Part shown: positions 1-64,000 of the stretch, piece by piece
Layout of the letters: each line of letters opens with the position of its first letter
Numbering within the stretch: the first letter of the stretch is position 1
Assembly: GCF_006345805.1 (NCBI RefSeq)
Contig: NC_042998.1
Span: 182,838,001-182,902,000 of the forward strand
Direction of reading: 5' to 3'
Length of the DNA: 64,000 bases
Origin: Octopus sinensis
Taxonomy: Eukaryota
Notes under the pieces: model-generated
Database searches by the model: none
What the model saw: only the letters and a program-made list of their open reading frames with translations
Told to the model about the DNA's origin: nothing
Program-made: the position numbers and the translations under genes

Positions 1-57
1 GTGACCATACGCAGAACACCCTTGTCGCGTATTTACACAAATAGTACATTATAGTCT

Positions 58-446
58 AGGAGGCGCAATAGCCCAGTGGTTAGGGCAGCGGACTCGCGGT
101 CATAGGATCGCGGTTTCGATTCCCAGACTGGGCATTGTGGGTGTTTATTGAGCGAAAGCACCTAAAGCTTAACGAGGCTCCGGCAGGGGATGGTGGTGAT
201 CCCTGCTGTACTCTTTCACCACAACTTTCTCTCACTCTTCCTGTTTCTGTTGTACCTGTATTTCAAAGGGCCGGCCTTGTCACTCTCTGTGTCACGCTGA
301 ATATCCCCGAGAACTACGTTTTGAGGGTACATGTGTCTGTGGAGTGCTCAGCCACTTACACGTTAATTTCACGAGCAGGCTGTTCCGTTGATTCGGATCA
401 ACCGGAACCCTCGTCGTCGTAACCGACGGAGTGCTTCCATCCATCC
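58..446 (+). mobile_element. Full-length tRNA-derived SINE (head H1 + tail T1) with 12-bp TSD
   Basis: A-box TAGCCCAGTGGTTA, B-box GGTTTCGATTCCC, (CCAT)n tail; target duplication ACATTATAGTCT at 46-57 and 447-458. Confidence 0.85.
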
Positions 447-684
447 ACATTATAGTCTGCTTATCGTTATTTGTCAAGGCTCATTTATTTTACTGGTAGG
501 AATAAAAGTAGCGGGCGTCATAGGGCAAGTAGTTATCAGTGAATGAATATGCAGTAGTATTTCCTATTTCTAACTTAAACCTCTGAGTAGGATTCTTTAT
601 ATTTTCACAATAGTGCGCATACTGCATTTGCTGGCGTATAAGACGTTCTCTCGTTTAAGACGTCTCCCCTACTTTATAAGTATA

Positions 685-1067
685 CTAGCAGTATCGCCCG
701 GCGTTGCTCGGGTTTGTAAGGGAAATAACTATATAAGCATTTTTAGAGAGTTATAGCCAAAAAATAGCAAAAAAAATGCATCAAAAATGAAAAACAAATT
801 TTTAAATCGTTGACTCATCGTAGACATTTTTAGAGAGTTACTTCCCTTATATAATAGCGAAAAATGCATTAAAATGGAAAAAAATGATGGTAATTTTTTT
901 TTAAATCGTAGACTCATCGTAGACGCGCGCTAATACCCAGAAGGGCTCGATATGAATCACGACTATAAGATACCCGGTTTTGGTTAAACTGCACCACAAA
1001 ATGTGGGAGTAGTTAGGAATCTAAATCGTAGGAGACAGACACACAATTTCACTTTTATATATAAAGA
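685..1067 (-). mobile_element. Non-autonomous Helitron (Lep1-like), 383 bp
   Basis: On the minus strand it starts TC (1067) and ends CTAG (685), with hairpin CCCG-N8-CGGG (697-712) just inside the 3' end; inserted between A and T with no TSD. Confidence 0.8.
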
Positions 1068-1547
1068 TTTTGTAGAAAAAAATACAAATTTAACATGTTT
1101 CATCATACGCTCATACACTCGATATCCCACCCGTGATACAGTCGCATTAGATACATGACAATTTTTGTTACATTTAAGAATTTTTTAAAAAGTGCGTCAT
1201 ATGACGTCATACACAGTACATACATGCATAAGTAGACATATACAAACTTACACATATATAGAAACCAAACGCCAGAAATACACACTCGCACACATACACA
1301 CAAAATCACACGCACATACATACGCGATATAATAACTAGAATAAAATCTGTGATTTAAACCAATGCTACATGTATAAATTAAATTAAGTTGAATACATCA
1401 GGTAGCTGTCAGAATCTGCTTCCATGACAATCTTTGCATCGATAGCAAAACAGAGTCATCATCTTGACAAGTGGGTTTGATCTTAATTGTCATTTGGTAA
1501 TTATGACACATCTCCTGCAGATTGAAATAATTTTATTAAAAAAATTT

Positions 1548-1618
<71 letters not shown>

Positions 1619-1689
1619 CGCTATGGACTCCGTGTGGGCAGTCATCTAAAAGTTTTTGTTCATCATGATGCTGACATAAGTTCCTTGTC

Positions 1690-1742
1690 TTTCCTGATGA
1701 GAAGGCGGCATAATGCACCCCTTATTCCTTCGAAATTAGGAA
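1690..1742 (+). ncRNA. Minimal hammerhead-ribozyme-like motif (Penelope-like fragment between (TA)n arrays)
   Basis: CTGATGA 1694-1700; stem II GAAGG/CCTTC; GAAA 1732-1735; then TTA and GGAA able to pair with TTTC (one G-U). Stem III is rudimentary. Confidence 0.55.
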
Positions 1743-1812
1743 TATGCAGTCTTTGAAACATATGTCGAGAATAAAGGAATTTTGTAAAATCGTCGTTCAA
1801 CTCCATTATTTC

Positions 1813-1842
<30 letters not shown>

Positions 1843-1847
<5 letters not shown>

Positions 1848-2065
1848 ATCCAAACAAGAAAACACAAAAAAAAAACCACAAAAAAAACACAACAACGCGA
1901 GGACGTGGAACAAATAAAGTATTATTGGACGCTCAGGAAAGAAGGGAAGAAGGAGGGTTAAACGTTTCGATCGGAGCTCTTCGTCGGAAACATAGGAGAA
2001 GGAAAGATCCAGAGAAGGGAAGACAGGGGAAAAAAATCGCCAACGGTAAACACGAGGTCACATAT
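1843..2065 (-). mobile_element. Penelope-like terminal-repeat fragment with hammerhead-like motif (CCGACGA core, about 1956-1993)
   Basis: Near-identical to 31538-31735. The minus strand reads TGTTT-CCGACGA-AGAGCTCCGATC-GAAACGTT. Confidence 0.6.
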
Positions 2066-2078
2066 ATATGTGTGTGTG

Positions 2079-2366
2079 TGGAGGCGCAATGGCCCAGTGG
2101 TTAAGGTAGCGGACTCACGATCAAAAGACCGGGTGTTGTGAGTGTTTATTGAGCGAAAACGCTTAAAGCTCCACGAGCTCCGGCAGGGAGTGGTGGTGAT
2201 CCCTGCTGTACTCTTTCGCCACAGCTTTCTCTCATTCCTTCTTCTGGTGGCCTGCTCGCTTAGCCAGTGGGGTGGCGTCTTTGAAGGCTAAAACAATGTG
2301 AAGCGCATTGTGACCAGCGATGTGTAGCAACATCTGATAGCCTGGTTGATCAAAGATCACGGTGCT
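2079..2366 (+). mobile_element. tRNA-derived SINE (head H1 + different tail T2)
   Basis: Shares the head and core with 58-240, then diverges into an unrelated tail; flanked by (TG)n and (TA)n. Confidence 0.75.
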
Positions 2367-2470
2367 ATATATATATATATATATATATATCCAATTCGAA
2401 TTGGCTAGAATGTAATGATGCAAGTTGTCCATCTCTATGTTGTTTTCATTGTGTCTTTCGTGTTGTAGAG

Positions 2471-2557
2471 CATCCTGATGAAGGGAGAGTCTGTTTCCTT
2501 TAAAATATGAAATTTATGTCATATTATCTGACACGTCTCCGAAACGGTCCGTCGATG
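2471..2557 (+). ncRNA. Type I hammerhead ribozyme with intact core
   Basis: Stem I CATC(2471-74)/GATG(2554-57); CTGATGA 2475-81; stem II GGAGA/TCTCC extended by AATATGA/TCATATT; GAAA 2541-44; stem III ACG/CGT with GTC loop; GUC cleavage triplet 2551-53. Confidence 0.75.
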
Positions 2558-2647
2558 AAACTTTGGGATCCATTGAACATTATCTTCGTATATTAGTATG
2601 TCCTTTTAATATTTTATAATTTCAAACTTTCCATTGGCCTTCGTGAT

Positions 2648-2950
2648 GTAACTTGTAAATTTTTATTCCTTTGTATCTTATCGTGTGAATTAATAATTCA
2701 ATATGTCTTATATCTTATCGATGTTTTCTATTTTGCCTGCGTATTTATAAATATTTTTAAATACCTACGAGTTTTTAGATATTTTATATGCTTGTGTTGT
2801 AACTTGTAAATTATTATTCCCTTATATCATATCGTATGAATTTATAATTCACCATGTTTTATATCGTATGGACGTTTTTTATATCTATGTATCTATTTAT
2901 GTGTTTATATATTTTAAAAATATTTTAAATATTTGCGTATTTTTAAATAT
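2648..2950. repeat. Diverged ~150-bp tandem duplication in AT-rich DNA downstream of the hammerhead
   Basis: GTAACTTGTAAATT..ATTCC..TATC..ATCGT.TGAATT.ATAATTCA recurs at about 2648 and 2799. Confidence 0.6.
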
Positions 2951-3227
2951 TAAATATTTATTTGTTTATATGCTTGTATGTTTTTAATACTATATTATTT
3001 CGAACTTTATATTGATTTATTAATGTCGAAGAAAGTACTTCCTCTAGTTTGCTTCCATTCAAAATATAAATTGTAACTTAGCTCAATTTGAGCACTTCGA
3101 TTCTAGCCTCTTCTATCTAAAAAAAAATAAAATAAAATAAAATTCCAGGTGAGTGATTTACAGGTACCAATGTCTTAATTTCTACACGAACACCTACAAG
3201 GCTTATTTATTTATATTTTCCTTTCCG

Positions 3228-4263
3228 CTGAACATTTTATTCGTGAACTGAACATTTTATTCGTGAACTGAACATTTTATTCGTGAACTGAACATTTTAT
3301 TCATGAACTGAGCATTTTATTCGTGAACTGAACATTTTATTCGTGGACTGAACATTTTATTCATGAACTGAGCATTTTATTCGTGAACTGAACATTTTAT
3401 TCGTGAACTGAATATTTTATTCATGAACTGAGCATTTTATTCGTGAACTGAACATTTTATTCGTGAACTGAGCATTTTATTCATGAACTGAACATTTTAT
3501 TCGTGAACTGAACATTTTATTAATGAACTGAACATTTTATTCATGAACTGAGCATTTTATCCATGAACTGAACATTTTATTCGTGAACTGAACATTTTAT
3601 TCGTGAACTGAACATTTTATTCGTGAACTGAACATTTTATTCGTGGACTGAACATTTTATTCGTGAACTGAACATTTTATTCGTGGACTGAACATTTTAT
3701 TCGTGGACTGAACATTTTATTCATGAACTGAGCATTTTATTCATGAACTGAGCATTTTATTCATGAACTGAGCATTTTATTAATGAACTGAACATTTTAT
3801 TCATGAACTGAGCATTTTATTAATGAACTGAACATTTTATTCATGAACTGAGCATTTTATCCATGAACTGAACATTTTATTCGTGAACTGAACATTTTAT
3901 TCGTGAACTGAACATTTTATTCGTGAACTGAACATTTTATTCGTGGACTGAACATTTTATTCATGAACTGAGCATTTTATTCATGAACTGAGCATTTTAT
4001 TCATGAACTGAGCATTTTATTCGTGAACTGAACATTTTATTCATGAACTGAGCATTTTATTCATGAACTGAGCATTTTATTCGTGAACTGAACATTTTAT
4101 TCATGAACTGAACATTTTATTCGTGAACTGAACATTTTATTCATGAACTGAGCATTTTATCCATGAACTGAACATTTTATTCATGAACTGAGCATTTTAT
4201 TCGTGAACTGAACATTTTATTCATGAACTGAACATTTTATTCGTGAACTGAACATTTATTCAT
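3228..4263. repeat. 20-bp minisatellite, ~52 copies, unit CTGAACATTTTATTCGTGAA
   Basis: Exact 20-bp periodicity with a few variant units (TCG/TCA/TAA/CCA, GAAC/GAGC, GTGAA/GTGGA); no spacers. Confidence 0.97.
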
Positions 4264-5353
4264 AACCTGAATTTTGGTTTGCATGCCTTTTCAATTTTAT
4301 TCATATTATGCACTTTCTTTTCTTTCAGTCGCATCGTCGCACGTTGCATTTTGTATGTACATATTTTTTCTCCGTCATTTTGAAAATGTATTGTTGCATA
4401 TACACACGCATGCACCTTTCCTCGGCGCCTGGCCTTGCGCACGCTTCTACACACATGGTTCATACACACACACACATGTTAACTCTGTCACATTCATGCA
4501 CCACACATGTCTTTCTCGCTTGTTTTCCATGCTCAATGCGCCCTTGTAGACACAACTCATCTCTATAAAACCCTAAGTCGGTCATGCATACATACATAGA
4601 GAAAATTGTCCCTTACAATGCGCCAGCATGCCACACTTGTTCCTGCACGATCGAGGCATATAATACCTCATGCACCGGCTGCCATATTCAACACTGCCTT
4701 AATCACTGACATATGCAATACTGTACACTGTATTCGTAATCAATGCACTAGCATTACTTCAGCCTTGCAAACCTCAGTCGCTCACCTGAGCTTATTTTAC
4801 AGTCAATTTCGAAACATGCACCTGCACTCCCGTATACGTCCTCCCGCGCACACACGTGCTCCTGCCCAGGCACTAACTGCACACATTTTGGCACTCAAAG
4901 CGACACCGCTGTTCGAATAGAAAACTGTCCCGCATACACTTCAATGATCCTCTCTCCTGATATGCAAACTTTCTCCCCCACCATGCATTTCTTTCTCTCT
5001 TTCGATCGTTCGTTTCCTTTCCCGGAACCTCACTGGCAAGGGGAGTGATGTAGTGAATCTTGCAAGCATGAAGTGGATTCGATCCACCATAGTCAAATTT
5101 AAATTAACACTTCAACAGAACTTTTCTCATGGCGGAACAATGGTTTTTCTCTGACAGCAGTTTTACATTTGCCAGATTGCTTTAGGTAGGCCGAAATAAT
5201 GTCTTCACCACTTGACCCTGATAACCTTTTCTACTTCACCAAAAGCTAGAATAGAGATATCACAGTACCACCAACGAAACCTTTTGTTCTCAACGATATG
5301 TCTATCCTTCTGGATAGTTATAAAAGCAAGAACGTGGCGGCTGACGAAATACC

Positions 5354-5572
5354 TATTTCTTTACTATCCACAAGGGGCTAAATACAGAGGGGACAAACGG
5401 ATTAAGTCAATTAGATCGACCCCAGTGCATAACTGGTACTTAATTTATCGACCCCGAAAGGATGAAAGGCAAAGTCGACCTCGGTGGAATTTGAACTCAC
5501 AACGTAACGGCAGACGAAATACGCTAAGCATTTCGCCCAGCGTGCTACCGTTTGTGCCAGCTCGCCGCCTTT
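5354..5572 (-). mobile_element. SINE family C (AAGGCGGCGAGCTGGCAGAA head; GTCGACTTTGCCTTTCATCCTTTCGGGGTCGATAAA core)
   Basis: Matches full copies at 22221-22453, 55388-55620 and 60851-61083. CpGs are largely retained. The core resembles the Meta/MESC-type SINE domain (from memory). Confidence 0.8.
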
Positions 5573-5677
5573 CTTCTGCTAAATATCAATAAAAAATATA
5601 TAGACATTCTCGTGTTTTGAGTTGTATTTTAATTGTTTGCATCGCCAAACCTGTACAAACACACGCGTACACATATA

Positions 5678-5680
<3 letters not shown>

Positions 5681-5718
<38 letters not shown>

Positions 5719-5785
5719 GTGTGCGTGTGTGTGTGCGTGTGTGTGTGTGTGTGGTGTGTGTGTGTGTGTGTGCGCGCGCGCGTGT
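5681..5785. repeat. (TG)n microsatellite ending in a (CG)n run
   Basis: Direct reading; alternating purine-pyrimidine tract. Confidence 0.95.
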
Positions 5786-6077
5786 GATGCGTTCTGACCC
5801 ACTGCATGGCATCTTGGACCAGTGTCTTCTACTATCGCGTCGGCCGACCAAAGTGTTGTGAGTGGATTCGTTTGATGGAAAAAAAGCCCGTCGTGTATGT
5901 GTGTGTGTGTGTGGTGTTTACTTAGCGGTTCGGCAAAGAGACCGATTGAATAAATACTAGGCTTCAAAATATTATAAGTCCTAGGGTCGATTTGTTCGAC
6001 TGAAACCCTTCAAAACGGTACCCCAGCATGGCCGCAGTCAAATGACTGAAACAAGTAAAAGCCAAAAGATAAAGATA
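5786..6077 (+). mobile_element. SINE family A (CORE-like), 5'-partial
   Basis: GTGTCTTCTACTAT..CCGACCAAAG core, internal microsatellite and tail CCCCAGCATGGCCGCAGTCAAATGACTGAAACAAGTAAAA, shared with more than 10 copies in the window. Confidence 0.8.
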
Positions 6078-6081
6078 TAAA

Positions 6082-6531
6082 CGAAGGGATGCTGTAAAGT
6101 TCCTGGTTTTAAAGCAATCCCGAAAAGCATGGTTGGAGGCCCAACCTTCCGAGTTTTTTTTTACAGGGCTTAGAAAAACTGAAGGACCACTGCAATGAGG
6201 GTGTTAATCTGAGAGGGGAATATGTTGAATAGAATCATAATCAACTGATCCTCTTGTATTTTCTTTTATCCAAAGCCAGGAACTATTCAGCAATCCCCTT
6301 ATACATATATACAAATGAGGGGTTGCTGAAAAGTTCCTGGTTTTAAGGGTATCTTGAAAGGCCTGATTGGGGGCCTAACCTTCTGAGTTCTTTTATAGGG
6401 CTTAGAAAAACTGAAGGTTCATTGCAATAAGTGTGTGAATCTGAGAGGAGAATATGTTCAATAAAATCGTAATTAACTGATCCTTGAGTATTTTCTTTTA
6501 TCCAAAGCAGGAACTTTTCAGCGACCCTTCG
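6082..6531 (+). mobile_element. Two head-to-tail mariner-derived MITEs (6082-6301, 6316-6531)
   Basis: TIR (C/T)GAGGGG.TGCTGAAAAGTTCCTGG / CCAGGAACTTTTCAGC.ACCCCT; the interior retains a transposase-like C-terminus, AWLEAQPSEFFLQGLEKLKDHCNEGVNLRGEYVE*. Confidence 0.8.
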
Positions 6532-6551
6532 TGTGTTGTGTGTGTGTGTGT

Positions 6552-6925
6552 ACGGGCATGGCTGTGCGGTTATGAAGCTCGCCTTACAACCTCATTCTTT
6601 CGGGTTCAGTCCCACCTTAGGACATGTGTCTTCTACTATAAGCCCCGGGCTGGCCAATGTCTTGTGAGTTAATTTGGTAGTGGGAAACTGCGGGGAAACC
6701 CATTGTATGTATGTGTGTGTCTTTGTGTTTGCATTTGACCCCCAACCGCTTGACAACTGATGTTAGTTTGTGCCTGTACCCGTAAACTAGCAATTCGGCA
6801 AAAGCAACCGACAAAATAAGTAATAGACTTAAAATATATGAACTGGGTCGATTTGTTCAACTAAATCATTAAAGGCAGTGCTCCAGCATGGCCGCAGTCC
6901 TTGACTGAAACAAATAACAGAAACC
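6552..6925 (+). mobile_element. SINE family A, full length
   Basis: Head GGCATGGCTGTGCGGTTATGAAGC..GGGTTCAGTCCCAC, core and tail as in the other copies. Confidence 0.8.
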
Positions 6926-6943
6926 AAAAGAAACATTATATAC

Positions 6944-6945
<2 letters not shown>

Positions 6946-7002
<57 letters not shown>

Positions 7003-7013
7003 ATACACATACA

Positions 7014-7087
<74 letters not shown>

Positions 7088-7099
7088 CACATACATACA

Positions 7100-7140
<41 letters not shown>
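6946..7140. repeat. Compound (TA)n/(TG)n microsatellite with internal block duplication
   Basis: Direct reading. Confidence 0.95.
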
Positions 7141-7143
<3 letters not shown>

Positions 7144-7430
7144 AGCACTCCGTCGGTCAACGGAACAGCCTGTTCGTGAAATTAACGTGCAAGTGGTTGA
7201 GCAATCCACAGACACGAGTACCCCTAACGTAGTTCTAAGGGAGATTCAGCGTGACACAGTGTGTGACAAGGTCGTCCCTTTGAAATACAGGTACTACTCA
7301 CTTTAGCCAGCTGAGTGGACTGGAGCAACGTGAAATAAAGTCTCTTGTTCAAGGACACAATGCGTCGCCGGGAATCGAACTCACGACCTTACAATCGTGA
7401 GCCAAATACCCTAACCACTAAGCCACGCGC
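7141..7430 (-). mobile_element. tRNA-derived SINE (head H2/CORE-like + tail T1)
   Basis: Minus-strand head GCGTGGCTTAGTGGTTAGGG..GAGTTCGATTCCC, core GTGTCCTTGAACAAGAGACTTTATTTCAC; the tail matches 255-435 (TACCTGTATTTCAAAGGG..GACGGAGTGCT). Confidence 0.8.
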
Positions 7431-7484
7431 TGTGCCCCAGCATGGCCGCGACCTTCGGGCTAAAACATTTTTAAGGATTTCAAG

Positions 7485-7614
7485 GATTTATATACACATA
7501 TATACATATATACACATATATAAGCAATAATAAATCTCTGAACGAGGTATGTATACATATGTATATATATACATATATGTATATATGTATGTATATATAC
7601 ATATATGTATATAT

Positions 7615-7673
<59 letters not shown>

Positions 7674-7796
7674 CCTACTGACAAACAGAGGAGAGGGAGA
7701 GAGAGAAAGAAACACTTATAGATATTTTATAGATATACGCATATGTATACAAATCTATATATGTACGCATATATACATATACATATATATATATAT

Positions 7797-7840
<44 letters not shown>

Positions 7841-7920
7841 GCATATATGTGTGCGTGTGTTGTTGCGCACGTGTGTGTCTACGTATGTACACACATGTAT
7901 ATACACACACATATACACAC
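7485..7920. repeat. Compound (TA)/(TACA)/(GA)/(CA) microsatellite region
   Basis: Direct reading; source of many spurious YIYI ORFs. Confidence 0.93.
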
Positions 7921-9540
7921 ACCAATCGTGTGTAATAAGTTCAGTGAATGGATGAGGTGGGAAGAAAAAAGAACTAAAACTATTTCATTGAATATGTCAG
8001 GCGGTACTGTTCCGATTGACTGAATTTCCCAGTCAATATTCGCTTTTCTACCTAATTACTAATTCGTGTTGGATGTATTTTTGCTATTAATTACTTCTAC
8101 GTTTTGGATCGAAATTCTTCGACATTAAAGCAGGTTACGAAAATATATCTAAAATGCTTCAGTAAATTTTTTTTTCTTTTTTTGCTATTTACAGCTGTTA
8201 CTTAGACATTTACGTAATGTTGCATCGCTGTTTTTGTTGATGGTTTTGGAACAAACAGCCATTACTGGCAATTAGTGAAGAAAGCCCGCAAAACATCGTT
8301 TTCATACGTTGGCTTAGCTTACGTTTTCTCCACTCTACTTTAAACTGTCAACCTCAAACAAACAACGCACGCACGCAACGCAAGATGACTTGACACGAAA
8401 ATTCTTAATCAATAACTAACAAGACTTGTACATATTTTACACTTCCTGTAAGCTGGTACCTTTCTTTATGTATCGACCAGAGGAAGCGACTAGCTTACTG
8501 TACTTTCACGTTTTTCTTCCTTTTTTCTTTCTTTGATTCTGTCTCTCTTTTCTCTCTCTCTCTCTCTTTTCTCTCTTTCTTTCTTTCTCTCTCTCTTGAC
8601 AATAATAACTAGATCACTATGTGATTTATACAGGCTTCAGTTTAAGTGTTACGAATAAATACTAAAATATTTCGGTTATCGAAAAAACGTATGCAATGTT
8701 TATCAAATAACAAATAATAATAATGATGATGATAATGATAATGATACTGACGGTAAATCAGGTGAAATCTTATCGGGAAAAAATGTTTTTCGTAGAAAAC
8801 AAAGAACGCGTAAAAATCTGTTCGGAACTAACACAAACACGAAGGAATAATTAGAGAAGATTTGGCGTTTTATTTATAGGAATCATTTTGCATTGTGTAT
8901 GTGCGTGTGTGTGTGTGTGTGTACATTCTGTCTCTTTCATGTTGGGATCCATGTACAAAAGGCAACAAAAAGAGCGGCACTTCTCAGATTAGTTGGCGGT
9001 GTATCTGCGTGTTTATATATATATATATATAAAAGGAAAAAAAATACAGGCTGTTTTAACAGTATTCATGTGTCTCATTGCAATGTGCGTGTGTCTGTGT
9101 GCAAAAATCAGGTGGAGGTGTGAAGCATCGCGGACTCACTCAGTGTAGGAGAGATGTAAAGCATGAACAGCGCAATAAGCAGGTAGCAATAACATACAGC
9201 TGAGTTTTGTGTTGGGGGGGAACAACGTTGTAGCTTGTTCTTTGTACTACAGTCACACACGCACCTATTTTTGTGTACATATATATACACCTACATACAT
9301 CCATATATATAAATATATATACATAAATATAATGTGTGTGCGTATGTATATATGTATTTATGTATGTTCCCGTCTGCAACAAATTGAGATACTTCTTTCC
9401 GCGTAGTTTTCCTTTGTGTGTATTATTTTCGTCTGCTCCAGTAGTTTTTTTTTTTCAAATCCTAATTTTCTCATTAACTGAGGTGGGCAAATCCCTTTTC
9501 CGTGCATGTTAATGTGTTATAAATATATACTTTAAATTTT

Positions 9541-9679
<139 letters not shown>

Positions 9680-10659
9680 GCAACAATATTCCATTTACTC
9701 AACTGCCACTAGTTGAACAAGCTAAAATGGGCATATATCATATTACATATCGCTTTTGATGAACTGCTGGAACGTGTCTTATTCCAGTACTTGAAGGAAT
9801 AAATTATTTTCGGAGATACTGACGTTTTGCTGAAAGATGGAGAAGTAGTAGGAATACCATAACTCTCCTTTTCTCGAAGGACTCTCTTGTCATTATCCCC
9901 GATCGTGTCTGCCAAGCAATATGTGTACTACTATCGAACTGTAGTGATACGTTAGTTGGAGATTCCTATCTGCTACTACTACAACAATTTACTTGTAGAT
10001 ATTCAAACAACTCACGTATTTAGTGGAGAACGAGAATCCAGCAGATTATATTTCCTTTTATTTTCTTTCTTCTCTTTCTCTCTTTTACATAACAACCTCA
10101 TCCAGCTTAAGTGATTTATATAACAATCAAAGACCCGAAGAATGCACCTTCCTTTCTCCTCTTTTTTACTTTGTTGATACCGCTACTATTTTTTCTTTTT
10201 TTTTTGTTAAAGTGTTGTTGCTGTTGTTGATATTGTTACTAACGCTTCTGGCTGGAATTAGTACTGTGATGGGAACATATGAGAAGAAATAACACACATA
10301 TGCTTTACACATTTATAATTTATATACACACGAATATATGTATGTACATATATGAAATTTGATAACACACTTTAATTCTGGCATCAAAAGTACTAGCTTT
10401 TCGGATGCGCTTTGCCTTGTCACTGTTAATTATCGCTGTCATCTTTACTCCTACCTGGAATCTATATTGTTCACACCTGACACGTGTGTGTTTTCCGTTC
10501 ACTATAAAGAAGTTAAATCATTTTTCACATCACCATTTTATTAACAACCTGTTTTTACAACAACAGATATGGTTATTAACAGCGGGTTTCACAAAGTGAA
10601 ACAACCAAGTTTACTTAAAAGCCTTCACCAAACAGTAACCACCCTTAATAGGTGCCGCC

Positions 10660-10765
10660 TCTTACAACTTGACGTTGAACTGTCACTGGTTTGAAGCAGA
10701 GAAGTGTTGGATTGGCCGCTGGAACCTTCTTACCTGCGTCGACTTGTTTAGGCAATTCAGTCTTT
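10660..10765 (+). promoter_or_regulatory. Candidate slo proximal promoter (CRE half-site, reverse CCAAT box, Inr-like)
   Basis: TGACGT 10670-10675, GGATTGGCC (reverse CCAAT) 10709-10717 and TCAGTC Inr-like 10757-10762, in unique CpG-retaining DNA ~500-600 bp upstream of the ATG. These are short motifs only. Confidence 0.25.
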
Positions 10766-11271
10766 CAAAGCCTAAATACATCTATTTTAGTTTCATTCTT
10801 CATCCATAATGTTCTGTGTTGTGTTTTACTGTGCGATTCCCGTTTCTCACCACACGAAATACAAACCTTCACGGAGGGGATATGTACACCAATATTTTGA
10901 TATAAACAATATAACTTAATTCAATTACAATAATATCACCATGCAAACATGAACAAAAACACCACGATAAAACATTTCTTTCTGACTGTTTCGTTCACCA
11001 GATAATTGATAAACAAAATAAACGCGTTTCTATTCCATTGCTGGGATGCGAAGAAAAGGTGACATTTCATACATACAGAAAAAAGTGAAGATTAAAAGAA
11101 AAATATTATTTTGTTTTTATTCAAGTGTTTTTAAGAAAAGAACAATTTGAAATAAGGACATCCTAATTTCAAATCTCTGCGTGTAAATATATATACATAT
11201 ATATATATGTTGTGAAGGAAAACCAAGCAGCAAGTCCCTCGTTCACCCCAGATACTGCTCTTTTGTATAAT

Positions 11272-11631
11272 ATGTCGCTCACTAATTGTTCCGACCTTGG
11301 TGATTCAAAAACCAACACCTCCGCCTCTTATGATTACAAATGCGAAGATCGACAATGGAATGTATTTCTTATGTCCAGTTTGATTACCTTCTCATCGGGG
11401 TTAGTTGTTATTATTATATGTCGGATAGTTAATTTACTGTGTTGTCGTCACAGAAACAATCCAAATGTCGCGGCGAACAGTAAATCTCTGGCAGCAGCTG
11501 GCCAAGGGGCCGCTGCTACTGGACAGAAACCTTTTCTCAGGACATCGGACCCTGAAATCGGGTGGATGACTGAAGCTAAAGATTGGGCGGGTGAATTAAT
11601 ATCCGGACAAACTACAACAGGACGAATCCTG
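11272..11631 (+). CDS. slo: First coding exon of BK (Slo1, slowpoke/KCNMA1) large-conductance Ca2+-activated K+ channel alpha subunit: extracellular N-terminus, S0 helix, S0-S1 linker; partial gene
   Basis: ORF 11212-11730 contains [25 protein letters not shown] (S0), LLCCR and [23 protein letters not shown], which matches the invertebrate Slo1 motif I recall (Drosophila [25 protein letters not shown]). First ATG is at 11272 (A at -3), with an in-frame stop upstream at 11164-11166. Similarity ends exactly at CTG|GTAAGT (11631/11632, phase 0). The start codon is less certain than the identity; a possible acceptor CCCCAG| lies at 11251. Confidence 0.93.
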
Positions 11632-11637
11632 GTAAGT
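11629..11637 (+). other. 5' splice donor opening a very long slo intron (at least 52 kb within the window)
   Basis: CTG|GTAAGT consensus donor at the point where Slo1 similarity stops; the expected next exon (VVLVF.LSIASL..YF) was not found downstream by eye. Confidence 0.88.
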
Positions 11638-14282
11638 AATTTCCTATTTCAATGTTCATTTATAATCATATTTATCAAAATGCCTACAGAATGCAAATTG
11701 ATTTTTAAAAAAAGAGGTAAACAATTTTAGTTCAAAGTTTATTTCAGATATTTGAGTAAATATATTAAATGTACAACAAACATGACCTGAGCCGTTGACC
11801 AATATATATATATGACAATAAACAATGCAGTTTCCTCATCTTGAACTGGACTTACAATATTAATCTTCTCCTATAGAACTTGTATATAAAATTTTTATAT
11901 TCGCCTATTCATTTTGTAATGTGTGAGACCAAAACTTTATAATTTATTTCATAAACAAAATGTCTATCAAAGAATATATTGTGATCCATTTGAAGGGAAA
12001 ACTAATTTTAATATATTCGAACATCTCACTCTATGAAATAAGGAAATCGATTAAAACTGTCAAAATAGTTGCATGTGGAACAAAACATAAACAGTGCATT
12101 ATGTAACTGCCACTACATCTATATATATATAATATTTAAAACACATCTTGTCAGATACTTGAATTATTAAATGTACAGTATTCGAGCCTAAGTATTTAGT
12201 GTTGCATTTGCATATGTCATAAGAAGAGAGGGTCTGTACAGCAAGACGAACCCAAACACCAGAGTAATTATTGTTCGTTTAATAGTAATGAAGATTGCGA
12301 TTTTTAGTCAATGCGAAACGGGAAATTATGACTTTCGTGTTTTTATTAAAAGATATGTATTGGATAAAGAGGTCTTAATTGTTGTTATAAGTAAACTAAT
12401 TTGGAAATGTTTTCCTTTCAAAACCGGTAAGCTCCCGGTGAATTAGATCTGCAACCCGGTTTTGATTCTTGGCCATTCCTTTTACAAAAGTAATCCTCTT
12501 AAAAAGAAAATGAAAGTACCAAATCCCATTTCACCTTTGTGTGTGGGGTCTTGTGCATATGTGAAAAAGTACACTTATAGGAAACCTTCTAACTTACAAT
12601 GGTAAAGATAACGAACCCTGTCTCTACCATTAGAAGCATTAATAGAAGGTGATCGTAATTTACGACATCGTAAAACGGCATGTCATCAATACCCATCACT
12701 TGCATAGACTCTTGTTTTTTTTTGTTTTTGGTGAGAGGTACGTTAGAAGGGTTTGTGATTTTTTTTTCAAGTTTTTATGTTAGCTGTTAGCTATGCAAAA
12801 TGCTGTTTTAGTAATAGGACTGTAGGTTCAGTTTTAAATATGGTACTGGTATTTATTTTATAGATCTGCAAGGGTCAAACGACAAAGTTAAATCTAGTGG
12901 AACTGGAACTTAGATCCATTATGATCAACACTGCAAAGTGTGGAACCGTCTTTCTTTTATCTAACGATTCTACCTGGTTTTGTATTAATTCGTATATTTT
13001 TGTAAAATGAAAGTATTCTGGCATGTTTGTGCCACTATAATGAAAGAACGAAGCTTGTAATAGATTATCATATATAAATATGAACACTTCAAGCTAATGA
13101 AAGCCTCCACATGGCCCTTCGACTGCTAGAAACAACAACCAGTTCTCCCACTCTAACATATACAATGTCTGAAAAAAGAACAGACGGACACGGATGGAAT
13201 GTCTTTTTGATATTAGGTCTACTTGGTTAGGACAGCATAGAGCTAAGTTAAAGAATGGACAATTTTCCCCTCTAGTTGATAAGTTTTAGTAGTTCTTATC
13301 ACCGCATCTGCAAATTTAATTAAAGAGCGACTAATTTCCTTTTCAATGTATAGAATTCAAGTAAATGAAGTGTCACGTTCCTTGGTTTTGCATTTATATG
13401 CAACTGTAAACATTGCACGAAGTTGTTAGAGAAAGCACTTCTAATTGCTTACACTTACAGTATAATAAATCTATGTGTTAAGTCATCATAGCTTCAGAAA
13501 CACCTTTAAAAGCCCAGACACTCTTTAATGCAATCTTAAATAAGTTTCAGCTTAAGGTAAATGTATATTAATCTGTACTAAACATATTGCTTCAGATTTA
13601 ATGGTAAGTTAATGGAAAGGCAGTGACATTTAGACCTTTTATTAATGTGTATATGAATGTTTTCTTCTGGGAATCAAAATCAGGTCATGGTTTGCTTATA
13701 ATTAATACAACCATAATGAAATCTGAAGCACAATGAGTGAGGTTAAGCTGTCGAACTGCTGACCACATGATCAGGAGTTCTAACCTTTACAAGAGCCATC
13801 GTGTTGTTCTTCTGGGTAGGGTACATAACTCTATTTGTTCTCGCGAATGAACTGCTAAGATTTTAATGTAAATAACATTAGATATTATATGAACCAACTA
13901 TCAGAAGGAAAACAGGAACAGATCCACTTACAGGACTCAAACCATGTAGCTATCGCTTAGTGGAAATGAGCTATATTATTAATTATACTACAGAATGACT
14001 GCCAATCCACTTCTCCAGGAAGTGGTTGACCAATTTACTTGGGAAAATAAAACTGCACATTTAAAATAACTGAGGAAAAAAATATCTAATTTGTAAAAGA
14101 GTTTAAGCAGGTGCCAGTATCAAACAGAATAAATAAAACTGTTATTCTAAAATTCTATCCTTAATTATCAATGTTGTCATCATTTTCTCTTTCAATATCC
14201 ATAATTAATACTTCCAGTTGCTCAGCATGTTTAGCTACATATTGCTGAGCAAGGCGACTATTCCAAATAAACTGGTTCATGA

Positions 14283-14692
14283 CTTTACTCTTTTACTTGT
14301 TTCAGTCATTTGACTGCGGCCATGCTGAAGCACCGCCTTTAATCGAGCAAATCGACCCCAGGACTTATTCTTTGTAAGCCTAGTACTTATTATATCGGTA
14401 TCTTTTGCCGAACCACTAAGTTACGGGGACATAAGCACACCAGCATTGGTTGTCAAGTGATGTTGGGGGAACAAATGCTGACACACAAACATATACACAC
14501 ACACATACATACATACATATATATATACACATATAGGCTTCTTTCAGTTTCCATCTCCCAAATCCACTCACAAGGCTTTGGTTGGCCCAAGGCTATAGTG
14601 GAAGACACTTGCCCAAGGTGTCACGCAGTTGTACTGAACCCAGAACCATGTGGTTGATAAGCAAGCTACTTACCAGACAGCCACTCCTGAAG
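14283..14692 (-). mobile_element. SINE family A, full length
   Basis: Reverse complement of the 6552-6925 structure; closely matches 22737-23132. Confidence 0.82.
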
Positions 14693-15137
14693 TTAATTCT
14701 CTGTTCAAGTCACTTCCATCGATACTGGCATGAACATCACCTACTCAATCTTTTCCGCTACAAAAACATAGCTTTTTGGGCAGGCCATTTAATACCTTCG
14801 TTATCAGTGAAGAATAAGTACCCGAATCAGTAGCATTTTGTATGAAAGATTGGTATCCTATTCCTGAAATGCTTCCCTCATTTACTTAACACTTTGAGAT
14901 ATTCAAAATATCTACATGCTTGACTGTTACATATTTGTTACCATAGTAACTAGTTTAAAATGGAAATACATGTGGCAATCAAGAGCACCCAGATGATGTA
15001 TAACTAAATACTTTACCCTTTTTGTTACCATATTCTTGTTGACAGACACTTTTTTTTATTTCAATTAATTTTGAAATTTATGAAGAATTTAGTGAAATAA
15101 CATTTTTATTATTAATCTGGTATTTGGAACATATATT

Positions 15138-15348
15138 GGTTTCAATCTTTGGCACAAGGCCAGCAAGTTCATGGAAGGGGTTATAATGATTACATTGACC
15201 TGTGTTCTACTGATACTTATTTTATTGATCCTGAAAGGATAAAAGGCAAAGTTAAGCTCGGCAGAATTTGAACTCAGAATGTAGAGATGTACAAAATGCC
15301 ATGAAGCATTTTGCCTGGCAGGCTAATGATTCAGCCAGCTCACTACCT
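15138..15348 (-). mobile_element. SINE family C inserted in a piggyBac-type MITE, 17-bp TSD
   Basis: TATTTGGAACATATATT at 15121-15137 and 15349-15365; the host begins with CCCTTTTGTTAC near 15017. Confidence 0.75.
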
Positions 15349-15490
15349 TATTTGGAACATATATTAACAGAAAAGTTTGATGGAAGGTTTTAATTTAGAT
15401 CACTTTAAAATAGGAAGTTTGTATTATGGGACCTGGACTAGTCTCAGGCAAGTTGATACCAAGAGTTAAAGTGCTTTTTTTTATTAATAC

Positions 15491-15970
15491 CATCATCATC
15501 ATAATCATCATCATACGTCCGCTTTCCATGCTAGCATGAGTTGGACGATTTGACTGAGTTCTGGCGAACCAGATGGCTGCACCAGGCTCCAATCTGATCT
15601 GGCAGAGTTTCTACAGCTGGAAGCCCTTCCTAACGCCAACCAATCTGAGAGTGTAGTGGGTACTTTTACGTGCCACTGGCACGAGGTCAGTCAGGCAGTA
15701 CTCGCAGCGGCCACACTCAAATGGTGCCTTTTATGTGCCACCTGCACAGGAGTCAGTCCAGTGGCATTGGCAATGACCTCGCTCGAATGTTTTTTTCACG
15801 TGCTACCAGCACAAGTGCCAGTATGGCAAAGCAGGTAACGATCACACTCGAATGATGCTTTTTACATGCCACCGGCACGGAGGCCAGCTTGTTGCTCTGA
15901 CCCCGATCTCACTCGTGTGGTACTCTTAGTGCTCCACTAGCACGGATGCCAGTCATCGAATTTGATTTTG
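15491..15970 (-). mobile_element. Family B: 5'-truncated RTE-like LINE 3' end (or derived SINE) with (GAT)n tail and internal tandem modules
   Basis: CCAACCCATGCTAGCATGGAAAGCGGACG..(GAT)n tail on the minus strand; repeated GGTGCTTTTTACGTGCCACCGGCAC-type modules. Other copies: 17699-18052(-), 20515-21090(-), 36147-36495(-), 48377-48660(-), 54705-55128(+), 56330-56435(-), 59376-59629(+), 60368-60689(-). Confidence 0.7.
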
Positions 15971-16430
15971 AATGTAGAAAAACTGAACTCATTTTTAGGA
16001 AACTAAGGCTAATCTCAACTATGTGTGACTGGTGTTGATTGATGTATTTAACAAATCAACCTAAGTGCCAAATTAAATGAAATCACAGAGGAGTATCTAT
16101 AGCAATGATATAGCCCTCAAATCATGCCATACCATCTTAAATAAAGAGAGAACATGTCAGATAATGTAAAACTACATACTCTTAAAAAAATAGGACAGAC
16201 ATTGTCTGGGATAGTTTTAATCATATAACACTTTGATGAAGATTAACCTAGAATTAAAACGTTTGCATGTAATTAAATTACACTCCTTTTAGGTAGAATC
16301 ATTGTGGTATTTGTTCTATATTTTTTATATTTGAACTCAAATCCCACCAAGGTCAAGTTTGCTTTCCATCTCTCTGGAGTTGATAAAATAAAGTACTACT
16401 ATTAGTCAAAAATTGCATCAGTTTTATTAG

Positions 16431-16651
16431 CCCTTTTGTTACCAACCTGGCTAAAACCACTTCTAGCTCTGTAGTGCAAATGTCTTGTTTTCATAAGTTC
16501 TGAGTTAAAATCTTCCACCAAACCTTAGTCACAATTTTTGTCTCTAACATTAGCTTAATGATAATTAAGTTATTTAATTAAATTCTTTGTTATATTTTAA
16601 ATAATTGAAAGAAATACAGAACATATTAAAATAAATACAGTAACAAAAGGG
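16431..16651. mobile_element. piggyBac-type MITE, 221 bp
   Basis: 12-bp TIR CCCTTTTGTTAC/GTAACAAAAGGG; flanks TTAG (left, mutated) and TTAA (right). Confidence 0.75.
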
Positions 16652-19600
16652 TTAAACGTCTTTCCTCAAAATGTGAGATTTTGTGCTTGAGGAAGGAATT
16701 AAAATTCCCATATTCCTTCCAGTTCTCATAGACTAGGTGATCGTTCTTTTAATGCTTTATTCACTCTAGTTTTTTTAGAGCCTGTCTGGCTAAGACCATG
16801 CTGGAGTACCATCTATTTAGAACGTCATGTTTTACTATAGTTAATGATATTTGGTCTGAAGTCTTTAAGAAATATAGCTGAAGTGGAAAAGTTGGACAAG
16901 TGCCTGAAACTCTCCTATTACAAGGATTTAGCAAGGATACAAATAACTTCAGTTGCAACTATCAAACTCAACAATTCCTAGGGAATATGTCTTTGTGTAG
17001 TGGTTCAAACTGCTAGAAATAATAGGCAAATCTCCCTCCAATCATATCCTATCTGCTTTTAAAAATGCAACAAAATATAGTCCTGAAAGAAAACTGGATG
17101 ATCACAATTTGAACACTTTGATCATAGGTTTGCTCAATTAGAGCTGGTCTGAGGCTAAACAACAACTCACTGAAATCTGTCATGAGCCATAGATCTCATT
17201 AGGCCAAAGCTTAACCTGGTTTCCATGGTGTATTACAACACTCCCTACCCAACTGATTGGGACATTGGTCAGGTGCAGGGTTAACTTCCCAGCTATTGCT
17301 GGTACTCACTGCTAAGTGGACTGGAGCAACTTGTGTTTTGCTGAAGAACACAATATACTGCTTGGTCTGGGAACTGAAACCATGATTATAGGATCAGGAG
17401 TGCAATACTCTAACTACTAGTGTCTTTACAACACCAACAACTAATAATAATAATAATAATCCTTTCTACTATAGGCACAAGGAGGAGACTAGTCAATTAC
17501 ATCAACCCCAGTGCTTGATTGGTATTTATTTTATCGATCCCAAAAGGATGAAAGGCAAAGTTGACCACAGTGGAATTTGAACTCTGAATATAAAGATGGA
17601 TGAAATGTCGGAAAGCATTTTACCAAACATGCTTAAAATTATTATATAAGCTTGCCCCCTTATATAATAATAGAAATAATAATAATAATAATAATAATAA
17701 TCATCGTTTAACGTCTGTTTTCCATGCTAGCTTGGGTTGGACAGTTCAACTGGGGTCTGGGGAGCTAGTAGGCTGTGCCAGGCCCAGTCTGATCTGGCAG
17801 TGTTTCTACAGTTGGATGCTCTTCCTAACACCAACCACTCCGTGAATGTAGTGGGTGCTTTTTATGTGCCACCTGCACAGGTGCCAGACGGAGCTGGCAA
17901 ACGGCCACGGACGGATGGTGCTTTTTACGTGCCACCGGCACGGAGGCCAGTCGGGGCGGCGCTGGCAACGGCCACGTTCAGATGGTTCTCTTATGTGCCA
18001 CCGGCACTGGTATCACAGCTACAATTGATGTTGATCGATTTCGATTTTGATTTTAATAATAATAATAATAATAATAATAATAGCTTCAAATTTTGGCACA
18101 AGGCCCGCAATTTGGGGAAATGGGCTAAGTTGGTTACCTCGACCGTAGTGCTCAACTAGTACTTATTTTATCAACCCCAAAAAGATAAAAGGCAATGTCA
18201 ACCTTGGTGGGGGCTTTTACCTTTATTTTGGTGTGTTGTAGCTTGCTGTACACATCCTACCATTTTATAAACATTCTCTAACCTTTTCTGGATTATTTCC
18301 TTGTTAAGTTGCAATGTTTATTATTTTGATATTAAAACTCTTCAAATAACTTTAATTTAAAAATTTAAGGAAGAGAATTACAGTAGACAGAACTTAGCAT
18401 AGATCTTTGAATAAGTTATTTTTCAACTAAATATCCATTGTGATGGCACATAGCCTAACTATTAGAGTGTTGTGCTCACAAATATAAAATCAAAGGGTTA
18501 ATTCATCCACCAAGAAGGACTGGATGGTTATGATTGAAATACCTTTCATCAGGGCACCAATTTGTAGTAGAGGAGTCGAGAAGAATGGAATTCCTGGTAT
18601 ATTCTTTATGTTTTGTGTTACATGGACAGTTACAGTAGTATAACAATTTTTTTATGAAAAGAGGTTGCTGACATCTTATTCAAACATCCCATACTTCTAG
18701 AGAAAGAGACACTGTGCATGGTTTCCAAGGAACCTTTCTCACAGCACAATGTAATTAACAGAGAGAGAGAGAGAAATGAGGGAGGTGGGGAGACTATTTA
18801 TTGAACCTGGAAGGTAAAGTTTGCCTTTGTAGGACTGCAGGAAGCTAGAATAACACAAGATTCTCTAACAGATGCTCTAACAGCTCTGCCAAGTCACCAC
18901 TGTTTGATATATTACTGGTATTTAGAAGGTTAAAAAAAGAAAGTAAATACCATATGGTATTATTCTGGTACTCCCTGCCATTTCTCCCACATACTTGTAA
19001 GGGAAGGGTAGAGTGAATCGATTTATTAGATTTTTGTTAGAGTAAGGTTTAGAAGACTTGGTTGCTATTTCTAGCAAATTAACCAATGATATAGATACTC
19101 ACTTGTTGGCTTTTGGTATGTATTTTACTAAACATGGAGGTATGAAAGATAAGTTAACTGTAGAATTAGTTCAATATTCTGCCATTTCTTCTATCTAGCC
19201 TAATAATTCTTTCTAACACAGGTGCAAGGCCAGAAATTTGTTGGGTGGGGTGGGGTGAGAAGTGTTTAGCTGATTACATCAACCCCAAAACATACTTGAC
19301 TAATATTTTATTTTACTGATTCCGGAAGAATAAAAGGCTTGGCAACATTTAAACTCAGAATGTAAAATGCCAGACCAAATACTGCTAAGCATTCTTTCCA
19401 TTGCTCTAATGATTCTGTCAATCCACCACCCTTCACCTAACCTTATATTATGGTTGGTTAGTTTATTTAAAACCATGATAAATATGGTTGGTCAATAGCT
19501 AAACATTAATAATGCATAGTCATAAAATTCTTAGATAAAAGGTTATAATAATTTACTAACAAGATGATACTGAAGCTGATTAAATTTACCCTGCTCTCTT

Positions 19601-21140
19601 ACTTCAGCTTTTCAAAACCAATGTGTGAGTTTTTATGTGGTCAATCCACCCAATAGATTAGCAATTGAATCTTCTTCCTAGTCTCTCATTTTAAAATAGA
19701 TAGATAAAAAGGTCAGATTGGATAATGTAACCATAGATATACAAAAAAAATGGGATGATTGGGCTGACTTGCAGCTAAACACTAACAACTAAACTCCATT
19801 CTAGTCACTGTATTACTGTATCAATCAGACTATCAGATGTTTTTATACACCCTTGGTCATGATATGCTTCCAGTTTTTCTTGATTGCACCATTTTTGTCA
19901 ATCTTGGCTGTAAATGTATAACTAAATCATCTTCCTATCATCATATTGGCCTTCTGAGTGGTCCTTTCTGATCTCTTGGGTACCACTCGACAACTGCACA
20001 GATTCACATGTTGACCATGAATCTTGTGACATGTCTGGTTTGGCAGAACTTGTGCTTTTGTTATTCTGAAATCGCATCATCCACTCTATGCCATTCTCAA
20101 ATTATCTCATTTTTGGATATTCTTTTGGATATACAGCTGTATTTTTTTTTTTATATAAAAGATTTTTCGATATACAGCTTAGAGCTTTATAGAATGAGTA
20201 AAAGAATACAATTTGCCTCTGTGCATCACTTTTGTTATTTTAGCAAGAAGCTTTAAATTAGACAGTGCAAAAAGTATCTTCAACATTTTACCACCTTTCT
20301 TAGAAATTAATGTAAAATCACCAATTCCATTCAGCCATTCTTTGATCTACTACTGGATGACAACTCAGCATATCATTATTAGTTTGTTGTAGGACTATCA
20401 GTCCATGTTGGTCAATTGCAGGTTCCATGAGTGAGTGATTACCTTAGATATAATATTTAGCCAGGTTAAAGTATAGCTGTCTCTTGCAAGTAAGTATGAC
20501 TTGGTAACATGTGCCATCATCATCATCATCATCAAAGTCCGCTTTCCATGCTAGCATGGGTTGGATGGTTCAACTGGGGTCTGGGAAGCGAGGAGGCTGC
20601 ACCAGGCTCCAATCTGATTTGGCAGTGTTTCTACAGCTGGATGCCCTTCCTAATGCCAACCACTCCGTGAGTGTAGTGGGTGCTTTTTACGTGCCACTGG
20701 CACAGGTGCCAGGGGAGGCTGGCAACGGCCACGATCGGTTGGTGCTTTTTTACGTGCCACCAGCACAGAGGCCAGTCGAGGCGGTACTGGCAACGCCCAT
20801 GTTTAGATGGATCTTTTTACGTGCCACTGGCACAGGTACCAGGGGAGGCTGGCAACGATCACGATCGGTTGGTGCTTTTTAGGTGCCACCGGCACAGGTA
20901 TCACAACTACAATTTCCATTTGATTTTTATTTTCATGTTGATGTACTTAACTCAGTAGGTCTCCTCAAGCACAGCAGGTCGCCCTACGATCCAAGGTAAG
21001 CACAGCAGGCTGTCCTGTGATCCAGGGTACTTTGGATGGGCTGGGGCTTCTATGTGAAGCTGTTGCAGGAAACAGCCATGAACTCACGTTATTTGCTAGT
21101 GCAGGAAAATAATGAAGAATTTAGCAAAATAATTAATGTA

Positions 21141-21525
21141 GGCACAGGCATGGCTGTGTGGTATGAAGCTTGCTTCCAAACCACATGGTTTCAGATTTAG
21201 TGCCATTGCATGGCACCTTGAGCAAGTGTCTTCTACTATTGCCTTGGGCTGACCAAAGCCTTGAGAGTGAATTTGGAAGATGGAAACTGAAAGAAGCCCA
21301 TCATATATATATATATATGTGTGTGTGTCTTTGTCTCCCGATCACTGCTTGACAACCTCTGTTGGTTGTTTGTGTCCCTGTAACATGATAGTTCAGCAAA
21401 ATAGCCTAATAGAGTAAGTGTCAAGCTTAAAACATAAGTACCAAGGTCAATTAATTCGACTAAAATATTCAAAGTGATACCCCAGCATGGCCGCAGTCTA
21501 ATGACTGAAATCAGTAAAAAAAAAA
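21141..21525 (+). mobile_element. SINE family A, full length
   Basis: Head, core, internal (TA)/(TG) tract and tail all present. Further copies: 45810-45960(+), 50437-50815(-), 51288-51655(+), 52345-52555(+, tail only). Confidence 0.8.
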
Positions 21526-22220
21526 AAATAAAAGAATAACAGAATGTTAAGCTGAAGTTTGAAACATAAATTAGCACAAAATTTAGATGGAAGGTTTTTA
21601 ACTGTAGATGACTCTATAATAGGAAATTTGTATCATAAATCCAGTATCAGCCACCAACAAATTGATATGGAAAGGGTTAAAATCCTTCAAAGTAATTGAT
21701 TAGAAGACCGAGGCTGGTGTTTGAGCAAAGGGTCTAAGAGGCAGTATCAAGTAGAATGACAGGATAAGTAGTGTCAGATACATCACTTGGGTTTATGTAG
21801 GACTTGCTTAAAATCCGCCCTCTGTGCGGACTTATAGGCTAGCTCATGCAATTCGAAACTAAAGAGAGCAATAATAGTTAAGCATTTATTGGTACCCTAC
21901 CAATGTGGTATTGCCTTACCTATATAGTATTACTTTAAACTCAGTTTAGATTTTTTAAAAACTTGTAAGTTCACATTTTTGGAGTTCTTTTAAAATTTGA
22001 ATTTTCAACAGTTTGCATATAACAAATCCTCATCCCAACCTGATCCTAATGCTAGATGTTCAAGAACCAAGAACCAAATTAAGGGCAGATTTTCAATCCC
22101 AGGATCATCTTGATTCCAAAAAGGTATATGTCTATGTAGAGCAAATGTAAACCGAGATACAGGGGTCTTGGACAGACAGACAGACAGACAGACAAACAGA
22201 ATTTCATGTTTATTATTATA

Positions 22221-22458
22221 TATTTCTTTACTGCCCAGAAGGGGCTAAACATAGAGGGGACAAACAAGGACAGACGAAGGAATTGAGTCGATTATATCGA
22301 CCCCAGTGCGAAACTGGTACTTTATTTATCAACTCCGAAAGGATGAAAGGCAGAGTTGACCTCGGCGGAATTTGAACTCAGAACATAACGACAGACGAAA
22401 TACCGCTAAGCATTTCGCCCGGCGCGCTAACGTGTCTGCCAGCTCGCCGCCTTGGATC
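22221..22458 (-). mobile_element. Young SINE family C with 16-bp TSD
   Basis: CATGTTTATTATTATA at 22205-22220 and 22459-22474; CpGs intact. Confidence 0.88.
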
Positions 22459-22736
22459 CATGTTTATTATTATAGAAGGTAGAACAGAGTTGAGTAATTC
22501 ATAGGTTGAAAGACAATATTACTCACTAAGAGCACAGGTTTGTACCCACTTCTAAAGTGCTGGTGAGTGAAATCTGGCTTATCAGGTGGATAACAATTTT
22601 AAATGCTGTCCTGAATGCGTGTGTGTTAGGATAAACTTGTGTTAAGAATTGTTGAATAGCTCCAGTTACCTATTTTGTTTGATCAAATACTTAGGAACAA
22701 CTGAAAAGCTCACCACCATAAATATGCTGATATACT

Positions 22737-23132
22737 CTCTTTACTCTTTTACTTGTTTCAGTCATTTGACTGTGGCCATGCTGGAGCACCACCTTTAGTC
22801 GAGCAAATCGACCCCAAGACTTATTCTTTGTAAGCCCAGTACTTATTCTCTCGGTCTCCTTTGCCGAACTGCTAAGTTACGGTGACGTAAACACACCAGC
22901 ATCGGTTGTCAAGCGACGTTGGGGGGGGAGGACAAACACAGACACACAAACATATACACACACATACATACAACAGGCTTCTTTCAGTTATCGTCTACTA
23001 AATCCGCCCACAAGGCTTTGGTTGATCCGAGGCTATAGTAGAAGACACTTGCCCAAGGTGCCATGCAGTGGGACTGAACCCGGAACCATGTGGTTAGTAA
23101 ACAAACTACTTACCAGACAGCCACTCTTGCGC
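22737..23132 (-). mobile_element. SINE family A, full length
   Basis: Closely matches 14283-14692. Confidence 0.82.
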
Positions 23133-24618
23133 CTATATAAGTTGTAATGTTTTTAATTTTTTGACTGGCTTTGACAGAGATGGAAAGAGACAGCTTTAGA
23201 GCTTTTTAGGTCCCCCCATGGTTTGAAGAAAGAAGGAGGAGGAAATTATCCCCAAACTAAAGATCTGGCCTGCATGTTTTACATGTAGTAGCTTCAGCTA
23301 AAGGCACTTGGGTTGAACTTTGCTGTTATATCTGAGACTATGCACATTTTGTTTATGTTATCCTTATTACAGGGCTTCTGAGACTGGTGAGGGGAAAATG
23401 ACACAAATCTTGAATCTTAGATTTGTCTTCGGAGTAAACACTTCCATTACAAGGATTAACTTCGAAAGAGTGCCTATTCTGCTATGAGAACCAAGTGTGG
23501 TCTTAAATCAAGTGAAAGATTAAATTCCCTGACCCAACAATATGTGCCATCTATCCAGTAGGCTTCTGTACTGTTTCTGTATGTATTGAATTTCATTCAC
23601 AGAGCTCAAAGCTTAGGTTCACCCAAGATTATGGTAGAAGACATCCGAGGTACAGTACAGTAAGATAAACCTAAAGCCATGCAATTTCAAAATAAAGTTC
23701 TTAATGTATGGACATGTCTGTGCCCTATTTTACTGGGAGTTGAGATTCATTTGATTGATAGATTCCTTTATTTGGTAATAGTTAGGCATCATAGTTAAGA
23801 TTACTCCTTAAAGTAATAATGGGAGAATTGTTTCCTATTGGTAAATAGATCACAGGGAAGTGATTGGAGGAAATCAACTGCCATAAACCAGTTTAATGCG
23901 CAATTTGAGTAAAGCTGAGTGTAAATGATTTTAAAAATAACTACTGTTTTGAACTCATCTTCATCTATTTTTATTGAATATTCCTCTGTCCGCACCCACT
24001 TCTGCTCACCTTTTACCTTGAGGTGCCACCTGGACACCTCAGTACCACCATTTATCTCTTATCAACTACTGTTGATATATTCTCTCTCTTTCCTCTAAAT
24101 ATGAGTAGTCATATAGCTCCTCTTCAAGAAACAGCTCTGCTCTATCTCCTTCTCTCATACCTTAGCTTTCATCCACCATCATAAAGTCCTACCGACCCCT
24201 GAGATTCCAGTCTTGTGAACTGCATGGTGACCTCACTAATGCTAGTGACATGAAAGAAAAACACCCAATACATATTGTAAAGTGGTTGGTGTTAGGAAGG
24301 GCATTCAGTTCTAAAAATCATGACAAAGCAGACACTGGATCTTGATGCAGTCCTTGGATCCATTAGATCCTATCAAACCATCCAGCCTATGCCAGCATGG
24401 AACATGGACATCAAATGATGATTGTAATTCATTTTCATCAATTTTTATTCAATAAATTCTTTAATCCTATTTGCAATCCTTGCTGTAACATACCACCCAT
24501 TAAACCCTATTGTTACCACCTCAACTATTATTTGTCAACTCATCTACTTTGGCTTCTGGTTCCAACTACTTCTAACCCAGCTATGATTTTCCATCCCAGT
24601 TACTATCTGCTATTTATC

Positions 24619-24953
24619 AACTTTCGGAAACATTTTTTTCACACTAAGAGTTGCTGAAGCATGGAACAAACTGCTGGCATCAGTTGTTCGTTGTCAGAGC
24701 ACTGCATTCTTCAAAACCTCCATGCTTCCTGAGATTCACCAACACTACACCTGATTTTTTTCCCTCCATACACACGCACGCATGCATCTAACTCATACAC
24801 TGTTCACCTTCCAGACATTTGTACATTACTGCATATGCTTTATATGCACTTTTGACAAGTTGTAGTGCACCTGAGCACTGTATACAATAATTTCCCTATC
24901 ATCATCATCATCATCATCATCATCATTATTATTATTATTTTTATTATTATTAT
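24619..24953 (+). mobile_element. CR1-type LINE 3' fragment with (ATC)/(ATT) tail
   Basis: Encodes FRKHFF.LRVAEAWNKL..SVV.C.ST..FKTSMLPEI.QHYT*, typical of CR1 RT C-termini; the same family occurs inverted at 27190-27603. Confidence 0.8.
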
Positions 24954-25539
24954 AAAGATGACATGGTCATGGTTTGAATACTTTTTGAATATAAGTTTGC
25001 TCAATTAGGGCTAACCAGAGACTAAACAACAACAATATACTACTACTACTAAAACTACTAATATTGTTACAGCCACCATAATAGCCAAATCCATTACAAC
25101 TATTACTCTTTTATACTATTATTATGACCATCACTACTGCCACAGCTACCATCTTCATCATTTTTATTACTGCTAATTTTATTGCCACAACCAACACTAC
25201 TACTACTACCACCACCACTACTATTTTTGCTATTACTTCAGCTACTCCAACCCCAACACCTAATACCACTGTTTCTACAATAAAGGTTAATACTTTCTGC
25301 TCAATCCTAGTAGAATAAACAGAGATATCTATATATTAATGAAAATCTCACATCCAGAGAGATATAGCAAGTAATTTTAATATAGTTGAATGGCTTTTCA
25401 TCCTTAAAGCAAATACTGTTTTCATTAAAAATAACCTCTTTTAATGTATCTTCTTTATTGTAACCTGTTGTAATGTCCATCTGACACAACGCATCACTTT
25501 ATATGAATGATATATTTACTAACATATCCGAAGACCCGG

Positions 25540-26164
25540 CAAGACTAGTCAGGCCATAACCCGTGGCCCCTACCTGGGACGTAGTCAGTCCACCTGTGCA
25601 TACCTTCCTTCTTGTGACACTTGTGAAGACCTGTTGAGGCAAGTGAAAATCAAATCAAATCAAAACAAACCAAAATAGATGAACATCAATGGAATTTGTA
25701 TCTTTGTGGTACCAGTGCCGGTGGCACACAAGAAAATCATCCGAAAGTGGCCGTAGCCAGTACCGCATAGACTGGCCTCCGTGCTTTGGGGACGTAACAA
25801 ACACCATCCGATTGTGGCCGTCCGCCAGCCTCATCTGGCACCTGTGTCGGTGGTGGCACATAAAAACACCATCCGAGCGTGGCCGTCTGCCAGCCTCGTC
25901 TGGCACCTGTGTCGGTGGCACATAAAAACACCATCCGAGCGTGGCCGTTCGCCAGCCTCGTCTGGCACCTGTGTCGGTGGCACATAAAATCACCCACTAC
26001 ACTCTCGGAGTGGTTGGCGTTAGGAAGAGCATCCAGCTGTAGAAACACTGCCAGATCTGACTGGCCTGGTGCAGCCTTCGGGCTCCCCAGACCCCAGTTG
26101 AACCGTCCAACCCATGCTAGCATGGAAAACGGACGCTAAATGATGATGATGATGATGATGATGA
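25540..26164 (+). mobile_element. Longest family B copy (RTE-like 3' end) with about 5 internal modules
   Basis: Two near-exact 62-bp modules at 25857-25918 and 25919-25980; ends in ..GGACGCTAAATGATGATG. Confidence 0.72.
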
Positions 26165-27189
26165 TACGCTTGCATTAAATTCAATTAATTATTTATGATT
26201 AGATTACCATAGAGATAAAGACAAAATTTACAAAAAGGTATTGTTTTCTTGTAAAAGGAAATGATTATGGGTATTAGAATTAATCTGGGTGGTAAATTTA
26301 ATCCATTGTTGGTTTAACACAACAATGTGGTTTTGGGTACCTTCAGTTAAGTTCACTCTGTTGCAAGCTTTCAGGAACCAATTCTCCCTTCCTCCTACTA
26401 GTCTTGGAGGCCCTGAAAAGAAAAAGAGTTATGATCACTGCCCTTTTCTCCAAGGCCAAATAGTAAAAAACAAAATTTACTATTATTTTTTATGACTAGA
26501 TTTTGCACCACCTAGAAATAAACCAAAATTTGAGGCTCTTAAATCATTCCAGGGTTCTGATAAGAATAATAGTTTGAACAACAAACAGTGGCTCAGATCA
26601 GATTCCTGGAAGTAAACAGTGTAAAGATTGTTTCATACTTAGCTCTGTAGTTGTACAGAAAATACCTCCTAATAGTTATCTCAAAAATTATTCTGTAATA
26701 GGCACTTCGTGATTTACTTTCACTTAACATTACTAAACTGCTGATTATACAAACTCAAAGAAACAAACTCACAATAAGACTAAAATGACCAAAGTTAAAT
26801 TTTTAAACTTATTATTCTTTTGGATAACAATTCCATGTTTACCATGCATGTTCCAAATAACCTAGATTGCATTACAAATTTACAAATACTAGATTTCATT
26901 TCCATATTAGAAAATACTTCAGTCCTGAACAGCTGTCCACGTCATGAAAAATACAACTATACTGTATTGTGGATTTAATCAAACAGCTGGTATGGGACAC
27001 CCCATTGCATGCTTATATTCTAAACTGCATCTAAAAATAGGTCATTTGCTTGACAGACAATTCTTTATTTGTAAACATTGTGCTGTTAGCTAGTATGTCA
27101 CCAGGAGAGTCATGAAATCACATGTTGCTTATTCTAGGTTGTAACTGCCATCTCTTTTTACACCTCTTAGGTGAGATACAGTTCTTCAA

Positions 27190-27603
27190 CTATAATAATA
27201 ATAATAATAATATAATAATAATAATAATGAAATTATTGTATACAGTGCTCAGGTGCACCACAACTTGTCAAAAGTGCGTATAAAGCATATGCAGTAATGT
27301 ACAAATGTCTGGAAAGCGAGCAGTGTATAAGTCAGATACATGCTTGCGTATGTATGGAGGGGAGAAAATCAGGTGTAGTGTTGGCGAATCTCAGGAAGCA
27401 TGGAAGTTTTGAAGGATGCAGTGCTCCGACAACTAACAACTGATGCCGGCAGTTTGTTCCATGCTTCAGCAACTCTCAGCATGAAAAAATGTTTCCGAAA
27501 GTCATGGGAGCTGTGCTGTTTTCTGACTTTGTAAATATGCCCACGGGTGTTAGACGGGTGGAGTTTGAAAAGGTGCTCAGAGTTATAGTGAAGGTAATTC
27601 ATG
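27190..27603 (-). mobile_element. CR1-type LINE 3' fragment
   Basis: ORF 27369-27602 (HLFKLHPSNTRGHIYKVRKQHSSHDFRKHFFMLRVAEAWNKLP) plus 3' UTR and (ATT)n tail. Confidence 0.85.
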
Positions 27604-27841
27604 TAAGAGTATGGGAACTCTGAATAAAAACGTTATGACATGAAAGCAAACTGTATAAAGATGTGTAGGAGAAACGGTCTTTTATGACATAATGACAGCT
27701 ATGTAACTAAAAGAGCAGCCATTCTGGACATAAACTGCGTTACTTAACATATGACATTTAGAATTGCTTTAAGTATAATGTGCTAACTATAGTAGTTTAG
27801 TTTGTGAATGTGATTTCAGTTCCTGGGTCTTTCAAACAATA

Positions 27842-28040
27842 CCATATTTGATGGTATATAAGATAACTTTCTTTCCTCAAAAAAAAAAAATCCTTCATAA
27901 AACCAGCCCAGACCTTAAATGTGAAGTTGGGCCTCCCAGAAGTTAATTTTGTCTAAAACCGTTTTTTTAATCTGAATATATACTGTTGTGATTGGGGTCC
28001 ATCTAATATGCCTGTGCAACTTTTATGCCATCAAAAATGG
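27842..28040. mobile_element. Tc2/pogo-type MITE, 199 bp
   Basis: TA|CCATATTTGATGG.ATA ... TATGCCATCAAAAATGG|TA; same family as 40064-40253. Confidence 0.75.
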
Positions 28041-29329
28041 TATATACTCTGGTTCAAGCTGAATGAGTAACATCACAAATTGACCGTAGAATAAGAAGAA
28101 TCTACTCTGTTGATTTAATGAAGGGTTTGGCTTGATATTCTGAGAAGATCACCAAATATGACAAGCACTTGAAAAAGGCTAGGTATACTATCTTATTTGT
28201 AGATACCCTCAATAGCATGCTAATTATGAGTTATAAGTATGTACCAAGATGAAGATATAGAGCTTCTGGTGGATGCTGTCTGAGGACTTAATGTTTGTAT
28301 TCTACATCTAGTTATTTTTTTTTTTTGTTTTAGTCATCACAACTAAGGCTATGATGGAGTGTATAAAAATAGTATATAATCAAGTGATAAAATAAGAAAT
28401 AATTGTTGATTAGAAGTTTTGTTACTGATTTAAGATTTAATACTTATTTCATTACTGCTTTCAAGAATAGGTATTTAAAATTAAACCAGCAACAAGGCTT
28501 TCAGTTTATAGCTATTTGTTATTTTATCACTCTGCTAAACATTGTTATCATGTGTTCATCCAAATACCCATTTATACATCCATTTATTTACCTCTTATCA
28601 TCATTTGCTGTTTCTATACTCATCACTTAGATTTCACATAACTGCACCTATCCACTACCCATAGTTTAAAAGTGTCAGATCTCTCAAGATTGTTAAGAGC
28701 ATCAGATTTCGTACAATGGTTATTCAGAGATATCCAAGGATGGAAGAATAGCATTAAAAATTTGAGGTGCAGTTGTTTAAAAGTAATCTTGAGAGTTATA
28801 AATCACATAGATGAAATTACAAAGGATAGAAATATACCTACATTAAGGATGGGAACAGACATAAATTATGATGACGAACATTGTGAAGAATACTTTGAGA
28901 ATTTCACTCCTGTTATAGAAGATGCCTGACCATAGTTCAGGAAAGGCTGGTTTAACATCAGTTTACTAAATAGTTTTGGGGTACATCAGTGTTTTTCAAG
29001 GTGGGGAAAGGGGAATGCCTATATATAGGTAGAACATTGAACTTCAGAAGGGAGTCTGGGATTAATAACTACAATAAAGTCTTAAAATTTCTAAAGAGTA
29101 TACAGGTGAAATAAACATCAGACATGTTTCTGTTCGCTACATAGAAACTGCAGAAACTACTTAAAATCACGATGTTCGTAACTGTTCCGTATCTTCACCT
29201 GAGTGGAGCAGTGATGGCTGAATTAGATTTTGTCTACAGAAGGATTCCATCTGTGGTCACTTGTTAACCACAATCACATGAAACTAGTCTATATACTTTG
29301 TTCATTCATGATAGAGTGCTTTTCTTAAT

Positions 29330-29469
29330 GTATATATGTATATATATATATTATATATATATAATATCTGTATGTATATATATATATATATCTGTATGTA
29401 TATATATATATATATCTGTATGTATATATATATATATATATTCTGTATGTATATATATATATATATCTG

Positions 29470-29520
<51 letters not shown>

Positions 29521-29525
29521 GTATG

Positions 29526-29592
<67 letters not shown>
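29330..29592. repeat. Compound TCTGTATG(TA)n minisatellite/microsatellite
   Basis: Several TCTGTATGTATA.. units with variable TA number. Confidence 0.95.
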
Positions 29593-29595
<3 letters not shown>

Positions 29596-29790
29596 CGGAG
29601 ATGTACTTGCATAGCAAGTGATTTGATCTGAGATCGTGTGCTGAAACGAAAGCAATTGCAGCGTGGAAGGTGTTTGTAAGCCATTTAAGAAACACACAAA
29701 AGCCATTCGATTCACTTCAACATTTAAGTTTAATTTGTCAAAATATTTTCGTTGCTTTAAGACCGCGACCTGTTCACTGACAAAAATCCG
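29593..29790 (-). mobile_element. Probable Penelope-like fragment with degenerate hammerhead-like motif (29736-29783)
   Basis: Minus strand: GTCA-gtgaacag-GTCGC..GCAAC-GAAA-ATATT-TTGAC. Stems I and II and a palindromic stem III are recognisable, but the core is mutated. CpG-rich and abutting (TA)n. Confidence 0.4.
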
Positions 29791-30115
29791 TTCTGTCTGT
29801 GTGTGTGTGTGTCTTCTAGGTTCTCGGGCATCCTCCATCCAATTGCACTCAAATTTGATATGTAGATACCGATGGTATCAGGGCATGTATAAGTCTTGAA
29901 AAAATACAAAAATCGATTCCAGGTGAGAATGCAATCGAAAAAGCCGTGGGAACGTGCATTTGTACACACAAGTACATCAGCTGTTGCGATCGATACTATG
30001 CGTACACGAGAAAAATGCACGTGTAGTTTGCACAAAAAAAGCTGGCTGGCTTGAAATAATGCCACAAAATGCAGTATATTTAAGAGACCAAAAAAGAGAT
30101 ATTTTCTTCAAACTT

Positions 30116-30272
30116 GGCTCCTAGGGGCATCCTGTCTTGAATTCCTCTGTTCTTTCCTGGAGAACTAAGATAAATAGGAGGGGGCTGAGAACTGAACCTT
30201 GGTGGACTCCTACCTTTACCTGGAATTCTTCACTGTACTTGCTGCCAACCCTCACCTTACTGACAGTCCCTG
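30116..30272 (-). pseudogene. RTE-clade reverse transcriptase fragment
   Basis: VSKVRVGSKYSEEFQVKVGVHQGSVLSPLLFILVLQERTEEFKTGCP*E; the QGSVLSPLLF RT motif is present, and W appears replaced by a stop before the expected LLYADD. Confidence 0.88.
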
Positions 30273-31250
30273 TGGAACACCTCCAAGACATCCACCTCGC
30301 CAATGACATCCCCAGTCTCATGCCATTTCCGCTCTACTGGTCACTTTTTGCAATACCTGTCCATGTTCGGATTGTCCTTGCACAGAGGCCATCTGGACTC
30401 CCATTTGCGCCGTGAACTGGGACTAATCTTCTCTCTTCGCTCCTTTGTGCCACATGGGCTCAACTCTCTTCCCTTCTTCATCTGACCTCCTCCCCTTGCC
30501 TCTTTCCCCCTCCCACCCACCGCCTCTCTTGCTCCAACTCCTTCTCTTCATCCCTACTTTCTTTCTCTCTTACTCTCTATCATACCCACCTTCCCCTTCT
30601 CCCTTCACTGTCAACCCTCCCCCATAAGCCCCCCTACACATTCCTACCCACCTTCCTTATCCTTCCAATCCCACCCCATCCCATCACTTACACCCTCTAA
30701 CCCCACTCTTTGCCTACCCACATACCCCACCTCTACCCCCAACCCTCAGCCTAACCCACACCCCACCCATACTTTCCCCATTCTCACCTCCCCCAACTCC
30801 CAACACCATCACACCACGCCACATTACACCATACCACACAACACATCACGTCACAACACATCACCACACACACACTAGCACTGACCAATTCCCATCCCCA
30901 CATTTTCACACCTACACATACACACACGCACATGTCAAGATCACCAGCCCTCTTTCACACGCACATACGTTCTCTCTTACACACACACACACCTTCGTTT
31001 TGGGATCACTACTACTTTGTTATCTCTCCTACTTACTTCTTAGCTCTCTTGTGTGACCCTTCTGTCCAGCATTCACCATGATAGATTGGTAGCCACTACA
31101 CACATTTTTATTCTCTCCTTGTTTCTTTCTGTGTTCCTTTCTGTGGAAGAGCGTAGGCTCGAAACGTTAAAGAATTTTTCACTTCTCGAGCATTAAACTA
31201 ATACATCTGTTTATTTTCTACACCACCTGTCTTTGTCTTTTGTTTTTTTC
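30273..31250 (+). mobile_element. Penelope-like element 3' part: GIY-YIG endonuclease C-terminus, C-rich 3' UTR, terminal repeat with hammerhead-like motif
   Basis: EHLQDIHLAND/PVSCHFRSTGH..L..FGLSLHRGH.DS.LRRELGLIFSLRSFVPHGLN (frameshift near 30311; stop at 30483-30485). At 31137-31172: CTTT-CTGTGGA-A-GAGC gtag GCTC-GAAACGT-T-AAAG. Confidence 0.75.
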
Positions 31251-31256
31251 GAAAAT

Positions 31257-31535
<279 letters not shown>

Positions 31536-31537
31536 CA

Positions 31538-31735
31538 TAAGTTAATCCAAACAAGAAAGCACAAAAAATCACAACAACGTGAGGACGTGGAACAATATAG
31601 TATTATTGGACGCTCAGGAAAGAAGGAAGGAGGAGGGTTAACGTTTCGAGTGGAGCTCTTCATCAGAAACATAGGAGAAGGAAAGATTCAGCGACGAGAA
31701 GACAGAGGAAAAAAATCGCCAATGGTACACACGGA
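31538..31735 (-). mobile_element. Second copy of the 1843-2065 Penelope-like fragment; hammerhead-like motif with CTGATGA core (31636-31672)
   Basis: Minus strand: TGTTT-CTGATGA-A-GAG ctcca CTC-GAAACGTT. Confidence 0.62.
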
Positions 31736-31803
31736 AAAACCCATAGCGCGGTATTATAATATATATATATATATATATACACATATATGCATAAATATAC
31801 CAC

Positions 31804-31833
<30 letters not shown>

Positions 31834-31837
<4 letters not shown>

Positions 31838-31990
31838 TTATTTGAGACAAAACACTATTTTGCAAAACAAACAAGGAAAGACTTAATCAATACATAAAAT
31901 TTAATAATAGGACTATTTATTAAATTTTAGTATTGAATAAGTCTTTCCTTGTTTGTTTTGGCAAATAGTGGTTTTGTCTCAAATAATATT
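31834..31990. repeat. Fold-back palindrome, ~77-bp arms, 2-nt centre
   Basis: AATATTATTTGAGACAAAA..TAATAG / CTATT..TTTTGTCTCAAATAATATT with only a few mismatches and indels. Confidence 0.9.
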
Positions 31991-34900
31991 TTATAATTTT
32001 ACTATAAAATTGGATTAATCCTAAATCTGATTTTTTTTCCCTGTAAATTTGGATATTCCCTAATATTATTATATATATATATATATATATATATAATACA
32101 TGTGTGTGTATATATAGTGTGTTATATACATATATACACATATATATACATATATATAATCTATATATACATACATATATATATACATGTATATATAATT
32201 GTAACTGTGGCAAAATGACCATTCCGAAATACAACAACATATATATATACACACCACACACACACACACACACAACACCAAACACACACAATCCACACAC
32301 ACACATATAATATATATATATAATATACATACAATATATACATGCATATATATACATATATATAGATATATATATATATATATCAAAGTAGGGCATGAGA
32401 CAGAAAATGGTAGAGAAACACTGGGTTTGATCCAACAATAATCTGTATAATTGAGTTATGGAGTTAGAGTTACTATAAATGCAATTTATAGTAACTCTAA
32501 TTCCACCATTCACTTACTATGAAGATAAAATTCATGATTAATCCTTTCCTTCGTTCTTAGTCATGTGACTTTTAAAACGTTACAAGTTCATCTTGGTTAC
32601 TAAGTGAATTAACAAATTGTACTGTCTTGAAGATTACCTTTATATCATTTGACACTTTCAGTTAGATGTAGTAACAGATAAATCTAATTTCATTTTTATT
32701 TTGCCATGGATTAATATCCTCTTGTTCTAGAATTTATTTTCTTCATTTCCACAATCTGCAGTTAATCTTTTCTTGAGTCTATCAAGAAAAGCTGCTCCAA
32801 CATCAACTGTTTAACTTGACTTATTCATCATAATGTTAGTCAGGTATAAAGAGTTATGGCTTTCTGTTGCATTGATAACTTGTTACAGCTCTTGCTGAAA
32901 TGTAGTTGTACAGTTTTCATTAAAAAGAACAAATATTAGAATTATTGTAGAAAAGCTGTCGTTGTTCGTCTTCAGATCAATAACTTCTGAGAATAGGACT
33001 ACTGTTAGAATTATTGGCAAAGTTAGAAATGAAAATTTCAAGGATTCAAATTTAAATTCTTTTATTTTCATTTTTGTTTGTCTGTTTTTTTTATGAGAGA
33101 AACTTTATACTGTATTTAAAATAAATAAACAGGCTAAAACATAATTATAAGCTCTTTAAAATAAAATGTCAAAATATAAAGTAAAAATTTGGAATTTTCT
33201 GTAAAAGATTAAGATGCAGAGATTTCCCAAATATTATTTCAATGGAAAATATTTCCCAACTATTTTTTAATTGAAAATTTGATTTCATATTTTCTGGACA
33301 AGAGGCAGACTATTTTGGCCAGAGATGGTCAATTTGAATGATAAAGGGTTAAACTAGAATATAATATTTTTTGGCTTCTGTCACATCCACAGAGTCCATT
33401 CTTTAAATCTTAGCAGAACCAAAACTAATAGCTGTCTGTGCAAAAGAGATTCCATCTATAACTCACAGGATCAGTAAAAATTGCAAATATGTTGAACTAT
33501 TAACAGAAAAAGCCACTATCAATTTTTTTTTTCTTAGCAGTTTTTGAAATGACTTTCACTTTACTAGTGAACATGTTTAATATCATCATCAATTCAACAG
33601 CCACTTATCTCTACTAGAATGATTTAGACGTATTAGCTATAACGTATGTTGAAATTATCTGTCTTTCATCATCTCAACTATGATGCCCAGCATCATGAGA
33701 TTTAGCCTCGTCATTTCTTAACATATCTTCTTCAATTTACCTGGTCTATATACTCCCTCTGTTGACAGCACACAGCACTGTTTCAGCCAGCATTTATAGT
33801 TGAGTCAACATCATCTGTTGTTTACATCAGCTGACACCTTGTACCTAACCTAGCTGTTCTCTCAGATCATTTGTACTCTAGTTTTCATGCAAGTCAACGT
33901 GACATATTCAATGTATGCTACCTGACATATTTCTCTCCACCAATCCCAGATTATCTAATTAAATGCCCAAGTTCTTATGTCTTCTTCTTATCTTTATTTT
34001 TTTTTTGTTATTTATGACTGTTGTTTATCCCAGGTCAGACTTGATTGTGTAGATATTTAATCAAAAGCACTCAATCCATGACTATCCAATCTTTTTTTGA
34101 GACATTGTGTACATCAAACTACATTAGCAAATGTGTTCTATGTTGTGAGTGGGAGTTGGTAGACAAAAACTGTGCAGGAGCCAATCATATATACAGTTAT
34201 GTATGTGTGTCAAATCCACTGATGTATATTGGCATGCAATATAAGTAGTGGTGAGGTGGTGAGCTCGCAGAATCATTAGCGTGCCAGGCAAAAAGCTTAG
34301 CAGTATTTCATCTGTCTTTACGTTCTGAGTTCAAATTCTGCTGAGGTTGACTTTGCCTTTGATTTCTCTTCAGAGTTGATAAAATAAGTATCTGTTGATA
34401 CTGAGGTTGGTGTAATCAACTTATCCCATCCCCCCTAAAATTGCTGGCCTTGTGCCAATAATATGAAACCAATATTAGCAGTAGTGAGTAAACCAACAAA
34501 CAGTGCTTCACAAGCAAAGTTCTTTTCGTCAGGTTAGATACTCCCTTGTCACTCCTCACCACTAAAACAACATAGTGAATCAGCGTTTAATTGTTGGCAG
34601 TAGTGTAGCTAGAGGATGGCAGTCTGTCTTGACACTTTCATAGGGACAGCACTTTTGTGTTTGCTGCATAAGTTCGTATAGGTTTGGGTGATGGTAGCAG
34701 GTGGCAAACTCTAGAGCTACCCTGGATGGCACACACTCTTGCTATACCATTTGACTGTTGGAAGCTTATAATCAACAACAGACACAAAAGAAATAAATCT
34801 CTTGTTCTTGGTTTCTCTTCTAAACATCTTGTTTCTCTCCTAACTTCCTGATATCATTCTTTGATGTTTCATTTGTCCACAACTCTTTCATTTGCCTTAC

Positions 34901-35387
34901 AACTCTTTTCCTCTATCCCATTGTCACCTCTACAACGGTTTCATTGAACTAGTCCTTTTGATCATCCTTCATCTTATTTATATATCAGTATCATGAGATT
35001 CCATCACAGCTATTTCTTGTTTCTTATTACTGATAACCTCTAATAAATTTGGAGACTGATACTTGTATCTGAAAGTTTATATATCATTCAGTCAGTCTAA
35101 TATAGCTAAGTTATATGTTTCACTCCTGATAAAACAAAATCTTGCTACTTTCAGTAAACAAGAGAAATTGAAAACATTGTCTTGATGACACCTGCTTTGC
35201 ATGGTATATTAACACTGCTTCTCTTCTTATAGAATTAATGCAAATCACAAACACACCATAAACTAATAGTATATTGTATAACACTAAAGATAGATCCTTA
35301 ACTAGACAAGCTAATTGGGCATTAGAAATAATTAAATAACAAATAACACAGATAAAATGGATTTAAATCGAGTAATACCCACTTATC

Positions 35388-35451
<64 letters not shown>

Positions 35452-38400
35452 GGTATTATTAAGGCGGTGATCTGGCAGAATCATTACCATGCCAAGCAAA
35501 ATGCTTAGCGGCATTCTGTGTGTCTTTACGTCCTGAGTTCAAATTCCACTGATGACTTTGCCTGTCATCCTTTCAAGGTTGATAAAATAAGTACCAGTTG
35601 AGCTTTGGGGTTGATGTAATTGACTTACCCCACCCCCTCACTTGCTGGCCTTGTGCCAAAATCTGAAACCCTTGTTAATATTATTATTATTATTATTTTT
35701 ATTATTATTATTTTGGTGGGCTGACAGATTTATTAGAGTATCAGTGAAAATTCTTTGAAGAAATTATTCTGGCTTCTTTTTTAAGTTCTGAGTTCAAAAC
35801 TTACTGAGGTTAACATAGCTTTTCATGCTTTCATGGGCCAATAAAATAAAATACTAGTAATGTTCTAAAATCAACTTAATCAACTAAACCCTCTCCAAAG
35901 TTTGAGACTTTGTTCTTACATAACAAATTATTATTATTTCGGTTGCTAAAGTTACTTTTGTTGCAGCCATTTATTTTCACAGTTCAGAGCATTAAGCATT
36001 CAGCTGTGAAATCTGTTTTGCCTGATGGGAAAACTGAAACAAATGTAACTTTCCTATCAGAAACCCAACATTTTCATGACCATATTTCTCACAAATACTC
36101 TACTTGTATTCTTCAATTTCTCTTGAAAATAATCAAGCATTTGAAATCATCATCATTGTTTAACGTCTGCTTTCCATGCTAGCATGGGTTGGACGATTTG
36201 ACTAAGGGCTGGCAAACCAGATGGCTGCACCAGGCTTCAATCTTGATCTGGCAGAGTTTCTACAGCTGGATGCCCTTCCTAACGCCAACCACTCCGAGAG
36301 TATAGTAGGTGCTTTTACTTGCCACCAGCACAGGTCCAGTCAGGCGGTACTGGTAACAACCTCGCTTGAATCTTTTCACACATGCCACCAGCACAGGTGC
36401 CAGTAAGGTGCTGCTGGTAACGATCACGCTCGAATGGTGTCTTTTACAAGGCCAGATAGCTGCTCTGGCAATGATCATGCTCGGATGGTGCTCTTAAAAC
36501 CCTACTTAATAATATTTGAAATATTGAAATATTTATCAAAATAACCAACTTTGTTATTTATTAAATTTGTATTAAAGTTAGATCCTTTATCAGATAAGCT
36601 AATTAGAAATAAATAACAATTAACACAGATAAAATGTATATAAATCAACAACTGTCCATCTGGTCTGTTGTTATTATTCAAAATTTAACAAAAAAGTTCA
36701 TACATTAGATTATGGTAACAGGTTTTAATTTAAATATGAACAGTTCAAAATGAAAGGATTTTTATCATGGATCCAGTGGTAGTTTCAGGTCAGTTGTTGA
36801 TATTCAAATGGTTAAGGTTGCTTCCATTGTGATTCATGGTGATAAAGCATGATGGCAGCAAATGAACTTAGAATGAGACAATTATTAGAAAGTAGTGCTA
36901 CTGTTATTGAATAGTGTCAGGCAATGCTTCCCAAGTATTCTTTTAACATGTAGTTAGCTAATCAGATATTTACAAACAGTCCAAATGTTCTCATCTCAGG
37001 TATGACTACTATTAAAAGTATGGTCTAATGATGCCAAAACATGTACAGAGTTGTCACAGGACTTCTGTCTCACCTCACCCACTATATACCCACATGGATT
37101 TAAATTCTGGGGTTGCTTCCCCTGAATTAAGCTCACTTTGGATATTATTTTAAGATTTCTTAGTTTGTTGCATTAAGTATATTAAGTACATATTTTTGCT
37201 AATTAGCCTAAGTTTTGTGATTGACACAATTTTAAACTAAGCTCATTTTTTTAACCTTTGCTTCGTTTCAAATGATATTGTTAGACCTGCCAGAAATTAA
37301 GATTCTCATTAACATAGCTTTTTGAGTTTAAAGATCATTCACTTACAATGTATAAAATGATAATTCCAAATGGTTTTAGATATTAATTACTCTTACATTT
37401 TGTGCTGTTCTCAAATTATGATCGTTGGTGTAATATCTCAGTGATTTTTGCTTAAACAATTCCTCACAAATTCCAAACTTGTTTCATCTGACATTTGATA
37501 TGTCAGTCATATGTTGGTACAACTGCCAAAATATTCTGTATGTGTCTTTGGTTCTTTCAGCACAATCTAAAACTGTAGGCCTGTGTCATCACATCACTGA
37601 GACGCATGCAGAATTGTTTATTTTAAGTATGATGTAATATGATAGTGTAGCTGAGCTAGAGACAGAAAATGTATTATAACCTTCGTCTCTGCAGCTTCTT
37701 TCATATCTATGTTGCATTTGTGTTTTGTTTTCATAATTACCTTTGACTTCTTTGACTGTCTCTGCTCCCATCAGATTTATTTGTTTATTATTTTGCTATC
37801 TTCTACCGAATGTAAACAAAGGAAATATAAAATTAATGATTGGAATCACACACAGGAAAAAGAAAATAGGCAATATATTTATAATTTTATTCCCTATCAA
37901 CATGCACTTACATACCCTCCCAGAACTATTTTACCTTGAAATAATTTGCTATTCCTAATTACCTGTTACCTGTCAGTTCTTTTGTGAAACTTACAACCTT
38001 GCTTTCTTTCTTTCCTTTTTTTCTTATTCCCCATTCCTCCTTTTCAGACAGTTATTTCTCTGTTTGTTATTAATACTACAAATATTATACTAAACTATGT
38101 GGAATTGTGGTTTCATATAATGTTTATGTCAAGATTTCAAATGATGCAATTTCTCTGGTGCCATGTGGTAAACAAAGTATTCATATCAGGTAGCGAGTTA
38201 GATCAACTGTCAGACGGAAAACATTAATTACCCAATGGTTAAAGACAATTGCAAAGATCATAATGTTTTATAGGAAATTTCATTCTTTTCAAGAATGCAG
38301 AAAATTTGGATATTTATTTACATAGTAATTAATATTAAAACTTGTCATTGTGACTTGTCTTTATTAGGCACCTAATTCTGTTGATGCTGTTGGAATTGAA

Positions 38401-38653
38401 CTTGGCAGTGTTTTAACATGGTCTCGTGTTCATTAAGGCTTGTTTTCAGTCTCCCCACCCACCCATTTTTGTCTATATGGTGTTAGTGAACTGGCAATCG
38501 TTGGACTGTTGGATAGAATGCCATGCTGTGTTCATTCCAGTTCTTTGAATTCTAGGTTCAACTCCTGTTGATGTCAATCATGCCTTTCAGATTTCTGGAA
38601 ATGATGAATAATGTGTCTATGAGGCATTGGTGTGTGTGTGTGTAAAGAATTCA

Positions 38654-38708
<55 letters not shown>

Positions 38709-39047
38709 TTCTTATCAGAAGAATCAGGGTGGCCCAGTCACTGTTTCCCTTTCTCCAGCAATGGAGAATACTAATGATATACAGGTGCAGGTGTGATTCA
38801 CTTCCCAACCATTTCAGGCTCAGTCCTACTAAGTGGCATCTTGGACAGGTGGCTTCTACAACAACCTTGTGAGTGAATTTAGAAGATGGAATCTGAAAGA
38901 AACACATTATTTCTCTGTAAACATGCCTACAGTTTTAATCACTCTTCAGTAATGAGCTATCTTGAAAAGTCCCTGTTAAACATCTCTTATTGGGGGATAT
39001 TAAATCATTTTGATGATTTCTTTTTATTACAAACACATGATAACTTA

Positions 39048-39088
<41 letters not shown>

Positions 39089-39721
39089 CATATATTCACT
39101 TTGCTTTCTCTCTTGCCCTTTCTCTGCTTTTTATGTTTAACCTTTTTATGTTCATTTCTCCTTTTATTTCTCTCTCTACTTTCTCCATCTTGCTTTATCT
39201 CAATAGAAATGTGACTCATATAATAGGGATGTGTGACACCTCAATAGGATTCTCATCAGCCAACAAAGATGGGACAGCTATACTGTTTTTATTTCCCTGA
39301 AATAAAAACAATATAGGACACCCAATCTTAAAATACCTTTTCTCTGTTACTAGTGCTGCAAGAAACATACACTCACAAGAATTAATCATATGAAAGTGAA
39401 AATAGTATTCTGCTGTTACCAAATATATTAACAAAACTAGCACGTACTTGGGTTTTGTAGATTATGGGTTGTTGTGGTATGATCCACCCTCATTAAACAT
39501 TTAAGAAATCTCAATGTATTTATTTGCACATTACCTTATGTTAATGAAGGTACAATGAGAGGTAAGAGAAAGGAAATAGTAGAGATGTTGAAATGTGTAA
39601 CTTGATGTGTGAAACAGAAAGAAGCAGAAATTGGTTAGAAGAAAACTGGTTGAATTTTTTTCTAAATAATAGTGGATTCAAATTCTAGCTGCTCAATTGA
39701 TTCTTATTTTTTGTCCCTTAA

Positions 39722-39932
39722 CCCTTTAGTGTTCACATTATTCTGCCAAAATTAATGCTTCTTCATCCACATTGTTTTGAACTAATCGTGCATTATCTTG
39801 TAGCTATGAGATTTTGATGAGGTAGCTGTTCATTTTTCAAATGATATTGTAGGGTTGGCATGAGAGACCAGATCTGGCCTGTTTGAACATAAAACAGGCT
39901 GAATACTTTTGGCCGGTTTAAATGCTAAAGGG
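39722..39932. mobile_element. piggyBac-type MITE (211 bp) inserted into a SINE C
   Basis: TTAA|CCCTTTAG ... CTAAAGGG|TTAA (TSD 39718-21 and 39933-36); the flanks rejoin into SINE C minus-strand sequence. A related copy at about 50312-50910 is split by a SINE A. Confidence 0.8.
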
Positions 39933-40063
39933 TTAAAGACTGAAAAACAGAGTTGACCTTTGCAGAATTTAAACTCAGAATGTAAAGAGCTGGAAGAAAT
40001 GTCATTAGGCATTTTTATCCAATGTGCTAACAATTCTGCCAGTTTACTACTGTCTTCTAAGTA

Positions 40064-40253
40064 CCATATTTGATGGCATATCAGATGCAATTTTATTTCC
40101 CCCGAAAATGTTTCAAAATATCAGCCTGGGTTTTTGTATGCAAAGATGATTATATCACATGCTTTAATGAACTAAAAACATTTTTCTTGAATATGTGCTG
40201 CTGAAATTGGGGTGCATCTAACATACCTGTGTCTTTTATGCCATCAAACATAG
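40064..40253. mobile_element. Tc2/pogo-type MITE, 190 bp
   Basis: TA|CCATATTTGATGGCATA ... TATGCCATCAAACATAG|TA. Confidence 0.75.
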
Positions 40254-40939
40254 TACGTAATAATGCTGAAACTGAGAGTGTATATTTTACTGATTGAATC
40301 CATGAATTGCAACTATGATGAGGCATCATCTCCAAGGGTCTATAGCAACTGTGCATAAAGGAAAGCAACTAAGACAAATGTAAACATCACAAATATAACC
40401 TTTAAGCCATCTGGCACTGGTATACACCTGTCATCATCATTATTATAATGTCCACAAGGCAGCAAGCTGGCAGAATCGTTAGCATACCGAGCAAAATGCT
40501 TAGCAGTATTTCATCTGTCTTTATGTTCTGAGATCAAATTCCACTGAGGTCAACTTTGCCTTTCATCCTTTTGGGGTCAATAAATTAAATATCAGTTGCA
40601 TGCTGGGGTTGATCTAATTGACAGGCCCCCTCCCCCAAAATTTCGGGCCTTGTGCCTAAAGTAGAAAAGATTATTATGATGTCCACTTTTCTATGCTTGC
40701 ATGGGTCAGATAGAATTTCTTGAGGTGGATTTTCTACAGCTGGATACTCACTCTGCTACCAACCATCACCTGTTTCCAAGCAAGTTAATAGTTCCCCATT
40801 GGAAGACATGTTTACAAGGAAGATTGGAAACAAGCACCATCACTTGTTACACAGTCATATTCATTTTATAACCATCATGCAGTGTCAAAGAAATGAAGCA
40901 CACACACACACACATATATGCATTAATACATGTGTAATA

Positions 40940-41270
40940 CATGGCTCAGTGGTTAGAGCATCAAGCTTACGATTGTGAGGTTGTGAGCTCGAATCTCGCA
41001 CTGGACTGCGTGTTGTGTTCTTGAGCAAGACACTTTATTTCACATTGCTCCAGTTCACTCAGCTGTAGAAATGAGTTGCGACGTCACAGGTGCCAAGCTG
41101 TATCAGCCTTTGCCATTCCCTTGGATAACACTGGTGGCGTGGAGAGGGGAGGCCGGTATGCATGGGCGACTGCTGGTCTTCCATAAACAACCTTGCCCGG
41201 ACTTGTGCCTGGGAGGGTAACTTTCTAGGTGCAATCCCATAGTCTGTGTCATGACCAAAAGGGGTCTCAG
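40940..41270 (+). mobile_element. tRNA-derived SINE (head H2/CORE-like + tail T4)
   Basis: Head and core as in 7141-7430 (GTGTTCTTGAGCAAGACACTTTATTTCACATTGCTCCAG), with an unrelated tail. Confidence 0.75.
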
Positions 41271-41807
41271 ATATATGTATATCTATCTTTCAGTTTCCAT
41301 ATATCAAATTAATTTGCATGGCTTTGGTTGGCTTAGGGCTATATATGTACGTGTATATGTGTGTCTGTCTGTCTGAACCCTTCTCATGACATCATGTGAT
41401 GAATGTAAATGAGCATCACTGTCATACAAGCGGCATTGTTTATTTCCAGTCTTACAGGAAAAACGTGTCTGGACATGCTTGAAAATAAGTGAGGGTTGGC
41501 AACAGGAACCATATCCAGATGTAGAAAATCTTCCTCAACAAACTCCATCTAAGCCATACAAGCATAAAAAAAAGTGGATGTTAAGCAACAATAATGATGT
41601 TCATTTGTGAAAAGTGGCACAGACAAACAACAAAAAAGCTTACAGGATAAATGAAAACATCTAAGACTTATACATCCAAATTTGTATGGTTTCCATTTGT
41701 CAAGGGGTAATTTCATTTGTACTGTTTTCATTTCTCCTGTAAATTTCTTTGTCTAACCATGCCACTGTTTTCTATATTATTTGTAATCAACTCACTATTT
41801 TCTCATG

Positions 41808-42105
41808 GTGGAGGCACATGGCCTAGTGGTTAGAGCAGCGGACTCGCGGTTGAGGGATCATGGGTTCGAATCTCTGACCGTATGATGTGTGTGTTTATGA
41901 GCGAAACACCTAAGCTCCATGCGGCTCCTGCAGAAGGTAATGGCGAGCTTCTGCTGACTCTTTCACCACAGCTTTCTCTCACTCTTTCCTCCTGCAGTTG
42001 CAGCTCACCTGTGACAGACCAACGTCTCATCCAATTGGGGAACCTGTGCATCTAGGAAACCGGGAAACCGGCCCTTATGAGCCAGGCATGGCTCGAGAAG
42101 GAACA
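41808..42105 (+). mobile_element. tRNA-derived SINE (head H1 + tail T3)
   Basis: GGAGGCACATGGCCTAGTGGTTAGAGCAGCGGACTCGCGG head as at 58 and 2079, with a third tail. Confidence 0.75.
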
Positions 42106-44569
42106 TTTTTGTATGTTACACACACATACATTTTTAGACATACATACAAATAGCTTCCATATAGTTCCCATCTATCAAATTTTACTCATTATCTTTTGAT
42201 TGACTCATGGCTAGGCTAGAAGATACATGTTAAATTGCTGTGCAGTGGAATTGAACCTGAAATCATGTGGTTGCAAAATAAACTACTTAGACTACTTAAC
42301 CATTTCTATTTTTAACACTGAGAGAGAGAGAGAGAGAGAAGCAGATGGATAAACTTGCACTGAATGATACATACTTAGCAGCAGGAAAGCTACTGTAATC
42401 TCTACACACACCACTTTCTGCATTCAGTTATTGAAATTTGGAGCAATTGGTTTTCTGTGCTTGTCAGTCAAAATATGAAACAATTTTCTAGAATCTGCAA
42501 TCAGCACTGTCTCAGTATTCTGGTGACCAGAACACTAGCTTTCAAAGGCAGAATGCACAGATACATTTTATCTTGTTACTCTCATCATTAAGAATACAGT
42601 GAACCAATGATTGACCCATTGGTTCCTATTGAGCTAAATATCAAGCAACACTATTCTTCTCAAAATGTCAGATTATCAGAGAACTGGTGGGGAACTAGTT
42701 CTATGAACCCTTATTGAACATTATTTCCAGAGTAAATTTAGTCGCATTTTGGTCAGTATTTTTCTTATGACCCTCACACACAAGGACTTGAACTCAGCAA
42801 TGTAAGTAAATAAAATAGTTGTTAATTATACTGTGTTCTTCTTGCTAGCATGTGGTACCTATTTACAGCCAAACGAACTGTGTTATTAAGATTTAAGTGA
42901 CTTGTTTAGACACAGTGCAATACTGGCCATAGGATAACTTGTTGATCATTTAGCATGTAGTGACATTAAATTTCATCCAATTCCTGTTCTTAAAAAGGAT
43001 TTCCCTAATCTTATCTAAAGATCCTAGCACTGAGACAGTGGTTTGTTGTGCCAAGATACTAGGAAGGAAAAGCTTAAGGCTTGTAAAATTCTGTGATAAA
43101 AATAATATCACCATATATAAAACTAAAGAAAACTACTCAAATTTTTGGTGGATGCCAATTTGAAAGTTGTAACTGTCATGCCACTTGCCCATCCTTAAGC
43201 ATACCATAACCAATATAATTATAATGATTCCAGTCACAAATGAAATTTTGGTTGGAAACATAGATTTCCAGGAGTAAGCTTATATTCTTTCTATAAATCA
43301 AAGTGAATCAGTAGAATCCAAGGGAACTTAGATAATGATGGCTTGTGTCAGCAAAGAGTAAATACAAAAAGTTAATTATATGAAATAAATTATTTTGTTG
43401 TGAGGAAGGAAAGAAGTCTTGCCTTTGGAGAGAAGATTTCTGCCTGAAGTGTTAGACCTCTCTTCTTATCGACAAAATAATTTGTTTTACTTTGCAAACT
43501 TTTTATACTCTATAAAGCTTGCTATAAGCTCTATTGAGCTTATACTAACTAGATGATGTATTGACTCTCCAACAAATAATGCCTTGTAAGATTTACTGTA
43601 TATATTGTATTGTGACTTTCGATATGGAACATAATAATATTCCTTGGGTAAAGCCTTTCATTAGAAGTTAAATTTTTTTAACTATTATAATTTGGTTTAT
43701 AAAACCTACTTATGTTCAGAATTTTGGGAAAGGGAAACAAAATGTTTTGATATTCATATCCTTTTAAATAATATTATAATATATAATCTGATAGATGTCA
43801 ACAACAAATTGAAACTGATTCAATTATTTTTCCAATGCTCTTGGGGGGAAAAATACACAAATATCACCACATCCCATAATAACTTCTTCGTGAATTTGTA
43901 ATCTTTCAAAAAAAAAAAAAAGCATTATGATTATATCAATATTCTATTTCATGTTTCTATAGTAAGCCATATCACTTTAATTTTTATTTTCTTGCTGTAG
44001 CTTTGCTATTGTTTGTTTTCTCCATTTAATTCGTATATATATATTTTCACAATAGGTTTTAGATCTATCAGTATTATTAGTTTTGCTTGTATGTGAAAGT
44101 AATCTTCATTGAAGCAATATACAGCTTTTTTCCTCTGCAGTTGGGCTGCTTGCTTTCAGGCCATTTCTATAAACAAAAGCAGTAAGGCACTAAAGTAATT
44201 GGTTAAAAACAAAATAAACAAATTTAGATAAAAAAAATATAACTAAAATAAATAACTTGAGCACAGCATAATGAAAGAAACCACTTAGAAAGTAAGAATT
44301 TATTGTGATAAATATAAAAGTGTTTGCTCTTAGTATAAAGCTTCTAAAGGGTTTATGGACAAGTTCTGACCTCTAAATCATAATTATTATAAAAGAAATA
44401 CAACTGAGATGCTTTATTGACAATATATAATACTGTCAATCTGTGCTGGCACAACAATATGCAGCAACATTAGTATCAGCAGCATCAGTATTTGTTGAAA
44501 ATTAGCTCTTTTCAAACTGGTATTACATTAAGCTGAAAGAAAACTAATAATAACATCAATAATAATGAT

Positions 44570-44620
44570 GATAACAATAATAATAGCAGTAGTAGTAGTA
44601 GTAGTGATGATGATGATCAC

Positions 44621-44660
<40 letters not shown>
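44570..44660. repeat. (AAT)/(AGT)/(GAT) trinucleotide compound microsatellite
   Basis: Direct reading; similar (ATT)n at 35390-35460. Confidence 0.93.
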
Positions 44661-45978
44661 CTTTGTGACCAAGGAGGCAAAAGAAGAAAGAACATTATGA
44701 AACTGTCGAGACAAATTCACTGAAAGGAAAACAAAAAGGCATTGTATTGGTTTCCTAAAACTAGAATGTAAACAGAAATATAAAAAAATTATGTATAAAT
44801 GGGAAAGAGAAAAAAAATAAGGATAGCCATTCAAGGTGAATCAGGGAGCTGAAAACTCTCTCTGCCATCACATTATCTCATTCCCTCATATTGATTTTTG
44901 CCATTTTCATACACCTTATATAAAGTTACCAAAAACAGAATTTCTTTTTCCACCTTTACTTTTCCTTTTAAGTGGTAACTTTCAGAAGATGATCAAAGTA
45001 CCATTAGAGAGAGAAAACTCAACTTTAACACTTTTAGTCTCACCTAACCATACCAACATCATACAAAAACATTGCCTGATTATCTTTCCCAAACTGAGTT
45101 TATTTTCAAAATGGCATTGGTTGACAAACAAATTGTTTTAATGTATGGTAACAACTAAATTGTATAACCAAATATGTTTTTTTTACACATATATGGAAAA
45201 TATCTATTTGTTTTCTCTCCCATATCTTGGATATATATGAAGAAGAACTCTGAATTTGTTGCAATTTTTGATAAACAAAATTTTATTCTTTTCATACACA
45301 AAAACCAAATGGTGTTGTTACTACAAATAACAAAATGTTGGCAGGGTTCAAATGTTATTGTTCTTTGAGTAATTGTAATAGTCATCTGAAAGTTAGCTGT
45401 TGGTCATTGGATTGCTGTTGCCAATCATTCGTTGTTAGCTTGGGTCAGCAGCTGTCCGCATCTGTTCACTCTCAGTCCACCATCTCAGCTCTGCTGTCTC
45501 TCAGTTCTCTCTAAAGCTCTCTGTTTAGTAGTCAAGATGTGCTGAATTTATATTGATGGTCAGGCCCAGAAAGAAACATGCCAAAAGATGAAATCATTGC
45601 TGGAGCCTATTCCACACAAAGTTGTGATTGGTCATATTTTGTTGATCATGTGAGTAATATTCTAGCAAATCACAACAGCGGATTACTGCTGAATATTATT
45701 ACTACAGATATGACTGGTTGACCATACTGTTATGCCTAGATAGGCTTTTCTCCACTATCACTGTTCCTGGTGATATTACTAGGCCATAGAATTTCAGAAA
45801 TTCTTCACACAAAACCATGGTTATGTGGTTAAGAAGCTTACTTTCTAACCATGTGGTTTCAGCTTCAGCCACTGTATGGCACCTTAAATAAGTGTCTTCT
45901 AGTTTAGCCCTTGGCTGACCAATGCCTTGTGAAGGAGGAAACTGTGTTGATGCCTGGCATAACTGAATGAAGCAAGTA

Positions 45979-46183
45979 CCATATTTTCTGGCATACAAGT
46001 CAAATTTTTCTGACCAAAATTTATGGCAAAAAAAGTAGGTCAACTTAATACAAAAATGGCTTTGGAAGATCAAAAATTCCATATGAAATACAGCAGAATT
46101 TGGGAAATATAGTAACAATGTTTGAATGTTTACAGTACATGTTTACATTATATGCTATTTGACTTGTATGCCAGAAAATACAG
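45979..46183. mobile_element. Tc2/pogo-type MITE, 205 bp
   Basis: ~27-bp TIR CCATATTTTCTGGCATACAAGTCAAAT / ATTTGACTTGTATGCCAGAAAATACAG with TA on both sides. Confidence 0.82.
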
Positions 46184-47783
46184 TAAAGGGATATAAAAGA
46201 GTATATTTTCAGGTCAAATACAACTCTTCATTAAAAAAATTCTAAAAAAAAAAAATTGTAACCATTTTACATCATCTAAGTTACTGATGCCCTTGAGAAC
46301 CTCACAAACATTTCACCTTATTATTGCTCCTCCCTTGTAAATTTGAACCCATGTGCCTATATAATTAATCAATATCTAAGTGGGTGGGGTTTTTTCTTTC
46401 TTAATTATTATCATTTTATTTTATTTTGCTCTATGATTAAAACAGAAGCATGAGTAACTGACAGATTAAGCACTATTTTGATATTTTGACTGAGAATGAA
46501 ATATCTGCTAACAGCATTTTCTTTAAAAAAAAAAACAAACTATTAGCATCATTATGAGATGTTAAAAAATGAGTTCAGTATCTCATTATTTTATCCCTTC
46601 TTGTTTAATTAAAGGGAATACCCTGGTAAAATAGTAATATACCCAATTCATTTGAGGACACTTTTTATTCCTAAAACATGTTTAGCCACAAGAAATCTAT
46701 CAACAGTAAGAGTTGTTTAATCCTAGATTAGTCTTGACTGAGCTTATCTGTGATCAGAGACATTCTAGTAAGCTGTATCTAGAACTATATCTAGAACTAC
46801 AATGACTAATTAATTAACAGTTAATTATTATATTGAAGAAGATTTAGCTGCTATTTTTTGCAAAACAAATGATCAAGGGGTGTTGCCTTATTGGCTTCAT
46901 TAATAGTAGTTCTGTGTGTGTAAGCAGCACAAGGTACTGGTAAGCTTCTGGTAGAGCAAGTCCACTAGTGTAATTTCTCAGTTCAAACCATTTAACTTAA
47001 CTTCAAAATAATATATGCCCTTTGGTAAAGCATGAACATCACATGATTATGGTATGATTCTTGTTATATTTTGCCCGTTTTAATAACTAGAACATGATTG
47101 ATTTCAATAACATCTAAAAGTTTAACGAAACGAAAAACATTAAACAATTTTATAGAACAAGTCATAGTTTTCCCTCTCATACATATTAAAATATGTAAAG
47201 CATAAATGTCACAACAGCAATATTTCATCTCCTGATCACTGCCAAATCAACAAAATTCCAATATATAGATGGGCAACATCTACATAAACACAGCAACACT
47301 GCAAAGTTTAGCTACTTGTAGTGATATCAGCTTACTCATTGTATAAACTACAATTACTAAACTCTACTTTAACAAATTGACAAGTACATAAATCAATTTT
47401 CTCTCAGCCATCCATTCTGACAAGCTTTTTAAATCATTGTCATCACTTAAAATGCAACATTTCCATGCATGGGTCAGACAGAATCTGTTGAGGCAGATTT
47501 TATATGGTCAGATGCCCTTCCTGTTGCTAACCCTTACCTATTTGCAAGCAAAGTAATATTTCCCCTTGGCCAGACATGTTTTTCATGAAAGACTGGAAAT
47601 GAGTAACATTATTTGTATGACAGTGATTCTCATATACAATGTTTTATGATATCAATACAAGGGTACACACAAACACACACTTATTTGCCACAGGCTTCTT
47701 CACAAGGCTTTGGCTGGCCTGGAGCTTAGTAAAAGACACTTGCCCAAGACACCACACATTGGGACTGGATCTAAGACTATATA

Positions 47784-48295
47784 CCGTAAATCCTCGGGTA
47801 TAGTCTGCCCTTGAGTATAATATGCAGGGGATTTTTAGGGGGTTGTACCTCTGAAAAACCTAAACCTTGTGTATAATACGCACCCCTTCTCTAACTTGAG
47901 TCAAGGAGGTCTATATAACGTCCTTGGTTTGTAAAAATGTATACGGTAATGTCCTTTATTATTATTGTATATATAACATAATGCAAACATGTAGCTTTTT
48001 TATGCATTTTGTTTGCAGAAAATAAAGAAATAACAGAATAACATTTAATAAATGTTGCTTACTGCAAGTTATGGATAATTCTTTTATGACTTCATTGCTT
48101 TCAGGCTTAGCTTAAGGTATTTTCACGCCCGACATCACAAAATGCGTCTGAATAAACATTGCCAGACAGCAAATAGAAACTTGGACATTGCTTAGGAAAT
48201 AATTTTCATTTTTAACCTCGTATATAGTACGCACTAGAGATTTTGACCTTTAAATTTTTTGGGGGAAAATGCAGATTATACACGAGGATTTACGG
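47784..48295. mobile_element. Tc2/pogo-type non-autonomous DNA transposon (512 bp) inserted in a SINE A
   Basis: TA|CCGTAAATCCTCG.GTATA ... TATACACGAGGATTTACGG|TA; the flanks (47690-47783, 48296-48335) rejoin into a minus-strand SINE A head. Confidence 0.85.
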
Positions 48296-49404
48296 TAGTT
48301 GGAAGCAAGCTTTTTAACCATGCAGCCACACCAACACCTAAATAGAAATAAAGATATAAAAAAAGAACACTGCATACATCATCATCATCATCATCATTTA
48401 ACATCTGTTGTCCATGCTGGTATGGGTTGGACAGTTTGACCAGAGCTGGCAAGCTGGAGAGCTGCACCAGAATCAGTGTGATTAAGCATGGATTCTATGG
48501 TTGGATGCCCTTCCTAATGCCCACCACTTTACAGTGTGTGCTGGGTGCTTTTACATGGCACTGCATGGGCACTTTTATGTGAGACCTCAAGGGCCCTTTT
48601 GTGTGGCACCTCACGGGCCCTTGTATGTGGAACCACACAGGTGCTTTTACACAGCACTGCCCAGTATAAGGCAGCAAGCTGGCAGAATCATTAGCACATC
48701 AGGCAAAATGCTTAGCAGCATTTCATCCATCTTTATGGTCTGAGTTCAATTTCTACTGGGATCAATTTTACCTTTCATCATTTGGATGTCAATAAATTAA
48801 GTACCAGTTGAGCACTGGTATCGATGTAATCCAATTATCCCCTCCCTCAAAATTGCTGGCCTTGTGCTAAAATTTGAAATCAATATTTATACCAAATGTA
48901 AATACTCTTTTTAAGTATTAAAATAATGCATGGACTTTGTCAAGCTGTAATTAGCTCTAGTCCTCCCCTTCCATGGATTAATTTTCAAATTAAATTCAGC
49001 TCAATTTAAATATTTTTATTACAGCTGGTTGTCCCATTATCCAGTATCATTTTATTAAATTAATAAGTTTTTTGAGTTTTTTTTTTTTTAGTGAATTACA
49101 TAATTTAATAGGTTGTACAAAAAAGACAACAATGAAACAAATATTCTGTGAAAAGTGTCAGGCAAACCTAATGGTTTCTAACATAGGCTCAAAGCCTGAA
49201 AATTGGTGGAAGGATTGGGGCTAGTCAACAGCATCAGCCCTGCTACTGGCCCAGTAGTTTATTTTCTTGAACTCAAAAGAATAAACACCAAAGTTATCTT
49301 CGGCAGGGTTTAAACTGAGGATGTAAAAAGTTGGAATAAGTACTGCAAGGTATTTCTATTGGTTTGTAATAATGCCACCAAAAATAAAGGTAAAAAATTC
49401 CAAG

Positions 49405-49961
49405 ATGTGGCTGTGTGGTAAGACATTTGCTTTCCAACCACATGGTTCCAGGTTCAGTCCCATTGTGTTGCACCTTGGACAATTGTCTTCTACTTGGATG
49501 ATTGTCTTTGATCGGCCTGCCTCAGGCCAATCAGAGTCTTGTGAGTGGAGTTTGTAGACAGAAACTGAAACAAGCCCATTGTATATTGTTAAATATTTTA
49601 ATATATTTTAATATATTTTAATTTCAATTTTTATGTATTAATTATATTAATCGAATTATATTTTCTACAATATTAATGACAATATGTATTTGAATCAAAT
49701 CTTCGATTTAAGGTTTTTTCCTCGATTTTTTACAATTTCATATTGAACTCATTTATTTGTTTTGTTTATTTTTGTTTATCGCTCGCATATGACCGTTATT
49801 TGAAAGGACCAATCAAACAAATCCATTTTTAAAGGCGTATCGTTTATACTAGTCTTGATAGAATTGTCATCTTGGTTCTATTTTAACAAAACTGTCCGAC
49901 GAACGGGAACGTGAAACTCTGAGTAACAGCTTTTGTTAAATTTCTGCTGCTTTTAAATAAA

Positions 49962-50013
<52 letters not shown>

Positions 50014-50225
50014 GTGTGTGTGTATTTGAGTGTGTATTTGTTTCCTTCTACTGCTTGACGACTGGTGTTGGTGTGTTTATGTCCCTGTGACTTAGTGGGT
50101 CAGCAAATAAGTACCAGACTTTAAAAAAAAAAATTAACTACTAGTGTCAATTCATTCAACTAAAAATTACTCAAGGCAGTGCTCCAGCATGGTTGCAGTC
50201 AAATGTCTGAAACAAGTAAAAGATT
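49405..50225 (+). mobile_element. SINE family A split at its internal microsatellite by the AT-rich hammerhead-bearing insert (about 49586-49960) and (TA)n
   Basis: Head and core at 49405-49585; tail at about 50010-50225. Confidence 0.7.
49882..49940 (+). ncRNA. Type I hammerhead ribozyme (U4C variant) in slo intron, sense orientation
   Basis: Stem I TTTAACAAAA-CTGT / ACAG-(C bulge)-TTTTGTTAAA; core CCGACGA 49896-49902; stem II ACG-GGAA-CGT; GAAA 49913-16; stem III ACTC/GAGT; GUA triplet with predicted cut after 49925. Confidence 0.72.
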
Positions 50226-52173
50226 AAAAAATCAAAATAATAAAAACATGACAAAGTATGAAAAAATACAAAAATATAAAAATTCAATTTATAAATGGCA
50301 AAATATGTCTTAATCATTTAGCATTCAGATTACTCTGTCCAATGTAATGCTAAATTTATTCACATTGTTTTTAATTAATCATGCGTTAATTATCTCCTAG
50401 CTTCGAGATTTCAGTGACATTTTTTTATCTCCTACTTGTTTCAGTCATTAGACTGCAGCCATCCTGGGGCTCTGCCTTGAAGAAATTTTAGTTAAATGAG
50501 TCAGCCCCAGTACTTAGTTTTTTTTAATCCTGGTACTTATTTTATTGGTCTCTTTTGCTGAACTGCTAAGTTACAGGGAGGCAAACACATTAACATGAGT
50601 TGTGAATCAGAAGATGGGAACAAACATAGACACAAAGACACACATAGATATATATATATATATACATACGTGATGGGATTCTGTCTACGAAATTCACCCA
50701 CAAAGCTTTAGTTGTCCTGAGGCAATAGTAGAAGACACTTACCCAAAGTGCCACACACTTGGACTGAACCCAGAAACATAGGGTTGGGAAGCAAGCTACA
50801 TACCACACAGCTATGCCATTTGTGAGAAGTCAGATCTGATTGGTTTAAACTTAAAACAGGCAGAATATTTAGGCTGGATAAAGCCAGTTTAAATGTTAGA
50901 GGCATTTAAATTATGCTAAAGTAATTAAGTAACAATCCTATTCAGAAAATTAGTATAATAATTAAAATAACAAAACCATATTACTGGCAGAATAGGTGCA
51001 AATTTCTCCCACTTATTAAAATGCTTTAATGTATTTACTATCACAATAAGTGTCAAGATTAAATCATATCAATGAATTTTCAGTTTTTTATGCTTATTGC
51101 TAATAGTAAAAACTTCATCAGTCCAAAAACAATGAGTTTTATGTCTCACACAAATGGTTAGCAAAGAAATGAGAATGAAGATTGTCACATGTTAGTTGAT
51201 ATATCAATTTGGTGTTTGTGAACAATACACTATATTTCACAAAGAAAAGTAGTCAGAGAAAAAAGGTAAACTTGATTGTGTAACATAGATGCAGGTGTGG
51301 CTGTGTGGTAAGAAGCTTACTTCCCAACCACATGGTTCTGGGTTCATTCCCACTGCATGGCAAGTGTCTTCTTCTATAGCCTTAGGTCAACCAAAGCCTT
51401 CTGAGTGGATTTGGTAGATGGAAACTAAAAGGAAGCCCATTATGTGTGTGTGTGTGTATGTGTTTGTTCCCCACCACCACTTGACAATCAGCATTGGAGT
51501 GTAACTTAGCAGTTCAGCAAAAAAGACCAATAAAATAAGTACTAGGCTTCAAAAAATAAATAAGTCCTAGAGCCAATATGTTTGACTTAAACCCTTCAAA
51601 ACAGTGCCCCAGCATGGCCACAGTCAAATGACTGAAACAAGTAAAAGATAAAAGATTTTTTGCGTATATGTTTAATCATTTAGGATGTGCTCTGTTTCTA
51701 ATGGGAAGTAGTTTAATTTTCCTTAGCAATGCTTGTAAGTGAGATTTTTGAAATGAGGAAGATAATTAGTAAAACATATATTTATATATGCAACTAAGAA
51801 TTTAATATCTCTGTTTATGAAAGCTTTAAAGATAAGACACATATGATTAAATGCTTTATTAGCAATGTTACAAAGATTCTAGATTCTTTGGAAATTTAAG
51901 ATTACTATCGACAATTACTTTATATCCTTTATATCCTTCACAAGAGCAATGATATTATCTAAGAAAAAAAAAAGACAAATAAGATTCTTGACAAAAATCA
52001 ATAGCAACAAGTTGTAAGTTCTGAAAGTTAAAACATTGAGGTTATATTAGTGAAGAGCAGATTCAGTAAAATTTGATATATATATGTGACCGAAGATTAA
52101 AGGCTTCGAATGACCCGTCCGTGTTTTTTGTATCGTCTATTTGGATGTTTTGCGTTCTTGTCCCATTTTGTAT

Positions 52174-52209
<36 letters not shown>

Positions 52210-53990
52210 CGGCGTACGTACATTTTGTTCTCTTATATGTAAGTACACATTTCACTAAACTATGTACGACTTCAACACTCTCTCTCCCCGCTCTCTCATC
52301 AAGATTAATCAGCCGAAATTAAGAGGACGATCCGGTTCTTGACTGCGTGTGTCTTATGTTTGCTCGCAACTACCACTTGACAGCTATTGTTGGTTTGTTT
52401 TACATCCCCCATAACTTAGCAGTTCAACAAAAGAGACTTGTAGTATAAGTACTGGACTTTAAAAACAAAATACTGTATTGATTTGTTCAACTAAACCTTC
52501 CGAGACTGCTCCAGTTTAGCCACAGTCTAATGACTGAAACAAGGAAAAGATAAAGGAGTTATTTGAACCACACTTATAAAAACTAATGATTTCTTTTCTT
52601 TATATACGTTTTATCTTATATTACTAAATAGTTATATACTCTTTATATCCATTTGTGCATTATTCTTAGCTTGGAGAAATAGAAATGGAAAGAAATTTTG
52701 AAGGAAGGAAAAAAAAATGCAGTTAGAAGAAATGTAAAAGGATGAATGAAAGCCGGCAATAAACAGTTTATCTGATAGCTTCCACTGCTATTAGTATGTT
52801 GATAGCATGTCTAACGCAACTGTAAAGAATGTACTTAATGCATATCACCTTTTTTTATGAGTTCACATGCATGTGTGTGTATAAATGCACACACACACAC
52901 ACACCATACATAGTAATAGAATGTACATATTGCTTACTCAGAAAGGGAATGTATAAGATTTCTTGGAGTACTGGGGGGTTGTTTACTCATATGACGAGTA
53001 TTAGTGTATATAGTTTTCCTCTTTTTTTATTATTTTCTTTTTTTTATTTAAAAAGTGTATTGAATATTACTTCCGCTTTTGCATACTCTGGTATGTTTTT
53101 ATATATTTATAATTTTTATAATTATTTTAAGTTCGTTTTGATACCTTGTTTCTTTTCATATTGAAGATATTTTTTGGGGTTTGGTTTATTATTTTAGACT
53201 TTTGAAGCTAATTCTTTGAGCAAGTAATTGAAATGAATTATATTAACAATGAATAAAATGATGAAGGCACTTTCAATTCTCTGCAGTTCTACTGAGATTT
53301 CTGTTCTTTATAGAAATTTCAGTATTTTTTTTTTTATTAATTCATTTATTTCTTTGTTCTTTAGTTTGTTGTCATATAACAAATATTTTGAAACAGATGT
53401 TGAAAGGGATGAGGTGTCTGTCTTATTAAGCATCATCTCTTTCATGTTATCTTATGACTATAATTTATGAGGATTTTCTTTCATATGTCAAGTGTGGAGA
53501 AAAAGTGGGATTTATAACATACTACTTTTTAAGAGCTTTCTGTTATAATTATGATTTTGACTTATATTTCCCATTTGAGCACTACTTGTATAGTTTTGAA
53601 CTCTCAGAATACACATGTGAATTATGTAGTTCACTGCTGAGAACCCTAATATCAACTACATTAGAACCAATGAGGACATGTCTACACAGTCTTTCAACAT
53701 GCTAAAATTAGCAGCCAAATCTCCCTCAAAATATTCTCTTACCAACTTTTAAAAAAATTAAAATATTAGGTAATGCAGTCTTAGAAATGACAAGCTAATC
53801 TTAAGTGTCCCATGTAGCCATTGAATAAGTATTAAGCTACATGTCAGTTTGAAACATAGCTTATTAGCTTCATGGCCACTAAACCTCGATTGTGGCATCA
53901 CTATTACCTATTAAGACTAATGCTATAGGACAGAAGTAGATTCTTCAAGAGTTGTGTACACAATTGCATTTTGATTCCTGGTCCAAGCTA

Positions 53991-54345
53991 TTTATTACCT
54001 TCCCCTTAGCGAAGGTGGAGGTATTGTTTTCAATCATGTTTGTTGGTTTGTTTGTTTGTCTATGGACAAGATATCTCAAGAACCACTGGACGTTTGGCCT
54101 TGTGACTGACACAAACTGATTAGATTTTGGGATCAATCCAAGACTGGACAAGGATTCTGGATTATTTTTCTGGCTTTTTTTACTTAATTTTTGAAAGCAG
54201 TCAGGTTCATTTTTAATATTCTCATTTGTGAGAGCAGTCGAGTTTATTTCAGATATTCTAATTTTAAAAATCATCTCTGGCCAATCATTAAGAGGACGTT
54301 GGTGTTGCCTTGGTGATGGTTTGCACTTTGTGAGTGCTCTTGTTT
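53991..54345 (+). mobile_element. Helentron-associated non-autonomous element (HINE/DINE-1-like)
   Basis: TTATTACCTTC..GAAGGTGGAGGTATTGTTTT start, internal (GTTT)n, and end GCCTTGGTGATGGTTTGCACT..AGTGCTCTTGTTT with sub-terminal IR and hairpin; diverged. Confidence 0.55.
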
Positions 54346-55387
54346 CATATTGGGTTCAAATTTTGGCTCAAGGCCAGAAATTTCTGGAAAGTGGGTAAGT
54401 CAATTATATTGTTCCCAGTACCCAACTGGTAGTTATTTTATCAACTCCAAAGGGATGAAAGATAAAATTGATGAAAGATGGAATTCTAACTCAGAATATC
54501 AAGATAGCTGAAAAGCCACTTAGCATTTTGCCCAGTGTGCTAATGATTCTTCCAGCTCACCACCCTAGCTATCTATTTCATATTACTGATGCTTATGCAA
54601 AACATATGAATGTTAAAATCTGTTTCCTTCTAGAAAAGATCTCCTTCAATTTTCAAGCCCATATAAAGTTGATAATAGGTTCAGACCAAATATAAAATGT
54701 AAGCTGCTAGGTCTGCCTGATTGACTCCCATGCCAGTGGTACATAAAAAGCACCAGCCAAACGTGGCCAATGCCAGTACCCCCAGACTGGCTCCTGTTCC
54801 AGTGGCACGTAAAAAGGACCAACCAATCATGACTGATGCCAGTACCCCCTGACTGGCCCCTGTGCTGGTGGCACGTAAAAAGCACCATCCAAATGTGATT
54901 GTTTCCAAGCCTGCCTGACTGGCTCCTGTGCCAGTAGCACATAAAAAGCACCCACTACACTCTCAGACTGGTTGGCATTAGGAAGGGCTTCCAGCTGTTG
55001 AAACATTACCAGATCAGATTGGATCCTTGTGCAGCCACTGGCTCTCCAGACCGCTGTCAAACCATCCATCCCATGCCAGCATGGAAAACTGACGTTAAAC
55101 GATGATGATGATGATGATGATGATGATTATGACTCACTACTTATTTTAGTAATTAGTACTGAATACATATAATTTGTGTATGATATATGCATGTAATGTA
55201 CATGATGACCTTAGAAGTGAGAGAACTATATCAAAGAAACACTGTTATTTTAAAACAAAGACAATTTTTTTTTTCCCAAAAAGTTCCCTCTCTGCCTCTA
55301 ACAGAAGTGAACATCCTCAAAATTGTAGGTTCATACCAACTGTTTCACCTGCTCTCTTCCTGTATTCTTTCTTGTCTATACTACATT

Positions 55388-55620
55388 TGAAAGGCGGCGA
55401 GCTGGCAGAAATATTAGTGTGCCAGGCAAAATGCTTAGCAGTATTTCGTCTGTCGTTACGTTTTTAAGTTCAAATTCCGCCGTGGTTGACTTTGCCTTTC
55501 ATCCTTTTGGGGTCAATAAAGTACCAGTTTCGCACTGGGGTCGATATAATCGACTTAATCCCTTTGTCTGTCCTTGCTTGTCCCCTCTATGTTTAGCCCC
55601 TTGTGGGCAGTAAAGAAATA
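55388..55620 (+). mobile_element. SINE family C with 11-bp TSD
   Basis: TATACTACATT at 55377-55387 and 55621-55631. Confidence 0.86.
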
Positions 55621-57009
55621 TATACTACATTAACTCTTTTACTATGCAAAGCAAATATATCCATTCAAAATTCCATTACCCTTAACTGCAGAAATCTGTT
55701 TTATATACCAATCTATCTTTTGTTGAGGAATGCCATGATAAAAACTATTTTCTGTTGGAAATATATGTCAAGTTTATTGAGGCAATGTGACTCACAGAAA
55801 GTACCGAATCTATCTTTTGGTAGACATTTAACACTATTACTGGAATAAGCATGAAATCCAATTTCACAGTAAAAGAGTTAAAGAGAACTAAAATTGTCCT
55901 ATCTTGAAAATCAGTATCTTCACAAAATTGATTTCTCATCAAAGAATTCTCTGATCGTATATTCACTTCTTTGGATTAGGTACAAAATCAAATTTGAAAG
56001 CAGCTGTGTATACACAATTAAATAATCTTACTACACTACCACTCGTTAATCGTCCAACAAGATATCCTCAATGTAGTCATTTGATCTGGAATAAATAGTA
56101 GCTAAATCTCTTTGTCACCTTCAGCCTCAATGACAAGCAAATCTCGCTCAATTCATATCTGACCATCTTGAACAATTGGCACATTGGATAATATAGTCTA
56201 AGGTGTATTATGCCCAATAAAACTAAAGACGAGGTGGTCTACTGGAGTACCTTTGACCATAGGCATGTTGAAATAGGGCTGATGTAGGGTTTTACAATTG
56301 CAGTAGAAGACAAGAACACATTAGATAATCATCATCATCATTGTTTAACGTCCGTTTTCCATGCTAGCATGGGTTGGACTGTTCGACCAGGATCTGGGAA
56401 GCCAGAAGGCTTCACCAGGCTCCAGTCTGATCTGTAATCATAAATACATTGATAAAAAGAGGATGGTCATAGCTTGACTACTTTTGCTCATTTGTCTAAG
56501 TAATCAAGGCTGACCTTGGGCTGAATGACAACAACTGAAGAGATGAAAGGAAAATTGGTTCAACCAGGATTTGAACTTGGAACATAGCGGGATGAAAATT
56601 ATATACTGTAGAACTCTTAGTTTGATTAATTACCATTTCAACCAACTCATCTCCTTTTTTTATCAGATATTGACTGCATATTTGGAAAGACTATATGTTC
56701 ACAAATATCAGTTTCTTCAAATATTTAACATATTTTTTAATTGAATTAATCATATATTAATGCCACAGAACAAACTGGTAATGCCATACATTGACTATTT
56801 TATTATGGCTGTATTTCTAGATTACCAATACACTTTTGGTTATAATGATTATAACCTTTTATTAGAAACATTCAGCAATTCCCTTCAGAGTATAAAAAAT
56901 TTCTAATTCCAAACTTTTTTGTGTGTTTAATCTCTATATATGTCATTCTTACAAAAAACGCATCATTAAATGTCATTTTCAGCTATGACATTCATTGTTA
57001 TGCCAAGAG

Positions 57010-57400
57010 CAACATCATATACCTGCAAGATTTGGAAAAAGATCAGCAGAATATATAGAACTGCAGATATCTTGCACATATGTTGCCCTAAGACTGTACT
57101 AAAAATCTCTTTGCATGACCATATCAAGAATGAAGAAGATACAGAAAGGGCCAGGTTGAGTAACTTAAGGGACGACGTCATCATGAGAAGGTGGAAATTG
57201 CTCACTCATGGACTACAAATGACCATTGTGAGATCAGTGTGAGACTCTCTCAGATGGAAGTCAGGTAGCTAACCCAGGGGGTGAGGCAGATCTCATCAAG
57301 ACCTGGTTGAGGATTGTGGGGAAAACCAGACCAGTATAAACGTGGCCTAAGTGCAGGCTCATGATGGTTGGTGAATGTGCCAGGTGGTGACCTCCTGTCA
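57010..57400 (+). pseudogene. Decayed RTE-like LINE ORF2 C-terminal fragment
   Basis: ISLHDHIKNEE.TERA.L.NL.DDVIMRRWKLLTH..LRW..G..GR...W resembles the RTE post-RT region; multiple stops and frameshifts. Confidence 0.55.
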
Positions 57401-58429
57401 TCTGCTACATCTTAGAAAGTGGAAGGAACTAAGGCATGGTTCAATATGTATATTTTTAAGATAAGTTATTAACAGACTTCTGAGAGGTGGGGATTTTTTT
57501 GTTATTGTTAATTTTTGTTGCATTTTTATTGAAATAGCCTTTCATTGTCGTCTTGTTTCATTCTTAAATATATGATGTTTTGGACAACTATACGGCTGTC
57601 CTTGCTAAAATAAACTTAAGTTTTATTAATCCTTTTAAATACAACTCACTCGAGACAACCTATACCAAAATCTCACAGTATTAATGACCTCATGAAATTT
57701 CAGTTGGTTAACATGAGCATAATATTATATCACTATATAGAGTTACAGATTTTTTAAGCCACTAAAATGCTTATTGAATTGAGATACATGAACTGCCTAT
57801 TCATTAAAATTATTGAAATATTGTCATGAAATAGTTAATAATTTTTGTTGTTTTTATGATTCAGTATCAGGACACTCTTTTTTATACATTTTATACAGAA
57901 TGATAAAATTCAATCAATTCTTTAGTAAGTTAGCTCTTGCTTCTAGTATACCATATGAGATTTAGTTACTACATTAAGTTTTCCTTTCTTACAGAAAAAC
58001 AGTTAATTAGAAACATTTTTCCCTGAGATTCAGCCTATCCAAAGTTAGAATTTAATCAGTAAATACATCCTTAAGAAATAATCTGTCTCTAAGATTTATT
58101 AAAATTAAAGAAATACTATCTCAATTTATGTGTTATCTGAATGATGTTCATCCTACCAAACTCTTGACTATATTTGTTATTAATCTAATGGATTAGATTT
58201 TATAACATTATTGGACATACTTACAATTTAGTATACAGAAGTATTTTTTAATAAACACTTATTTCTACAGTTTCCTTCAGGGATTCTTTTGATATTTTTA
58301 GCAAATTAATTTGGTTTATATTTATTTATTTAATTTAGACTGAGACAGCTACAATCTTAGCATAATAAAGTACCAAACTACTCAAGAAATTTAAGATACA
58401 GTTCTATATTTAAGAGATGAAGAATTATG

Positions 58430-58629
58430 TACATTATTTACATTTGACTGATATTTGCCCTCATCTTGTTTGTTGTTAACACAACGCTTCAGCTGATATA
58501 CTCTCCAGCCTTCATCAGGTTCGAAATTTCCCCAAGACACCTGATGAAGGCTGGAGGGTATATCAGCCGAAACACTGTGTTAACAACAAACAAGATGAGG
58601 ACAAATATCAGTCAAATGAAAATAATGTA
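58430..58629. repeat. Fold-back palindrome (~91-bp arms, 18-nt loop) made of inverted Penelope-like terminal repeats carrying hammerhead motifs
   Basis: Arms 58430-58520 and 58539-58629, with about 7 mismatches. The right arm reads ACAC-CTGATGA-A-GGCTG..CAGCC-GAAAC-ACT-GTGT. Confidence 0.9.
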
Positions 58630-60202
58630 AATAATGAAATTTAAAATAGTTTTTTATTCCACAACCCTGCTACTGCAGATGTGATAGAATCTCCTCAGAC
58701 AGTTTATTCCATGGTTTTTATGACTTGCTAAGAATACAGATTTAATTATAATAAGTGCACCATTATTCATAGTAATCGCAATCCTGGCAATGTGATATGG
58801 CAGCATTTTCAAAGAATTCATGCCTCAGACTCATTTTCAGTTCCCTGTGACCTGATCTTCCATTTGGATTTCCTTGTAAATCTGAGACAATGTACATTCT
58901 GAGAGAAACTGTTTTACTATTAGACTGAAAACAGATAACCAACTAAATATTGTACTGAAGCTACCATCTACCACTACAGTCTCATGTCATCCATTCCTGT
59001 CTTAAATCCAATTGATTACTGATATCTCTCTACTATATAACATTCAATTCTCCCAAGAAGTGCATATACAACTTGTTACTGGTTTTACTTTATTTCTGTA
59101 GTATAAATATTTAACTCTGAAATGGCTTAGTCAGCTTTGCTGGTTTTAGGTTCTCTAAGGAATCCACTGCTCTAGACAGCAAAGTCACTGCAAATTTGAC
59201 AAGTAGTTCATTGTAGTATTGAGTTCGTCTCTACCTGAGGTTATGTCTTAGACAGAGATTGACTCTGTCAGACCAGATTGATTTTTGCTGAGACACTACA
59301 TGAAGATGGAATGTCAAGTGATACACCTATGAATTAAGAAACTCACCCCAATTCCGAGCTGCTATTATTAGCATTGCCGGTGGCACGTAAAATGCACCAA
59401 TCCGATCATGGCTGTTGCCAGCCTCGCCTGGCACCTGTGCAGGTGGCGCGTAAAAAGCACCCACTACACTCACGGAGTAGTTGGCGTTAGGAAAGGCATC
59501 CAGCTGTAGAAACTCTGCCAGATCAGACTGGAGCCTGGTGCAGCCTTCTGGCTTCCCAGATCCCCGGTCTAACCGTCCAACCCATGCTAGCATGGAGAAC
59601 GGACGTTAAACGATGATGATGATGATGATGAGTTTCCATTATTAGTACGAACAAATGCAGCTTAAATAGTATTAGGGTTAGTGTTGCAAACTGAAACTAT
59701 TGTTGCAAACATCAACTGCACTTCTACCATTCCTAGTACTAAACCCATTGTTGCAAGCATCAATAGAACAGCAGCTATTGCTAATAAAGGTAATTCCTCT
59801 GACTACATCTGCTACCACAATCTCACGTTATCCATTTTATGTTGACTCCAAATTATTACACATATCTCTCTTCTCTGTAGCATCCAATTCTTCAAAGGCA
59901 TAATTTTTTTTGTTTTTGTTTTTTTATTCTCTTTTTCCTTCATTATATCCTTGAAACCTCATATGATCCTCTATGTCATCTCCTTGGTTCAAAGCTGTCT
60001 TGTTCTCATTTAGATTTTTTTCTTTAATTATCCTTCTTTGAATATATCATTATCAAACAACTGACATGCAAAGCATATTTTTTTCAAAAGGAAAGACTCT
60101 TTTATTGTTTTGTGTTGTTTTGTTTGTTTGTCTGTTTTATGGAGGGAAGTTCCTGAACTTAAAAGAAGGGATTATATATATTTTCTACAAATCCTTTTTA
60201 TA

Positions 60203-60739
60203 TGAGGGGTGCTGAAAAGTTCCTGGCTTTAAGGGTACCATGAAAGGCTTAGTCGGAGGCCCAACCTTCCAAGTTCTTTTATAGGGCTTAGAAAAACTGA
60301 AGGGCTGCTGCAATAAGTGTGTGAATCTGAGAGGGGAATATGTTGAATAAAATTATAACTAACTGATCATCATCATCATCATTGTCGTTTAACGTCTGTA
60401 TTTCGTGCTAGCATGGGTTGGACGGTTCAACCGGGGTCTGGGAAGCCAGGAGGCTGCACCAGGCTCCAGTCTGATGTGGCAGTGTTTCTACAGCTGGATG
60501 CCCTTCCTAACGTCAACCACTCCGTGAGTGTAGTGAGTGCTTTTACATTCCACTGGTACATGTGCCAGGGGAGGCTGGCAATGGCCACGATCAGTTGGTG
60601 CTTTTTACGTGCCACCGGCACAGAAGCCAGTCAGGCAGCGCTGGCATCGGCCACGTTTGGATGGTGCTTTTTACGTGCCACTGGCGATGCCTCTATATTT
60701 TCTTTTACCCAATGCCAGGAACTTTTCAGCACCTCCTAG
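60203..60739 (+). mobile_element. Mariner-derived MITE (same family as 6082-6531) split by a family B insertion (60368-60689)
   Basis: TA|TGAGGGGTGCTGAAAAGTTCC ... GGAACTTTTCAGCACCTCCTAG|TA; the sequence resumes at CCTC after the insert. Confidence 0.8.
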
Positions 60740-60850
60740 TATATTTCTCATTGAATACCTTAGTTTTCTATGATTTGGTCAAAGCATAACAGTGTTGTTA
60801 CTGTGGTTTAGTTCTGTATCTGCCTATGGCAAATGGTATTCCAATTATGA

Positions 60851-61083
60851 AAAGCGGTGAGCTGGCAGAATCGTTAGCATGCCGGGCAAAATGCTTAGCG
60901 ATATTTCGTCTGCCGCTACATTCTGAGTTCAAATTCTGCCGAGGCTGACTTTACCTTTCATCCTTTTGGGGTCGATTAGATAAGTACCAGTTACGCACTG
61001 GGGTCGATATAATCGACTTAATCCATTTGTCTGTCCTTGTTTGTCCTCTCTGTGTTTAGCCCCTTGTGGGTCGTAAAGAAATA
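60851..61083 (+). mobile_element. Young SINE family C with 16-bp TSD
   Basis: GGTATTCCAATTATGA at 60835-60850 and 61084-61099. Older CpG-decayed copies lie near 17460, 18085, 19215, 34255, 35460, 40455, 48670, 54355, 63630 and 63820. Confidence 0.88.
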
Positions 61084-62335
61084 GGTATTCCAATTATGAC
61101 CATCCCGTCTTATTTTCAGATATAACATATTTAGAACTAAACTATCCATTGAATGCTTCCTTTTTAAAATGGCAGGGTTGGATTTGAAGAATATTTGGCT
61201 GGTATTTCTTGCAGGTTGAGCTGCCACTTAAGGGTCTCTATATTTTGATAACATTACTTAGAAATCAATCATATCTCTCTTTCAGTATTCAAGGTAACCC
61301 ATGGCTAACAAAATATGTAGCAACATTTAGCCAGCATGGGACCTTACTACAATACAACGTATTCTGATATGCAGTGTTTAGATGTATTGGTGGAGTGATT
61401 ATCAGTTTCTTATCTATTTATTTTGCTATCCAGGCTGCTTCTGTTTAGTCAAAGACAAGCAAACTGGATGTGGTCAATGAACTAGGATCTTGCTCTCTCA
61501 ACATTTATTGGAAGTAGTTGGTGGCCAAGTAGTTTGGACTTCATGCAGTTATATTGAAATTGCCATTAACATAGGCTGGTTTATACACGTTTTGTGCTTG
61601 CTTGGATCAGTTAAATGTGGGAGTATTCTTAAAATAGATTTATAGCACTGTTAATGTTTCCATGTGTTGAGAATTGTTGTGTGTTTAGATAATAGTTATA
61701 ATTCCATCTATAACCAGATACCATTTTGCCTTTGGATCAAGATATTTATCTAATAAATAAATACGAGTGTAAAACAATAGAAGAGAGTGGTATATGATAT
61801 AAACTTATATAAATGCAATTTCAGCTTGGAAGTCAAATATATATATCATCCCCCTACCTCTTATCTACCATTCACTATATCCACCCTTCAACCTACCCTA
61901 ATCTTTTTGTTACCTACCTCCCCTCCTTCATCCATTCCTCCCTCTCTCACTCTTCCATTTACTCTTGCAACCTCAACCTTCCAGCACCCTTGGTTCTTCT
62001 GTCTCTATTCACCCCATACCTTTAGGGTACCTGGATACATAAAATAGTGGTGATAAAGTGTGGAGGTGAATACCTTATCACCATTATTTTATTTATTCCA
62101 GCTCCACTCAGTCATTCTCTTTTAAATGTGAGTAGACATGTAGCTTGTCCCTAGTTCTTCTATAGCAAAAAGAGAAACCTGTTCTTACCTCTTCTGTCAT
62201 ACTTTAACCCCTGCTTGTATTCTAGCATAAAGCCGCTCCACTGCCTCAGTGTCCATAGTCTTGCCGGATGCATAGCAACCTCACTAAGCTAGTGGTACAA
62301 AAAAAGTATCCAGTACATGCTGTAAAATGCATGTA

Positions 62336-62901
62336 TTGGGTTGTCTGGAAAGTTCGTGCCGATTTATAGTAGCTTACCTTTCGACTTATTTTAGAACATG
62401 GTTGAGTCCATAAAACAGGATTTGACTACACCTCTATTTAGAGCACAGTTTAAGCTATCTTTTCATGGAAGAAGGTTTATGTTCCTATAACCTGTGTTAA
62501 TTCTGTAATCCTTTAAAATGGAAGATAAGAAAATTCATTTTCGGCACTTGATGCTTTGGGAACCAGACAAATATTGCTGCAGCTCGGCTGGGATGTGTTA
62601 CCCCACCCCCCATATTCACCAGATACTGCTCCTTCGGATTTCCACTTATTCAGGTCTCTGCAGAATAGTCTTAATGGTAAAAATTTAAATTCCTTGGATG
62701 TCGTAAAAAGATACCTTGAGGAATTCTTTGCCATGAAACCACCTGAATTCTGGGAAGAGGGTATTTTCAAGTCAAAGGAAAGATGGAGACGCATTGTACA
62801 ACAAAATGGTTCAAATTTGGTTGATTAAAAATGTAATGGCAAGTATTTATTGATCTTTTTCTTTCCTTTAAAAATTGGCACAAACTTTCCGGACAACCCA
62901 G
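62336..62901 (+). mobile_element. Internally deleted mariner transposon (566 bp)
   Basis: TA|TTGGGTTGTCTGGAAAGTTCGTGCC ... GGCACAAACTTTCCGGACAACCCAG|TA; N-terminus MEDKKIHFRHLMLW (ATG 62518) is fused out of frame to the C-terminus with HPPYSPDTAPSDFHLF (mariner YSPDLAPSD motif). Confidence 0.92.
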
Positions 62902-63571
62902 TACTTTGCAGCATGATGTTTGGAATGGCACCAAGCCATTGAAACCATAACAAAAACTTCATAAATTAGAAACCCCAAAACTATTATTACTCTTAAAAAC
63001 ACACTCACAAATATATCCTTTGTATTAACTACATGTAGAATAAATATTCCAATATAGCAAAGGAATTTTTTTCATAAAATGATATATTTATATGTTTAAG
63101 ACATAGTCTTGCTGTGAATGAATCTTGTAGGTATATCCCAAGTATTTGGCAAACAAAAATTGTGCAGGAATAACAATTCCAGAACCAGTCTTTCCATTAT
63201 CTATGCTACTTTGCCAAAAACTTGGGGTATTTCCCAAGTTTTATTCAATAGCAAGACTAAATATGTTTTAAACATATAGATATACTTTGGTATGTTAAAT
63301 CTAAAATTTCGTGCTGGGTTTAGCATAAAGAGAATTTTGAATAGTTGTCTGACTAATGGATATATGCAAATTAGATTACATATGCATAAGCTAAGTAACA
63401 TCTATTATAGAGCTAATATGATGAGGTAAAGTGGAAAATGATAAAAAAGTTATATATATAATTCTGGGAGCAGTCTAGGTTTCTAGAGAAATTCAAGTTA
63501 TGCTGTTATGATGCTATGGAACTTAGATATACCCCAAAGGCAATATATGTCATGCTCCCCAACCACCACAC

Positions 63572-63603
<32 letters not shown>

Positions 63604-64000
63604 ATTATTATTATTATTTATTATAAAGATAGCAGGCTGGCAGAATCTTTAGCATGCCAGAAAAATTGCTTACTAGCATTTCATGTTTGTATTTTCTGAG
63701 TTCAAATTCCGCTGAGGTCATCGTTGCCTATCATCCTTTCAAGGTTAATAAAATATGTACCAGTCAAGTCTGGGGTCATTGTAAGCAACTTCCCTTTCCC
63801 CTACTGGCCCGTTAAAGTGACAAGCTGGCAGAATCTCTTGCATGCCAGACAAAATGCTGCTTAACATTTTGTCTAACTTTATGTTTTGAGTTCAAATTCC
63901 AGAGATTGACTTTGCCTTTCATCCTTTTGGGATCAATAAAATAAGTACCAGTTGAGCACTGGGGTTGATGTAATTGACTGATTCCTTCCTCCAAACTTTC

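What the first reader, a model, noticed from the sequence alone, without database searches (positions are those of the whole stretch)
49882..49940. Near-complete self-cleaving hammerhead in sense orientation inside the BK-channel intron
All three helices can be drawn by eye: stem I of 14 bp with one bulged C, stem II with a GGAA tetraloop, and stem III ACTC/GAGT (1-nt loop, or a dimer-type helix). It also has GAAA and a GUA triplet. The only core deviation is CCGACGA for CUGANGA (U4C). It lies on the strand transcribed as slo pre-mRNA, ~38 kb into the intron, so even slow cleavage could affect co-transcriptional splicing or premature termination. Intronic ribozymes in neuronal genes are known (the mammalian CPEB3 HDV-like ribozyme), but I know of none described for a cephalopod channel gene. 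The long stem I suggests a young insertion or a maintained structure.
Basis: partly seen in the sequence, partly recalled or inferred. Interest (0 to 1): 0.75.

Follow-up and report, generated by a model that had tools for sequence, protein, structure and literature searches.

The report
Hammerhead-like motif in a transposon insert
The hammerhead-ribozyme look-alike in the first intron of a mollusc BK-channel gene is really there, but it sits in a small, young mobile-element insertion, has a damaging core change and weak helices, and is most likely a transposon passenger rather than a regulator of the channel gene.

Summary
The motif is present exactly as described at 49882-49940 (+). It has a type I hammerhead layout: a 14-bp helix I with a bulged C, core CCGACGA (U4C), helix II ACG-GGAA-CGU, GAAA, a near-palindromic helix III and a GUA site, with predicted cleavage after 49925. 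It lies on the sense strand, 38.25 kb into slo/BK intron 1.

The 10.1-11.1 pair is A-U, not G-C. Helix III cannot close on a 1-nt loop (pair probability about 0.1). No Rfam hammerhead model matches, even at E<=10.

Context decides what it is. The motif lies 21 nt from the 3' end of a ~375-bp AT-rich insert. That insert splits a SINE-like repeat exactly at its internal (TA)n microsatellite. The insert is CpG-rich (observed/expected 2.1, against 0.45 for the window), so it is probably young.

The same window holds four other short hammerhead-like inserts, all embedded in (TA)n. One has a perfect core, and its 84%-identical sibling has the same CCGACGA.

Best reading: a hammerhead-type motif carried by a Penelope-like or retrozyme-like non-autonomous element, probably inactive as a lone copy. 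A host function is unsupported. Copy number and conservation could not be tested, because no cephalopod genome was available.

The parts
49882..49895 (+). Helix I, 5' strand (UUUAACAAAACUGU)
   Evidence: Pair probabilities are 0.77-1.0 for all but the outermost pair, which is 0.40.
49896..49902 (+). Core C3-A9, read CCGACGA. C4 (49897) replaces the conserved U4.
   Evidence: This is the only match to CYGANGA-N10-GAAAC in the window.
49903..49912 (+). Helix II (ACG/CGU, 3 bp, with A10.1-U11.1) closed by a GGAA loop
   Evidence: Pair probability is about 0.49.
49913..49915 (+). Core G12 A13 A14
49916..49924 (+). Helix III, ACUC-U-GAGU (A15.1 to U16.1). It is a near-palindrome. As a monomer it forms at most 3 bp with a 3-nt loop. 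In a dimer it forms 8 bp around a U-U mismatch.
   Evidence: Monomer pair probability is about 0.1, and the dimer minimum-energy fold shows the intermolecular helix.
49925..49925 (+). A17. Cleavage would be predicted 3' of this base.
   Evidence: Position follows from the hammerhead numbering applied. Not tested experimentally.
49926..49940 (+). Helix I, 3' strand (ACAG-C-UUUUGUUAAA), with C49930 bulged
49587..49961 (+). AT-rich insert of ~375 bp (25% GC) that carries the motif 21 nt from its 3' end. A 10-bp tandem (TATATTTTAA x4) lies at its 5' end. It holds 12 CpG, against 5.8 expected from composition.
   Evidence: Alignment A1 of 7 SINE-like copies shows a single clean gap. TRF. CpG counts. 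No other copy in the window.
49400..49586 (+). Left half of the interrupted SINE-like repeat, ending ...AAGCCCAT, plus a TGTATAT microsatellite remnant (49580-49586). This remnant may be a target-site duplication with 49962-49968.
49962..50228 (+). (TA)22 at 49965-50009, then (TG)n, then the right half of the same SINE-like repeat
11212..11631 (+). Coding part of slo/BK exon 1. The donor GTAAGT is at 11632, and the rest of the window is intron 1.

Best explanation
The motif is a hammerhead-type (type I) ribozyme motif carried near the 3' end of a short, non-coding, relatively young mobile insertion of about 375 bp. The insertion landed in the (TA)n microsatellite of an older SINE-like repeat inside slo intron 1.

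The likeliest source is a Penelope-like-element (PLE) derivative or a retrozyme-like non-autonomous element. In such elements the hammerhead cuts multimeric or tandem element transcripts into unit lengths, often through a dimeric helix III built from two copies.

This lone copy has C at core position 4, an A-U pair at 10.1-11.1, a 3-bp helix II and a helix III that is unstable without a partner. I therefore expect it to be inactive, or only negligibly active, in the slo pre-mRNA, and to have no host function.

Shown: the motif, the insertion and its boundaries, the (TA)n target, the lack of CpG depletion, and the presence of other hammerhead-like (TA)n inserts nearby.

Inferred: descent from a functional hammerhead lineage, the type of element, and the lack of activity.
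For: 1. Motif quality is far beyond chance. About 1e-5 to 1e-6 such motifs are expected per window.

2. A1 shows that the SINE-like copy at 49400-50228 is contiguous in six other copies and is split here exactly at its internal (TA)n(TG)n by 49587-49961.

3. Only 2.1% of + strand positions have a (TA)n locus starting within 60 nt downstream. The motif ends 24 nt before one. PLEs are reported to favour microsatellites, including (TA)n, and to carry hammerheads near their 3' ends (PMC8557442).

4. The window contains four other short hammerhead-like inserts embedded in (TA)n:
- 31541-31758 (-), with a perfect CUGAUGA...GAAAC-GU-U minimal motif.
- 1844-2054 (-), which is 84% identical to the first and reads CCGACGA at the same place.
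- About 31100-31265 (+).
- 1617-1815 (+), where Rfam Hammerhead_1 scores 15.5 bits.
Two pairs of these lie tail-to-tail across a (TA)n, an inverted-copy arrangement reminiscent of those described for PLE insertions.

5. A compact general descriptor finds 4 hits in the window, against 0.41 expected.

6. CpG observed/expected is 2.08 in the insert and 0.96-1.36 in the other inserts. It is 0.45 in the window and 0.10-0.16 in the flanking SINE halves.

7. Metazoan type I hammerheads typically have a short palindromic helix III and act as dimers (PMC4209133). ACUCUGAGU fits that pattern.

8. On inactivity: U4C is reported to decrease activity considerably in vitro (PMC3088659). Mutants of the CUGA turn had low activity, apart from a compensatory swap of the C3-G8 pair (PMC9901934). 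The hammerhead fold (-9.9 kcal/mol) is not the minimum-energy fold (-11.0), and the fold z-score is -0.97.
Against: - No second copy of the insert or motif was found in the window.
- The insert does not align with the other hammerhead-bearing inserts (A2).
- The 375-nt insert has no unusual RNA structure (z=+0.13), unlike the rod-like retrozyme RNAs.
- A 14-bp helix I, a 3-bp helix II and A10.1-U11.1 are atypical for described PLE or retrozyme hammerheads.
- No Rfam hammerhead model matches. This is weak evidence, however: Rfam also misses the perfect-core minimal motif at 31636-31670.
- C4 forms a CpG in a CpG-decaying genome. It was therefore probably inherited from the source copy rather than acquired in place. 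That leaves open whether the family ever had a consensus core.
- Family membership at genome scale could not be tested, because no cephalopod genome is in the available collections.
Confidence: 0.68

Rival explanations
1. Chance look-alike. The insert is an ordinary AT-rich mobile or filler sequence containing a hairpin, and the loop of that hairpin happens to resemble a hammerhead core with one mismatch. It has no descent from any ribozyme.
For: - Relaxed hammerhead descriptors with at most 1 core mismatch hit 0.4 times per 64 kb by chance.
- Long hairpins are common here.
- My estimate gives on the order of 0.1-1 such motif per genome of about 2.7 Gb (assumed size) by chance.
- Independent hallmarks are missing: U4, G10.1-C11.1, any Rfam score and fold stability (z=-0.97; the core-only 39-mer gives z=+1.63).
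- Perreault et al. warn that consensus-like sequences arise by chance in large databases.
- No homologous copy was found.
Against: - The per-window chance of a motif this compact, with a 4-bp palindromic helix III and a 14-bp helix I, is about 1e-5 or less.
- It lies in a (TA)n-targeted, CpG-rich short insert, as do four other hammerhead-like motifs in the same window. That association was not part of the selection.
Confidence: 0.26
2. A functional intronic ribozyme. The U4C hammerhead variant cleaves nascent slo pre-mRNA slowly and so tunes splicing or premature termination, by analogy with the CPEB3 ribozyme or the amniote intronic hammerheads.
For: - Sense strand, deep in a long first intron.
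- Helix I is intact and the CpGs are retained.
- A natural U4C variant is reported to keep enough activity in vivo in a viroid (PMC3088659).
- Intronic hammerheads exist in amniotes (PMC6155905).
Against: - U4C combined with A10.1-U11.1, a 3-bp helix II, and a helix III that is unstable as a monomer with no partner copy.
- No evident tertiary loop-loop contact.
- The motif lies in a recent transposon-like insert rather than in conserved intron sequence.
- Similar motifs lie in other (TA)n inserts, including one upstream of the gene, so there is nothing specific to this gene.
- The young age alone explains the CpG retention and the intact helix.
Confidence: 0.04

Closest known systems
Hammerhead motifs of Penelope-like elements (Cervera & de la Pena 2014, PMC4209133; Craig et al. 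2021, PMC8557442)
   Same: - Type I topology.
- A small palindromic helix III, implying dimeric action.
- A position near the 3' end of the inserted unit.
- Insertion into a microsatellite, (TA)n.
- Neighbouring elements in the window lie as inverted pairs.
- Low or undetectable activity is expected for a single motif.
   Different: - No RT/GIY-YIG ORF and no pseudo-LTR tandem at this locus.
- Helix I is 14 bp (PLE: 2-5 bp) and helix II is 3 bp (metazoan minimal hammerheads: 6-8 bp).
- There is no unpaired base between A9 and 10.1.
- The core has C4.
- No sequence similarity to the other PLE-like inserts in the window.
Metazoan non-LTR retrozymes with canonical type I hammerheads (Cervera & de la Pena 2020, PMC7229834)
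   Same: Short (150-450 bp), AT-rich, non-coding unit carrying one type I hammerhead with a weak palindromic helix III. Solo monomers are known.
   Different: - Not tandem.
- The predicted RNA of the insert is not unusually self-paired (z=+0.13).
- No conserved loop 1-loop 2 nucleotides.
- Variant core.
Intronic hammerheads of amniotes (HH9/HH10; RECK, CTCL, DTNB; PMC6155905)
   Same: Sense-strand type I hammerhead inside an intron of a protein-coding gene, thought to derive from retroelement hammerheads.
   Different: Those have consensus cores, match Rfam models and are ultraconserved. This one has a core mutation, no Rfam match and lies in a young insertion, and its conservation is untested.
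Natural U4C core variant in a viroid hammerhead (cited in PMC3088659)
   Same: The same substitution at core position 4.
   Different: That variant is embedded in a tertiary-stabilised hammerhead. It showed reduced in vitro activity but enough activity in vivo. Here no stabilising contacts are evident.

Membership tests
Hammerhead ribozyme (Rfam clan CL00010), type I | Three helices around a junction, in the order I / CUGANGA / II / GAAA / III / UH / I | tested here: met
   and the descriptor scan.
Hammerhead ribozyme (Rfam clan CL00010), type I | All conserved core nucleotides at consensus (C3 U4 G5 A6 G8 A9 G12 A13 A14 A15.1 U16.1 H17) | tested here: not met
   C4 at 49897, so 11 of 12 are at consensus. 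Perreault et al. disqualify any hit with a core mutation.
Hammerhead ribozyme (Rfam clan CL00010), type I | G10.1-C11.1 closing pair of helix II (highly conserved, not absolute) | tested here: not met
   A49903-U49912. Conservation is stated.
Hammerhead ribozyme (Rfam clan CL00010), type I | A helix III that is stable in cis, or a second copy nearby to form a dimeric helix III | tested here: not met
   Helix III pair probability is about 0.1. No second copy within 64 kb.
Hammerhead ribozyme (Rfam clan CL00010), type I | Tertiary contact between loop II and a loop or bulge of helix I | tested here: inconclusive
   Helix I is continuous apart from one bulged C, and loop II is GGAA. No known motif is recognisable, but such contacts are diverse.
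Hammerhead ribozyme (Rfam clan CL00010), type I | Score against Rfam hammerhead covariance models | tested here: not met
   No hit at gathering score or at E<=10 on 261 nt and 71 nt. Controls: a perfect-core motif at 1688-1772 scores 15.5 bits, and the perfect-core minimal motif at 31636-31670 scores nothing.
Hammerhead ribozyme (Rfam clan CL00010), type I | Site-specific self-cleavage giving 2',3'-cyclic phosphate and 5'-OH ends | not testable with these tools
   Needs in vitro transcription or end mapping.
Hammerhead ribozyme (Rfam clan CL00010), type I | Conservation and covariation among homologues | not testable with these tools
   No cephalopod genome is in the collections. The attempts found no homologue.
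Penelope-like element / non-LTR retrozyme | Discrete insertion, preferentially into microsatellites such as (TA)n | tested here: met
   A1. (TA)n proximity has p of about 0.02. Literature.
Penelope-like element / non-LTR retrozyme | Hammerhead present in every repeat unit (pseudo-LTR pair or tandem array) | tested here: not met
   Single motif with no tandem.
Penelope-like element / non-LTR retrozyme | RT plus GIY-YIG ORF (for an autonomous PLE) | tested here: not met
   The insert is 375 bp and has no ORF. A six-frame search against 5.8e9 proteins found nothing. Only a non-autonomous or 5'-truncated copy is possible.
Penelope-like element / non-LTR retrozyme | Multi-copy family in the genome | not testable with these tools
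   Only the 64-kb window could be searched, and it holds no other copy.
Penelope-like element / non-LTR retrozyme | Highly self-paired unit RNA (retrozyme circRNA) | tested here: not met
   z=+0.13 for 49587-49961.
Domesticated intronic hammerheads (amniote HH9/HH10 type) | Sense-strand intronic position | tested here: met
Domesticated intronic hammerheads (amniote HH9/HH10 type) | Deep conservation at the orthologous site | not testable with these tools
   Orthologous introns could not be retrieved. Only exon-1 fragments on contigs of about 1-2 kb were found.

The most novel reading that the evidence does not exclude
The C4 hammerhead variant is catalytically competent in vivo. For example, the long helix I and the bulged C with the GGAA loop might supply stabilising contacts, or two transcripts might form a dimer. 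In that case it would cut nascent slo pre-mRNA 38 kb into intron 1, giving a cephalopod neuronal channel gene a ribozyme-based brake on transcript completion.
Probability: 0.04. Interest if true: 0.75.

Novelty: new member of a known kind. Interest (0 to 1): 0.3.

Why it matters
As it stands this is a routine outcome. Invertebrate genomes are known to be littered with hammerhead motifs carried by Penelope-like elements and retrozymes, and this appears to be one more, with a crippling core change.

Two modest points of interest remain:

1. My literature searches found no description of hammerhead-bearing elements in cephalopods. This single window shows at least five short, CpG-rich, (TA)n-embedded inserts with hammerhead-like motifs. 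That suggests a recently active, microsatellite-targeting, non-autonomous element class in this genome.

2. Sense-strand copies inside long neuronal introns are natural test cases for whether active ribozymes are tolerated in introns. A 2026 preprint reports that retrozymes are excluded from introns and exons in Xenopus. If genome-wide data showed that intronic sense copies preferentially carry core mutations such as U4C, that would be direct evidence of selection against co-transcriptional self-cleavage.

Tried and rejected
- **Rfam cmscan.** I ran it on the whole window at gathering score and on 261-nt and 71-nt slices at E<=10. There was no hammerhead hit. Control runs showed that the models give 15.5 bits to another motif and nothing to a perfect-core minimal motif, so I treat the negative as weak evidence.
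- **Search for other copies in the window.** I used blastn with word sizes 9 and 11, and a pattern search allowing 3 mismatches. No copy was found.
- **Search for copies elsewhere.**
  - A six-frame translation of the insert against 5.8e9 proteins found nothing.
  - The pattern CNGANGAACGGGAACGTGAAAC in metagenome contigs gave 7 hits. All lie in GC-rich (53-69% GC) contigs, look like chance matches, and have no hammerhead fold.
  - The same pattern in viral contigs gave 0 hits.
- **Retrieving orthologous introns.**
  - Exact look-ups of three nearby ORFs were not on record.
  - A homology search with the exon-1 peptide found only exon-1 fragments, mostly on contigs of 1-2 kb. The best was 96% identical (UniParc UPI0006955163). 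All are far from the motif.
  - Conservation therefore remains untested.
- **Retrozyme idea of a rod-like unit RNA.** The structure test did not support it (z=+0.13).
- **Homology of the insert to the other hammerhead-bearing inserts.** There is no meaningful alignment.
- **Terminal inverted repeats, to test for a DNA transposon or MITE.** None were seen by inspection of the insert ends.
- **tRNA origin of the SINE-like repeat.** ARAGORN finds no tRNA in the window, so I call it only 'SINE-like'.
- **Supplement of PMC8557442, for octopus PLE consensus sequences.** It is not held in the library.
- **Alternative core registers that would keep U4.** None exists in the sequence.

Full report

Yes. 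Window 49882-49940 (+) reads UUUAACAAAACUGU CCGACGA ACG-GGAA-CGU GAA ACUC-U-GAGU A ACAG-C-UUUUGUUAAA. In hammerhead numbering this is a type I layout:
- Helix I has 14 Watson-Crick pairs, with C49930 bulged.
- The core C3-A9 reads CCGACGA, with C4 at 49897.
- Helix II has three pairs closed by GGAA.
- G12-A14 follow.
- Helix III runs from A15.1 to U16.1.
- A17 is at 49925.

The gene context also holds. The ORF at 11212-11631 aligns with the N-terminus of the Aplysia BK channel (5TJ6, E=2.8e-30). It ends in a CTG|GTAAGT donor at 11632. A tblastn probe with the rest of a BK sequence found no further exon in the window. The motif is therefore on the transcribed strand, 38,250 nt into intron 1.

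**2. Is it more than chance?**

I wrote a descriptor for type I hammerheads and ran it on the window and on 400 Markov-1 windows:
- The relaxed form (at most 1 core mismatch, helices of at least 4, 3 and 2 bp) gives 0.42 chance hits per 64 kb on both strands.
- The compact form gives 0.01.
- The compact form with helix III of at least 4 bp gives 0.0025.

The long helix I adds a further factor. That factor is smaller than a Markov model suggests, because hairpins with stems of 12 bp or more are common in this sequence, about 130 on one strand. My combined estimate is 1e-5 to 1e-6 per window, or on the order of 0.1-1 per genome of about 2.7 Gb (an assumed size). The motif is thus not expected by chance in a given window, although a whole genome might hold one by accident.

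**3. Weaknesses of the motif as a ribozyme**

- Besides U4C, the 10.1-11.1 pair is A-U rather than the highly conserved G-C.
- Helix II has only three pairs, with pair probability about 0.49.
- Helix III cannot close on a one-base loop. As a 3-bp stem with a 3-nt loop its probability is about 0.1.
- The full hammerhead fold is -9.9 kcal/mol, against an MFE of -11.0 kcal/mol.
- The 59-mer is no more stable than shuffled sequences (z=-0.97). The core-only 39-mer is less stable than its shuffles (z=+1.63).
- With 150-nt flanks, helix I is lost from the minimum-energy fold.
- No Rfam hammerhead model matches, at gathering score or at E<=10 on slices of 261 and 71 nt.
- On the biochemistry, Perreault et al. 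state that the U4C variant 'considerably decreases activity in vitro' and treat any core mutation as disqualifying (PMC3088659).
- Comprehensive single and double mutagenesis found low activity for mutants of the CUGA turn. The only rescue was a compensatory swap of the C3-G8 pair (PMC9901934).

**4. What the surroundings show**

A self-comparison of the window and an alignment of seven copies of a ~400-bp SINE-like repeat (A1) give the key result. The copy at 49400-50228 is split by a single ~375-bp block, 49587-49961. The break lies exactly at the repeat's internal (TA)n(TG)n microsatellite (...AAGCCCAT | TATA...TGTG...).

The hammerhead-like motif lies in this block, 21 nt from its 3' end. 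It is followed by (TA)22 at 49965-50009. TGTATAT occurs on both sides (49580-49586 and 49962-49968). This could be a target-site duplication, but it is microsatellite-like, so I do not rely on it.

The block is 25% GC and has no ORF. It has no terminal inverted repeats and no unusual RNA structure (z=+0.13). There is no other copy in the window.

Its CpG content stands out: 12 CpG against 5.8 expected from composition (observed/expected 2.08). The window as a whole is CpG-depleted (0.45, with TG and CA in excess). The two SINE halves around the insert are at 0.10 and 0.16. Given the window's depletion, P is about 2e-5.

The insert is therefore younger than its surroundings, or it has escaped methylation. 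That also explains the flawless helix I without invoking selection. Because C4-G5 is itself a CpG, C4 was more likely inherited from the source copy than gained in place.

**5. Other hammerhead-like inserts in the same window**

While checking a second descriptor hit, I found that the window holds other short inserts with hammerhead-like motifs. All are embedded in (TA)n.

- **31541-31758 (-).** It has (TA)n on both sides and carries GUUU CUGAUGA A GAG-CUCCA-CUC GAAAC-GU-U AAC (31636-31670). This has a perfect core, an unpaired base after A9, G10.1-C11.1, and a palindromic ACGU in place of helix III. Those are the hallmarks that Cervera and de la Pena list for minimal hammerheads of Penelope-like elements.
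- **1844-2054 (-).** It is 84% identical to the first. At the same place it reads CCGACGA, and its helix II is broken.
- **About 31100-31265 (+).** It carries CUGUGGA A GAGC-GUAG-GCUC GAAAC-GUU.
- **1617-1815 (+).** It has (TA)n on both sides. It carries UCUUUC CUGAUGA ...GAAAC-AUAU-GUC GAGAAU, which has a perfect core and the classic metazoan helix III. Rfam Hammerhead_1 gives it 15.5 bits (gathering score 34).

Two pairs of these inserts lie tail-to-tail across a (TA)n. This inverted-copy arrangement is reminiscent of those described for Penelope-like insertions, which also favour microsatellites (PMC8557442).

A compact general descriptor finds four hits in the window, against 0.41 expected. 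These inserts also escape CpG depletion (observed/expected 0.96-1.36). Rfam finds nothing for the perfect-core minimal motif, so the Rfam negative on the finding carries little weight.

One caution applies. In two of these motifs the minimum-energy fold is a simple GUUUC/GAAAC hairpin. Their ribozyme nature is therefore inferred, not shown.

**6. Interpretation**

The finding shares four properties with these neighbours:
- It is a short non-coding insert.
- It is placed in a (TA)n. Only 2.1% of positions have one within 60 nt downstream.
- It is not CpG-depleted.
- It carries a hammerhead-type motif in its 3' part.

It does not share sequence with them (A2), and its helix proportions differ from described PLE or retrozyme hammerheads.

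I conclude that the most likely identity is a hammerhead-type motif carried by a Penelope-like or retrozyme-like non-autonomous or 5'-truncated element (confidence about 0.68). A chance look-alike inside an unrelated insert is the main rival (about 0.26). A host-serving intronic ribozyme is unlikely (about 0.04).

In the parent elements the hammerhead trims multimeric transcripts and often needs two copies to build helix III. A lone copy with C4 and weak helices II and III, in an intron, should do essentially nothing. That last step is inference from published mutational data, not a measurement.

**7. Comparison with known systems, and novelty**

Type I hammerheads in retroelements of invertebrates, their dimeric helix III and their sheer abundance are well documented (PMC4209133, PMC7229834). 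Sense-strand intronic hammerheads are known in amniotes (PMC6155905).

The literature searches found no description of hammerhead-bearing elements in cephalopods. This is therefore a new member of a known kind, not a new kind.

I could not confirm the species. The best database relative of exon 1 is a 96%-identical UniParc fragment, and the closest solved structure is from the mollusc Aplysia.

**8. Limits**

No cephalopod genome is available in the collections. Copy number, the family consensus at position 4 and orthologous conservation are therefore untested, despite several indirect attempts. These three checks and a simple cleavage assay would settle the matter.

Noticed in passing
window 1617-1815 (+), motif at 1688-1772: A ~200-bp unique segment flanked on both sides by (TA)n, upstream of slo exon 1. 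It carries a hammerhead-like motif with a perfect core (CUGAUGA...GAAAC-AUAU-GUC), a classic metazoan helix III and a 42-nt insertion in helix II. Rfam Hammerhead_1 gives 15.5 bits (gathering score 34), with E=0.27 on 121 nt.
   Followed up: partly
window 31541-31758 (-), motif at 31636-31670; window 1844-2054 (-), motif about 1955-1990; window about 31100-31265 (+), motif at 31137-31172: Three related short inserts; the two minus-strand ones are ~215 bp. All are embedded in (TA)n/(TC)n microsatellites and carry Penelope-type minimal hammerhead-like motifs. The copy at 31.6 kb has a perfect core. Its 84%-identical sibling at 1.9 kb reads CCGACGA and has a broken helix II. Copies lie tail-to-tail across (TA)n arrays. 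CpG observed/expected is 1.0-1.4, against 0.45 for the window. Rfam does not detect them.
   Followed up: partly
window 6555-6929, 14283-14689, 21145-21529, 22738-23136, 49400-50228 (split), 50420-50817, 51285-51655: A SINE-like repeat of ~400 bp with an internal (TA)n(TG)n microsatellite and a B-box-like GGTTCAGTCCC. There are at least 7 copies, 79-86% identical to their consensus and strongly CpG-depleted. ARAGORN calls no tRNA.
   Followed up: partly
window about 3240-4240: A long tandem array of a 20-bp unit (TTTTATTCGTGAACTGAA-like, about 50 copies) upstream of slo exon 1. I saw it as a run of regularly spaced hairpin hits.
   Followed up: no
window 62556-62828 (+): The ORF translation looks like the C-terminal part of a mariner/Tc1-type transposase (…PHPPYSPDTAPSDFHLF…). 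It is probably a transposon remnant in the intron.
   Followed up: no
window 15491-15678, 17688-18159, 20511-20958, 25655-26160 (-), 36146-36325, 48377-48563, 54646-55119 (-), 59453-59630 (-), 60368-60739: Another abundant interspersed repeat, whose copies give similar spurious ORFs (…QSDLAVFLQLDALPNANHSVSVVGAFYVP…). There are at least nine copies in the window.
   Followed up: no
window 26880-26925 (-): A fourth hit of the compact hammerhead descriptor (core CUGAAGU, one mismatch at A9). It is not near a (TA)n and is probably chance, since 0.41 hits are expected per window.
   Followed up: no
whole window: CpG observed/expected is 0.45, with TG and CA in excess (1.26 and 1.23). This indicates methylation-driven CpG decay in this intron. 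Young inserts stand out by their CpG content.
   Followed up: partly
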